Shown here in pieces: positions 1 to 24,491 of a stretch of 24,491 bases of DNA. The DNA lies in the sequence record NC_017345.1; one strand, given 5' to 3'. The position numbers and the translations under genes are program-made. How positions within the stretch are numbered: position 1 is the stretch's first letter; the number at the start of each line of letters is the position of its first letter. The notes under the pieces were generated by a model, which searched no databases, was not told where the DNA came from, and saw nothing but the letters and a program-made list of their open reading frames with translations. This DNA comes from a plasmid.

Positions 1-64
1 CAATTATAAATGTTAAAATTTTTTATTATTAAATATTATATACATAAAAGGAATTAAATTCATT

Positions 65-553
65 ATGAAAAAAGTAAACAAAGAGTACTTATTGAACTTT
101 ATAATTGTAACGTTCTTACTCGGAATAATAATCATACCTATATCCGTATTAGTATTCTCAATACCATTTTTTAGCATAATAGGTTTCCAATCATTAGCAG
201 ATAATTTAAATATAAGTTCTTTAATAACAATAAATTGGTATTCAAATAATATGTTTTATAACATTGGCTATATTGCATTATTCTTTATAGTAACTTATCT
301 AATATTTATTTTTCTTGAACTTTTTATAATATTTTTACATATAAAATACAAAAAGAAATTTAATAATATTATCTTATTCATATTCTTTATAACTGCTAAT
401 ATGATCGTATTAAACTTAATAATTTTGAAGATTTTCTACAACATTCATATAAACTTATATTTTCAAATTTTCATTTATTCTTTATGCTTCTATCTTTTAT
501 TTACTCATAAAGAGATTTACAAAATATTTGAAGAAAATAAAAGTAAAAAATAA
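65..553 (+). CDS. hypothetical polytopic membrane protein (162 aa, 4-5 predicted TM helices, K-rich tail)
   Basis: Intact ORF from the track; very hydrophobic with repeated I/L/F-rich helical stretches; no recognisable catalytic motif. Confidence 0.45.
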   Translation: MKKVNKEYLLNFIIVTFLLGIIIIPISVLVFSIPFFSIIGFQSLADNLNISSLITINWYSNNMFYNIGYIALFFIVTYLIFIFLELFIIFLHIKYKKKFNNIILFIFFITANMIVLNLIILKIFYNIHINLYFQIFIYSLCFYLLFTHKEIYKIFEENKSKK

Positions 554-1384
554 AAAAATTAAATCTCTCAAAAAGTTTTCTCGGCATAAAAGTACCTCTA
601 ACTTTTATACATAAAGTCATGAGCATAAGGGAAAGTGCCACCACTTTTATATTTTGGCAGACCCATAACGTGGTGAACTCGGCAGTGCCGAGTTATTTTT
701 CCTAGAAAAAAAGTGACATCACTTTTTTAACTCATATGTATAAAAACCATAACGTTATGTATACATACAGGTTACGTATACATATACTTTATGTATATAA
801 AACATACACAAAAGACATGCATCATACACATCAATTTTTTTAAAAATACATGTCTTTTTGATATATATTTTTTTTTTGCGTTTTAAGAGGTCATTTAGAG
901 CATTCTCTAATTTTGAGTACAAAAATACGTAATATAAAAAAATCGTCCTTTTAAAACCTTTTTAGGACATTTTAAACACATTTTTATGATTTGGATCAAT
1001 GTAGAATAAATGTCATAAACGTATAGAAAAAATACGTCGTCATTTCTAAGTACAGATAAATTTCTGATGCAGTACTAAATTATGGGGAAACCTACCTGTA
1101 AAAAATAAAAAGATTACTATATTTTAATTTTATTTTTTCTGTTCGTTTTTTCGACACCAGGACGGGCGATTTTTACTTACTGCCCATTTACATGCAAATT
1201 TAAAAATTAGCAATAAATCGTTCCGAATTTGCATTTTAAATGGGCAAACGTGCCGTTTGATCACATAGTTCGTGTAGCGACAAAAAGAGTATAACGAAAG
1301 TATAATAAGCGTATAAAAAAAGTGTAATGATAGAAAATAGCATTATACTTTTTTAGTCGTTCATCGCTCATCAGAACAACAAAT

Positions 1385-1458
1385 AAATTTTTAAGAAATA
1401 AATTTTGAGAGTTGACCACCCACGTTCTCCGTAAACTACAAATGTGGGTGGTCAACTC
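1385..1458. terminator. perfect 22-bp inverted repeat hairpin (ttttgagagttgaccacccacg / cgtgggtggtcaactctcaaaa) followed by T-run; probable bidirectional terminator downstream of the pC194-type rep remnant
   Basis: Read directly: 22-nt arms, ~17-nt loop, AT-rich flanks. Confidence 0.6.
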
Positions 1459-1479
1459 TCAAAATATTTTTATATTTTT

Positions 1480-1583
1480 TTATTGTTCTTCTTCGGTAAG
1501 TTCGTGAAGTTCACTTGCCAGGTACTCTTTCTGATTCCAAATATAATAAATTTGGTAAAGGTATTCAGTTGGATCGATTTCTT
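1480..1583 (-). pseudogene. rep: 3' fragment of a pC194-type RC-plasmid Rep (…QNQEIDPTEYLYQIYYIWNQKEYLASELHELTEEEQ*), truncated by IS257
   Basis: Minus-strand translation ending at TAA (1480-1482) resembles the C-terminus of pC194 Rep (…EIDPTEYIYQIFYIWKQKEYLASELYDLTEQEK…) from memory. The reading frame runs straight into the IS257 inverted repeat at 1584. Confidence 0.6.
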
Positions 1584-2377
1584 GGTTCTGTTGCAAAATT
1601 AAAAAATAAGTGTCTAACCTTATGTTTAAAATAATACTTCGTATTAACTAGCTAGCATGATGCTAATTACACGGCATGGCGAAAACCCGTAGATCTGAAG
1701 AGATCTGCGGTTCTTTTTATATAGTCCATAAATACATTCAATGCCTTTGATCGTATTCTTTGCCGTATTGATACTTTGATAACTTATTTTCCTTACTTTG
1801 ATATGACGATGATCTTGTTCAATGAGATTATTTAAATATTTAGAGTTACAATGACAGTTGGGGGTAAGTTTAAAATCTTTAATCACTTTGGACATTGCCA
1901 CCTTCGTTGAAGGGGCTTGGTTTGTAATTATCATTTGAGGTTTGCCAAATTGTTTAATAAGACGTTTAATAAACGTATATGCTGAGTGATTATCTCGTTT
2001 CTTACGTAACGAAATATCTAGTGTATGGCCATCTGCATCAATAGCGCGATATAAATAATTCCATTGCCCTTTAATTTTGATATACGTCTCATCTATATGC
2101 CATTTATAATAAGCTTGCTTATTCTTTTTCTTCCAAATTTGATACAAAATAGGAGCATATTCCTGTACCCATCGATAAATTGTTGAATGATGAACATAGA
2201 TGCCTCGTTCTCTCAATATTTCAGATATATCACGATAACTTAATGCATATCTTAGATAGTAGCCAACGGCTACAGTAATGACATCTTTGTCAAATTGCTT
2301 ATATCTGAAATAATTCATCCTCTGCACCTCATTTTTTGTTGACTATTATACTATATTTCTAACTTTGCAACAGAACC
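1584..2377 (-). mobile_element. IS257: IS257/IS431 (IS6 family), complete 794-bp copy with terminal inverted repeats ggttctgttgcaaaat … actttgcaacagaacc
   Basis: Terminal IRs are readable at 1584-1599 and 2362-2377. The internal 224-aa DDE transposase is IS257/IS431-like. Confidence 0.9.
1644..2318 (-). CDS. tnp: IS257/IS431 transposase (224 aa from MNYFRYKQF…; the track ORF has a 3-aa upstream extension)
   Basis: Protein MNYFRYKQFDKDVITVAVGYYLRY…FSPCRVISIMLAS matches the remembered IS257/IS431 transposase. Confidence 0.9.
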   Translation of the reverse strand: MNYFRYKQFDKDVITVAVGYYLRYALSYRDISEILRERGIYVHHSTIYRWVQEYAPILYQIWKKKNKQAYYKWHIDETYIKIKGQWNYLYRAIDADGHTLDISLRKKRDNHSAYTFIKRLIKQFGKPQMIITNQAPSTKVAMSKVIKDFKLTPNCHCNSKYLNNLIEQDHRHIKVRKISYQSINTAKNTIKGIECIYGLYKKNRRSLQIYGFSPCRVISIMLAS

Positions 2378-3266
2378 TAATGTAAGCTATGCAGATATAC
2401 TTGAAATTTTAAAAATAAAAAAGGCTTATAACGTAAAACAATGTGGTAACGTCTTAGAATTCAAGCCGACCGATGAAGGTTATTTGAAATTACATAAGAC
2501 GTGGTTTTGTAAATCAAAGCTATGTCCAGTTTGTAATTGGAGGCGTGCTATGAAAAATAGTTATCAAGCTCAAAAAGTGATTGAAGAAGTAATTAAGGAA
2601 AAGCCAAAAGCACGTTGGTTGTTTTTAACACTTTCAACAAAAAATGCGATAGATGGAGATACTTTAGAACAAAGTTTGAAGCATCTAACTAAAGCATTTG
2701 ATAGGGTGAGTAGATATAAAAAGGTTAAACAAAATCTTGTTGGATTTATGCGTTCAACAGAAGTTACCGTTAATAAAAATGACGGTAGTTATAATCAGCA
2801 TATGCACGTTTTGTTATGTGTTGAAAATGCATATTTTAGAAAAAAAGAGAATTATATAACTCAAGAAGAATGGGTTAATTTATGGCAAAAAGCATTACAA
2901 GTTGATTATCGACCTGTTGTAAATATTAAAGCAATTAAACCTAATCAAAAAGGCGATAAAGATATTGAATCGGCAATCAAAGAGACATCAAAATATTCGG
3001 TTAAGTCATCTGATTTTTTAACTGACGATGACGAAAAAAATCAAGAAATTGTAAGTGATTTAGAAAAAGGTTTATATCGAAAACGTATGTTAAGTTATGG
3101 TGGATTGCTTAAACAAAAGCATAAAATTTTAAACTTAGACGATGCCGAAGATGGTAATTTAATTAATACAAGTGATGAAGATAAAATAACAGATGAAGAA
3201 GCAAAAGCACATTCAATTACGGCAATTTGGAATTTTGAAAAGCAAAATTATTATTTAAGACATTAG
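2378..3266 (+). pseudogene. rep: pUB110-type (Rep_1 family) RC-plasmid replication initiator, C-terminal ~295 codons. Its N-terminus is removed by the IS257 insertion; the frame is open from the IS boundary.
   Basis: LHKTWFCKSKLCPVCNWRRAMK, …YNQHMHVLLCV…, …LSYGGLLKQ…WNFEKQNYYLRH match pUB110 RepU motifs (RVWFCKSRLCPMCNWRRAMK; HMHVLVCV; active Tyr region). In-frame continuity to 2379 with no start codon. Confidence 0.85.
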
Positions 3267-3812
3267 TGATGACTGATGTCTTTTTTATTGATTTTTTGTA
3301 AAAAAGTACTGTCTTATTTTTGTGACAAATGCTGTATGTAGTGTCACAAAAGTGTGACACTACAGCTTTTTATGATATCACTTTAAAATTACTTAAAACC
3401 CTTGGAATGTCTGGCTTTGCCAGACCTATTATTTTTGAATGATAGCAAATTCTCCTTATGCTCTTACGGAGTTCTTAGAGAAAAATTGAAATTTCTTGAT
3501 TTTTGATAAAAACGCCCTGCAGGAATTTAGAAAAACATGGGGAAGTTTTAAAAGATTTTATGCTCATTTTTAATTTGCATTTAAATGGGCAGTGTTAAAA
3601 AATTATTCACTGGTTTTGCTGAAATTTTTGTTTGTGAAATTACCATATATTTATTTGGCTCATATTTGCGTTTTAAGAGCTTGTATAGATTTTTAAGTAG
3701 AAAACTATAAGATTTACCTCTAAATCTTTAAAATACCCTCTTAAAATTCAAAATAAAGGTGTTTATAATTTGAATAAGTCCTGAGATAAAGTTTTTTAAA
3801 AGGAGTGGTTTT

Positions 3813-3977
3813 TTGAAGAGGTCTTTATTTATTTTACAAATTATTCTTGGTATTTTTTTATTGTTTTTTATTTATAAGCAAATGAATCAAAATCATTTAG
3901 ATACTTGGTTTATTCTTTATACAGTCTTTTTTATATTTTTTTCATCGTGGTTTGATAAACATTATAAAAAAAGTTAG
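3813..3977 (+). CDS. small hydrophobic protein (54 aa, TTG start, RBS aaggag 8 nt upstream)
   Basis: ORF read by hand (LKRSLFILQIILGIFLLFFIYKQMNQNHLDTWFILYTVFFIFFSSWFDKHYKKS*); good Shine-Dalgarno; below the 60-aa track threshold. Confidence 0.35.
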   Translation: MKRSLFILQIILGIFLLFFIYKQMNQNHLDTWFILYTVFFIFFSSWFDKHYKKS

Positions 3978-3984
3978 ACGACGC

Positions 3985-4125
3985 ATTTATGCCGAGAAAA
4001 TTTATTGATGTTGAGAAGAACCCTTAACTAAACTTGCAGACGAATGTCGGCATAGCGTGAGCTATTAAGCCGACCATTCGACAAGTTTTGGGATTGTTAA
4101 GGGTTCCGAGGTTCAACGACAATAA
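3985..4125 (+). promoter_or_regulatory. ssoA: ssoA-type single-strand origin (palA-like): long imperfect hairpin with CS-6 (TAGCGT) in the loop
   Basis: gaacccttaac…ttgcagacgaatgtcggc ATAGCGTgagctattaa gccgaccattcgacaag…gttaagggttc. The stem/loop architecture and the CS-6 hexamer are characteristic of ssoA in pT181/pC194/pE194-family plasmids. Confidence 0.6.
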
Positions 4126-4146
4126 AGCAATTGGAATAAAATACAC

Positions 4147-4309
4147 AGGCATTGAATGTATTTATGGACTATATAAAAAGAACCGCAGATCTCTTCAGAT
4201 CTACGGGTTTTCGCCATGCCGTGTAATTAGCATCATGCTAGCTAGTTAATACAAAGTATTACTTTAAACATAAGGTTAGACACTTATTTTTTAACTTTGC
4301 AACAGAACC
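4147..4309 (+). mobile_element. IS257: truncated IS257 remnant (~163 bp: the transposase-3' end plus terminal IR), inverted relative to the full copy
   Basis: Reverse complement of 1584-1745 almost base-for-base, ending with actttgcaacagaacc at 4294-4309. Confidence 0.85.
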
Positions 4310-4469
4310 TTACATTATCTATTTTCTTTTCTCTCCATGGGCGTTGTTTCCCACTTTTCGTCATATCTTTTAACGTTTTATTATCTTGATTTTCGGTAAT
4401 ACTTCTAGTAGTATTATATTGCATATAAAAAGAACTCCAGTATTGATTTAGATTAGACACCTTAATCAT
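4310..4469 (-). pseudogene. rep: N-terminal fragment of a pUB110-type Rep (MIKVSNLNQYWSSFYMQYNTTRSITENQDNKTLKDMTKSGKQRPWREKKIDNV-), fused into the IS257 end
   Basis: KSGKQRPWREKKIDNV matches pUB110 RepU KSGKVRPWREKKIANV. Joining this fragment to 2379 (NVSYADILEILKIKK…) after removing one copy of the 8-bp duplication restores a colinear Rep. Confidence 0.8.
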
Positions 4470-4559
4470 ATTACTGGAGTTTTTTTATGTCAAATTTTAT
4501 TTTCCCCAAGCAAAACAGTATGAAACGCCGTCATATCAACGCTTCAAAAGGATTTTAGA

Positions 4560-4600
4560 AAAGAACGTTATTTCTATATAGTATCAAGACAAGAAGAAAC
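4560..4600 (-). promoter_or_regulatory. candidate double-strand origin (dso) nick region of the pC194/pUB110 family (…TTCTTCTTGTCTTGATACTATA… on the minus strand), upstream of the rep N-terminal fragment
   Basis: Contains the conserved CTTGATA nick-site core in the expected position and orientation upstream of rep. Confidence 0.5.
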
Positions 4601-4605
4601 TCGTT

Positions 4606-4953
4606 TCAAAAACCCTCATGATTTTTAGAGAAAAACTCTCTTATTTCATCGTCTTTAATAAAATAATATGCCATCTTTCCATCTTTATAAAAATCAAGTA
4701 CCTCATTTTTATATAAAAGCCTTAAATGATGTGAAGTTGAAGCAATACTCATTTTCAATATCAAAGAAATATCACAAACACACAACTCATCTTCTTTAAT
4801 CAAAGATAATATGATTTTCAATTTCTTCTCATCACAAATTTTTTCTAAAATGTTAAGTAATTTCTTAGATTTATCATCTTCTAAAAAACTTAAAGCATTG
4901 TTAACTTTATCCTCATGTACACAGATCACATCACAAGTATTTTCATAACTCAT
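4606..4953 (-). CDS. cadX: CadX, ArsR/SmtB-family regulator of the cadDX cassette (115 aa)
   Basis: ELCVCDISLILKMSIASTSHHLRLLYK metal-binding/HTH signature; the full protein matches remembered CadX of staphylococcal cadDX plasmids. Confidence 0.9.
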   Translation of the reverse strand: MSYENTCDVICVHEDKVNNALSFLEDDKSKKLLNILEKICDEKKLKIILSLIKEDELCVCDISLILKMSIASTSHHLRLLYKNEVLDFYKDGKMAYYFIKDDEIREFFSKNHEGF

Positions 4954-4971
4954 ATAAAATCACACCCTAAA

Positions 4972-5589
4972 TTAAAATATAAATCCTAAAATTGTTTGAA
5001 TAGTGTCATTTTCAATAATAATAAATAAACCTAAAGCTATATAAATAATAGCCATAATCCAACGACTAAATTTCTCAACAATTTCTCCAATTCCTGGGAT
5101 ATTAGCTAATTTTTGTGCAGTAAACACCAAGAAGAAAATTAAAATTAAAAAGACAAACAGAGTAAGTAATAAATTAGTAACACTTAATGTCACAAAATAC
5201 GGAACAAATAAACCAATATTATCGGCGCCACAACTTGCTATCGTAACAATTGCAACCGTACCAACTAATTTAGACAATCCTTTTTCATTCAATTCTTTTT
5301 TAGCTCTCTTTTCTCCTTCACAATCATCATAAATAGTCACTTTAATTCCAAGATAAATTGGTATTAAACCCAATAAACCTAATATCCACTTTTCTGGAAC
5401 ATAATTTAATACAAAAGCTAAAAACAAACTAACTAATATTAAAATAATAGACCCTAAATATTGACCAACATAAATATCTCTATATTCTTTTCTAGTCTTT
5501 GCTCTAGCAAAAAATATTAATAAAATTACTAATAAATCAACTGCTGTAGCAATATAAAGAACAGCAGCAGCAACAACCGTTTGAATCAT
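4972..5589 (-). CDS. cadD: CadD cadmium resistance transporter (205 aa)
   Basis: 205-aa polytopic protein MIQTVVAAAVLYIATAVDLLVILLIFFARAK… matching the CadD family; located immediately upstream of cadX as in known cadDX operons. Confidence 0.9.
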   Translation of the reverse strand: MIQTVVAAAVLYIATAVDLLVILLIFFARAKTRKEYRDIYVGQYLGSIILILVSLFLAFVLNYVPEKWILGLLGLIPIYLGIKVTIYDDCEGEKRAKKELNEKGLSKLVGTVAIVTIASCGADNIGLFVPYFVTLSVTNLLLTLFVFLILIFFLVFTAQKLANIPGIGEIVEKFSRWIMAIIYIALGLFIIIENDTIQTILGFIF

Positions 5590-5664
5590 ACATACACCTC
5601 ATTCAAAAATATTTTTGAATGTATTATAACTTATATTTTTAAATAATCATAGGTGCTTTATTCC

Positions 5665-5810
5665 AATTGCTTTATTGACGTTGAGCCTCGGAACCCTTAA
5701 CAATCCCAAAACTTGTCGAATGGTCGGCTTAATAGCTCACGCTATGCCGACATTCGTCTGCAAGTTTAGTTAAGGGTTCTTCTCAACATCAATAAATTTT
5801 CTCGGCATAA
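5665..5810 (-). promoter_or_regulatory. ssoA: second ssoA-type single-strand origin, inverted copy of 3985-4125
   Basis: Reverse complement of the 3985-4125 element with the same stem and TAGCGT loop (gcatagcgtgagctattaagccgacc read on the minus strand). Confidence 0.6.
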
Positions 5811-5822
5811 ATACGATGTTCC

Positions 5823-5972
5823 TTATTTATCCTCATAAAAAACAATAGCTGAAATATATAACCAATTACTGCGTGTTTGAATTTCTAATACATGAATATC
5901 ATTCTTTAAAAACCTATTAACTTGTTTATCTAATTGACGATGAGTAAAAGTAGCGAAAGTTTTAATCTTCAT
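5823..5972 (-). CDS. small hypothetical protein (49 aa MKIKTFATFTHRQLDKQVNRFLKNDIHVLEIQTRSNWLYISAIVFYEDK) with a strong RBS (aaggagag); the 66-aa track ORF is an unlikely GTG extension
   Basis: ATG preceded at optimal spacing by GGAGAG. The upstream GTG start of the 66-aa version has no Shine-Dalgarno. Confidence 0.45.
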   Translation of the reverse strand: MKIKTFATFTHRQLDKQVNRFLKNDIHVLEIQTRSNWLYISAIVFYEDK

Positions 5973-6519
5973 GATATCTCTCCTTTTATAAAAAATAGCA
6001 ATCCTTATTACAATATTAAACACTTTTATTTTGAATTTTAAGAGGCATTTTGAAGACTTAGAGGCAAATCATATAGGTTTTGTACTTAAAAATCTATACA
6101 GTCTCTTAAAACGCAAATATGAGCCAAATAAATATATGCTAATTTCACAAACAAAAATTTCAGCAAAATCAGTGACTAATTTTTTAGATACTGCCCATTT
6201 ACATGCAAATTTAAAAATTAGCATAAAATACTTTAAAACTTCCCCATGTTTTTCTAAATTCCTGCAGGGCTTTTCTTATCAAAAACTTAGAAATTTTAAT
6301 TTAACTCTAAAATCTCCGTAAGAGCATAAGGGAAATTTGCTATCATTCAAAAATGATAGATCTGGCAAGGCCAGACATTCCAAGGGTTTTAAGTAATTTT
6401 AAAGTGATATCATACAAAGCTGTAGTGTCACACTTTTGTGACACTACATACAGCATTTGTCACAAAAATAAGACAGCACTTTTTTACAGAAAAACAATAA
6501 AAAAAGACATCAGTTATCA

Positions 6520-6805
6520 CTAATGTCTTAAATAATAATTTTGCTTTTCGAAATTCCAAATTGCCGTAATTGAATGTGCTTTTGCTTCTTCGTCTGTCGT
6601 TTTATCTTCATCACTTGTATTAATCAAATTACCATCTTCGGCATCGTCTAAGTTTAAAATTTTATGCTTTTGTTTAAGCAATCCACCATAACTTAACATA
6701 CGTTTTCGATACAAACCTTTTTCTAAATCACTTACAATTTCTTGATTTTTTTCGTCGTCATCAGTTAAAAAGTCAGATGATTTAACGGAATATTTTGATG
6801 TCTCT
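6520..6805 (-). pseudogene. rep: second, diverged copy of the pUB110-type rep 3' end (C-terminal ~95 codons only), inverted relative to 2378-3266
   Basis: Reverse complement is ~95-97% identical to 2980-3266 (SNPs give ITDEE->TTDEE and a TAG->TAA stop). Homology stops near 6805 next to the theta-rep stop codon. Confidence 0.8.
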
Positions 6806-6829
6806 TCGAGTGTTATAAAATCATTTGAA

Positions 6830-7804
6830 TTATTGATTAAAGATATTATATTGTTTCATGTTTTTACGGCGCATATAAAGGGCATGTGTTTCTTCAAGTT
6901 CAGTTAGAATTGTTTGCATTAAATAAGCTTGCATTGAATTGATTGTTTCCTTTTGGCCTTTAACTCCCCTATCATGTATAGCTTTTTTAAGTCTTTTTAA
7001 AGAAGTTAATATTTCATCCTCAATGTCCTCTAACATGTAATGCATATCTTCATGCCTTGAATTAAATGATTTTTTTGCTTTAAGAATAACAGCCTTTATG
7101 ATTTCTAAATCTCTATAATCATATTTTAATAAATAATTAGTTAGTTGTTCTGGGAATTCTTGCAATAGCATTTCTTTATCATCAAAATTATGTGTAAATT
7201 GATTTGAATGATTACTAATTTCATTTTTGTACTTTATATCATTCAAGTCATTCATATCATTATTCTCAGTATCATTAAAGTCAATGTCATTAAAGTCAGT
7301 ATCATTAGTGTTCGATTTTCGAACTTCTGGACGTTCGATTTTCGAACTTCTGGACGTTCGATTTTCGAACTTCTGGACGTTCGATTTTCGAACTTCCTTC
7401 TCGCCGTAAGGTTCAACATCGTTTTCTTCTTTTTCTATTTTGTAAATATCACGTTCTGTGACAATAGGTTTCATTAAATATAGAATATTTGGTTTATTTA
7501 AACCACGTCGTTTTTGAATGAGTAGACCATCGTTTTCTAACCCTTTTTTTATTTTTGTTAACTTTTCTTTTTTACAATTTAAGATTTCCATTAGCTTTTC
7601 ATTTGAATAAACAAAGTAAATGTTACCATCTTCATCAACCCAGCTATTTTTAATAGATAAATTTAAGCGATCACGTAAGATAGCATAGGCTATTTTCATA
7701 TCATTAGTTAGATTTTTATAATTTTCACTGGTAAAGAATACTTTAGGGATTTGATAAAATCTTTCTTTGTAATTTTCTTGCACTGTAAAATATTGATTTT
7801 GCAT
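6830..7804 (-). CDS. rep: RepA_N-family theta-replication initiator (324 aa), pSK1/pSK41-type
   Basis: MQNQYFTVQENYKERFYQIPKVFFTSENYKNLTNDMKIAYAILRDRLNLS… is the remembered N-terminus of staphylococcal multiresistance-plasmid Rep. The central D/N-rich region holds the iterons. Confidence 0.9.
   Translation of the reverse strand: MQNQYFTVQENYKERFYQIPKVFFTSENYKNLTNDMKIAYAILRDRLNLSIKNSWVDEDGNIYFVYSNEKLMEILNCKKEKLTKIKKGLENDGLLIQKRRGLNKPNILYLMKPIVTERDIYKIEKEENDVEPYGEKEVRKSNVQKFENRTSRSSKIERPEVRKSNTNDTDFNDIDFNDTENNDMNDLNDIKYKNEISNHSNQFTHNFDDKEMLLQEFPEQLTNYLLKYDYRDLEIIKAVILKAKKSFNSRHEDMHYMLEDIEDEILTSLKRLKKAIHDRGVKGQKETINSMQAYLMQTILTELEETHALYMRRKNMKQYNIFNQ
7310..7397. repeat. 3.8 tandem copies of a 23-bp iteron (gttcgattttcgaacttctggac), each with an internal gttcga-ttt-tcgaac palindrome, inside the rep coding sequence
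   Basis: Read directly. An in-gene origin/Rep-box location is characteristic of RepA_N plasmids. Confidence 0.75.
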
Positions 7805-7927
7805 GACAAAAAACCTCTTTCCATATTTTAGTTTGGTAAGAGGTAATAAAACGTTTTTATTTAGCTTTACATTTATTTAATGATCTAGGTGCTTGCACTA
7901 AGATATTATTCATTATATAATACAAGT

Positions 7928-8005
7928 ATCGAAAATTATATAAATAAACAGTTTCTAAACGTTTTATTACCAAACCCCGACTATTACCAGTAGTTGGGGT
8001 TTTTG
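7928..8005 (+). ncRNA. candidate RNAI-type antisense countertranscript to the rep leader: sigmaA promoter TTGCAC-17-TATAAT (7893-7921), intrinsic terminator 7972-8005
   Basis: Consensus-spaced promoter on the strand opposite rep; ~78 nt to a GC-stem + T-run terminator (aaaccccgactattaccagtagttggggttttt). Antisense RNA control of RepA_N rep genes is established for pSK41/pSK1. Confidence 0.5.
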
Positions 8006-8055
8006 TTATATTAAGTTTATTATAGCACTTTAAATAAACTTATAAAAGGGAAAAT

Positions 8056-8229
8056 ATAGCTTTATCAAGGGTTTATAAACCCTTGATAAATATCATCAAC
8101 CTTTCATAAACCCTTGATAAAAAGGTTGATGGATGTTTATTTTTATTTATTAATCACTTTATTATTAAGCATTATAAGCTTATAATATTTTATCAAGGGT
8201 TTATAAACATTTTATAAAGGGTTGATGAT
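8056..8229. repeat. centromere-like/operator repeats upstream of par (tatcaagggtttataaacccttgata perfect palindrome plus three partial copies)
   Basis: Read directly; located between divergent rep and par. Confidence 0.6.
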
Positions 8230-8972
8230 ATGAAAAGTGTGAAAAAGTTGAGTGAAGAATTAGGGGTTAGTAAGCAAACGATTTTTAATAATATTAAGCG
8301 ATTGAATATAGAGACAATAAAACAGGAAAACACTTCGTTTATTAAAGAAGATACCGATATAGAAAAAATCATTCAAAGAGTAAATGAAAATAAAAAGAAA
8401 TATGGTTTTGAAAGTACTACTGAAGACAAACAAAAAAAGGGTCGGATAATATTAATTTTGAATCGAAAAGCGATGCTCAAATAGTAGAAATCCTTAAAAA
8501 ACAGATTGATACTTTAAATAATCAAATTGAAAAACAAGAAAGTCGTCATGAAACAACAATTGAATTTTACAGAAAAGAGTTGCAAGAAAGGTCAAAATTG
8601 CTTGAAAATCAGCAAGTTCTGGCATTAGAGAGTAATAAAAAGATTCAAAAATTAGAAAATCAATTAGAAAAAGAAAAACACCTTAATTATCCCTTTGATA
8701 CATCTACTAACACTAGACAAAACGTTGATGCACAAGAAAAAACATATACTACTAATCCTGTAAATATTAACAGAGATCAGGAAGAAACTAAAGAAACAGA
8801 GATTCAATATAAGGATATATCTGGAAGTCAAAGCGACGAAAGTACACAAGGTGAAGAAGCAAAAAGAGAAGACGTTCCAGCTAATCTAAATGACAATGAT
8901 AGTGATATAGAAGAAAAGAGTGAAGAAACGGAACCTAAAAAGGGGTTTTGGAGTCGTTTGTTTGGTAGCTAA
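8230..8972 (+). pseudogene. par: pSK1-type Par partitioning protein (~247 aa; N-terminal HTH, C-terminal charged/coiled region) interrupted by a -1 frameshift in an A7 run (8432-8438)
   Basis: Track ORFs 8230-8484 (frame 1) and 8580-8972 (frame 0) are one gene. Frame 0 is open from 8430 to 8972, and reading A8 instead of A7 gives …TEDKQKKGSDNINFESKSDAQIVEILKK… continuous. Confidence 0.7.
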
Positions 8973-8984
8973 AATAATTGATTA

Positions 8985-9018
8985 GGCACTAAAAGTTATA
9001 AAATTTTAGTGTCTTTTA
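8985..9018 (+). terminator. intrinsic terminator after par (aggcactaaaag…ttttagtgtctttt)
   Basis: 8-bp stem + T-run read directly. Confidence 0.5.
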
Positions 9019-9563
9019 TATAGTGAGAACTTCTGGTAATCATCGATTATGTAAACTAATAAAAGGAGGAGTATTATGAAAACAGGTCCACTGAAATGTC
9101 CAAAATGTAACCAAGATTTATATATAAAAAAAGTTAGGTATCCAATATCTGATATTGAAACATTATGTTAACCACATAAAAAGCCCGAAACACTGATTTA
9201 ACGGTGTTTCGAGCTTTTTATCAACGATATCGGGTATGCATCTTTTATACATTTCCCTAAATGACGTGTTTTCATTATTTTTTCATCAACAACTATTTTG
9301 TATCTTTATTCAGTTATGATTTCTTTTCGCCAATCCAAAATTGAGAAAATGAATATCTTGATAGCCTTCTTTGATAACATATTTTGTAGCTTCTTATCTT
9401 TGATTGCCAAACATCATTTATCCCATCTTTTGTAGTTTTTTGTCTTTAGTACATAAAAATACTTTTTGGCTTTCATGTTATTTTATGGAAGGAGAGATTT
9501 GTTATAATGTTAGAGTCGTCTATCTCTCAGACGTCAACTTGACGTAGAGAGGAGGTGCGATTT

Positions 9564-9659
9564 ATGAATGAAATTCTTGTTCACATCATGACAACAGTAA
9601 TTAGTGGTTGTCTGGTCACGTTATTTGGTTATTGGCTCCATAAACGCGATAAAAAATAG
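9564..9659 (+). CDS. type I toxin peptide of the Fst/PepA1 (sprA) family, 31 aa MNEILVHIMTTVISGCLVTLFGYWLHKRDKK
   Basis: Similar to the second copy at 23301-23393 and to remembered PepA1 (MLIFVHIIAPVISGCAIAFFSYWLSRRNTK). Preceded by a TATAAT promoter and a 5'UTR in which cgtctatctctc can pair with gagaggagg (Shine-Dalgarno sequestration). Confidence 0.7.
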   Translation: MNEILVHIMTTVISGCLVTLFGYWLHKRDKK

Positions 9660-9684
9660 CATAGACGACTAAGTCAATTCACCA

Positions 9685-9752
9685 AAAAACCCCGAACTAC
9701 GGCCAATAGTTCGGGGTTTGGTGCGTTTACAAACGAAATTCTTGTTACTTTT
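9685..9752 (-). ncRNA. SprA-AS-like antitoxin RNA: promoter TTTACA-17-TATACT on the minus strand, bidirectional terminator 9688-9722; carries acaagaatttcgtt complementary to the toxin start-codon region
   Basis: Promoter and terminator read directly. 12-14 nt complementarity to 9566-9580 (aatgaaattcttgt) fits the established trans-like pairing mode of SprA1AS to the sprA1 RBS/start. Confidence 0.6.
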
Positions 9753-9873
9753 AGTATATATTCCATATTGCCTTTTGTAAACTTTTCTATTCTTATCAAT
9801 TCATTTCAAGGTGTCATAAAAATGTTTTCCTTTTTTAATTATGACTGACATTCCTTAAATTTCAATTTCAAAA

Positions 9874-10215
9874 TCAATCCAAGGACGAATGAATAGCCCA
9901 AACTAAGAATACGGCAACAGGAAAGAAAAGCCACCAAAAATCATAAAGAAAATCAACTATGAAAGGTACCCGGTTGTTCTCTCTATAATTTCCCTCTAAA
10001 ATAACTTTTTTAAAACATGTATCTCCTTTAATTAAATGATCTATAGTAATTCCAAATAAGTCACTCATAGCAATCAAAATATCTAAGGAAGGGTAATTTT
10101 TAGCACTTTCCCATTTAGAAACACTTTGTCTGGAAACCTTTAATATATTGGCTAATTCCTCTTGAGACCATCCTTTTAATTCTCTCTGTTCTTTTATAGC
10201 TTCAGCTAATTTCAT
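9874..10215 (-). CDS. XRE-family HTH regulator with C-terminal transmembrane anchor (113 aa)
   Basis: N-terminal LKGWSQEELANILKVSRQSVSKWESAKNYPSLDILIAMSDLFGITIDHLI is a Cro/C1 HTH; C-terminal FIVDFLYDFWWLFFPVAVFLVWAI is a TM helix. Confidence 0.7.
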   Translation of the reverse strand: MKLAEAIKEQRELKGWSQEELANILKVSRQSVSKWESAKNYPSLDILIAMSDLFGITIDHLIKGDTCFKKVILEGNYRENNRVPFIVDFLYDFWWLFFPVAVFLVWAIHSSLD

Positions 10216-10396
10216 AAAATCACTCCTTAACTCAAACTATAAAAATTAAAGCTACTAACACTACTTAATAAGTTTCTATTATTCCCAATTCAGTTCAAGC
10301 TGTTTTAAAAAAGCCTCTCGTTCTTTCTCTAATTGTGGATCGTAATCTCTTTGATGTTGCTTTTTCTCTATGTGTAACTATATCTATCAATATTTC

Positions 10397-11023
10397 TTAA
10401 TTTCTAAGCTCAGAAATATTGACTATGACATCAAATCGTTTCGCAAGATCTAAATCATGTGTTACGACAATCATAGTTTTATTTTCATCAAGTAGATTTA
10501 ATAATAAATCAATGACTATTTTTCCGTTTTTCGTATCTAATGACCCAGTAGGTTCATCAGCTAAAATGATTTTCGGATCTTTTAATATAAGTCTCGCCAA
10601 CGCAACTCTTTGCTGTTCACCACCACTTAGAGAATTAACAATCCTCTTGATATCTAAATCTAGGCTGACCTTTTTTAATACTTCTTTCTTTAAGTTCATA
10701 TTATCTTTTTTATTCTTTTTGAACTTTAGGGCTAAATCTAAATTTTGACTGATTGTTTGATTTTCAAGTAAAGCAAAATTTTGAAACAAATACCCTAACG
10801 TATATCTATAAAAATCGACTTTCTTTTTTAGTAACTTATCTTCAATATATATGCTCCCTTGTGATACATCTTCGAACCCAGCGATTATGTTAAGTAAAGT
10901 AGATTTTCCAGCGCCACTTTCTCCAACTAAAGCATATGATTTTCCTTTTTCAAAATTAAAATTACATTCGTCTAAAATGTTTTTATTACCTTTTTTTACA
11001 AAAACATTTTCAAGTTTTATCAC
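10397..11023 (-). CDS. ABC transporter ATP-binding protein (208 aa)
   Basis: Walker A GESGAGKST, signature LSGGEQQRVALAR, Walker B ILADEPTGSLD. Confidence 0.9.
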   Translation of the reverse strand: MIKLENVFVKKGNKNILDECNFNFEKGKSYALVGESGAGKSTLLNIIAGFEDVSQGSIYIEDKLLKKKVDFYRYTLGYLFQNFALLENQTISQNLDLALKFKKNKKDNMNLKKEVLKKVSLDLDIKRIVNSLSGGEQQRVALARLILKDPKIILADEPTGSLDTKNGKIVIDLLLNLLDENKTMIVVTHDLDLAKRFDVIVNISELRN

Positions 11024-11034
11024 TATCGGTCACC

Positions 11035-11346
11035 TCATTTTAAAAAGCTAGGAATATCTTTTGTAATGTATTCTATCGAACGCACATATTTCCCTTTATG
11101 ATTTACTTTCACATATTCTTTTGTAGGATCATAACCTAAAAAATCCAATTTATAACTCTTTTTTTCTCCATTTTTAGAGTATACAGTTATATTTCTATAG
11201 TCCTGGGTGTCTTTTGGAACTTTGGCATAAGATACTTTTTCTTTTAACAGTGGGTTAAAACGATCTAAATGCTCGTTTCTAACCAATAACAGACTAAGTA
11301 TGATGATTAATAGTACACTTGTTACAATAATTAAAGTTCTTTTCAT
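11035..11346 (-). CDS. small signal-anchored protein (103 aa), possibly YxeA/DUF1093-like accessory to the ABC transporter
   Basis: N-terminal TM/signal anchor, then a hydrophilic K/Y-rich domain; in an operon between the permease and the ATPase. The family assignment is from memory only. Confidence 0.45.
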   Translation of the reverse strand: MKRTLIIVTSVLLIIILSLLLVRNEHLDRFNPLLKEKVSYAKVPKDTQDYRNITVYSKNGEKKSYKLDFLGYDPTKEYVKVNHKGKYVRSIEYITKDIPSFLK

Positions 11347-11349
11347 TGT

Positions 11350-13284
11350 TTAAATCTCCCTCATTAAATCTTTAAAGTATTTTTCAAGATATTTAATATA
11401 AGCAATTTGAAGTAAATATTGAATAATAGCAATAGACACTATTATGAGTAGTAATATCTTTGAACAAAATAAAATATGCGTAGTGTAAGCTAACATAATA
11501 GAAAGTAAGATAGAAATCGTTAAATAACGTACATTACTGCTGAATAATGAATAACCATGAATTTTTCTTAATAATAGTTGCTTTCTATTCCAACTAAAAT
11601 ATTGAATTGTTTCAAATACAGTAGCTATCAAAAGAATGAAAACGTTAATTATGATAGTAACTATTGTTATTATCATTTTTGTTTTCGTTTCATTTATTTC
11701 ATTTAGCACAGAATCCTTGTAATTAGTTATACCGCTAATTTCTTCTGCTAGGTGATTATCTTTAAGCAACTGTTTAAGTGTATCTAAATCTTTAAATAGA
11801 TATCCACCTTGAGAAACAGCAGCTAAATAAAAATCTCCTGTTAAATCGTCAGGCGTCAACAACAGTACTATTGGAGAATCTAGATACCCAAATTTCAAAT
11901 TAGTTGTGCGATCAAAAGAAAAAACAGATACGTTTTTTGACAGTACTTGCACATCTACTTTTTTGTTTTGTTGCTTTTGAAAGTCAATCCATCCTTGGTG
12001 ATTTTTTTGAATTTCAGATTTTTGAGATTGTAACCTTGGAGGAATAAACACGTTTATTTTATCCGAATGATTGGCAATCATTTTAAAATCAGGATTTATA
12101 TTTTTATAGAAATTCAGAAAATTGTTATTGATAAAAAAGACATTGCCATTTTCAGGAATGTAATTATTTTTATCGGGATTGGCTATATTATTATTCTTTA
12201 AAAGCAATCCTCCAAGTTGTTCGCTTTTCTTAATTAAGTTGTATACATTAGTTTCTAAAATTTGTTTTTCTTCTAAGTTTCTAATATTAGGAGAAATCTC
12301 TAACGTATAGTAATTCTCTAGCTTTTGCCAGATTTTTTCAGAGTCATATATATTTTTTAACTTCGTATAAGCATTTAAATTTTGTGCAAGTAAAAAAGAT
12401 AGTATTAGAACCATGGTACATTTGGTGAAGGTACCCATAAATATTGAAAACTTATATCCTTTTTTCCCTTTTAAGGTTAATGGAATATTTAACTTCAAAA
12501 GAAGACTATACGAAATCAGCCACAACAATGTAGTAATACAAGCAAAAACAAAAAGCAACACGATAAACCTACGAACAAACATTAAGAAATCCAATTCTAA
12601 ATTGGCTATATGAATGATTAATATATTAGCAATAAAGAAAATGGAGGTAAGTATTAGCCAATAGATGATTTTTAGATGAATATTATGAAAAATAATGCGT
12701 GTAGTTGAAAAGCCATGTAGCTTTTGAACAGCATAAAATTTTAAATGATGTCCTCTGTCATATAAGTAATACAAAAGATATAATACTCCTAAGAATATGA
12801 AAGGCACTAATAAATCATTATCTATGACTAATTCAAAAAATAATATGTTTCTATTTATGTATTCAACTTCAGATGTTAAACCAGCTTTTTTTAATTCACT
12901 CGTAAGCTCTTCCACATTGAAATGTTCGCCAATAATATAATACTTTCCTTTTATCTCTCTGTTTAATAAATCTGATGGAGTTAAAAGTGATGTTTTATTA
13001 CGTATAAGGTCAGAATTATTTCGTTTTGAGTTGAAAACAAAAAATTCTTGTTTATTATCAAAATCTTTAACGGACCTAATTATTTGTATATTTTGATTTT
13101 TGGCGCCTGATTCAATGGCATCTAACACTTTTGATTTACTGTTAGATTTATCCCAATTAGAGATTGTTAAAATATTGGAACTTTCAGGTATAATTTCTTC
13201 ACTTTCTTTGAAGAAAAATAAAAATAATAGCCCTGAAATTAATAGTAAAGTACTAAAATCTAAAAATAATTTGAATTTTTTCAT
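11350..13284 (-). CDS. bacteriocin-associated integral membrane protein (644 aa; DUF1430/FtsX-like permease), putative immunity/transport partner of the lactococcin-972-like bacteriocin
   Basis: Large polytopic protein with two TM clusters separated by an extracytoplasmic domain, directly downstream of an Lcn972-family prepeptide and upstream of an ABC ATPase. This matches the lclA-lclB-lclC organisation. Confidence 0.7.
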   Translation of the reverse strand: MKKFKLFLDFSTLLLISGLLFLFFFKESEEIIPESSNILTISNWDKSNSKSKVLDAIESGAKNQNIQIIRSVKDFDNKQEFFVFNSKRNNSDLIRNKTSLLTPSDLLNREIKGKYYIIGEHFNVEELTSELKKAGLTSEVEYINRNILFFELVIDNDLLVPFIFLGVLYLLYYLYDRGHHLKFYAVQKLHGFSTTRIIFHNIHLKIIYWLILTSIFFIANILIIHIANLELDFLMFVRRFIVLLFVFACITTLLWLISYSLLLKLNIPLTLKGKKGYKFSIFMGTFTKCTMVLILSFLLAQNLNAYTKLKNIYDSEKIWQKLENYYTLEISPNIRNLEEKQILETNVYNLIKKSEQLGGLLLKNNNIANPDKNNYIPENGNVFFINNNFLNFYKNINPDFKMIANHSDKINVFIPPRLQSQKSEIQKNHQGWIDFQKQQNKKVDVQVLSKNVSVFSFDRTTNLKFGYLDSPIVLLLTPDDLTGDFYLAAVSQGGYLFKDLDTLKQLLKDNHLAEEISGITNYKDSVLNEINETKTKMIITIVTIIINVFILLIATVFETIQYFSWNRKQLLLRKIHGYSLFSSNVRYLTISILLSIMLAYTTHILFCSKILLLIIVSIAIIQYLLQIAYIKYLEKYFKDLMREI

Positions 13285-13296
13285 ATTGCCTCTTTC

Positions 13297-13340
13297 AAGA
13301 GAATAGACAGAATTAAGTTTACTTAATTCTGTCTATTCTC
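13297..13340 (-). terminator. 19-bp perfect-stem hairpin (gagaatagacagaattaag / cttaattctgtctattctc) between the bacteriocin structural gene and the permease gene; attenuator/terminator
   Basis: Read directly. Typical partial terminator separating a highly expressed bacteriocin gene from immunity/export genes. Confidence 0.6.
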
Positions 13341-13358
13341 CTTAATTAATATATGTAA

Positions 13359-13652
13359 TTAGTGAAGACTATAAAATGTTTTGTTTCCACCCCAAGCCTT
13401 TGGAGCAGATGCCTTAGATTGAACACCAGGTCGAGCAACACCACTAAAAGATGAATACTTTCCTACTGCTGTTGAGCCATGGTTTCTTTTATTATGACTA
13501 TAATGAGACCATACGTAATGTTTTCCAATACCATGACTCCAAACACCACCAGCTAAATGTACTGTTGCAGCTTCAGCTTTATAAGTTACACCTAATAAAG
13601 TGCCGAATAAGATTGTACTAGCAATACAACTAGAAACAAATTTCTTTTTCAT
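13359..13652 (-). CDS. lactococcin 972-family bacteriocin precursor (97 aa; Sec signal peptide cleaved after AEA, mature ~69 aa)
   Basis: Signal peptide MKKKFVSSCIASTILFGTLLGVTYKAEA; mature GGVWSHGIGKHYVWSHYSHNKRNHGSTAVG…KTFYSLH resembles Lcn972 (GTWQHGYGVSSAYSNYHHGSKTHSATVV…FYYNFW). Confidence 0.75.
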   Translation of the reverse strand: MKKKFVSSCIASTILFGTLLGVTYKAEAATVHLAGGVWSHGIGKHYVWSHYSHNKRNHGSTAVGKYSSFSGVARPGVQSKASAPKAWGGNKTFYSLH

Positions 13653-13977
13653 AAAAACACTTCCATTTAATATTCTTTATTTATTATAACGAAAATAAAC
13701 AAAATAGAGAATGAGCAAAAATAATCTAAAAGTGTTTTTTCAGCTCTGTTGCTTGCTTTATTCATCTATATATAATATTAACTATCACCTTTAAATTAAC
13801 CACCATTAAACAATGATATGTTAATGTATAAGACACACAATTTCACTGCCCATAATGCACATGATATCGGCTGTCCAAACTGTGACGAAAAGTTAGGGAG
13901 TGTAAGAAAAGGTAGAATAGATTACATAGTTACAAAAAAATAACATAGTTTAAAAATCTTCGTTATTGAGAAAAATA

Positions 13978-14010
13978 TAAAAAAGAGAGGGCAAAAACGC
14001 TCTCTTTTTT
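13978..14010. terminator. terminator hairpin aaaaaagagagggcaaaaacgctctcttttttt downstream of sin
   Basis: Stem + flanking A/T runs on both sides (bidirectional). Confidence 0.5.
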
Positions 14011-14101
14011 TCCTCTCTTATTATTAAAATCTCATAATACATGATTAACATATATTTTGGGACGCTGTGAGAAACGCTCATTTGCATTGACAATCCATTT
14101 A

Positions 14102-14710
14102 TCAAGATAATCCCTTATCATGTTTAATTCTATAAACTGTCTGTCTTGTAATATTAACCTCTTTCGCAATCTTACTAATTGCTTGCCCTTCTTCTAACAT
14201 TTCGACAACTCGATGATAGATAACACGTTTTTGGGGATCTTTCGCGTTCGGTGAATAAAGCAAAGGACGCCCTTTATATACGCCTTTTTCTTTCGCAACT
14301 TGAATCCCTTGCGCTTGTCGACGTTTACTTTCATTTCTCTCTTGTTCTGAAACCATTGCTAATATTTGAATGATTATATCTTTCATAAATTTATCTAATA
14401 ATGGATTGCCAATTACTTCATTCATCATAGGTAAGCTGGTAATCATTAACTGAACGTCTTTTTCTTTTAAATAATTCACAGTTTCAATAATTTCATCATA
14501 GTTACGTCCTAAACGATCAATAGATTCCACAACGAATCGATCTCCCATTCTGACAAAATTGAGAGCTTCTTGAAATATAAATCTATTTTCCACTGACTTT
14601 CCCGACTGTTTCTCTGTAAAGATTTTCTCCACACCAAATGTCTTTAAATTATCCAATTGTCTTTCTAAATTTTGATCTATCGAAGATACTCTTGCATAAC
14701 CTATAATCAT
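14102..14710 (-). CDS. sin: Sin serine recombinase/resolvase (202 aa)
   Basis: [17 protein letters not shown]…[21 protein letters not shown] matches remembered Sin of staphylococcal beta-lactamase plasmids. Confidence 0.9.
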
Positions 14711-15095
14711 TCATTTTCACTCCATAATTAATATACACCCTAATCATACATTTAAGTTACTATAAATTCAATAACTTATTTTGTGTGATTAGGGTGTCAC
14801 TTTGCTTGATATATGAGAATTATTTAACCTTATAAATGAGAAAAAAGCAACGCACTTTAAATAAGATACGTTGCTTTTTCGATTGATGAACACCTATAAT
14901 TAAACTATTCATCTATTATTTATGATTTTTTGTATATACAATATTTCTAGTTTGTTAAAGAGAATTAAGAAAATAAATCTCGAAAATAATAGAGGGAAAA
15001 TCAGTTTTTGATATCAAAATTATACATGTCAACGATAATACAAAATATAATACAAAATATAAGATGTTATCAGTATTTATTATGCATTTAGAATA

Positions 15096-16047
<952 letters not shown>

Positions 16048-17805
16048 ATGGCTAAGTTATTAATAATGAGCATAGTAAGCTTTTGTTTTATATTTCTATT
16101 GTTATTATTTTTTAGGTACATATTAAAACGCTATTTTAATTATATGTTAAATTATAAAGTTTGGTATCTAACTCTTCTTGCAGGATTAATTCCTTTCATT
16201 CCTATTAAATTCTCTCTTTTTAAATTTAATAATGTGAATAATCAAGCGCCCACAGTTGAAAGTAAGTCACACGACTTGAACCATAACATAAATACCACCA
16301 AACCTATTCAAGAGTTCACAACAGATATCCATAAGTTTAATTGGGATTCAATTGATAATATCTGCACAGTTATTTGGATAGTTTTAGTTATTATTTTAAG
16401 TTTTAAATTTTTGAAAGCCTTATTATATCTTAAATATTTAAAGAAACAGTCACTTTATCTAAACGAAAATGAAAAAAATAAAATAGATACGATACTTTTC
16501 AACCATCAATATAAAAAAAATATTGTGATTCGAAAAGCAGAGACTATTCAATCTCCAATAACTTTTTGGTATGGGAAATATATTATTTTGATTCCTAGTT
16601 CATATTTTAAAAGTGTAATTGACAAAAGACTAAAATATATAATATTGCATGAATATGCTCATGCTAAAAATAGAGATACTTTACATTTAATTATCTTTAA
16701 TATCTTCTCTATTATTATGAGTTACAATCCATTAGTACATATTGTAAAAAGAAAGATAATTCATGACAATGAAGTAGAAGCCGATAGATTTGTCCTTAAT
16801 AATATTAACAAAAATGAATTTAAAACTTATGCGGAATCTATTATGGACTCCGTATTAAATGTTCCATTTTTTAATAAAAATATATTAAGCCATTCATTTA
16901 ATGGTAAAAAGTCATTACTCAAAAGAAGATTAATTAATATAAAAGAAGCCAATCTGAAAAAACAGTCCAAATTAATTCTAATTTTTATTTGTATTTTTAC
17001 TTTTTTGCTCATGGTAATTCAAAGCCAGTTTTTGATGGGGCAATCCATAACTGATTATAATTATAAAAAGCCCTTACACAACGATTACCAAATTTTAGAT
17101 AAAAGTAAAATTTTTGGTTCAAATAGTGGATCTTTCGTCATGTACAGCATGAAGAAAGACAAATACTATATTTATAACGAAAAAGAAAGTAGAAAAAGGT
17201 ATTCTCCTAATTCAACTTATAAAATTTATTTAGCTATGTTTGGACTTGACCGACATATTATAAATGATGAAAATTCACGTATGTCATGGAATCATAAGCA
17301 TTACCCTTTTGATGCTTGGAATAAGGAACAAGATTTAAATACAGCAATGCAAAATTCAGTTAATTGGTACTTCGAACGTATTAGCGATCAAATACCAAAG
17401 AACTATACTGCGACTCAACTCAAGCAATTAAATTATGGTAATAAAAATTTGGGAAGTTATAAAAGCTATTGGATGGAAGATAGTTTGAAAATATCTAATC
17501 TTGAACAAGTAATAGTTTTTAAAAATATGATGGAACAAAATAACCATTTTAGTAAAAAAGCAAAGAATCAATTATCTTCTTCATTATTGATTAAGAAAAA
17601 TGAAAAGTATGAACTGTATGGGAAAACAGGTACAGGTATAGTAAACGGGAAGTATAATAATGGGTGGTTTGTAGGTTACGTAATTACAAATCATGATAAG
17701 TATTATTTTGCTACACATTTATCAGATGGAAAGCCATCTGGGAAAAATGCTGAATTAATCAGTGAAAAAATATTAAAAGAAATGGGTGTTTTAAATGGCC
17801 AATAA
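16048..17805 (+). CDS. blaR1: BlaR1 beta-lactam sensor/signal transducer (585 aa from [10 protein letters not shown]…)
   Basis: [10 protein letters not shown] zinc-protease motif and C-terminal penicillin-binding sensor domain (…KTGTG…); overlaps blaI by 11 nt. Confidence 0.95.
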
Positions 17806-18175
17806 GCAAGTTGAAATATCTATGGCTGAATGGGATGTTATGAATATAATATGGGGTAAAAAATCAGTATCAGCTAATGAAATTGTAGTTGAAATTCAAA
17901 AATATAAAGAAGTTAGCGATAAAACGATTAGAACATTAATCACAAGACTATATAAAAAAGAGATTATAAAACGATACAAATCAGAGAATATTTATTTTTA
18001 CTCATCAAATATTAAAGAAGACGATATTAAAATGAAAACTGCTAAAACCTTTCTTAATAAACTGTATGGAGGGGACATGAAAAGTTTAGTGCTGAATTTT
18101 GCGAAAAATGAAGAATTAAATAACAAAGAAATTGAAGAATTGCGAGACATTTTAAATGATATTAGTAAAAAGTAA
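17795..18175 (+). CDS. blaI: BlaI penicillinase repressor (126 aa)
   Basis: [35 protein letters not shown]… winged-helix BlaI/MecI family. Confidence 0.95.
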
Positions 18176-18273
18176 TTAGAGATATGTTTCAAACATAATA
18201 CATATGTAAACTATGCTTGACTCTTATTAAATTAGTTTTGTTAATAACATTTAAAATATATTATTAAAGATGA

Positions 18274-18307
18274 GAGTGTACAGAAAATAACCATTTTCTG
18301 TACACTC
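18274..18307. promoter_or_regulatory. 30-34-bp perfect palindrome gagtgtacagaaaat-aacc-attttctgtacactc + T-run: the blaI terminator and/or crossover site I of the Tn552 resL
   Basis: Read directly. It has the size and 12-14-bp arm architecture of a serine-recombinase site I, and sits ~130 bp upstream of binL. Confidence 0.45.
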
Positions 18308-18438
18308 TTCTTTTATATCTAAATAAGTAAGAATTACATAGGATTATGTGTTCAAAAACCCAACAAAAAATCTATGTTCATAAAAGACCTTGTAATTAAG
18401 TTATGGTACACTGAAGATGTATATAGGAGGTTTGTATT

Positions 18439-19032
18439 TTGAAAATAGGTTATGCAAGAGTTTCAACTGGATTACAAAATTTAAATTTACAGGAGGATCG
18501 ATTAAATACATATGGTTGTGAAAAGATATTTAATGACCATATGAGTGGTTCAAAAAGTAAAAGACCTGGTTTAGATAAAGCAATTGAATTTGCGAGGTCG
18601 GGAGATACGATTGTTGTTTGGAGATTAGATAGATTGGGACGTAATATGGAAGATTTAATCACATTAGTCAATGAACTTAATGAGAGAGGCGTGAGTTTCC
18701 ATAGCTTAGAAGAAAATATAACCATGGATAAATCAAGTTCTACAGGACAATTATTATTTCATTTATTCGCAGCATTTGCAGAATTTGAACGTAATTTAAT
18801 TTTAGAGCGTTCTTCAGCTGGCCGAATTGCAGCACGTGCTAGAGGCCGATATGGAGGCAGACCAGAGAAATTAAATCAAAAAGATTTAAACTTACTTAAG
18901 ACACTTTATGATAATGGCACGCCAATTAAGACAATTGCAGAACAGTGGCATGTTTCACGTACAACAATTTATCGTTACCTCAATAAATTGGAGGACAAGG
19001 AAGATGAAAAACAAGGAGAAGTATCTAACTAA
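18439..19032 (+). CDS. binL: BinL serine recombinase/resolvase of Tn552 (197 aa)
   Basis: MKIGYARVSTGLQNLNLQ… catalytic Ser region and C-terminal HTH; overlaps the p480 start. Confidence 0.9.
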   Translation: MKIGYARVSTGLQNLNLQEDRLNTYGCEKIFNDHMSGSKSKRPGLDKAIEFARSGDTIVVWRLDRLGRNMEDLITLVNELNERGVSFHSLEENITMDKSSSTGQLLFHLFAAFAEFERNLILERSSAGRIAARARGRYGGRPEKLNQKDLNLLKTLYDNGTPIKTIAEQWHVSRTTIYRYLNKLEDKEDEKQGEVSN

Positions 19033-20446
19033 TTTTTCTGAAGCCAAACGTAAAAAAGCTATTCAAAAGTACAATATTATAAAACCTTTTATCCTAGGCG
19101 AACAATCTTTATCAAGTATTTCTAAAAGTAAAGGGATTGCGTTAAGCACCCTTTATAGGTGGAATAAGTCGTATAAAGAACAAGGACTTAAAGGACTAAT
19201 CTATGCGACAAGAGCTGATAAAGGAACACGTAAAATAGAACCAATGATAATTGATGAAATTGAACGCCTTGCGCTTATGAATAAAAGAAATAGTATAGCC
19301 ACAATTCATAGGAAAATCACTAATTACTGTAAAGAAAATAATTTTGATATACCAAGTTATAAACAAATTTATAGTGTTATTAAAGCGATGCCTAAGTCTG
19401 TTATTGATTTCTCTCATCAGGGTGAAAAATACTATCAAAATAAGTACGATTTAATACAAATTAGAGAATCCTCGAGACCCAATGAAATATGGCAAGCAGA
19501 CCATACTTTGCTAGATATCTTTATATTAGACCAAAAAGGTAATATCAATAGACCATGGCTAACTATTATTATGGATGACTATAGTCGTGCAATTGCAGGC
19601 TATTTCTTAAGTTTTGATGCCCCCAATGCTCAAAACACAGCATTAACACTACACCAAGCAATATGGAATAAAAATGATACCAATTGGCCAGTGTGTGGTA
19701 TACCCGAAAAATTCTACACAGATCATGGAAGTGACTTTACTTCACATCATATGGAACAAGTCGCTATTGATTTGAAAATTAACTTGATGTTTTCGAAAGT
19801 TGGTGTTCCTCGTGGTCGTGGAAAAATAGAACGATTTTTTCAGACAGTTAATCAAACTTTCTTAGAACAACTGCCTGGATATATAAACAATAACGATACT
19901 CCTAGTAATCTAATAAATTTTCACAATTTTGAAGAAAAATTACGTTACTTTTTAATTGAAGATTATAATCAAAAAGAACATAGTACTATTCATACCACGC
20001 CTATCAGTCGTTGGAATAGTAATCACTTTTTCCCTAATATGCCAAGTAGCTTAGAACAACTTGATTTATTATTGTTGGAAATACCTAAATCTAGAAAAGT
20101 TCATTCAGATGGCATTCATTTTCAAGGTTTTCGATACAGTAATACTAATCTAGCAGCTTATGTAGGTGAATATGTACTGATTCGTTATAACCCAAATGAT
20201 ATGGCTGAAATACGTGTGTTTTATAGAGATGAATTTCTTTGTACTGCTATATGTCCAGAAATAGCTGATTACTCCATAGATATAAAAGACATACAGCACG
20301 CTCGTAGTCAGAGAAGAAAACACTTAAAACAAAATATTGCTAGTCCAAGTACCACGGAATTAATTAAGGAAGAAAAAAATTGTGGTTATTCACCTCAAGA
20401 AACGACTAAAAACGTCAAAAAATTAAAGAGGTATCGTAATGACTAA
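19004..20446 (+). CDS. Tn552 transposase p480 (480 aa, DDE; start MKNKEKY with RBS ggagg)
   Basis: Length exactly 480 aa from the ATG at 19004. Integrase-type DDE core (…WQADHT…DHGSDF…E…). The track ORF is an in-frame upstream extension. Confidence 0.9.
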   Translation: MKNKEKYLTNFSEAKRKKAIQKYNIIKPFILGEQSLSSISKSKGIALSTLYRWNKSYKEQGLKGLIYATRADKGTRKIEPMIIDEIERLALMNKRNSIATIHRKITNYCKENNFDIPSYKQIYSVIKAMPKSVIDFSHQGEKYYQNKYDLIQIRESSRPNEIWQADHTLLDIFILDQKGNINRPWLTIIMDDYSRAIAGYFLSFDAPNAQNTALTLHQAIWNKNDTNWPVCGIPEKFYTDHGSDFTSHHMEQVAIDLKINLMFSKVGVPRGRGKIERFFQTVNQTFLEQLPGYINNNDTPSNLINFHNFEEKLRYFLIEDYNQKEHSTIHTTPISRWNSNHFFPNMPSSLEQLDLLLLEIPKSRKVHSDGIHFQGFRYSNTNLAAYVGEYVLIRYNPNDMAEIRVFYRDEFLCTAICPEIADYSIDIKDIQHARSQRRKHLKQNIASPSTTELIKEEKNCGYSPQETTKNVKKLKRYRND

Positions 20447-21254
20447 AAATCAAAATTTCATTGAAACGAAAGAGTATAAACGCTTTGCTGAATTTTGTGA
20501 TGCTTGTATTAAATATCAGTATATTGGTATATGTTATGGTCAACCTGGTGTCGGAAAAACTTTATCGTCTAGGTATTACACAAATTGGGATACTATTGAA
20601 AAACAAGTTAACCATAGAGGTTGGGAAGATTTAGCTAGTAAAACGACCGATGACATACTATCGGTGGATAAAATATTTTATACTGCACCAGCAGAAAAAC
20701 AAACTAAATTAAGGAATGATTTATATAGTATTACTGCAAGCATTGATTTGGGTCAAAAATTGCATGTTGTAAATAAGTATGGACATGAACATAGTAAACA
20801 TTATAGTGATATGTTTAAATATATTGATTTAATTATAGTAGATGAGATTGATCGCCTTAAAGTGCAACATTTAGAGCAATTAAGAGCTATTTATGATGAA
20901 CATAATTTAGCAATGATATTTATTGGTATGCCAGGCATAGAGAAAAAACTATCTCGTTATCCTCAACTATATTCGCGTATAGGTTTTGCGCATGAATTTG
21001 ATAATCTAAGTAAAGATGAGACGCATCATATATTAGAATATAAGTGGCAAGATTTAGGATTTGATTTAAAACTCGAAGACTTTACTGATTATGAGGCAAT
21101 AACGACGATTATTAAAATTACAAAAGGGAATTTTAGGCTGATTCATCGTTTATTTGCGCAGATAGACAGAATTATGGATATAAATGGTTTAGATAAAATA
21201 AGTACAGAAGTTGTAGAAACAGCTAGAGATAGTTTAGTTATAGGTATTCGATAA
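20439..21254 (+). CDS. Tn552 p271 ATP-binding transposition protein (271 aa, AAA+/MuB-TnsC-like)
   Basis: Walker A GQPGVGKT, Walker B IIVDEIDRL; overlaps the p480 stop by 8 nt. Confidence 0.9.
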   Translation: MTKNQNFIETKEYKRFAEFCDACIKYQYIGICYGQPGVGKTLSSRYYTNWDTIEKQVNHRGWEDLASKTTDDILSVDKIFYTAPAEKQTKLRNDLYSITASIDLGQKLHVVNKYGHEHSKHYSDMFKYIDLIIVDEIDRLKVQHLEQLRAIYDEHNLAMIFIGMPGIEKKLSRYPQLYSRIGFAHEFDNLSKDETHHILEYKWQDLGFDLKLEDFTDYEAITTIIKITKGNFRLIHRLFAQIDRIMDINGLDKISTEVVETARDSLVIGIR

Positions 21255-21386
21255 TAGAAAAAGCAACGCATTTTAATATAATGCGTTGCTTTTCTCATTT
21301 ATTAGGTAAAGTCATTCTCATATATCGAGTAAAGTGACAGATTAGGGTGTACTTAAATAACACAAAAGTAGGTTTAATATAATTAA

Positions 21387-23155
21387 TTATATTAAATTTA
21401 CATAATTTAAATCTATGAGTGGTACTTTTTCTTCTAATAATTCACTAAAAAATTCATCCACATTATCTTTTGAATTAATATAATTCCAGTTTAAATCGCT
21501 CTTATATCCTTTCTGATTTGAACCATATTTTTGACTCATGCAATAACTATTAATTTCTTTTTTTGAAATCACATTTTCTTTTATTAAATAGTAAATAAAG
21601 TATCTGAAATACCATAAATTTTGCGACATTACACCTACTGTTGCAGGATAATCATCCTTAGAATTTTTAAATAGATTATCAATTTTTTTTAATAAATTTT
21701 CTATTTTCCAAGACTTTCTTAGATATATTATTGTCAATAACGATAGAGATAAGTTATCTGTATTTTCATTTAGCAAACTCAAAACATCATTTTTTAAAAG
21801 AATATCTACATCATATTCAACAATATAAACAAGAATTTGGTATGTTTCTTGATGATAATTATTTTTATTATAAAATACTAACAATTTTCTAATTTCTTCG
21901 TTTCTATTTTTAAAATACTGTTTAACTTGTTTTGAGACTATTTTTTTATCGTCCATTTTAATAGTCAAATAGTTTAATAAAGATAGGCATCTATTTGTTA
22001 ATTTAGAGTCTTTTAGTGATAAATCTAATATGAATTGCAAGATATTGAATTTAGTAATATTATTCCTATATCCAAATATCTTACTTATTTGATGTTTATT
22101 TATTTTTTTCTTCTTTAAAGTATTTTCTATTACTGGGAAAATACTTTTTATTGCCCCTTTATTTCCTTTTCTTTCTTCATCTATACATAAATCAATAAAG
22201 TTCTTAATACCTATAATCCAAGTTTCATCTTTACTATTTGAGGAATAATTTTTGAAATAATTAAATATAAAGTCTTTGTTTTGTGGATGTATATATGGAA
22301 AATCATTTACTTCAGTTTTCTTGTCATTAATTTTTAATTCATATTTCATACATAGTTTGTTAAAATCTCTGTAAAATTTATCTTTCTCTTCTTCAAAATT
22401 AAATGAGAATGATATGTCATCCACATATCTCGCATATCTATACCCTTTATTTTCCATTTCAGAATCAATATAACACATATATAATTCACTAATAATACGA
22501 CTTAATATGTTGCCAGTAGGTATTCCATGAGTTTGATTATATTGACAGGATGTAATTAATTTATCTAATTGATTTGAAAAACCTTTCTTTCTTTTTTAGC
22601 ATTCTTCTTTCCCATTATTACCCAAGGTATGCTATGTGTATAAAGAGAATGATAAAAATTAGATAAATCAACGTTTAATATATGATTACCACCGTAAAGT
22701 AAAGTCTTTTTTAAATTGTCAGTAAATTTAAAATCAAAATCTGGAAGTGAAAAAAATTTAGATGTTGAAAATTTATTGGTTAGAAAAACTTCTTTAAATT
22801 CTTTTTTATTTTCTTGCATGAAAAACATCAAATTTAAATAGCTATAAATATTAGGAATCTTATATTCTCTTCTTGATGTATTATTTTTCGGAATAGTAAA
22901 TATTATTGGTTCAGTACTACGTATGTTTCTATCATTAAAAAATTTTTTAATGTAAAATGGATTATAAGTAATATATTCAGCTAATTTACTCATATTAAAT
23001 ATTTTCAAATAAAATGCATCTGATTTACCGTAGCTGTTTAATTCTGTTAAATCTTGATTATTTTTAGGAGTAATATCAAAATAACCATAATTAATTAAAA
23101 AATTAGTACTAAATAAATCATCGTACAATCTTTCCATTCTTTTTTTACTCTTCAT
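21387..23155 (-). pseudogene. Abi-type single-protein reverse transcriptase (~590 aa if read through): an N-terminal RT domain with motifs 1-5, then a ~300-aa K/N/Y-rich alpha-helical C-terminal domain. Broken by a -1 frameshift in an A6 run (22592-22597)
   Basis: Track ORFs 23155-22565 and 22478-21387 belong together. Motifs: FTIPKNNTSRREYKIPNIYSYLNLMF (1/2), NVDLSNFYHSLYTHSI (3), THGIPTGNILSRIISELYM (4, found by extending the downstream frame upstream across 22479-22595), RYARYVDDISFSF (5, YxDD). Reading A7 instead of A6 joins …GKKNAKK-KGFSNQLDKLITSCQYNQTHGIPTGN…. Confidence 0.75.
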
Positions 23156-23207
23156 AGCCTTTCTCCTACCTTTGCATTTCTCTACTAACCAGTGTTATAA
23201 TTTATAT

Positions 23208-23272
23208 AACGAAAATGATTAACAATTAATGCACCAATCCCCACACTATTGCAGTAGTGTGGGGATTTTTTC
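23208..23272 (+). ncRNA. SprA1AS-like antitoxin RNA: promoter TTGCAT-18-TATAAT (23181-23210), ~60-nt RNA ending at bidirectional terminator aatccccacactattgcagtagtgtggggatttttt
   Basis: Read directly. The RNA carries aacgaaaatgattaacaa, which matches the DNA around the toxin start codon (23376-23393, gtgaacgaaaatgattagcaa) and so is complementary to the toxin mRNA there. Confidence 0.6.
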
Positions 23273-23300
23273 GATGCTGGCTTATAAAGTCGCCTATTAA

Positions 23301-23393
23301 TTATTTGTTGCGTTTACTAAGCCAATAAGTATAATACGCAACAGCACAGCCACTGATGACTGGTGCTATGATGTGAACGAAAATGATTAGCAA
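23301..23393 (-). CDS. PepA1-like type I toxin, 30 aa (TTG start) MLIIFVHIIAPVISGCAVAYYTYWLSKRNK
   Basis: Near-identical to remembered S. aureus PepA1 (MLIFVHIIAPVISGCAIAFFSYWLSRRNTK). GAGGAGG Shine-Dalgarno; the 5'UTR can fold (cgcctatctctc / gagaggagg) to occlude the RBS; TATAAT promoter at ~23445. Confidence 0.75.
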   Translation of the reverse strand: MLIIFVHIIAPVISGCAVAYYTYWLSKRNK

Positions 23394-23517
23394 AGTAATG
23401 CACCTCCTCTCTTCGTCGATTGACGCCTGAGAGATAGGCGACTCTATTATTATACCATCTGTGAATATACAAGCATATCTACTTCCGATAAGTCGTCTTA
23501 TGTTATATAACTTCGTT

Positions 23518-23545
23518 TTTTATAGTATCAAGACAAAAGAAGAAA
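23518..23545. promoter_or_regulatory. orphan copy of the RC-plasmid dso nick-site motif (tatagtatcaagacaaaagaagaaac; reverse complement …TTCTTTTGTCTTGATACTATA), with no rep gene nearby
   Basis: About 35 bp nearly identical to the dso candidate at 4565-4600, with the same CTTGATA core. Confidence 0.4.
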
Positions 23546-23867
23546 CGCAGTTCAAAATCATCACCTAAATTCATTAATCTAAAGAAAAAACGGTGTAATA
23601 AATAGTGAATATTATAGTCTATTAAAGAATAGATTTAAAAACACTCTAAAAGGTGCATTAAAGATTTGTAAAACTTTAATATATCCTTTTTAGGTGAAAA
23701 CTTATGATAATTGTAGGTTCTCTCATTATCTATGATTATTAATTTTAACTGTATCTAGAAAATCATCACCCTAATCACAAATTGAAAATACTACTTTATC
23801 AAGATAAGAAAAAAGAAAAAACTTGCCCTAAGATTTTATAAAATCTTAGGGCAAGTCAGCTCAATAT

Positions 23868-24476
23868 CTAAATAACTAAAAATACAATATAAGTTAAAGT
23901 TTTCGCATCACTTCTTGGTATACCTGCTTTAACAAAAGCATTTTCAACAGCTGATTTCGTAGACTTATCTAACCTATCAATTGCATTAGACATCTTTCTT
24001 GAATATTTTTTTACTAGAACAGCATGTTTTCTACTTAATGGTTTAATGATCCAAGATATAGCAGTTCCACCATGTCTCAAAGAAGGTGATAGAGCCTTAA
24101 TAGCTTTTAAAGTTGCACCGATAGGACCTCTAGGAGTAGGCTTATTTGAGTTTAAAGTCATAGAATTATTAGCAAATACTGAAGAATTTAAAGCACCTTC
24201 TTGTTTTGCTAGTAAAACATCATTATCAAAATTAGGATTAAAAGCTCTTTGCTCATCTAGAAACATTTTAAATCCTTCATCATCTCTAGATAAAACTTCC
24301 CAAATATATTCTTGTCCTTCTAACAATTCATTGAATTCTACATTATCATTTTCTACTGTTTTAACAACTTCCTTATTTTCTGCAGCATGAACTACAGGTT
24401 CAAAACTAGAAAATAATAATGCAGTAGATGTTAGTACCAAAGTATTTTTAATAAAAAAACTTTTTAAATTCTTCAT
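23868..24476 (-). CDS. secreted hypothetical protein (202 aa; signal peptide cleaved after VHA-AEN; short hydrophobic C-terminal tail)
   Basis: Classical Sec signal (K-rich n-region, hydrophobic core, AXA site); RBS gaggataaaag upstream; no recognisable catalytic motifs. Confidence 0.5.
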   Translation of the reverse strand: MKNLKSFFIKNTLVLTSTALLFSSFEPVVHAAENKEVVKTVENDNVEFNELLEGQEYIWEVLSRDDEGFKMFLDEQRAFNPNFDNDVLLAKQEGALNSSVFANNSMTLNSNKPTPRGPIGATLKAIKALSPSLRHGGTAISWIIKPLSRKHAVLVKKYSRKMSNAIDRLDKSTKSAVENAFVKAGIPRSDAKTLTYIVFLVI

Positions 24477-24491
24477 ATGACTTTTATCCTC

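Follow-up and report, generated by a model that had tools for sequence, protein, structure and literature searches.

The analysed window, a stretch of 24,491 nucleotides (NC_017345.1), belongs to a large RepA_N-type plasmid of S. aureus that carries integrated rolling-circle (RC) plasmid DNA, and its features are collected in Table 1. A complete insertion sequence is present, with its IRR terminus at 1584 and its IRL terminus at 2377 (sequences GGTTCTGTTGCAAAATT... and ...AACTTTGCAACAGAACC). The short terminal inverted repeats GGTTCTGTTGCAAA(A/G)TT are found at both ends, and the size of the element fits the ~0.8 kb expected for the IS6/IS26 family. Its single DDE transposase scored 239.7 bits against the NCBIfam model NF033587 (IS6; cut-off 125) and 126 bits against Pfam DDE_Tnp_IS240, and is named "IS6-like element ISSau6 family transposase" by PGAP in pFORC61_2, a 99.6% identical plasmid. 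The window element is ~83-84% identical in nucleotides to copies annotated as IS257 family in L015 and L016 and belongs to a separate ISSau6 isoform group, so "IS257" is a family-level label here. The IRR of this copy cuts the 3' end of a separate pC194-type Rep_1 gene, which is the "old" flank of the full IS, as had been read from the sequence before (74% amino acid and 78% nucleotide identity to pC194 by tblastn/blastn); the same junction, GATTTCTT followed by GGTTCTG, also occurs in pTPS3156.

Table 1. Features of the split rep locus and the adjoining modules in the window
Feature	Position	Strand	Basis
3' end of a separate pC194-type Rep_1 gene (...EIDPTEYLYQIYYIWNQKEYLASELHELTEEEQ and stop), cut by IRR of the full IS	1480-1583	-	translation, tblastn/blastn
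Full IS257-family (ISSau6-type) element, 794 bp	1584-2377	-	termini read directly
Transposase of the full IS	1644-2318	-	NCBIfam IS6 and Pfam DDE_Tnp_IS240
Target-site octamer TAATGTAA, inside the IS bracket, adjoining IRL	2378-2385	+	read directly
rep C-terminal part (rep-C), codon 36-37 of the 331-aa Rep to stop, entire Rep_1 domain	2378-3266	+	98-100% to pTW20_2/pKH3
rep-downstream region (to ~3756 colinear with pTW20_2) and variable module X	3267-3981	+	comparison
54-aa membrane-like ORF in module X	3813-3977	+	ORF
ssoA-type single-strand origin, copy A, stopping at the break with the IS remnant	3982-4143	+	hairpin, TAGCGT motif
IS remnant, 163 bp, transposase-3' (IRR) end, inverted relative to the full copy	4147-4309	+	comparison with full copy
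Target-site octamer TTACATTA, outside the bracket, adjoining IRR of the remnant	4310-4317	+	read directly
rep N-terminal fragment (rep-N), MQYNTTRS...REKKIDNV, 38 codons	4310-4424	-	start as annotated in pTW20_2, pUSA01, pFORC61_2
rep promoter/leader and double-strand origin (dso)	4425-4605	-	homology to pKH18, L005, L006
cadX	4606-4953	-	pKH18-like, 96%
cadD	4972-5589	-	pKH18-like, 96%
ssoA copy B, native linkage to cadD	5657-5815	-	hairpin, comparison
Module b: rep-downstream region and truncated rep 3' part of copy B	5816-6812	-	comparison
Truncated rep 3' part (rep-C'), copy B	6520-6812	-	comparison

A second IS copy survives as a remnant that differs from the full copy by three mismatches, at positions 15, 48 and 57, and two of its 163 positions are private, the remnant being unlike every full copy compared there. 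The inner 631 bp and the old flank of this copy are deleted. The same remnant is carried by pBU108b, and its full-length counterpart is IS2 of pTPS3156. One octamer adjoins each IS copy, and TAATGTAA and TTACATTA are exact reverse complements, a match which would arise by chance at one specified pair of positions in DNA of this composition with a probability of ~6-8e-5.

The octamers lie at the edges of the two rep pieces. Joining the reverse complement of 4310-4469 to 2386-3266, across one octamer, yields a single open frame (...WREKKIDNVSYADILEILKIKK...) of 346 aa, which matches Pfam Rep_1 (PF01446) with 309.5 bits over aa 87-342 and is colinear with pUB110 RepU at 56% amino acid identity. 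The sequence-only reading had placed the junctions at 1583/1584, 2377/2378, 4146/4147 and 4309/4310, and had described a rep split by IS257 at a site of 8-bp duplication, with reverse-complement octamers, mutually inverted halves and a splice that restores colinearity with RepU; all of this was borne out. Its labels "IS257" and "pUB110-type rep" hold for the IS family and for the colinearity, but the element is of ISSau6 type and the gene of the pKH3/pTW20_2 type (98-100% nucleotide identity over rep-C), found uninterrupted in the free 3-kb plasmids pTW20_2, pKH3 and pKH18. On pTW20_2 the two window pieces overlap at 1526-1534 and on pKH18 at 2155-2163, with pKH3 likewise, and the overlap is made up of the octamer and one further base by chance. 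The 8-bp target duplication is found both at the two rep junctions and as an overlap on intact rep genes. The octamer occupies codons 36-38 of rep, and the IS ends are coherent with a single insertion, IRR facing rep-N and IRL facing rep-C. For the N-terminal fragment a longer ORF starting at 4469 is also possible, while PGAP calls rep-C a 303-aa "protein rep" with its start within the IS end. An outward promoter-like match in the left end of the IS (2287-2314) was no better than chance.

Against pTW20_2 the match runs unbroken across the site at 98-100% identity, beginning 95 bp before it and reaching >400 bp beyond it. The 130 bp flanking the octamer site are conserved in almost every allele, and allele typing of the rep halves is uninformative there; in the allele-informative stretches the distal part of rep-N is L005/L006-like and rep-C is pTW20_2-like, a difference in affinity which leaves the contiguity of the halves not proven. 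The octamer, which had been offered as proof of the insertion, stands as a duplication, but it is a weaker and not a unique proof of direct contiguity because it recurs as an IS257-family junction in several other plasmids.

In addition to the rep halves, the replication origins and the cargo of the integrated plasmid can be recognized. The hairpin of ssoA copy A has a folding energy of -32 kcal/mol (z -7.3), copies A and B are complementary at 98%, and a TAGCGT motif can be read in the sequence; from established knowledge of RC plasmids we take 3982-4143 to be an ssoA. Upstream of rep, the CTTGATA-type motif CTTGATAC lies at 4581-4588 on the minus strand and is presumably the nick site, as judged from the pC194/pUB110 family. 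Both a dso and an ssoA-type origin, as belong to a Rep_1 RC replicon, are accordingly recognizable, with functions predicted from family knowledge. The integrated cadDX rolling-circle plasmid carried the cadDX genes as its cargo. Moreover, the module b/rep-C' region is repeated in inverted orientation at 2974-3705 (93%) and adjoins the RepA_N gene (6830-7804), and the rep-C'/RepA_N junction is also present in L009 and L017.

The whole arrangement was found at 95-99.9% identity in 96 PLSDB records, with ~100 complete S. aureus plasmids carrying it, and the IS/TSD/rep-C junction in 114 PLSDB records. IS copies occur in the region, as do inverted repeats of 160-730 bp, and such repeated DNA might have been misassembled. 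An assembly artefact had been named in advance as what would overturn the reading; with this recurrence of identical junctions in ~100 independently assembled complete plasmids it is excluded, its probability being negligible.

The relatives also indicate which part of the locus was turned. In NC_010077 a full IS, by its IRR end, is followed by TTACATTA-repN-dso...ssoA-dr-repC' and the RepA_N gene, and both end junctions of the window block (RepA_N / rep-C' - dr - ssoA - cargo - dso - rep-N - octamer / IS, IRR end) are thus common to NC_010077, where the rep-N junction is present without a rep-C partner. As well, the RepA_N/repC' junction and the cadD-cadX orientation of CoNS plasmids are the same as in the window. 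The N-side context is therefore conserved, and the earlier proposal that the N half had been inverted and moved is not upheld: the inverted unit is 2378-4143, and the DNA across which the N half was thought to have moved "~1.8 kb away" is the downstream DNA of rep itself with ssoA, colinear with pTW20_2.

The octamer site is also an IS257-family junction in the free pUSA01::IS257, in a Mammaliicoccus sciuri cointegrate and in NC_010077, and in pTPS3156 it is one in the opposite orientation; in all, it has been used by at least three IS isoforms in unrelated plasmids and species. In pTPS3156 a full-length IS stands where the window has the remnant and points the same way, its IRL being turned toward the bracket. 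The bracket of this plasmid is a complete cryptic RC unit without cadDX, the cadDX genes being with the RepA_N-side unit; it shows direct TAATTTAA repeats with both IRL ends inward, and its rep-C unit has its own rep-N' with the matching variant octamer TAATTTAA. In PLSDB, no untruncated ISSau6 copy adjoining TTACATTA-repN was found, only other isoforms at 82-86% identity, and no uninterrupted ancestor (an intact rep downstream of cadX) was found at >=99%, the best match being 97%.

The history that we favour, and to which we give an even chance, is one intramolecular replicative transposition in trans followed by truncation of one IS copy. The starting plasmid would have carried a cadDX RC unit beside the RepA_N gene, running into an intact pTW20_2/pKH3-type rep, its downstream region and ssoA, and, further along, one ISSau6-type IS whose IRR adjoined the pC194-type rep remnant. 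The IS ends might then have attacked the opposite strand of the same molecule at TAATGTAA, which spans codons 36-38 of rep. Such a reaction would duplicate the IS in inverted orientation, invert the DNA between IS and target, here 2378-4143 with rep-C, the downstream region and ssoA, and leave one octamer inside next to IRL (2378-2385) and the other outside next to IRR (4310-4317). A later deletion would have removed 631 bp of the new IS copy together with the DNA between it and ssoA, giving the 163-bp remnant; the counterpart of this lost DNA, a dso and a second rep-N, may still be seen in pTPS3156. The net effect would be a captured RC replicon without an intact origin-linked rep, with cadDX unmoved. 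We infer the order of these events and the origin of all transposition outcomes in a single reaction from this arrangement. Under this history, neither a separate insertion, inversion and move nor the cointegration proposed earlier is needed.

The bracket itself agrees with transposition in trans. Inverted IS copies (full copy minus, remnant plus) lie around 2378-4143, which is inverted relative to rep-N and colinear with pTW20_2 from rep-C to ssoA; the octamers form an inverted duplication, one of them at the IRL of the full IS and the other at the IRR of the remnant. The full IS copy retains its foreign pC194-type flank, while the inner flank of the remnant, with its private SNPs, is deleted, and with this copy reduced to 163 bp its old flank cannot be checked. 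Identical copies are expected from one replicative event, so that the 2/163 private differences imply either that the event is old or that the copies are not sisters. The full-length IS of pTPS3156, with IRL toward the bracket, is what the trans model predicts, as in an intermediate-like relative. As counterpoints to that model, the direct TAATTTAA repeats with both IRL ends inward in the same plasmid are not what a single standard reaction yields, and the octamer site is recurrent in other plasmids.

The geometry is a textbook product of IS6-family transposition in trans, yet a simple insertion of the IS into rep with direct repeats, followed by RecA-dependent recombination with an inverted IS at the pC194-type remnant and a later truncation, would give an identical final structure, so the two routes cannot be separated from sequence alone. 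The simple insertion exists in free form in pUSA01::IS257 (3923 bp), at the same site and with a direct TAATGTAA duplication, and the two-SNP difference of the remnant fits two non-sister IS copies. However, this route requires one extra event and a pre-existing second IS, no direct rep-N/ISSau6/rep-C insertion was found in the large plasmids of PLSDB, and the free example has the IS257 proper isoform; the route is possible, though we hold it to be unlikely. It could also be that the junctions are non-cognate, the rep-N/IRR junction coming from an old cadDX unit and the IRL/rep-C junction from a separate pTW20_2-like RC::IS unit or event, at a site repeatedly hit or retained. The use of this site by several IS isoforms, the unpartnered rep-N junction of NC_010077, the different closest relatives of distal rep-N and rep-C, and the rep-C unit of pTPS3156 with its own rep-N' and variant octamer would all fit. 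Against it stand the coherent IS ends with identical octamers, where the pTPS3156 allele shows that the octamer can vary, and the seamless pTW20_2 identity across the site, and we consider such a mixed origin rather unlikely. For the targeted integration of an RC::IS unit at an IS in inverted orientation, direct and not inverted IS copies would be expected, with IRR at the second rep-N; pTPS3156 has IRL there, and this alternative was set aside.

Another conceivable history starts from a cadDX RC plasmid cointegrate with direct IS copies and direct octamers, in which homologous recombination between the two inverted ssoA copies (3982-4140 and 5657-5815, 98%) flipped cadDX, rep-N and the IS remnant. 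The flipped segment, 4141-5656, would be bounded exactly by the ssoA arms, classical cointegrates at the octamer site exist (e.g., M. sciuri pNW26-1), and module X, ssoA and cadD are naturally linked in CoNS plasmids and, in part, in a free M. sciuri plasmid. However, the ssoA-cadD-cadX-dso-repN/IS orientation relative to RepA_N matches that of NC_010077 and the CoNS plasmids, so that the flip would need to have recreated it by coincidence, and in pTPS3156 the rep-C unit is complete without cadDX, which stays with the RepA_N-side unit. In addition, the opposite ssoA isomer was not found in PLSDB, where window-type records gave only ~87% coverage, through cross-matching arms. Once NC_010077, the CoNS plasmids and pTPS3156 had been compared, this history was demoted, and it is improbable.

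The split rep is a real but ordinary footprint of IS reshuffling, a known kind of event, and it brings no new biology since the literature and ~100 deposited plasmids already contain the mechanism as well as the arrangement. Nevertheless, the region is a readable case of IS257/IS26-family remodelling of staphylococcal resistance plasmids, in which the replication gene of a captured small plasmid is disabled while its cadmium resistance cargo stays. For the specialist, different IS isoforms have repeatedly used one 8-bp rep site, a free plasmid being among the cases, and histories built on target-site duplications should be checked for site recurrence before junctions are called sisters. Tentatively, and with the chances weighing against it, the octamer at codons 36-38 of the pKH/pUSA01-type rep might be a preferred or selectively tolerated landing site of IS257-family elements. 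With an insertion there, the Rep_1 domain (aa 72-331) stays complete on the downstream side of the IS left end, and if the suggestion is true, an N-truncated Rep expressed from IS-derived signals could sustain a free RC::IS plasmid, which might serve as a natural translocatable unit through which large staphylococcal plasmids repeatedly come to capture RC plasmids and cadDX. That the junction recurs across species and isoforms would then reflect a functional hot spot and not shared descent.

Intramolecular replicative transposition in trans with an inversion outcome has been described for IS26 and reviewed for the IS6/IS26 family (Varani et al. 2021, Fig. 6; PMC7986276), and for S. aureus both an IS257-mediated inversion and reverse-complement TSDs have been documented (Baines et al. 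2019; PMC6496109). Like that in trans product, the window has inverted IS copies bracketing an inverted segment, inverted octamers with one inside and one outside, and a target flank at each IS copy, with an old flank kept at the full copy; unlike a clean product, one of its copies is only 163 bp long, the copies differ at 2-3/163 positions and the rep of an integrated RC plasmid served as the target. RC plasmids cointegrated between IS257 copies are known from pUB110 in pSK41 and pT181 in SCCmec, the RC replication region later being trimmed through IS257 (Kwong et al. 2017; PMC5703833). The window shares with these the RC DNA in a theta plasmid, IS257-family elements with 8-bp duplications at the junctions and an inactivated RC rep, whereas its IS copies and octamers are inverted and not direct; the form with direct copies and direct repeats is seen in M. 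sciuri pNW26-1. Unlike the window rep, the copies derived from pUB110 in PLSDB are not broken at the homologous codons of repU; their end points fall at 108, 460, 468, 615 and 660 of the query, where 382-390 would have been expected. The free 3.9-kb RC plasmid pUSA01::IS257 (NZ_CP147693 and two similar records) shares the octamer, the IS orientation and the rep family with the window, but it has direct repeats, adjacent rep halves and IS257 proper instead of an ISSau6-type element. Finally, the small RC plasmids pTW20_2, pKH3 and pKH18 of rep_cluster_1017 are free and intact, without IS, and carry the uninterrupted rep (98-100% over rep-C), dso and ssoA, with pKH18 also having cadD-cadX in the order of the window.

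The rep gene of the window lies in two pieces, and joining the reverse complement of 4310-4469 to 2386-3266 restores a single open frame for a Rep_1 protein (309 bits) that, as the sequence-only reading had claimed, is colinear with pUB110 RepU; the identity is 56%. Its label "pUB110-type" holds at the Pfam-family level, but the gene is of the pKH3/pTW20_2/pUSA01 type (rep_cluster_1017 by PLSDB typing). The intact-rep comparators are free 3-kb S. aureus plasmids; on pTW20_2, rep-C aligns with 1534-106 and rep-N with 1526-1823 and, therefore, the two overlap by the octamer plus one chance base, as they likewise do on pKH3 and on the free cadDX plasmid pKH18. Identity of the joined sequence to pTW20_2/pKH3 is 98-100% over a stretch that starts about 95 bp upstream of the IS site and extends >400 bp beyond it. 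This site falls within codons 36-38 of Rep (331 aa), so that the whole Rep_1 domain lies downstream. An IS-rep fusion product from the annotated frame at the IS end (table) is possible, and a promoter-like match in that end was no better than chance.

The full IS, the remnant of its transposase-3' end (IRR) and their reverse-complement 8-bp flanks were found, by window reading and junction extraction, where they had been reported, and the full IS is indeed flanked on its left by the end (last 33 codons) of a different, pC194-type rep. The transposase belongs to the IS6 family (NCBIfam 240 bits; Pfam DDE_Tnp_IS240), and the element is named "ISSau6 family" in the annotation of a 99.6% identical plasmid; the name IS257 is thus apt at family level, but by its sequence the element is an ISSau6-type isoform, about 83-84% identical in nucleotides to IS257 copies. 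The remnant differs from the full copy at three positions (two private to it). A random octamer match at a specified site pair in this AT-rich DNA has a chance of about 7e-5.

Features of the window discussed in the text
Feature	Position	Strand	Description
Complete IS	1584-2377	minus (transposase)	794 bp
Annotated "protein rep"	2355-3266		303 aa (PGAP, near-identical plasmids); starts within IS left end, reads into rep-C; whole Rep_1 domain kept
Octamer beside IRL	2378-2385		TAATGTAA; 8 bp right of full IS
Unit A	2378-4143	sense	rep from octamer to stop, downstream region, small variable module X, ssoA-type hairpin
IS remnant	4147-4309	opposite to full IS	exactly 163 bp of IRR end
Octamer beside remnant	4310-4317		TTACATTA; exact reverse complement of 2378-2385
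Unit B	4310-6812	antisense	octamer, rep-N, promoter and dso, cadX, cadD, ssoA, another variable module, downstream region, truncated rep 3' part
Putative dso nick motif	4581-4588		CTTGATAC; in unit B
Bacteriocin/immunity cluster	10397-13652		lactococcin-972-type bacteriocin gene (13359-13652), DUF1430 membrane protein, ABC ATPase
Tn552-like unit	14795-21339		blaZ, blaR1, blaI, bin recombinase, two transposition genes
Two adjacent ORFs	21387-23155	minus	363 and 196 aa; weak RVT_1 match in first; "RNA-directed DNA polymerase" in relatives' annotation

Self-comparison of the window and mapping on free plasmids revealed two partial rolling-circle (RC) units in inverted orientation, whose arms 2974-3705 and 6077-6812 are about 93% complementary and whose ssoA arms are 98% complementary. 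The nick motif and the ssoA labels are assignments that we take from the RC plasmid family; the ssoA-type hairpin of unit A folds at -32 kcal/mol (z = -7.3). The truncated rep 3' part of unit B adjoins the plasmid's own RepA_N gene (6830-7804). The modules between downstream region and ssoA differ, with a 54-aa membrane-like ORF in the module at 3757-3981 and an ORF of roughly 49-66 aa in the one at 5816-6025, and since pKH18 and pTPS3156 carry yet other variants, this position is a swappable slot in these plasmids. In CoNS plasmids (L009, L010; RepA_N/repC'-X-ssoA-cadD-cadX), homology to the window ends at 4567-4577, a few bp from the nick motif, suggestive of an end that arose at the RC nick site.

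The N-terminal half of rep had been thought inverted and moved by ~1.8 kb, a reading that the relatives reverse. In NC_010077, the IRR end of a full IS of a third isoform adjoins TTACATTA-repN-dso, followed beyond the dso by ssoA, the downstream region, rep-C' and the same RepA_N junction as in the window (about 83-87% identity), while S. condimenti and S. arlettae plasmids have the RepA_N/rep-C' junction and the ssoA-cadD-cadX order in the window's orientation. Because these plasmids share its junctions and order, unit B with rep-N is the conserved context by sequence comparison, and unit A, the "1.8 kb" between full IS and remnant, is the inverted piece.

Read in RepA_N orientation, the layout is dso-repN-octamer, IRR-(IS remnant), inverted ssoA-X-downstream-repC-octamer, IRL-IS-IRR and the pC194-type remnant. 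An IS attacking an opposite-strand target in its own molecule (a Shapiro-type reaction) would produce exactly this order, and a later deletion would have taken 631 bp of the second IS copy and its inner flank. In S. aureus, IS257-mediated inversion and reverse-complement target duplications are on record (PMC6496109), and reviews describe intramolecular IS257 events that cut back the replication region of RC plasmids after their capture (PMC5703833). Attack followed by deletion is supported by pTPS3156, which has a full-length IS where the remnant sits, in the same orientation and with IRL toward the segment between the copies; this segment is a complete cryptic RC unit (rep-C ... ssoA ... dso, rep-N') without cadDX, which lies with the RepA_N-side unit. 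Database records contained no untruncated intermediate with the ISSau6-type isoform, no direct IS insertion in rep within a large plasmid and no uninterrupted ancestor at >=99% identity.

The same end state, inseparable from the one-step route by sequence alone, could follow from simple insertion and then recombination between inverted IS copies, which we consider unlikely, even though free pUSA01::IS257 is a natural example of the first step, sharing site and orientation and having direct TAATGTAA repeats. Slightly less probable again is that the junctions are non-cognate. IS257-family junctions at this octamer occur in the window family, pUSA01::IS257, M. sciuri pNW26-1 and NC_010077, so the duplication is weaker proof that the two halves were directly contiguous than had been supposed. 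Nearly all rep alleles conserve the 130 bp around the site, and the informative stretches are unlike (rep-N distal part L005/L006-like, rep-C pTW20_2-like); coherent IS ends and identical octamers nevertheless still favour a cognate pair. A classical cointegrate followed by ssoA-ssoA inversion is improbable, being disfavoured by the pTPS3156 arrangement, by a unit B already in its conserved context and by a database search that yielded no opposite ssoA isomer.

The full arrangement is shared by 96 PLSDB records, and 114 have the IS/octamer/rep-C junction, which rules out an assembly artefact. Among these records is pTW20_1 (NC_017352) of strain TW20, which also holds the intact free 3-kb pTW20_2 (NC_017332) with a 98-100% identical rep, an opportunity for ongoing gene conversion. 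As well, pBU108b (pUSA300HOUMR-like) lacks exactly window 1247-3571, the stretch between 20-bp direct repeats (aatttgcat(t)ttaaatgggca; 1226-1246 and 3572-3592), and retains the 163-bp remnant and rep-N but has no rep-C partner; it looks like a deletion derivative.

Elsewhere on the plasmid, head-to-tail 23-bp repeats inside the RepA_N gene (7310-7396; perfect 41-nt matches at spacing 23) resemble iterons, or an origin embedded in the initiator gene. The Tn552-like unit has roughly 50-bp inverted ends (14795-14844 and 21290-21339) and adjoins a second resolvase gene (14102-14710), and the two ORFs beyond it may be a split reverse-transcriptase gene of defence type.

At least three IS isoforms occupy the rep octamer, counting the window sites and the junctions of pUSA01::IS257, NC_010077, M. 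sciuri pNW26-1, a classical cointegrate with direct IS copies, and pTPS3156, where the junction has the opposite orientation and the variant octamer TAATTTAA on both sides. Such recurrence could reflect a hot spot, selection, or the spread of one old RC::IS unit; as pUB110-derived copies are not broken at the homologous codons, it is specific to the pKH/pUSA01-type rep. A second recurrent junction, before TTCTTTTCTCTCC, lies 14 bp deeper in rep-N (pSSP2 2997/2998; pTPS3156 7422/7423; equivalent to window ~4324); in S. saprophyticus pSSP2 it joins an IRR end, in pTPS3156 an IRL end. Overall, the sequence-only observation is confirmed, while its interpretation is only partly supported. The split rep represents an already known type of IS6-family rearrangement on a widely sequenced S. 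aureus plasmid backbone, and its only mildly unusual point is one rep octamer repeatedly occupied by different IS257-family isoforms.

Follow-up and report, generated by a model that had tools for sequence, protein, structure and literature searches.

The toxin gene and its product

The window analysed here, a stretch of 24,491 nucleotides (sequence record NC_017345.1), originates from a Staphylococcus aureus RepA_N plasmid carrying the beta-lactamase gene blaZ. On its plus strand, positions 9564-9659 contain an open reading frame (ORF) for a 31-residue peptide (ATG at 9564, stop codon ending at 9659), which is also annotated by RefSeq as a 96-nt coding sequence. The encoded peptide, MNEILVHIMTTVISGCLVTLFGYWLHKRDKK, is identical to WP_001002796.1, named "type I toxin-antitoxin system Fst family toxin" in RefSeq. 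In line with the preliminary description, which had assigned the peptide to the Fst/PepA1 family from the letters alone, the NCBIfam model NF033608 (type_I_tox_Fst) matched residues 3-30 with 57.2 bits against a cut-off of 26 (E = 1e-15), and the NMR structure of PepA1 (PDB 4b19) matched residues 4-31 (E = 1.1e-6). The Pfam model PF13955 (Fst_toxin), which comprises only 21 positions, gave no match to the peptide at E <= 10, and hence none at its gathering score; the sister toxin encoded elsewhere in the window scored 13.9 bits against a gathering score of 36. Evidently, PF13955 does not extend to the staphylococcal clade. Reading from an in-frame GTG further upstream (9555) would yield a 34-aa ORF, but this codon is part of the Shine-Dalgarno sequence, and we do not regard it as a credible start.

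Residues I4-L25 are hydrophobic and include W24, and the peptide ends in the charged, basic tail HKRDKK, so that it displays the single transmembrane helix, Trp and charged C-terminus typical of the Fst/Ldr superfamily (PMC7472228; PMC2887945). The helix contains T11-V-I-S-G15-C16 (TxxxGC), an instance of the P/D/S/T-x-x-x-G(C) motif of Fst/Ldr helices, in which the Cys is specific to staphylococci; a TxxxG clade is known from several Staphylococcus species (PMC7472228). By its sequence, the product is an Fst-family toxin and predicted to be a single-helix membrane peptide, the toxicity of which appears probable from that of its homologues. Compared with the 93%-identical pN315-type copy of the module, five codons of the toxin gene differ synonymously and one non-synonymously, a pattern that lends support to purifying selection probably acting on the ORF.

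The sister toxin, MLIIFVHIIAPVISGCAVAYYTYWLSKRNK, is encoded on the minus strand at 23301-23393. The two peptides share 17 of 30 residues (57%), so the preliminary figure of about 50% was roughly right. The suggestion that the 31-aa peptide is closer to a PepA2-like class did not hold up: with 52% identity to PepA2 (16/31; sequence taken from PMC6393315, Fig. S1), 50% to PepA1 (15/30) and 57% to the sister toxin, "PepA2-like" is not a useful label, because the identity to PepA2 is in effect no higher than that to PepA1. Its nearest relatives are other TxxxGC peptides of staphylococcal plasmids (65-68% identity). PepA1 carries PxxxGC in place of TxxxGC, and it is the sister toxin that is PepA1-like (72% identity).

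The toxin mRNA

For comparison, relatives of the module were gathered by blastn against PLSDB; 18 plasmid loci together with the two modules of the window make up 20 modules, representing nine distinct variants. The putative promoter of the toxin mRNA (RNA I), read from the sequence, is an extended -10 element, TGtTATAAT, at 9500-9508 on the plus strand. The TATAAT box that had been placed at about 9503 was indeed found at 9503-9508, extended by TG at 9500-9501. All 20 homologous modules have TGnTATAAT in this place, and in the window 6 nt separate it from the downstream G aligned to the first base of the published SprA1 RNA. The consensus promoter scan missed this promoter because no -35 element can be recognised. 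Published RNA sequences of SprA1 (208 nt) and SprA2 (213 nt) align end to end with 9515-9725 (plus strand), where we accordingly predict an RNA I of about 211 nt; its transcription is probable by homology with these RNAs.

The predicted RNA I folds with a minimum free energy (MFE) of -69.8 kcal/mol (z = -4.9 versus shuffles), and the consensus structure built from 14 RNA I homologues contains 13 covarying pairs. In this fold the 5' end of the mRNA (9515-9523) pairs with 9661-9669, directly 3' of the stop codon and upstream of the terminator, as in the par/SprA architecture. The helix forms within a perfect 10-nt inverted repeat (9514-9523/9661-9670), is present in both the single-sequence MFE structure and the family consensus fold, and contains one co-varying pair (CG in 8, UG in 4 and UA in 2 homologues).

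The adjacent CUCUC (9524-9528, plus strand) pairs with GAGAG at 9547-9551 (columns 10-14 with 35-39 of the consensus fold). GAGAG belongs to an extended Shine-Dalgarno region, GAGAGGAGGTG (9547-9557, plus strand), which is invariant in nearly all homologues and includes a GGAGG core at 9551-9555, 8 nt before the ATG. The CUCUC/GAGAG helix is itself nearly invariant and hence shows no covariation. Of the Shine-Dalgarno region it reaches no more than the 5' flank and the initial G of GGAGG, and the rest (GGUG) would be covered by the antisense RNA and not by the 5' UTR helix. Thus, the earlier proposal that the 5' UTR can pair with the Shine-Dalgarno sequence applies to GAGAG and not to the remaining GGUG.

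The antisense RNA and the shared terminator

On the minus strand, a consensus scan identified a candidate promoter for the antisense RNA (RNA II) at 9781-9753, consisting of TTTACA (9781-9776), a 17-nt spacer and TATACT (9758-9753). It had been described as perfect, which overstates a match at 10 of 12 consensus positions, and the module had been drawn from 9490 to 9760, leaving the -35 hexamer 16-21 nt beyond its end. In all nine variants (9/9), a -35/-10 pair with a spacer of 17-18 nt precedes an AACAA/AACGA start by 6 nt, with three different promoter sequence classes occupying this position. The predicted RNA II, about 63 nt long (9746-9684, minus strand), starts 6 nt downstream of the promoter, its 5' end being uncertain by about 2 nt, and can be aligned over its full length with SprA1AS (60 nt) and SprA2AS (61 nt) as published; its transcription is likewise probable by homology. 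This agrees with the antisense RNA of about 65 nt that had been proposed, including its complementarity to the toxin start and its end at the shared terminator. The predicted RNA folds into a mostly single-stranded 5' domain followed by the terminator hairpin (-21.7 kcal/mol). RNA II and its promoter are unannotated in public database records, and homology with SprA1AS allows them to be placed to within about 2 nt.

Both RNAs are predicted to end at one bidirectional intrinsic terminator (9687-9719, both strands) with a perfect 13-bp stem (9687-9699/9707-9719) and a 7-nt loop. The hairpin is present in the folds of both strands, and four of its stem pairs co-vary across the variants. It is followed by U6 (TTTTTT) on the minus strand and by UUUGGUGCG, a poor U-tract, on the plus strand; the published SprA1 sequence ends in the same way. 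The rule-based terminator scan of 9350-9900 reported none, though the hairpin is unambiguous, because the A/T ends of the 13-bp stem use up the T-run. [quoted passage not shown]

The Rfam model RF01797 (fstAT) matched 9607-9704 on the minus strand with 49.5 bits, below its gathering score of 72; the sister module scored 88.5 bits and is the sole match at the gathering threshold in the window. The matched interval corresponds to the antisense of the 3' half of the toxin ORF plus half of the terminator. Because this is not the interval homologous to SprA1AS, RF01797 is a poor test of the antitoxin. The model appears to span the wrong interval, in which case automated pipelines will misplace or miss antitoxins of this kind.

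Direct repeats and pairing between the two RNAs

RNA II is not encoded opposite the toxin start; the complementarity of its 5' domain to that region stems from a diverged direct repeat in the DNA. The proximal copy (9554-9581, plus strand), the presumed antisense target, spans the 3' edge of the Shine-Dalgarno sequence, the spacer, the start codon and codons 2-6; the distal copy (9720-9746, plus strand) is the template of the RNA II 5' domain. The copies agree at 24 positions and differ by three transitions and a single-base gap, and in the duplex of the two RNAs each of the three substitutions in the distal copy produces a G·U wobble. RNA II is therefore complementary to 9554-9581 over its first 27 nt, in accordance with the direct-repeat arrangement of par and SprA. 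The antisense segment singled out in the preliminary description, acaagaatttcgtt, is the reverse complement of 9732-9745 and part of this longer repeat; the window has exactly two copies of the repeat 12-mer GAAATTCTTGTT, versus 0.04 expected by chance. The duplex between the RNA II 5' domain and the translation-initiation region (TIR) is predicted at -33.9 kcal/mol, whereas 2000 shuffles gave a mean of -9.0 (sd 2.7) and a best value of -20.0 kcal/mol. A systematic loss of the start codon from the distal repeat was considered and rejected as a rule; in this module ATG has become ACA, but the loss does not extend to every variant.

The nine diverged staphylococcal plasmid variants have the same layout, and in each of them a repeat of that variant's TIR follows shortly after the terminator on its 3' side. 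Predicted cognate duplexes range from -31 to -37 kcal/mol, compared with a mean of -15 kcal/mol for non-cognate ones, and the duplex between the two modules of the window (about -10.5 kcal/mol) is at the level of the shuffle background. Across the variants, compensatory changes affect 11 of 21 intermolecular pairs, and the transition mismatches between repeat copies comprise 13 that are G·U-compatible and 3 that are A·C, all of these being plain counts that are not tree-aware. Concerted evolution of the DNA repeat, instead of selection for pairing of the RNAs, could account for part of the covariation; the G·U bias speaks against this, with the proviso that no more than about 13 independent substitutions underlie it.

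Distribution and relationship to known systems

The module is present in 444 PLSDB plasmids, and a distant search found relatives in 1615 PLSDB records. Resistance plasmids of S. aureus harbour it by the hundreds, often in two versions, and pCA12 (NZ_CP007673) of S. aureus CA12 has an identical copy. Copies on plasmids of 24,653-24,655 bp are 93% identical to it. This commoner form is an allelic variant whose toxin differs in one amino acid (V12/A12) and is not different in kind. Fst-like type I toxin-antitoxin systems have been described for the staphylococcal theta plasmids pSK1, pSK41, pMW2, pN315, pLAC-p03 and VRSAp (Weaver 2009, Kwong 2010 and Jensen 2010, according to the citing passages of PMC4885055 and PMC8545097). 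The module studied here is the same system, with an identical toxin (WP_001002796.1) in the same RepA_N backbone context. The copy of the pSK1 family is still termed "putative" (PMC6496109); the "pSK1" of PMC3543317 is an unrelated E. coli construct that shares the name.

Among chromosomal systems, SprA1/SprA1AS of PepA1 is similar throughout, as both RNAs align end to end. The toxin mRNAs have in common the 5' end GUCGYCUAUCUCUC and the Shine-Dalgarno region GAGAGGAGGUG; in both systems, UUGGUG comes after the terminator, and the antisense RNA, about 60 nt long, starts with (A)ACAA/ACAACG and has a repeat-derived 5' domain directed in trans at the ribosome-binding site and start codon. SprA1 is chromosomal, located on a pathogenicity island, whereas the module here is plasmid-borne, and cross-repression between the two would not be expected, because their pairing sequences differ. 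SprA2/SprA2AS of PepA2 has the same architecture, and the peptides share the core IMT..ISGCLV..F..WL; SprA2 belongs to the core genome, and PepA2 is longer (35 aa), with a longer tail.

The par system of the Enterococcus faecalis plasmid pAD1 (Fst, RNA I/RNA II) likewise is plasmid-borne and comprises convergent RNAs with a bidirectional terminator, an overlap short of the ORF and TIR complementarity derived from direct repeats; a 5' structure limits translation in par and may do so here. Unlike the toxin here, Fst of pAD1 is without the conserved Trp and Cys and has an acidic tail (PMC7472228), and par has two clearly separated repeats in place of the single 27-28-nt unit with a single-base bulge. 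Similarity to ldr/rdl and hok/sok is more limited. Ldr toxins are members of this peptide superfamily too, having a Trp behind the transmembrane helix and a charged tail (PMC7472228; PMC2887945), and hok mRNA likewise uses a 5'-3' fold-back. However, the antisense RNAs of both systems lie opposite the 5' region of the toxin mRNA, with control via mRNA processing (PMC7472228; PMC2887945), and neither has a 3'-convergent RNA with a repeat-derived trans-acting domain.

Mechanism and alternative explanations

Sequence features, family membership, conservation, covariation and predicted specificity, all established above, make up the case for the following explanation: the locus is very probably an intact type I toxin-antitoxin cassette of the par/SprA1 type (Fst family) on an S. 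aureus RepA_N beta-lactamase plasmid, with a likely role in post-segregational killing. It is a complete but ordinary copy of an already known, published Fst-type system, to which it adds little that is new. The missing PF13955 match, the subthreshold RF01797 score, the poor plus-strand U-tract and the lack of a toxin -35 element count against this explanation.

By this account, the extended -10 promoter would drive an mRNA of about 210 nt (9515-9725) for the 31-residue single-helix membrane peptide. Its 5' end would pair just past the stop codon, and the CUCUC/GAGAG helix would hide the upstream part of a very strong Shine-Dalgarno sequence, damping translation. From the minus strand, a constitutive-looking promoter would give rise to the RNA of about 63 nt that ends at the same bidirectional terminator. 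Since its 27-nt 5' domain derives its complementarity from the direct repeat, RNA II would act in trans at 9554-9581, which comprises GGUGCG, the spacer, AUG and codons 2-6, blocking ribosome loading there, and the fully complementary 3' domains, about 42 nt across the terminator, could extend or nucleate the duplex. Upon plasmid loss, RNA II would decay faster than the mRNA, so that the peptide would be made and damage the membrane. The translational block and the difference in RNA stability are both expected from homology. In-trans translational repression by a non-overlapping 5' domain has been demonstrated experimentally for the antisense RNAs of SprA1 and SprA2 (PMC6393315; PMC4885055), the par mechanism has been described (PMC4147584; PMC7472228), and for par and SprA1/SprA2 the literature reports an antitoxin RNA less stable than the toxin mRNA and a duplex that blocks ribosomes (PMC6393315; PMC7472228; PMC4147584).

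Post-segregational killing, or plasmid addiction, is a likely role judging from the plasmid location of the module. It is unlikely, by comparison, that the toxin and antisense RNA form a functional pair which is merely plasmid-borne and serves as a stress-released or cytolytic factor like PepA1 and PepA2, or as an abortive-infection effector. In favour of this reading, chromosomal SprA1 and SprA2 are not addiction modules, the sister module adjoins an AbiK-type gene, and two modules on one plasmid look redundant for addiction. Against this stand the great frequency of such modules on staphylococcal plasmids, with relatives in the 1615 PLSDB records, the demonstration that the founder of the family, par of pAD1, is a post-segregational killing system (PMC4885055; PMC7472228), and the ranking of the fst-like system of pSK41 among plasmid maintenance determinants (PMC4911067).

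The manner of repression could also differ from that of a translational block: RNA II might work mainly via the 3' overlap of about 42 nt, leading to duplex cleavage and mRNA decay as in txpA/RatA. [quoted passage not shown] However, this overlap is locked in stable terminator hairpins in the folds of both RNAs. Furthermore, the co-variation of the 5' repeat with each toxin's own TIR, and its G·U bias, would be needless if the 3' overlap alone mattered, and in par and SprA1/SprA2 translation is blocked by the repeats or non-overlapping 5' domains (PMC4885055; PMC6393315; PMC4147584). We consider this mode of action improbable and retain the trans-acting 5' domain as the main effector in the proposed cassette. 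That the locus is a chance ORF beside chance promoter-like hexamers in AT-rich intergenic DNA, for which one could cite the ORF of just 31 codons and the frequency of promoter-like sites (7 found versus 2.4 expected in the 550 nt around the module), has virtually no probability and is already refuted by the family HMM (E = 1e-15), conservation in 444 plasmids, covariation of both RNA structure and intermolecular pairing, and the repeated 12-mer.

Two modules on one plasmid

The module described here (module A) lies beside the rep/par-like backbone of the plasmid, whereas the sister module (module B, 23301-23393) lies beside the AbiK/Tn552-bla accessory block; the predicted RNA II of module B occupies 23208-23271 on the plus strand. 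A search of the window for a third module or an orphan antitoxin found none. That the two modules are distinct paralogues, as had been noted, is borne out, and the in-silico specificity matrix predicts that they do not cross-protect. The further idea that two paralogues on one replicon point to non-redundant specificity is thus upheld insofar as the RNAs are predicted not to cross-pair, while the presence of two modules is in itself not noteworthy, given that 50 of 62 Fst-carrying MRSA plasmids had two copies in one survey (PMC10135026). A precedent for orthogonal co-resident modules is that SprA2AS does not cross-regulate SprA1 (PMC6393315). Experiments have found no cross-reaction between SprA1AS and SprA2AS (PMC6393315), nor between the antitoxins of par(pAD1) and par(EF0409) (PMC7472228).

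One might go further and suppose that the co-resident modules are fully orthogonal and that each guards a different part of the plasmid rather than the whole replicon ("segment addiction"). Although we regard this as doubtful, it would imply that deletion or recombination derivatives losing either segment are killed, and it would account for the retention of two diverged copies by most Fst-bearing plasmids of staphylococci. The predicted lack of cross-protection is relevant to plasmid-curing or anti-plasmid strategies aimed at antitoxin RNAs. Otherwise, the significance of the locus lies mainly in its correct annotation, since RefSeq already names the toxin, and publications cover the family, the way it is built and how prevalent it is on staphylococcal plasmids. 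The pair of modules is not peculiar to the window, as NZ_CP022608.1 contains both at 100% identity.

Anatomy of the toxin-antitoxin cassette

The cassette under study (module A) surrounds a toxin ORF read directly from the sequence (ATG at 9564, stop codon ending at 9659, + strand), which encodes MNEILVHIMTTVISGCLVTLFGYWLHKRDKK. The ORF is preceded by a strong Shine-Dalgarno region, GAGAGGAGGTG (9547-9557, + strand), in which the GGAGG core ends 8 nt upstream of the ATG, and by an extended -10 element, TGtTATAAT (9500-9508, + strand), which was missed by the consensus promoter scan because it has no recognisable -35 hexamer. The peptide matched NCBIfam family NF033608 ("type I toxin-antitoxin system Fst family toxin"; 57.2 bits, E = 1e-15, cut-off 26) and the solved PepA1 peptide of Staphylococcus aureus (PDB 4b19, E = 1.1e-6). 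Its T11VISG15C16 motif and W24 followed by HKRDKK correspond to the signature of the Fst family, namely, a hydrophobic helix, P/D/S/TxxxG(C), in which the Cys is specific to staphylococci, and a conserved Trp ahead of the charged tail (Weaver's review, PMC7472228). The predicted toxin mRNA (RNA I, 9515-9725) folds with -69.8 kcal/mol (z = -4.9), and the repeat search identified a perfect 10-nt inverted repeat (9514-9523 with 9661-9670).

The same search yielded the terminator, a 13-bp inverted repeat without mismatches around a 7-nt loop (9687-9699/9707-9719), and two pairs of direct repeats (9554-9562/9720-9728 and 9561-9581/9726-9746, the latter 21 nt with 86% identity), which combine into one 27-28-nt repeat with a single-base gap. 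All three substitutions between the copies are G·U-compatible, and the distal copy has ACA in place of ATG. There are two copies of the 12-mer GAAATTCTTGTT in the 24.5 kb, versus 0.04 expected. On the minus strand, the consensus scan located an antisense promoter consisting of TTTACA (9781-9776), a 17-nt spacer and TATACT (9758-9753). This promoter had been called perfect, which is overstated given the match at 10 of 12 positions, and its -35 hexamer is located just beyond the end coordinate of the interval originally assigned to the cassette (9490-9760). Promoter-like hexamers by themselves are weak evidence in such AT-rich DNA (7 found versus 2.4 expected). On this strand, AACAAGAAUUUCGUUUGUAAACGCACC follows six bases after the -10 and leads into the terminator hairpin and a U6 tract; the predicted antisense antitoxin RNA (RNA II; 9746 to 9684, - strand) is 63 nt long, in agreement with the ~65-nt RNA ending at the shared terminator that had been proposed. 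Its complementarity to the toxin start region also holds: the direct repeat gives a predicted duplex of -33.9 kcal/mol between the 5' domain of the antisense RNA and the translation-initiation region (TIR) of the toxin, compared with -9.0 +/- 2.7 kcal/mol (best, -20.0) for 2000 shuffled antisense sequences. Every element of the preliminary description, including the toxin peptide with its TATAAT promoter, was found in the sequence, with two details requiring correction. The observation is confirmed, and its interpretation is supported with minor corrections.

Covariation among module variants

A distant blastn search with a 296-nt module query retrieved 1615 plasmid records, 1609 of them staphylococcal. 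Eighteen fetched loci (69-93% identity) plus the window's own two modules represent nine clearly different variants, with peptides 39-97% identical to that of module A. In all variants, ~27 nt directly 3' of the terminator duplicate the variant's own "GGTGC, spacer, start codon, codons 2-6" (for example, ...ATGTTCGAAGCTTTTGTT / atgcacgaagcttttgtt and ...ATGACATTACTATTTGTT / atgacaccactatttgtt), and a -35/-10 pair with a 17-18-nt spacer is located 6 nt ahead of an AACAA/AACGA start, the promoter position being occupied by three unrelated sequence classes (TTTACA/TATACT, TTGCAT/TGtTATAAT and TTGAAG/TATGAT). When each TIR and the antisense 5' domain of the same variant were linked into one artificial hairpin, pair-preserving two-sided changes were seen in 11 of the 21 pairs of the consensus structure. 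The 9 x 9 duplex matrix had diagonal values of -31 to -37 kcal/mol and an off-diagonal mean of -15, with cross-reaction predicted only between two close relatives (loci L006 and L009). Transitions between the repeat copies produce G·U in the RNA duplex 13 times and A·C 3 times, or roughly 11 versus 2 once related variants are collapsed, which are small numbers, not corrected for the tree; selection on RNA pairing accounts better for this bias than simple homogenisation of the repeats.

Relative to the 93% identical pN315-type copy, module A has no changes in either repeat copy or in either antisense promoter hexamer, and the ORFs differ by 5 synonymous codons and 1 non-synonymous one. Four elements persist in the RNA I consensus fold, built from 14 homologues. 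The 5'-3' helix has one covarying pair and the terminator has four; a small hairpin shows AU/GC covariation, and a CUCUC/GAGAG helix borders the Shine-Dalgarno sequence.

Characterised relatives and the likely mode of action

For both modules, the predicted RNA I aligns end to end with SprA1 (208 nt) and SprA2 (213 nt), as does the predicted RNA II with their antisense RNAs SprA1AS (60 nt) and SprA2AS (61 nt) (sequences from PMC6393315, Supplementary Figure S1). The mRNAs all begin with GUCGYCUA... and have the Shine-Dalgarno block, the terminator and the ...UUGGUG 3' end in common; the antisense RNAs share the (A)ACAA start. In the SprA1 and SprA2 systems, the cis-encoded antisense RNA works in trans through its non-overlapping 5' domain, stopping ribosome loading (PMC4885055, PMC6393315). 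In par of pAD1, the founder of the family, convergent RNAs have a common terminator, pairing of the direct repeats DRa and DRb keeps the ribosome out, the RBS is sequestered in a 5' stem-loop, and the mode of action is post-segregational killing (PMC4885055, PMC7472228, PMC4147584). The Fst family, the RNA architecture, plasmid prevalence and antitoxin specificity are all previously published, and the toxin of module A is annotated in RefSeq.

Rfam model RF01797 ('fstAT') matched 23250-23350 (+ strand, 88.5 bits) and 9607-9704 (- strand, 49.5 bits), spanning the 3' arm of the terminator and the antisense of the 3' half of the toxin ORF. The intervals homologous to SprA1AS/SprA2AS lie on the opposite side of the terminator (23208-23271, + strand; 9746-9684, - strand), and the model therefore seems to be displaced by about 40 nt relative to the true antitoxin. 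Pointing this out, and providing exact coordinates for an antitoxin RNA that lacks annotation, is of modest use.

Our analysis documents the anatomy, family membership, conservation, covariation and predicted specificity of module A. By homology, both promoters would fire, and RNA II would pair with 9554-9581 and block initiation, with the ~42-nt 3' overlap adding to or nucleating the RNA I/RNA II complex. RNA II would turn over faster than RNA I, so that upon plasmid loss the peptide would be translated and damage the membrane. A role outside addiction, as a cytolysin or in stress response or abortive infection, is less likely but would also be compatible with the sequence. Control exerted chiefly through the 3' overlap and RNase cleavage is unlikely, because the 5' repeat co-varies. 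Chance origin of the elements is excluded.

Two modules on one replicon

The second Fst module (module B, 23208-23442; toxin ORF 23301-23393, - strand) has the same anatomy, with RNA I at 23442-23231 (- strand, TTG start), RNA II at 23208-23271 (+ strand; promoter TTGCAT, 18-nt spacer, TGtTATAAT) and the repeat ggtgcattactTTGCTAATCATTTTCGTT / ggtgcattaattgttaatcattttcgtt. As previously proposed, the modules are distinct paralogues: their peptides are 57% identical, that of module B being PepA1-like (72% identity, PxxxGC motif) and that of module A belonging to a TxxxGC plasmid clade. The latter is equidistant from PepA1 (50%) and PepA2 (52%), and its "PepA2-like" label is therefore unsupported.

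Predicted cross-pairing between TIRs and RNA II 5' domains of the two modules is at background level (-10.5 and -10.6 kcal/mol, versus -33.9 and -30.8 for cognate pairs), and full-length co-folding gains were -5.4 and -6.1 for cross pairs versus -38.0 and -31.3 for cognate ones. The modules are therefore expected to be orthogonal, consistent with the suggested non-redundant antitoxin specificity; that they do not cross-protect is a testable prediction, again of modest use. Cross-regulation between SprA1 and SprA2 is absent both in vitro and in vivo (PMC6393315), and orthogonality is already published for the closest characterised pairs (PMC6393315, PMC7472228).

Two Fst modules per plasmid are common. 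Module B was found in 1207 PLSDB records, and NZ_CP022608.1 carries both modules at 100% identity. In one survey, 50 of the 62 Fst-positive MRSA plasmids had two copies (PMC10135026), and "Type I, Fst family" systems are listed for pMW2, pN315 and pLAC-p03 (PMC8545097).

Host plasmids and neighbouring genes

The 451 nt around module A matched 444 PLSDB plasmids, all from Staphylococcus, 51 of which show >= 99% identity; those records annotate the ORF as "type I toxin-antitoxin system Fst family toxin", and the toxin copy of pCA12 is WP_001002796.1. As a whole, the window matches beta-lactamase/cadmium plasmids of S. aureus and also encodes an ABC ATPase, a DUF1430 protein, a lactococcin-972-type locus, blaZ-blaR1-blaI and Tn552-type genes.

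Between the RepA_N initiator gene (6830-7804, - strand) and module A lies a DUF536 par-like gene (8230-8972, + strand) in two frames, 8230-8484 (N-terminal HTH part, 84 aa) and 8580-8972 (C-terminal 130 aa). The pCA12 homologue is an unbroken 257 codons; the split marks either a pseudogene that arose by frameshift or an error in sequencing. Directly downstream of the module A antisense promoter is an XRE-family HTH gene (9874-10215, - strand; HTH_3, 62 bits), whose 113-aa product has a hydrophobic tail at its C-terminus. Because this gene also adjoins the pN315-type copy, it may be conserved next to this variant of the module. Module B is directly adjoined by two ORFs matching an AbiK-type abortive-infection reverse transcriptase, 22565-23155 (- strand; N-terminal part, profile positions 2-176, 250 bits) and 21387-22478 (- strand; C-terminal part, positions 213-543, 364 bits), and the gene appears to be split or interrupted in the window.

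Follow-up and report, generated by a model that had tools for sequence, protein, structure and literature searches.

Positions 10397-13720 of the window (the whole stretch of 24,491 nucleotides of plasmid DNA that was analysed, NC_017345.1) are, with a probability of about 85%, a self-contained, canonical four-gene bacteriocin cassette of the lactococcin 972 (Lcn972) family on an S. aureus penicillinase plasmid of the pN315/pMW2/pSAS type, with the adjacent gene of an XRE-family transmembrane protein (XRE-TM) being a separate module of the plasmid backbone. The locus is already known: bacteriocin genes of the lactococcin-972 type, with their immunity genes, form this standard cassette on hundreds of S. 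aureus penicillinase plasmids. All five open reading frames (ORFs) of the original prediction are present on the minus strand with the same positions and sizes, and the proposed order of prepeptide, hairpin, permease, 103-aa protein and ATPase is confirmed by ORF coordinates and profile matches. Each of the four cassette proteins scores above the curated cut-off of its NCBIfam family (TIGR01653, TIGR01654, TIGR01655, TIGR03608), and the spacing is tight, with 3 nt between the permease and YxeA genes and 11 nt between the YxeA and ABC ATPase genes.

Identical or near-identical loci are found in pN315, pMW2, pSAS, SAP072A and about 400 other PLSDB records; the 4.3-kb region has 100% identity in many plasmid records and 95-96% in the common plasmid type. 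More than 400 S. aureus plasmids, including the first three of these, carry the matching annotation (lactococcin 972 family bacteriocin, DUF1430 protein, YxeA family protein, putative bacteriocin export ABC transporter, HTH regulator), and these hundreds of records agree with the staphylococcal plasmid location deduced earlier. Little experimental characterisation had been expected, and indeed the literature searched mentions the S. aureus copy from genome mining only: the pMW2 copy was termed 'yet uncharacterized' (PMC6491766, 2019) and the S. aureus copy was covered by bioinformatics only (PMC10941976, 2024). The claim that such peptides are rare outside lactococci did not hold: a single-sequence phmmer search returned 139 distinct 50%-identity clusters and genes in several genera, with related genes on plasmids of Bacillus, Macrococcus and Streptomyces and in the S. 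hyicus chromosome. Family members with activity are known from pneumococci (PMC11796350) and from Mediterraneibacter gnavus (PMC12345188), and S. equorum KS1039, a carrier of the operon, inhibits S. aureus (PMC5810056). The S. hyicus cassette is orthologous, has the same four-gene order and lies between rplI and dnaB, adjoining an IS200-like gene; two more distant loci, L023 and L026, also share the four-gene order.

Genes and expression signals of the cassette

The first gene (13359..13652, minus strand) encodes a prepeptide of 97 aa, which both profile and predicted fold place in the Lcn972 family. It matches PF09683 with 53.5 bits (cut-off 22) and TIGR01653 with 103.6 bits (cut-off 32.1), and phmmer connects it to Lcn972 itself (PDB 2LGN, E=0.004). 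The AF2 model has residues 1-22 without structure and its strands from residue 29 onwards, and its pLDDT exceeds 95 over the mature part; Foldseek superposes the model on 2LGN with a TM score of 0.78 and an rmsd of 2.1 A. The assignment as an Lcn972-family bacteriocin operon is thus upheld by Pfam and NCBIfam profiles, by the model and by the 2LGN superposition. A Sec signal peptide is predicted for residues 1-28, with a signal-peptidase site (AEA|A) after Ala28; this site, read from the sequence, agrees with the mature peptide of 69 aa that had been proposed. Purifying selection acts on the peptide gene, whose dN/dS is 0.12 in comparison with the S. hyicus orthologue and 0.09 in comparison with the common S. 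aureus allele.

The region directly upstream (13653..13720, minus strand), read by eye, is the probable operon promoter: it has a perfect -10 element (TATAAT, 13683-13688), a weak -35 element (TTCTCT) 17 nt upstream and a ribosome binding site for the lcn972 gene (GGAAGTG, 13658-13664). A consensus promoter scan made no call at lcn972, because the -35 element fits at 3/6 positions only. The interval between bacteriocin and permease genes contains a hairpin (13297..13342, minus strand) of 19 perfect Watson-Crick pairs, or 21 pairs with one G-U, closed by a 4-nt loop. In a 101-nt context its fold reaches -33.4 kcal/mol (z = -7.4; 0/200 shuffles were as stable), and the permease ribosome binding site directly adjoins its 3' arm. 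The hairpin of SAP072A is identical, S. hyicus has kept it with one compensatory change (U-A to C-G) and one mismatch, and B. toyonensis has an analogous hairpin 3' of its bacteriocin gene. Of the 19-bp-stem attenuator described earlier, the stem is real, but the element has no U-tract in the sequence after it and the terminator scan made no intrinsic terminator call.

Permease, YxeA-family protein and ABC ATPase are the usual partners in an Lcn972 cassette. The permease (11350..13284, minus strand, 644 aa) is the DUF1430 'bacteriocin-associated integral membrane' protein that had been expected, with 68.6 bits for DUF1430 and 237.4 bits for TIGR01654 (cut-off 189.35); judged by its hydropathy profile, it crosses the membrane about 8 times and carries two large domains on the extracytoplasmic side. 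No sequence-level match was found to the FtsX and MacB Pfam models. The AF2 model (pLDDT 67) resembles type VII (MacB/FtsX/BceB-like) ABC permeases, the top Foldseek matches being YbbAP, BceAB, MacB, LolCDE, YtrEF, FtsEX and HrtBA, at TM scores of ~0.3-0.36 and thus with moderate confidence. This resemblance to BceAB/YbbAP/MacB-type transporters suggests, by analogy, immunity by target protection.

The 103-aa protein (11035..11346, minus strand) was correctly described in size and in its signal anchor, formed by hydrophobic residues 1-27, and it belongs to the YxeA family (TIGR01655, 60.9 bits, cut-off 29.65). It did not match the Pfam DUF1093 model at E<=0.01, and the DUF1093 link therefore comes from TIGR01655 together with PDB 3NPP (E=0.008). 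The cassettes of S. hyicus, L023 and L026 each encode a protein of about 100 aa in the corresponding place. The last gene (10397..11023, minus strand, GTG start) encodes an ABC ATPase of 208 aa, as foreseen: TIGR03608 is matched with 261.6 bits (cut-off 254.85) and ABC_tran with 119 bits, and the runner-up families FtsE, LolD, DevA, YbbA and MacB each stay under their own cut-off.

The XRE-TM gene and the plasmid backbone

The fifth ORF (9874..10215, minus strand) encodes a 113-aa protein with the combination of Cro/C1 HTH and C-terminal TM helix that had been noticed originally: it matches HTH_3 with 62 bits, and hydropathy reveals a single hydrophobic segment (residues ~85-112) followed by about 5 residues, a segment that the family alignment shows to be kept in homologues. 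Contrary to the original view, the format is not unusual, since transmembrane transcription regulators are widespread (PMC10269533) and BcrR is well studied. The position next to the cassette is derived. The SAP072A layout runs Fst - XRE - Rep_3 - two hypothetical genes - ~960 bp - ABC ATPase, and 347 plasmids of roughly 420 have the Rep_3 gene and ~2.6 kb between XRE gene and operon, with an intact rep-XRE junction; the window-type junction is the minority layout (71 plasmids). What the window retains of the Rep_3-family replication initiator are its last 29 codons and the stop (10279..10368, minus strand): the translation, EKKQHQRDYDPQLEKEREAFLKQLELNWE followed by the stop, matches the Rep_3 protein of SAP072A at its C-terminus, and the remnant DNA has hits in rep genes of the RepB family on other plasmids of staphylococci. 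Breakpoints mapped by blastn place the deletion junction at a 22-bp homology (10343-10364). The window is thus a deletion derivative with the rep remnant lying outside the bacteriocin system, and the XRE-TM gene adjoins the cassette here only because ~2.6 kb with the Rep_3 gene were deleted. The XRE-TM gene is plasmid backbone rather than a conserved cassette gene, and belongs to a module of rep, XRE-TM and Fst toxin (Fst gene: 9564-9659, plus strand; an ORF that is annotated in identical plasmids).

A GCAAC-N5-GTTGC palindrome, kept ~85 nt upstream of XRE-TM family members, is the predicted operator of the family. The SAP072A plasmid has its copy solely before the XRE gene; in the window layout this copy was lost along with the Rep_3 gene and no match with up to one mismatch is present in the whole window. 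Most likely the protein is a membrane-tethered repressor that controls its own gene. Its role as a sensor or regulator of the operon, proposed originally, is not supported, and it is very improbable that it is a BcrR-like, membrane-bound one-component sensor that makes expression of the bacteriocin/immunity operon depend on the peptide itself or on an envelope signal. The N-terminal HTH is 43% identical, over 65 residues, to that of E. faecalis BcrR, a membrane-bound XRE-type bacitracin sensor that responds to an antibiotic of the lipid II cycle and switches on the operon of an ABC transporter, and both proteins have a SKWESGK-YP motif and then membrane-spanning sequence. However, BcrR has 204 aa and is reported to have four TM helices, while the 113-aa XRE protein has one TM helix and ~5 external residues; bcrR immediately precedes the bcrABD operon that it controls, while the XRE gene has neither conserved synteny nor a shared operator with the cassette. 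In neither plasmid type does the lcn972 promoter contain the palindrome.

XRE gene and cassette occur together on nearly all these S. aureus plasmids (staphylococcal plasmid matches: 408 for the peptide, 456 for XRE; 427 of all XRE matches are at least 80% identical), and BreG, a transmembrane regulator, is listed for bacteriocin synthesis (PMC10269533). In the window variant, the XRE gene is directly 3' of the operon on the same strand, and the terminator scan made no call from 10397 to 9874; the first terminator downstream of both the ABC ATPase and XRE genes is a strong intrinsic one (9683..9717, minus strand; 12-bp GC-rich stem and U6), convergently shared with the Fst gene. As no terminator separates them in this deletion variant, co-transcription of cassette and XRE gene, and regulation in trans, could occur here. 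Yet the XRE-TM gene is absent from all four related cassettes examined (S. hyicus, B. toyonensis, L023 and L026, the last with an Rgg-type regulator in its place). Its closest relatives are on plasmids of 2.4-3.7 kb without bacteriocin genes, homologues of 54-64% identity are on plasmid-sized contigs of 2.4-11 kb, also without bacteriocin genes, and more distant ones (~50%) are in unrelated contexts on Mammaliicoccus and Paenibacillus chromosomes. Comparison of the two plasmid types also shows more divergence in the XRE segment, at 88.7% nt identity, than in the operon, at 96%.

Proposed function of the cassette

In lactococci, Lcn972 binds lipid II and blocks septation. Sec would export the prepeptide, with cleavage after Ala28, and by analogy the 69-aa beta-sandwich peptide would bind lipid II and block septation in plasmid-free staphylococci. 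Permease and ATPase, together with the membrane-anchored YxeA protein, may provide ATP-driven self-immunity, taking the peptide off its target on the external side of the membrane in a BceAB-like manner rather than exporting it. The conserved hairpin may keep peptide transcript well above immunity transcript, via partial termination or because the 3' end is stabilised or processed. A plasmid-borne cassette would in sum provide competition plus killing of plasmid-free segregants, as was demonstrated for pBL1.

Two readings shift the weight within this scheme. That the locus is now mainly an immunity or resistance device, a BceAB-like pump against foreign Lcn972-type peptides with its own peptide poorly expressed or inactive, is improbable: ~400 plasmids have an intact peptide ORF with 97-100% conservation, purifying selection acts on it, a perfect -10 element and a good ribosome binding site precede it and its model has the Lcn972 fold with high confidence. 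The nearest structural matches of the permease (BceAB, YbbAP) would fit such a pump, no activity of the S. aureus peptide is reported in the literature searched, and 27.5% of pneumococcal genomes retain only the scb B and C genes (PMC11796350); a gene-carrying isolate also showed no antimicrobial production, in an assay with the indicator strains and conditions of that study (PMC12328743). Plasmid addiction by segregant killing, as the primary selected role over inter-strain competition, is a tentative possibility that is compatible with the four-gene bacteriocin cassette and differs in emphasis. The Lcn972 cluster serves plasmid maintenance in L. lactis, keeping unstable plasmids stable for at least 200 generations (PMC4055356), and the cassette is retained on hundreds of blaZ plasmids, in a backbone position adjoining the Fst toxin-antitoxin locus and replication genes; however, the S. 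hyicus cassette is chromosomal, where addiction makes no sense, and a secreted peptide hits all neighbours, segregants or not.

Comparison with known systems

The predicted transporter is like BceAB and YbbAP/MacB (type VII) in its two modelled FtsX-like four-helix halves, its large extracytoplasmic domains, its FtsE/LolD-type ATPase and its tie to peptides that bind within the lipid II cycle. It differs from BceAB/MacB by having ~8 TM segments instead of 10, and the window has no BceRS-type two-component system. In B. subtilis, yxeA lies downstream of yxdLM, a BceAB paralogue.

Streptococcin B (scbABC, S. pneumoniae) and mediterrocin (M. gnavus) are likewise Lcn972-family peptides with downstream permease and ABC genes; their inhibition was shown by experiment, and Sec-dependent secretion is assumed for the family, with streptococcin B being independent of the ComAB and BlpAB transporters (PMC11796350, PMC12345188). 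Both loci are chromosomal, and scb is under ComE and a ComR-type regulator, of which neither a counterpart nor a binding site is evident in the window. The mature peptide is only ~26-30% identical to Lcn972 and ~6 residues longer at the N-terminus, and, unlike the L. lactis pBL1 operon lcn972-orf2-orf3 (PDB 2LGN), the S. aureus cassette has an extra YxeA-family gene between permease and ATPase genes and Staphylococcus as host. Both are plasmid-borne and start with a Sec-type prepeptide, followed by DUF1430 permease and ABC ATPase, and the two peptides share the family profile and the predicted beta-sandwich fold.

The lactococcin 972 cassette and its products

The bacteriocin locus consists of five ORFs on the minus strand, with coordinates and sizes as originally predicted: the Lcn972-like prepeptide (13359-13652, 97 aa), a permease (11350-13284, 644 aa), a small signal-anchored protein (11035-11346, 103 aa), an ABC ATPase (10397-11023, 208 aa, GTG start) and a helix-turn-helix (HTH) protein with a transmembrane helix, here called XRE-TM (9874-10215, 113 aa). 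The first four genes form the cassette, with intergenic gaps of 74, 3 and 11 nucleotides and one strand throughout. ORFs antisense to the operon (e.g. 10419-10748, plus strand) were not counted as genes because they lie inside well-supported ones, and an Rfam search at gathering thresholds gave no match in the bacteriocin locus. Outside this locus, the window has the make-up of a typical composite penicillinase plasmid, with an IS257-like transposase, an integrated Rep_1 replicon, cadD/cadX, RepA_N, a resolvase, blaZ-blaR1-blaI and Tn552-type transposition genes. Its DUF536 gene (8202-8972, plus strand) is broken into two frames (ORFs 8230-8484 and 8580-8972), while a plasmid with a bacteriocin region 100% identical to that of the window has it annotated as a single 256-aa protein; the split reflects a frameshift, a pseudogene or an error in sequencing.

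All four cassette proteins score above the curated cut-offs of the NCBIfam families that were built around the Lcn972 cassette (TIGR01653, TIGR01654, TIGR01655 and TIGR03608). The prepeptide gene is a Lcn972-family bacteriocin gene, as had been claimed: its product reaches 103.6 bits against TIGR01653 (lactococcin_972, cut-off 32.1), covering the full length (1-96), and 53.5 bits against Pfam PF09683 (Lactococcin_972, cut-off 22). As the prepeptide passes this latter profile, the failure that the original prediction had named as speaking against the assignment therefore did not occur. A hydrophobic core (residues 5-23) is followed by an AEA↓A site after residue 28; with this cleavage site, predicted by rule only, the mature peptide would have the proposed 69 amino acids. 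The prepeptide thus fits the family pattern, in which an unmodified peptide starts with a Sec signal and its mature portion comprises about 65-70 aa.

In an AF2 model of the peptide, made with 45 relatives as input, residues 1-22 are unstructured and residues 31-97 have pLDDT values of 95-98 and contain seven strands. Lcn972 of L. lactis itself (PDB 2LGN) was matched weakly in pairwise search (E=0.004); in Foldseek, the peptide model aligned to 2LGN with a probability of 1.00, a TM score of 0.78 (target-normalised) and an rmsd of 2.1 Å over 66 columns, and the peptide is thus predicted to have the same all-beta sandwich fold. The best PDB match of the model was 9HKJ, 'Formosin D', a name for which a literature search returned nothing relevant. 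The peptide gene is under purifying selection (dN/dS 0.12 versus S. hyicus, 0.09 versus the common S. aureus allele).

The permease matches Pfam DUF1430 (68.6 bits), as expected from the original prediction, and TIGR01654, the bacteriocin-associated integral membrane protein (237.4 bits, cut-off 189.35). The ATPase matches ABC_tran in Pfam and TIGR03608, the putative bacteriocin export ABC transporter (261.6 bits, cut-off 254.85); its next-best families, FtsE, LolD, DevA, YbbA and MacB, are each below their own cut-off. The suggested relation of the 103-aa protein to DUF1093 held in part: it belongs to the YxeA family (TIGR01655, 60.9 bits, cut-off 29.65) and matches PDB 3NPP, a 'DUF1093 family protein' (E=0.008), but the Pfam DUF1093 model itself gave no match at E<=0.01. 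It may serve as a membrane-anchored helper of the transporter.

In its hydropathy, the permease fits the pattern 'TM, large outside domain, three TMs' twice. The word-index protein search was shallow (16 matches for the peptide, 8 for the permease), and the permease alignment therefore had only 7 sequences; the resulting AF2 model is of moderate quality (pLDDT 67). With this model, the top 19 PDB matches in Foldseek all belong to the type VII ABC superfamily, at TM scores of only 0.3-0.36: YbbAP (E=3e-5) and BceAB (2e-4) are followed by MacB, LolCDE, YtrEF and FtsEX. The FtsX Pfam model did not match the permease even at E<=10, and searching the PDB by sequence yielded nothing informative for it.

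The hairpin behind the peptide gene

Between the peptide gene and the permease gene lies an inverted repeat (13297-13342, minus strand) that had been described as an attenuator with a 19-bp stem. The stem is confirmed: the hairpin has 19 perfect pairs around a loop of 4 nt, a terminal A-U and a G-U raising the count to 21, and its 101-nt context folds with -33.4 kcal/mol (z = -7.4), with none of 200 shuffled sequences folding as well. The hairpin lacks the U-tract of an intrinsic terminator or attenuator: there is no U run in the GAAAGAGGCAAUAUG that follows the stem, and the hairpin was not called in a terminator scan. S. hyicus keeps the hairpin with one compensatory change (U-A to C-G) and one mismatch, and B. 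toyonensis has a strong hairpin in the equivalent place; a structured element after the structural gene is thus a conserved feature of these loci, which makes some role at the RNA level likely. The hairpin probably determines how much peptide transcript is made relative to immunity transcript, be it through termination, stabilisation or processing.

Upstream of the peptide gene, an alignment of the promoter regions of the S. aureus plasmids with that of S. hyicus revealed no conservation beyond the ribosome binding site. Divergent to the lcn972 promoter there is an ORF of 41 aa (13818-13943, plus strand; MLMYKTHNFTAHNAHDIGCPNCDEKLGSVRKGRIDYIVTKK) that contains a CxxC motif and has no match in Pfam; the PLSDB gene tables of two matching plasmids, which are incomplete, do not list it. 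Directly downstream of the resolvase gene (14102-14710) there is a terminator-like bidirectional hairpin (13980-14011), which is predicted to insulate the lcn972 promoter region against upstream transcription.

Origin of the XRE-TM gene next to the operon

The description of XRE-TM as a Cro/C1-type HTH protein with a single membrane helix was correct: it matches HTH_3 (62 bits) and has one hydrophobic helix (residues ~85-112) followed by five residues. Its position beside the operon is the product of a deletion. In the S. aureus plasmid SAP072A, which has the common layout, the order is Fst toxin, XRE, a Rep_3 gene, two hypothetical genes, about 960 bp and the ABC ATPase; the Rep_3 initiator gene is on the same strand as XRE and lies 86 bp upstream of it. 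In the window, the 181-bp spacer between ABC ATPase and XRE still codes for EKKQHQRDYDPQLEKEREAFLKQLELNWE*, the C-terminus of the SAP072A Rep protein, as a remnant of 29 codons plus stop (10279-10368, minus strand). The blastn breakpoints are at 10343-10364, and this 22-bp stretch aligns to both flanks of a 2.6-kb segment of pN315/pMW2-type plasmids, suggesting that the segment was lost by short-homology recombination. Plasmid records with the intact rep-XRE junction number 347, those with the junction type of the window 71.

An Fst-family type I toxin ORF (MNEILVHIMTTVISGCLVTLFGYWLHKRDKK; 9564-9659, plus strand) converges on the XRE gene and shares with it a strong terminator (9683-9717). A second Fst antitoxin RNA is at 23250-23350 (plus strand; Rfam RF01797, 88.5 bits).

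Relatives of XRE-TM are found outside Lcn972 loci. Those with 54-64% identity are on small plasmid-sized contigs: a 3.7-kb Rep_1 plasmid (L013/L014), a 2.4-kb S. hominis plasmid (L011), a contig on which the gene neighbours one for a CPBP protease, and an S. succinus contig of 11.4 kb. On the very small staphylococcal plasmids among these (2.4 and 3.7 kb), XRE-TM is almost the only accessory gene. Relatives with about 50% identity are located beside a YefM/YoeB pair or in a Mammaliicoccus chromosome, and a 150-aa version with two TM helices is widespread in Bacillus and Paenibacillus. The upstream regions of XRE-TM homologues yielded a conserved palindrome, GCAAC-N5-GTTGC, about 85 nucleotides before the genes of this family from Staphylococcus to Paenibacillus (L010 2187-2201, and before the homologues in loci L013, L011, L016, L005, L002 and L007), which is probably an auto-operator of XRE-TM genes. 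SAP072A has its sole perfect copy in front of the XRE gene, and in the window allele a deletion of ~16 bp has removed it (at ~10270-10300). The entire window, including the lcn972 promoter, contains no copy with one mismatch or less; matches with two mismatches number five, in line with the 3.6 expected by chance. Neither the lcn972 promoter nor the sequence upstream of the window XRE gene has convincing inverted or direct repeats.

These data argue against XRE-TM as the sensor or regulator of the operon: rep and 2.6 kb separate the two in 347 plasmids, the palindrome is missing from the lcn972 promoter and the XRE-TM gene is absent from the four other Lcn972 cassettes that were examined individually (S. 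hyicus, B. toyonensis, L023 and L026). Still, XRE-TM could possibly regulate the operon in trans, and in the deletion variant the two could also share a transcript, since downstream of the ATPase gene no terminator comes before the one beyond the XRE gene (~9683-9717). With its own palindrome gone and no terminator separating it from the immunity genes, XRE-TM of the minority layout may therefore be transcribed together with the Lcn972 operon and have been newly recruited; it would then provide feedback at the membrane on the expression of bacteriocin and immunity. We regard such a recruited feedback regulator as very improbable. The deletion remains our explanation for the adjacency; a regulator-operon pair was hinted at by one plasmid variant and is not supported by the comparative data. 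As a family, the XRE-TM proteins of the 2.4-3.7 kb staphylococcal plasmids, with their conserved GCAAC-N5-GTTGC site, could be a previously undescribed class of membrane-tethered plasmid DNA-binding proteins, with possible roles in copy-number control, membrane anchoring of the plasmid or intramembrane signal sensing; this reading, too, we regard as very improbable.

Distribution and comparison with known systems

The 4.3-kb region is 100% identical in many S. aureus plasmids and matches 446 staphylococcal plasmid records, 379 of these over at least 80% of its length; pN315, pMW2 and pSAS carry the locus. Many of the penicillinase plasmids of clinical S. aureus have the cassette and make up a large share of them; the plasmids of N315, MW2 and MSSA476 are examples. 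RefSeq labels its genes as lactococcin 972 family bacteriocin, DUF1430 protein, YxeA family protein and putative bacteriocin export ABC transporter, and XRE-TM as helix-turn-helix regulator. The assignment to the bacteriocins is correct and was present in the databases before; the locus needs no new annotation, and the cassette is an ordinary finding, known before and of very frequent occurrence.

Apart from S. aureus and S. argenteus, the nearest cassette is that of the S. hyicus chromosome (peptide identity 71%), located between rplI and dnaB and adjoining an IS200-like gene, in the order peptide, DUF1430 permease, 102-aa protein, ABC ATPase. All four genes recur in two loci that are more distant (peptide identity 48-49%), and a B. 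toyonensis plasmid has a three-gene version; the cassette is a self-contained four-gene unit. Contrary to what had been stated, Lcn972-type peptides are not rare outside lactococci: one phmmer pass with the peptide found 139 clusters at 50% identity, related genes are on Bacillus, Macrococcus and Streptomyces plasmids, active members are known from pneumococci (PMC11796350) and M. gnavus (PMC12345188), and S. equorum KS1039, a carrier of the operon, inhibits S. aureus (PMC5810056). A survey by permease alignment covered 3 Lcn972 loci, two of them contamination-like actinomycete assemblies: the permease genes on the Nonomuraea sp. (L020) and Marmoricola endophyticus (L021) contigs are 95-97% identical to that of S. 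aureus and are probably S. aureus plasmid contamination.

The literature searched contained no functional study of the S. aureus peptide. The gene is mentioned as uncharacterised (PMC6491766), in bioinformatic work only (PMC10941976) and likewise only as an uncharacterised or genome-mined bacteriocin (PMC12455999), and the original remark on little experimental characterisation is therefore fair. In another study, an isolate carrying the gene showed no antimicrobial production (PMC12328743). By analogy with the family, the S. aureus peptide is a putative bacteriocin that would bind lipid II and block septation. Activity, immunity and plasmid stabilisation by the cassette would be relevant, if modestly so, to how S. 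aureus competes and how its plasmids persist.

Regulators of Lcn972 cassettes appear to differ between lineages. One of the two distant four-gene cassettes (L026) is preceded by an Rgg-type regulator (HTH_3 and Rgg_C, 5018-5887), resembling the ComR-type regulator of the pneumococcal scb locus. The membrane-bound format of XRE-TM, thought to be unusual, is not: transmembrane transcription regulators are widespread (PMC10269533), and the HTH of BcrR, the bacitracin sensor of E. faecalis, is 43% identical to that of XRE-TM. Like XRE-TM, BcrR combines an HTH with a membrane part, but it has four TM helices instead of one, and a BcrR-like regulator would be expected to show conserved linkage to the transporter operon under its control and an operator in the operon promoter, neither of which applies to XRE-TM. 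For the transporter, a known system for comparison is BceAB, one of the Foldseek matches of the permease. Lcn972-type peptides are thought to be exported by Sec (PMC11796350), so that self-immunity is the most likely function of the transporter; it would act at the outer face of the membrane, as proposed for BceAB. In L. lactis, the Lcn972 cluster stabilises plasmids through killing of segregants (PMC4055356), and by analogy it is plausible that the cassette stabilises its plasmids in S. aureus in the same way.

Follow-up and report, generated by a model that had tools for sequence, protein, structure and literature searches.

A probable abiK pseudogene with a four-nucleotide deletion on a staphylococcal plasmid

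AbiK is a single-gene abortive-infection system of Gram-positive plasmids. The enzyme of Lactococcus lactis (Ll-AbiK), encoded on plasmid pSRQ800, carries out untemplated, protein-linked DNA synthesis (PMC3177184), and its structure is a hexamer in which the priming tyrosine has been identified, with Tyr44 carrying covalently attached DNA (PMC9508834; Figiel et al. 2022). The substitution D247N in the YVDD motif of Ll-AbiK abolishes enzyme activity, and the helical domain is required for its oligomerisation-dependent activity (PMC9508834). Protein-primed, template-independent synthesis has also been described for several reverse transcriptases (RTs) of Abi/UG class 1 (PMC9508834, PMC12783706). 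The staphylococcal members of the AbiK family were recognized as such in 2011 (PMC3177184, PMC3276174), when Wang et al. aligned two S. aureus homologues and one from S. epidermidis (PMC3177184), and abiK was reported on staphylococcal plasmids in 2011-2012 (PMC3276174, PMC3406946), with McCarthy and Lindsay (2012) listing it among plasmid genes (PMC3406946); PMC8093625 is a further source on prior knowledge of AbiK and its mechanism. In RN4220, an S. aureus AbiK restricts phages 80alpha and NM4gamma4, which escape through mutations in Sak and Sak4, and it also restricts the myovirus ISP, for which the trigger is Gad3 (bioRxiv 10.64898/2026.03.26.714447). The association of abiK with staphylococcal penicillinase plasmids has been known since 2011, the gene is already well known and the locus described here is nothing new in kind. 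An initial annotation of this locus, made from the nucleotide sequence, had regarded phage defence by the encoded RT in staphylococci and the nature of its product as unexplored, a view overtaken by the published family placement, enzymology, structure and S. aureus phage restriction.

The window analysed here is a stretch of 24,491 nucleotides of a plasmid (NC_017345.1), of which the minus strand carries, as judged from sequence comparison, a frame-shifted copy of abiK that is the staphylococcal orthologue of Ll-AbiK. The best explanation of the broken gene is, with high confidence, an abiK pseudogene representing an inherited and widespread allele with a four-nucleotide deletion. The features of the gene and of its two neighbours are collected in Table 1.

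Table 1. Features of the abiK locus and its flanks (coordinates of the window)
Feature	Coordinates	Strand	Content or basis
Probable abiK pseudogene, whole gene	21387..23155	-	Intact allele encodes 590 aa; pWBG759 alignment, PADLOC, PDB 7R06
ORF1, 196 aa	22565..23155	-	N-terminal priming loop, fingers, palm motif A
Tyr42 codon (conserved YGKSD; equivalent to priming Tyr44 of L. lactis AbiK)	23030..23032	-	Alignment, codon check
AAA(AAAG)3 tract, frame-break site	22583..22597	-	Intact alleles (AAAG)4; pC85_1 (AAAG)5
ORF2, 363 aa from first ATG	21387..22478	-	Palm motifs B/C, C-terminal helical domain
Fst antitoxin RNA (RNAII) gene	23172..23272	+	Sequence reading, terminator search, Rfam fstAT
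Fst-family type I toxin ORF, 30 aa	23301..23393	-	Counterpart annotated in pWBG759
Tn552 (blaZ-blaR1-blaI-binL-p480-p271)	14795..21339		Empty site L009 versus window; Pfam, related-plasmid annotation
sin resolvase gene	14102..14710		Tn552 insertion-site comparison

ORF1 ends in five out-of-frame residues (VFQIN) followed by a TAG stop at 22567-22565. A three-frame translation of the junction indicates that a TAA codon immediately precedes position 22595, from which the frame of ORF2 is open, and the upstream and downstream frames overlap by ~30 nt (22595-22565) with an offset of -1. The first ATG of ORF2 is located after motif B, and no convincing Shine-Dalgarno sequence was seen before it. 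The initial annotation had joined these two minus-strand ORFs into one frame-broken gene and had noted a set of RT motifs. Coordinates and lengths of the ORFs are as given there, and both points hold: the motifs FTIPKN...YKIPN, VDLSNFYHSL (with Asp163), HGIPTGNILSRIISELYM and YVDD (22427-22416) are all present, and the two ORFs match consecutive parts of the 544-position AbiK profile of PADLOC, ORF1 covering positions 2-176 (E-value 1.6e-74) and ORF2 positions 213-543 (E-value 4.8e-109).

The intact reference for the identity tests was the 590-aa protein WP_000837331.1, which is encoded by one uninterrupted ORF in pWBG759 (L001:4146-5918). A megablast search of the region against PLSDB produced near-full-length matches in 192 staphylococcal plasmids, where the gene is annotated as 'RNA-directed DNA polymerase'. 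Against the PADLOC models, the intact protein matches AbiK (PDLC02348) with an E-value of 5.4e-214 (residues 5-583 of 590 against positions 2-543 of 544), the next non-AbiK model being Drt6 (4e-58), followed by Drt4 (1.6e-44) and AbiP2 (3e-28). A search of solved structures (phmmer against the PDB) gives L. lactis AbiK (7R06, 7R07 and 7Z0Z) as the top match, and the alignment with 7R06_A (E-value 5.9e-179; residues 4-583 against 4-590) covers the RT-like part as well as the C-terminal helical domain, with ORF2 of the window aligning to the helical domain as far as residue 583. In a three-way alignment of the S. aureus, S. epidermidis and L. lactis proteins, the identity to Ll-AbiK is 51.6% over 579 positions. 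The elements conserved among all three are YGKSD, DLSNFY (with the motif A residue Asp163), GIPTG and YVDD; DLSNFY and YVDD (residues 245-248) occupy identical positions in the three sequences, and Tyr42 lies within the invariant YGKSD and aligns with Tyr44 of Ll-AbiK.

Other assignments of the RT were tried and are far weaker than AbiK or fall under curated cut-offs. All NCBIfam models for DRT, retron and group II intron RTs score far below their cut-offs, among them Drt4 (130.7 bits against 450), Drt3b (70.7 against 350) and Drt3a (61.8 against 200), arguing against membership in DRT4 or DRT3; the same is true of the group II intron model TIGR04416 (57.7 against 300) and of retron_St85_RT (52.1 against 235), and the UG/DRT and Abi-P2 groups are set aside likewise. 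A Pfam search of the intact protein returned RVT_1 alone. A HEPN or other effector domain in the C-terminal half, for which the initial annotation had proposed a profile check, is rejected: the C-terminal 300 residues gave no Pfam match to HEPN at E <= 0.1, and the region aligns to the helical domain of AbiK. In the whole window, the Fst antitoxin described below is the single RNA family above the Rfam threshold, and neither a group II intron nor a retron reaches it. Rfam, Pfam and the neighbouring genes thus show a single gene with neither an ncRNA partner nor a maturase or endonuclease domain nor cas genes, as in AbiK. The earlier description of a stand-alone Abi-type RT lacking intron, retron or cas partners therefore stands, and the RT-family profile searches bear it out with AbiK as the best match; what changes is that it had left the protein unassigned among AbiA, AbiK, Abi-P2 and the UG groups, and PADLOC and 7R06 point to AbiK itself.

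The likeness to Ll-AbiK consists of collinearity over the full length at 52% identity, and both proteins have RT-like fingers and palm, the motif A aspartate, YVDD, the tyrosine of YGKSD and a C-terminal helical domain. Both are also plasmid-borne single-gene systems without an ncRNA partner. The window copy differs in belonging to another host genus, in being flanked by an Fst toxin-antitoxin (TA) module upstream and by sin res and Tn552 downstream, and in being split by the deletion and presumably inactive. The Abi/UG class 1 RTs (Abi-P2, DRT4, DRT6, UG30/31 and DRT3b) have the RT core and, in part, a helical domain in common with the staphylococcal protein, but their matches to it are much weaker and partial. 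The closest relatives are the abiK genes of other staphylococcal plasmids (WP_000837331.1 of pWBG759, SAP058A_004 and the UniRef entry D2J5X9, named 'AbiK'), which represent the same gene in the same slot with 99.7-99.8% identity; the 196-aa fragment of the window is identical to the 'AbiK' entry D2J5X9_STAAU. Plasmids resembling pWBG744 have the deletion in common with the window and differ from it in the loss of the Fst toxin gene and in three SNPs. An uninterrupted reading frame is what the window copy lacks, and because the four-nucleotide deletion splits the gene the locus is filed as an abiK pseudogene and not as an active AbiK.

Within the gene, the sole differences between the window and the intact pWBG759 allele are this deletion and one SNP, which is at 21845 and corresponds to Ala439Thr, the threonine also being found in the S. 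epidermidis orthologue. Through the deletion, a short tandem repeat that follows an A run is one AAAG unit shorter (GCTAAAAAAGAAAGAAAGAAAGG -> GCTAAAAAAGAAAGAAAGG), so that the tract reads AAA(AAAG)4 in intact alleles, including that of pWBG759, and AAA(AAAG)3 in the window, where the three units are at 22583-22594. The initial annotation had ascribed the frame break to the loss of a single A from an A6 run; alignment to the intact alleles excludes this candidate, as the A6 run (22592-22597) is the same in the window and in the intact allele. It may be added that the net effect of the deletion on the frame (-1) equals that of a single-A loss, and that one added A would restore the frame. As judged from the alignment, the four-unit tract is the functional state: the corresponding KKERKKGFSN of the intact protein aligns without gaps to KQNRKKGFSN of Ll-AbiK.

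The distribution of the allele was assessed with a 60-nt query centred on the frame-break site, which retrieved 178 PLSDB records. The site is identical to that of the window in 120, and 54 have the intact form with four additional nucleotides; a form with eight additional nucleotides (five units, out of frame) occurs in one record, pC85_1, and the remaining three show other small differences. In the sampled rows, the plasmids with the identical site measure ~27.2-27.3 kb, pWBG744 being an example. By exact-sequence look-up, the 196-aa product is present on at least 1000 public contigs and the intact 590-aa protein on 968. Since the identical allele recurs in many independent records, the frame break is an inherited allele; neither the sequencing artefact considered in the initial annotation nor a one-off event fits these hundreds of assemblies. 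The deletion allele makes up about half of all copies, an abundance that might reflect tolerance or selection of the allele instead of plain decay; clonal spread of one plasmid lineage of ~27.3 kb explains most of it.

The deletion is found on two SNP backgrounds (at positions 21988/21845/21624 the window has G/A/G and pWBG744 has A/G/C), and intact alleles occur on related backgrounds; either recurrent slippage or recombination is therefore required, and the deletion allele has reached at least two of them, by a new origin or by recombination. In two of eight sampled deletion loci (L010 and L011) ORF1 carries extra 1-nt indels, and such further indels in some copies are as expected of a decaying pseudogene. 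Unrelated lesions also occur in abiK, namely the loss of one A from an A8 run, which leaves a 507-aa product on 132 contigs (RKI4 plasmid), and the gain of AAAG together with TTAT in pC85_1.

The significance of these results beyond correct annotation is small. Approximately two thirds of the PLSDB plasmids with the abiK site, as well as the public contigs counted above, carry the deleted form, and several other lineages have different abiK frameshifts; neither software that calls defence systems nor host-range prediction for phage therapy should score the deletion allele as an active AbiK.

An alternative is that the AAAG tract forms a contingency locus, switched reversibly between an ON state of four units and an OFF state of three or five. 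On this reading a costly abortive-infection gene would be maintained in plasmid populations in a largely silent form that can be recovered, the apparent pseudogene would be a reversible silent state and the locus a modest case of plasmid immunity under phase variation. Tracts of three, four and five units are all found in nature, the three-unit allele occurs on two SNP backgrounds, tract length and the 21845 SNP are found in all four possible combinations, and the diverged S. epidermidis orthologue does not have the perfect repeat (KKERDKG against KKERKKG). The four combinations are, however, accounted for equally well by recombination between co-resident plasmids, and four tetranucleotide units are far below the typical length of a phase-variable tract. 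In addition, OFF alleles gather secondary lesions (L010, L011 and L004) that would make switching back useless. The occurrence of the deletion on more than one SNP background is the sole pointer to anything less ordinary than decay. Because the tract is very short and the OFF alleles acquire these secondary hits, both a slippage hot spot working as a reversible switch and the population-level silencing that it would permit are considered improbable.

Less probable still is that the deletion allele continues to yield functional AbiK at a low level, by -1 ribosomal frameshifting or by slippage during transcription where the two frames overlap in an A-rich stretch. The ~30-nt overlap contains the heptamer T AAA AAA G, on which a Lys-tRNA could slip by -1, and the product of such a slip would be a near-native protein of 589 aa without Glu189 alone, so that trace expression could be envisaged. 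In the zero frame, however, this heptamer departs from the canonical X XXY YYZ pattern, and no stimulatory structure is predicted downstream of it (minimum free energy -3.3 kcal/mol, z = +1.2 relative to shuffled sequences). Since the intact allele contains the tract as well, it is no dedicated recoding signal, and deletion alleles carry secondary indels. A run of six A residues is too short for efficient transcriptional slippage. A sequencing or assembly artefact in the low-complexity A/G tract, with the gene intact on the real plasmid, is hardly credible: homopolymer-type errors do affect some records (CP141461, L002, has six scattered 1-nt deletions in the gene, of which three fall in A runs), but the lesion here is a clean 4-nt unit, unlike the single-nucleotide errors of homopolymers, the identical allele comes from 120 complete plasmids and at least 1000 contigs of many projects and platforms, and a 24,576-bp NCBI contig, one of those with the exact ORF2 of the window, has an abiK region equal to that of the window in sequence and gene arrangement.

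The preferred reading thus remains that of an inherited abiK pseudogene, for which the function of the intact gene and the consequence of the deletion may be outlined by analogy with the L. lactis enzyme and with an S. aureus AbiK. The intact 590-aa protein would be an RT-like polymerase that does not need a template and that uses the hydroxyl group of an N-terminal tyrosine, here Tyr42, as primer. Its product would be long single-stranded DNA of random sequence, covalently attached to AbiK and held in a channel between the palm and fingers and the C-terminal helical domain of the hexamer. Sensitivity would be set by the single-strand-annealing recombinases of the phage (Sak, Sak4 and relatives), and the outcome would be a block of phage replication and loss of the infected cell. 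In the window copy, replication slippage probably took one AAAG unit from the AAA(AAAG)4 tract at codons 187-192, and with this unit lost translation would stop after residue 196. The break separates the priming tyrosine and the motif A residue Asp163 (in ORF1) from the YVDD of motif C and the helical domain (in ORF2). The plasmid is most likely without AbiK defence because neither fragment has a complete active site; loss of AbiK function is accordingly the most likely consequence inferred for this copy, which is almost certainly dead.

A complete par/Fst-type type I TA module lies directly upstream of abiK. It comprises a toxin ORF, a convergent antitoxin RNA, a bidirectional terminator and repeats. 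In pWBG759, where this region has exactly the sequence of the window, the counterpart of the toxin ORF is WP_001791613.1 ('type I toxin-antitoxin system Fst family toxin'). A putative promoter of RNAII (TTGCAT-18-TGtTATAAT, 23172-23201) would give a transcript of ~65 nt from the transcription start placed downstream of it, ending at the bidirectional terminator (23236-23267). The Rfam model fstAT matches over 23250-23350 with 88.5 bits (gathering score 72), and the repeat GAAAATGATTA occurs at 23211 and 23380 and is complementary to the toxin start region. The elements of the RNAII gene are conserved in abiK-less loci and in S. epidermidis loci.

The module is common to ~1000 abiK-less plasmids, and the homology with these ends at approximately 23171, 16 nt before the abiK ATG, so that the -35 box of the antitoxin promoter abuts the abiK ribosome-binding site. 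This box (23172-23177) is 17-22 nt from the ATG at 23155 and on the opposite strand, in agreement with the divergent arrangement described in the initial annotation. A scan for the sigma-70 consensus between the terminator and the ATG gave no convincing abiK promoter. It had also been suggested that the segment 23156-23300 might hold a structured ncRNA serving as template or primer for the RT; this candidate is rejected, since the segment is the Fst antitoxin RNA gene with its bidirectional terminator, conserved in the abiK-less plasmids. AbiK needs no template partner, as its synthesis is template-independent (PMC3177184). A scan of species-representative genomes for the Fst-abiK arrangement yielded three loci, among them a 'Gemella' MAG contig that bears Fst-abiK of the staphylococcal type and a Weissella locus without the Fst RNA; the third, L017, was left out of the Fst RNA scan.

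On the downstream side, Tn552 lies 47 nt beyond the abiK stop codon. The element is 6545 bp long with TG...CA ends and is flanked by an 8-bp direct repeat, CCCTAATC (14787-14794 and 21340-21347), and it has inserted into an arm of the inverted repeat of sin res, in the interval that separates sin from abiK. The gene accordingly occupies the accessory slot recognized in the initial annotation, between the Tn552-occupied sin res site and the type I TA module. The exact 363-aa ORF2 of the window is present on 22 contigs from independent samples, and the contexts among them include Tn552 in the orientation of the window, absence of Tn552, and blaZ in place beside abiK, the last being consistent with Tn552 in the opposite orientation.

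Several independent frameshifts are found in abiK, the phage-defence gene, of S. aureus plasmids (window positions 21690, 21547 and 22583–22597; compared loci L004, L005, L010 and L011). The lesions comprise loss or gain of one AAAG, gain of TTAT, deletion of a single A within an A8 run (window 21690) or of a T at nt 214, and insertion of an A at nt 443. Because these disruptions arose repeatedly, a large share of the natural S. aureus plasmid copies is, from the reading frames, predicted to be non-functional. Six scattered single-nucleotide deletions in the abiK of CP141461.1, half of which (three) fall in A runs, resemble errors of long-read assembly; this record is a caution that not every frameshift in public plasmids counts as biological. 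The 4-nt-deleted allele of the window is shared with the ∼27.3 kb pWBG744-like plasmids (120 PLSDB records). These plasmids lack the toxin gene of the Fst type I toxin–antitoxin module (pWBG744 4300–4470 versus window 23236–23450), and the homology of pWBG744 to the window begins at 23235, just past the Fst terminator.

The Fst–abiK arrangement of the window recurs in S. epidermidis pHD04-1_1 (3023–5042), where abiK also adjoins Fst; the backbone is an unrelated MOBQ plasmid and the abiK orthologue is diverged (88% amino-acid identity) and intact at 590 residues. A contig assigned by binning to a Gemella haemolysans MAG (L016, 2797–4773) has the same adjacency. Fst and abiK may move together as a module of two parts, or transcription signals of the Fst locus may be what abiK relies on.

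The slot bounded by the Fst module on one side and by the sin res/Tn552 site on the other is polymorphic. In the CHAL3 plasmid (NZ_CP125900) the exact position of abiK is occupied, in the same orientation, by a gene for a 324-residue DUF4062 protein that starts a short distance past the final conserved base of the Fst module. This protein gave no PADLOC match; the gene could be an alternative uncharacterized cargo, possibly a defence gene. At the other end of the slot, Tn552 forms a clean 6545 bp insertion with TG...CA ends, flanked by an 8 bp target duplication, CCCTAATC; it interrupts one arm of the inverted repeat at sin res. Two empty-site plasmids, L009 and L010, retain an uninterrupted abiK–res–sin order.

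Locations of the slot and of neighbouring features
Feature	Record	Position	Strand
Lactococcin-972-family bacteriocin gene (97 aa), then DUF1430 membrane protein gene (644 aa)	window	11350–13652	−
Tn552 insertion with its target duplication	window	14787–21347	
Polymorphic slot, edge at the Fst module	window	23156–23175	
Polymorphic slot region with the DUF4062 gene	NZ_CP125900	5199–6477	
202-aa ORF	window	23868–24476	−

The 202-residue ORF, which has a hydrophobic, signal-peptide-like N-terminus, is kept beside the Fst module in related plasmids and is annotated as hypothetical (WP_000793183.1); it produced no Pfam or PADLOC matches. On the sin side of Tn552, the lactococcin-972-family and DUF1430 genes constitute a bacteriocin/immunity cluster typical of such plasmids.

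Follow-up and report, generated by a model that had tools for sequence, protein, structure and literature searches.

The segment between positions 23172 and 23460 of the plasmid sequence NC_017345.1 is a complete par/Fst-family type I toxin-antitoxin cassette, and sprA1/SprA1AS belongs to the same family. It is best explained, with high confidence, as a plasmid-borne par/Fst type I module in which the antitoxin RNA would pair with the toxin initiation region and which would act by post-segregational killing. Positions refer to the window, the whole 24,491-nucleotide stretch of DNA that was analysed, which aligns over its full length with staphylococcal plasmids (95-99.6 % identity) and is a mosaic S. 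aureus penicillinase/cadmium-resistance plasmid. Every sequence feature that a sequence-only reading had listed for this segment was found at the coordinates given. Its description of the locus as a complete sprA1/SprA1AS-type type I system stood in part: the module is a complete one of the Fst/par family, but not sprA1 itself, of which it is considered a paralogue (71 % nucleotide identity). What was computed in this analysis comprises the anatomy of the sequence, the family of the peptide, how stably the two RNAs would pair, how the pairing partners co-vary and how far the helices are conserved, while for transcription, the ends and relative stabilities of the RNAs, toxicity and plasmid stabilisation it relies on the literature on pAD1 par and sprA1/sprA2.

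The toxin gene and its peptide

The toxin open reading frame (ORF), taken from the ORF list, is located on the minus strand (23301..23393; 30 amino acids, TTG start; MLIIFVHIIAPVISGCAVAYYTYWLSKRNK). It begins with the TTG codon at 23393..23391 and ends with a stop codon at 23301-23303. TTG is a weak start codon. A Shine-Dalgarno (SD) sequence, GGAGG, is found on the same strand (23407..23403), and together with the TTG codon and the toxin copy of a pair of direct repeats it makes up the translation-initiation region (23376..23407, minus strand). A 51-amino acid ORF overlapping the toxin gene (23317..23472, minus strand) was rejected as a by-product of the frame, and plus-strand ORFs of 23 amino acids were likewise discarded.

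The peptide carries the PxxxGC motif (APVISGC) and the basic C-terminal tail (KRNK) of Fst toxins, which are characterised by a hydrophobic helix. It matched the NCBIfam model NF033608 "type I toxin-antitoxin system Fst family toxin", scoring 58.2 bits where the cutoff is 26 (E 5e-16), and the same ORF is recorded in RefSeq as the Fst family toxin WP_001791613.1. A Pfam search with the peptide gave no match at E<=0.01. The match to PepA1 (PDB 4b19; E 5e-13) comprises twenty-one identical residues among the twenty-eight aligned (75 %). The peptide had previously been described as nearly identical to PepA1; its length, TTG start and strand were borne out, but the near-identity was not.

The module is already known, in that it is routinely annotated and nothing in the allele departs from the Fst family, given that the same cassette occurs in ~1,300 plasmid records, that RefSeq names the Fst toxin and that the Rfam family fstAT matches the locus. 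Fst-type type I toxin-antitoxin systems have been known on staphylococcal plasmids since 2009-2010 (Weaver 2009; Kwong 2010; Jensen 2010; cited by PMC4885055 and PMC7472228), and one survey (PMC10135026) encountered them in 33 % of MRSA plasmids, for the most part as two copies. The exact 30-amino acid sequence was found in no paper of the literature searched, nor were expression or toxicity data for the allele, and the WP_001791613.1 allele appears not yet to have been characterised experimentally. VRSAp was considered as a carrier of the allele and rejected, as its two Fst paralogues both differ from WP_001791613.1, while the "pSK1" of PMC3543317 is an unrelated cloning vector.

Promoters, predicted antitoxin RNA and terminator

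Two convergent promoters can be distinguished at the sequence level, and both are kept in the homologues. The antitoxin promoter on the plus strand, read directly from the sequence, is composed of a -35 hexamer TTGCAT (23172..23177) and, 18 nt past it, an extended -10 element TGtTATAAT (23193..23201, with TATAAT at 23196-23201). In an alignment of four loci including sprA1, the reverse complement of the former (ATGCAA) is invariant, as is ATTATA, and the antitoxin -10 is visible in twelve plasmid homologues. The toxin promoter, likewise read directly, is an extended -10 element TGgTATAAT on the minus strand (23449..23457) without a recognisable -35, in agreement with the -10 promoter of its own that the toxin had been assigned; the string ATGnTATAAT is invariant in the same four-locus alignment. 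Neither promoter was listed by a consensus promoter scan, since each -35 hexamer matches at fewer than four of the six positions. The antitoxin promoter had been termed near-consensus; its elements were found with the stated spacing, and the -10 is in addition an extended one, but the -35 TTGCAT agrees with TTGACA at only 3/6 positions. Both promoters were nonetheless accepted, since each has an extended -10 element and is conserved among the homologues.

The predicted antitoxin RNA, the equivalent of RNA II and SprA1AS, is ~64 nt long (23208..23271, plus strand), with its start placed from the -10 element and its end from the terminator. It consists of an unstructured 5' interaction domain of ~28 nt, followed by a terminator hairpin and a U-tail. 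When the two RNAs were folded, a check that the sequence-only reading had proposed, both were more stable than their shuffles, with -23.6 kcal/mol and z = -5.95 for the antitoxin RNA (66 nt folded) and -73.5 kcal/mol and z = -6.30 for the predicted toxin mRNA (211 nt folded). The interaction domain contains the antitoxin copy of the direct repeats (23208..23235, plus strand; DRa/DRb equivalents), whose RNA is complementary to the toxin initiation region: positions 23208-23225 match 23376-23393, and 23224-23235 match 23393-23404. As the two repeats are transcribed in opposite directions, the antitoxin 5' end is complementary to the toxin initiation region. The duplex between the first 29 nt of the antitoxin and the SD-start region of the toxin was calculated at -31.7 kcal/mol, compared with -7.9±2.3 kcal/mol for 1000 shuffles, none of which reached this value. 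It runs from the final bases of GGAGGUG across the UUG codon and a further five codons, and the complementarity previously noted between the antitoxin 5' part and the toxin start-codon region is thereby corroborated.

The terminator hairpin predicted to be common to both RNAs (23236..23267, both strands) has a 14-bp stem and a 4-nt loop, and was recovered both by a terminator scan and as an inverted repeat. A T-run follows it on the plus strand (23266-23271), and the minus strand is without a U-tract. The scan reported two terminator-like sites for the region, where shuffled sequences yield 0.2±0.5, and flags this hairpin as a terminator on the plus strand only; the second site is a terminator-like hairpin at 23424-23440, also on the plus strand. 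By homology with sprA1 and par, the common hairpin would terminate the toxin mRNA too, and a toxin 3' end at this position despite the missing U-tract is implied by the published length of sprA1. A plus-strand RNA of ~60 nt ending at a bidirectional terminator had been proposed, for which the hairpin and the plus-strand T-run were found, while the U-tract is confined to the antitoxin strand rather than present on both.

Comparative analysis of homologous loci

The cassette region (461 bp) has matches in 1,286 plasmid records, with an identity of at least 99 % in 233, while a tblastn search of plasmids with the peptide returned 1,573 records, ~1,095 of which differ only at the first, TTG-encoded residue. 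Where homology to the cassette occurs in unrelated contexts, its limits are 23171 or 23193 on one side and about 23503 on the other, and the toxin-antitoxin module is therefore a discrete cassette of ~333 bp. Twelve diverged plasmid homologues with 40-90 % peptide identity were fetched for comparison. The parts are arranged in the same order in eleven of the twelve, the exception being the degenerate locus L003. This order comprises an extended -10, a GTCG transcript start, the leader stem-loop, GGAGGTG, the ORF, and a GCGAC box with the hairpin, followed by the GGTG repeat copy and then TATAAT and TTGCAT, both as reverse complements.

The repeats vary in sequence between loci but co-vary within each locus. 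Across thirteen loci, the cognate duplexes averaged -32.3 kcal/mol, compared with -15.3±5.6 kcal/mol for non-cognate combinations, and the cognate antitoxin was the top-ranked partner in 11/13 loci, the exceptions being the near-duplicate pair L006/L009 and the degenerate L003. A scan of species-representative genomes with a degenerate DNA pattern added twenty-six loci, with no S. aureus representative returned, and the pooled set contains thirty-one distinct toxin-mRNA sequences. Two degenerate relatives, L003 and L041, are without the toxin promoter and leader.

Predicted structure of the toxin mRNA

The toxin mRNA is predicted to start at G23442. Its first nine nucleotides (23434..23442, minus strand; GUCGCCUAU) form the 5' arm of a long-range "upstream helix", the 3' arm of which, recognised as an inverted repeat, is located at 23284..23292 (minus strand) and pairs with 23442..23434. 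The GTCG at the start is invariant in the thirty-one homologues, and the RNAalifold consensus of this set pairs columns 1-8 with columns 158-165, with compensatory changes at two pairs. The terminator stem is similarly kept in this set, with both-sided changes at four positions.

Minimum-free-energy folds furthermore contain a 5' stem-loop (23407..23433, minus strand), in which CUCUC (23433..23429) pairs with GAGAG (23411..23407) around a CGUC/GACG hairpin. This element was counted in the homologues by an anchored script and not by RNAalifold, and is pairable in 31/31 distinct sequences, compared with a chance rate of 17 % in shuffled leaders. The switch between CUCUC/GAGAG and CUUCC/GGAAG amounts to two pairs changed on both sides. 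The stem-loop is not drawn in the RNAalifold consensus of the thirty-one sequences, because the two classes of sequence are shifted against each other by one column of the alignment.

Only the 5' flank of the SD (GAGAG and the first G of GGAGG) is firmly paired by the stem-loop, while pairing probabilities within the GGAGG core range from 0.38 to 0.99, so that part of it, with values of 0.38-0.78, is only partly paired. A 5' untranslated region that sequesters the ribosome-binding site had been claimed; the stem-loop and the firm pairing of the SD 5' flank support this, but it does not extend to the whole SD. [quoted passage not shown]

The neighbouring reverse transcriptase gene

Outside the cassette lies an AbiK-family reverse transcriptase (RT) gene (21387..23155, minus strand), which is frameshifted into ORFs of 196 and 363 amino acids. 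An intact homologue of 590 amino acids, on pWBG759 (NC_013330), matches the PADLOC AbiK model end to end (E 5e-214). The copy in the window carries a 4-nt deletion at about 22582/22583, where (CTTT)3 is reduced to (CTTT)2, and the change of frame is visible in tblastn; it is a frameshifted pseudogene, lacking the full-length intact frame of an AbiK-type RT. The toxin-antitoxin locus had been described as divergent from the RT gene. However, toxin and RT are on the same strand and in tandem, with the RT downstream, and only the antitoxin RNA is divergent. The antitoxin promoter does lie within 50 bp of the RT start, as had been noted, with the start codon at 23155 separated from the -35 by 16 nt.

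This arrangement raises the alternative that the module is functionally coupled to the RT, which would have no promoter of its own and would be expressed either through toxin transcripts that run on into it or from a cassette promoter, such that the toxin-antitoxin RNAs gate an abortive-infection gene and the two loci form one stabilisation/defence unit. In unrelated contexts the cassette homology ends at 23171, 16 nt from the RT start codon, leaving no room for an external RT promoter. Considering this together with the missing U-tract on the toxin-strand side of the hairpin, the RT may be transcribed from or through the cassette. Furthermore, the RT and the cassette are adjacent in lineages that have diverged to 81-88 % identity (L002, L015), and in a common variant with a deletion of 169 bp the RT comes directly after the toxin promoter and leader, the intervening hairpin being absent.

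The distribution of the two elements points the other way. The RT is present in 195 plasmid records and the cassette in ~1,290, so that an RT stands beside ~15 % of the cassettes and is absent from ~85 % of the cassette-bearing plasmids, and 11/12 diverged plasmid Fst paralogues have unrelated neighbours; on these counts a conserved toxin-antitoxin-RT operon was rejected as a general rule. The RT is, moreover, frameshifted both in the window and in the deletion variants, and to judge by the mapped length of sprA1, transcripts end at the corresponding hairpin even though the U-tract is missing. Coupling to the RT is thus regarded as unlikely. Were it true, the antitoxin promoter and RNA would, in plasmids with an intact RT, also determine how strongly an abortive-infection gene is expressed, and the frequent deletion between the direct repeats would represent a natural rewiring in which the toxin promoter and leader are fused to the RT.

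An intact toxin-antitoxin module is found beside the RT in seventy-one RT-bearing plasmids, while most of the others, a class whose size was estimated by subtraction, share an exact 169-bp deletion of window positions 23227-23395. This deletion removes the hairpin and the entire toxin ORF, and arose by recombination between the two direct repeats. The deletion plasmids share the RT frameshift of the window, and an intact module in combination with this frameshift was found in none of the best 60 records. As toxin-deleted variants are common, the toxin is dispensable in at least some plasmid backgrounds. The compact stabilisation/defence islet proposed earlier is consequently no conserved unit, nor is it intact in the window, given that the RT accompanies a minority of cassettes, is frameshifted here, and is found in most RT plasmids beside a locus from which the toxin has been deleted.

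Relationship to sprA1/SprA1AS and pAD1 par

The true sprA1 locus, defined by the exact PepA1 ORF, was obtained from an IMG/VR contig (L040). It is collinear with the window module, feature for feature, and resembles it in the antitoxin of ~60 nt, in an overlap with the toxin mRNA that is limited to the 3' hairpin, and in the 5' domain directed at the initiation site. The two loci differ in that the window copy is plasmid-borne, whereas sprA1 is located in a chromosomal pathogenicity island; the window peptide has one additional residue at its N-terminus and starts with TTG rather than the ATG of sprA1, and the interaction sequence is a different one. While the cognate pairs reach -31.7 (window) and -35.4 kcal/mol (sprA1), SprA1AS on the window initiation region yields only -11.6 kcal/mol and the window antitoxin on the sprA1 initiation region -20.3 kcal/mol. 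Orthology with sprA1 was rejected on the basis of the peptide identity (21/28), the nucleotide identity (71 %), the plasmid location and the weak cross-pairing, and the window module is a plasmid paralogue of sprA1. As the interaction domains differ and cross-pairing is weaker than cognate pairing, the window module and the chromosomal sprA1/SprA1AS are predicted not to cross-react. The antitoxin of a second module in the window (about 9720-9790) is likewise expected neither to bind the toxin mRNA of this one nor to repress it. The predicted insulation from the chromosomal system agrees with experiments in which no cross-regulation was observed between sprA1 and sprA2 (PMC6393315).

The RNA sizes predicted from the sprA1 locus (~203 nt when counted up to the hairpin end, and ~64 nt) agree with the published SprA1 of 208 nt and its 35-nt 3' overlap with SprA1AS (PMC3861533), which lends support to the same boundaries in the window module. 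The cis-encoded but trans-acting mode described for SprA1AS, which the sequence-only reading had invoked, was thus upheld at the sequence and thermodynamic level, with an overlap at the hairpin only and a 5' domain directed at the SD and start codon. This SprA1AS-like pairing mode is the general par/Fst mode, characterised by convergent RNAs, direct repeats and a common terminator (PMC7472228, PMC4885055). The pAD1 par locus of Enterococcus faecalis (Fst/RNA I-RNA II) and the staphylococcal par-like loci share with the window module convergent promoters and a hairpin that would serve as terminator for both RNAs. The likeness to par extends to the pair of direct repeats through which the antitoxin 5' end pairs with the toxin initiation region, to the 5' stem-loop at the SD and the helix joining the two ends of the mRNA, and to a plasmid-borne Fst peptide that has a PxxxG(C) motif and ends in a charged tail. 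Neither the peptide nor the repeats have the same sequence as in par, the repeats being known as poorly conserved in the family, and the window toxin has a TTG start and a promoter without a -35. In a further difference from par, no obvious U-turn (YUNR) motif was found in the terminator loop of the window.

An alternative of lower probability, and one considered improbable, is that the cassette is an inactive remnant, or is silenced by a chromosomal SprA1AS of the host, and does not constitute an independent addiction module. The weak TTG start, the frequency of toxin-deleted variants and the degenerate relatives that have lost the toxin promoter and leader would fit such a view. A silencing role for the chromosomal antitoxin would also be consistent with the 35- to 90-fold excess over its target reported for SprA1AS (PMC4885055). 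However, all functional elements are intact in the sequence and the same peptide is encoded in more than 1,000 plasmid records. The cognate duplex of the window is, moreover, as strong as that of sprA1, compared with the far weaker pairing of SprA1AS with the window region, and the lack of sprA1/sprA2 cross-regulation likewise argues against silencing from the chromosome.

The Rfam fstAT match

The Rfam family fstAT (RF01797) gives a plus-strand match at 23250-23350 that scores 88.5 bits, above the gathering score of 72 (E 6e-16). The matched span starts in the terminator loop, with model positions 1-22 corresponding to the 3' half of the hairpin and the U-run, and is from there onwards antisense to the toxin 3' untranslated region and the last sixteen codons. 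It thus overlaps by only ~22 nt with the antitoxin RNA as defined by promoter, repeats and terminator, and fstAT therefore serves as a marker of the locus and does not delimit the antitoxin. That the real antitoxin would instead be a longer plus-strand cis-antisense RNA as in fstAT, overlapping the 3' half of the toxin ORF, is the least credible of the alternatives and very improbable, for although the match exceeds the gathering threshold and the plus-strand hairpin at 23424-23440 could terminate a read-through transcript, some three quarters of the model lie past a canonical intrinsic terminator with no promoter before them, the conserved promoter (23172-23201) and the covarying repeats (23208-23235) fall outside the fstAT span, the published overlap of SprA1AS with sprA1 is only 35 nt (PMC3861533), and coding constraint on the toxin C-terminus can account for the conservation within the span.

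Proposed mechanism and significance

In the favoured reading as a par/Fst type I module, the cassette would extend over ~333 bp from 23171 to about 23503. Its minus strand would give rise, from the extended -10 promoter, to a toxin mRNA of ~207 nt (23442 to about 23236), which would be stable and poorly translated owing to the helix between its 5' end and its 3' untranslated region, the 5' stem-loop at the upstream edge of the SD and the weak TTG codon. The plus strand would yield the ~64-nt antitoxin from a stronger convergent promoter, which combines a -35 TTG with an extended -10, and the two RNAs would overlap at the terminator hairpin only. The free 5' 29 nt of the antitoxin, a diverged direct-repeat copy of the toxin initiation region, would pair with the 3' part of the SD and on through the start codon and first five codons, thereby blocking ribosome loading. 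After plasmid loss the short antitoxin would be expected to decay first, upon which the 30-amino acid membrane peptide would be made and the cell harmed, amounting to post-segregational killing.

As a discovery the module carries little weight, as Fst modules have long been described and the toxin is named routinely by the NCBI annotation pipeline. The value of the present analysis lies in three points. The module is confirmed by a clean comparative test of RNA-RNA co-variation. The coordinates of Rfam fstAT matches are not to be taken for the boundaries of the antitoxin. Finally, the view of the RT neighbour is corrected, as it is an AbiK homologue which is co-oriented with the toxin, frameshifted in the window and only occasionally linked to the cassette.

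Two type I modules in the window

A second complete toxin–antitoxin module of the Fst/par type is present in the same stretch of the plasmid, at positions 9486-9790. Its toxin mRNA (about 9515-9719, plus strand) contains an ATG at 9564 and encodes the peptide MNEILVHIMTTVISGCLVTLFGYWLHKRDKK, while the antitoxin (about 9720-9790, minus strand) has the promoter TTTACA-17-TATACT. Comparison against Rfam at the gathering threshold returned no match to this module. Since the cross duplexes between the main and second modules reach only -11.7 and -11.4 kcal/mol, against -31.7 and -35.1 kcal/mol for the cognate duplexes, the two modules are predicted to be mutually orthogonal. In the main module, the match to the Rfam family fstAT (23250-23350) begins within the terminator loop and continues antisense to the C-terminal codons of the toxin, and this span leaves out most of the antitoxin's interaction domain, which lies close to the promoter.

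Variation among homologous cassettes

Among cassettes which are otherwise near-identical, the loop of the terminator hairpin is found in either orientation, with the 32-mer at 23236-23267 of the window matching the opposite strand at 100 % in seven of the homologous loci retrieved (L014, L018, L027, L032, L033, L038 and L039). L003 (NZ_CP066489.1) and L041 (IMG/VR) are degenerate relatives; in both, the toxin ORF is retained together with the terminator and the gene for the antitoxin, with unrelated sequence in place of the toxin promoter and leader. The staphylococcal Fst cassette is also found in eight contigs labelled as other genera (L018, L021, L023, L032, L033, L039, L015 and L036), namely Exiguobacterium, Streptomyces, Nonomuraea, Mesorhizobium, Moraxella and Gemella. 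Short length and low coverage are seen in some of the eight, and the presence of the cassette in such contigs is likely the result of assembly contamination.

An exact 169-bp deletion between the two direct repeats of the main module, equivalent to positions 23227-23395 of the window, is present in plasmid pSaD592 (L043; NZ_CP062379.1, 1900-1930). The terminator and entire toxin ORF are lost, and the toxin promoter and leader run directly into the reverse transcriptase (RT) gene. The same arrangement as in L043 (792 nt) occurs in many 27.2-kb plasmids.

Frameshifts in the reverse transcriptase gene

The AbiK-type RT gene is inactivated in the window through the loss of one tetranucleotide unit, (CTTT)3 being reduced to (CTTT)2 at 22575-22590 on the minus strand. 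In other plasmids, the RT gene shows span differences of 1-8 nt and split annotations, which suggests that its frameshifts arose either independently and repeatedly, or by slippage at simple repeats.
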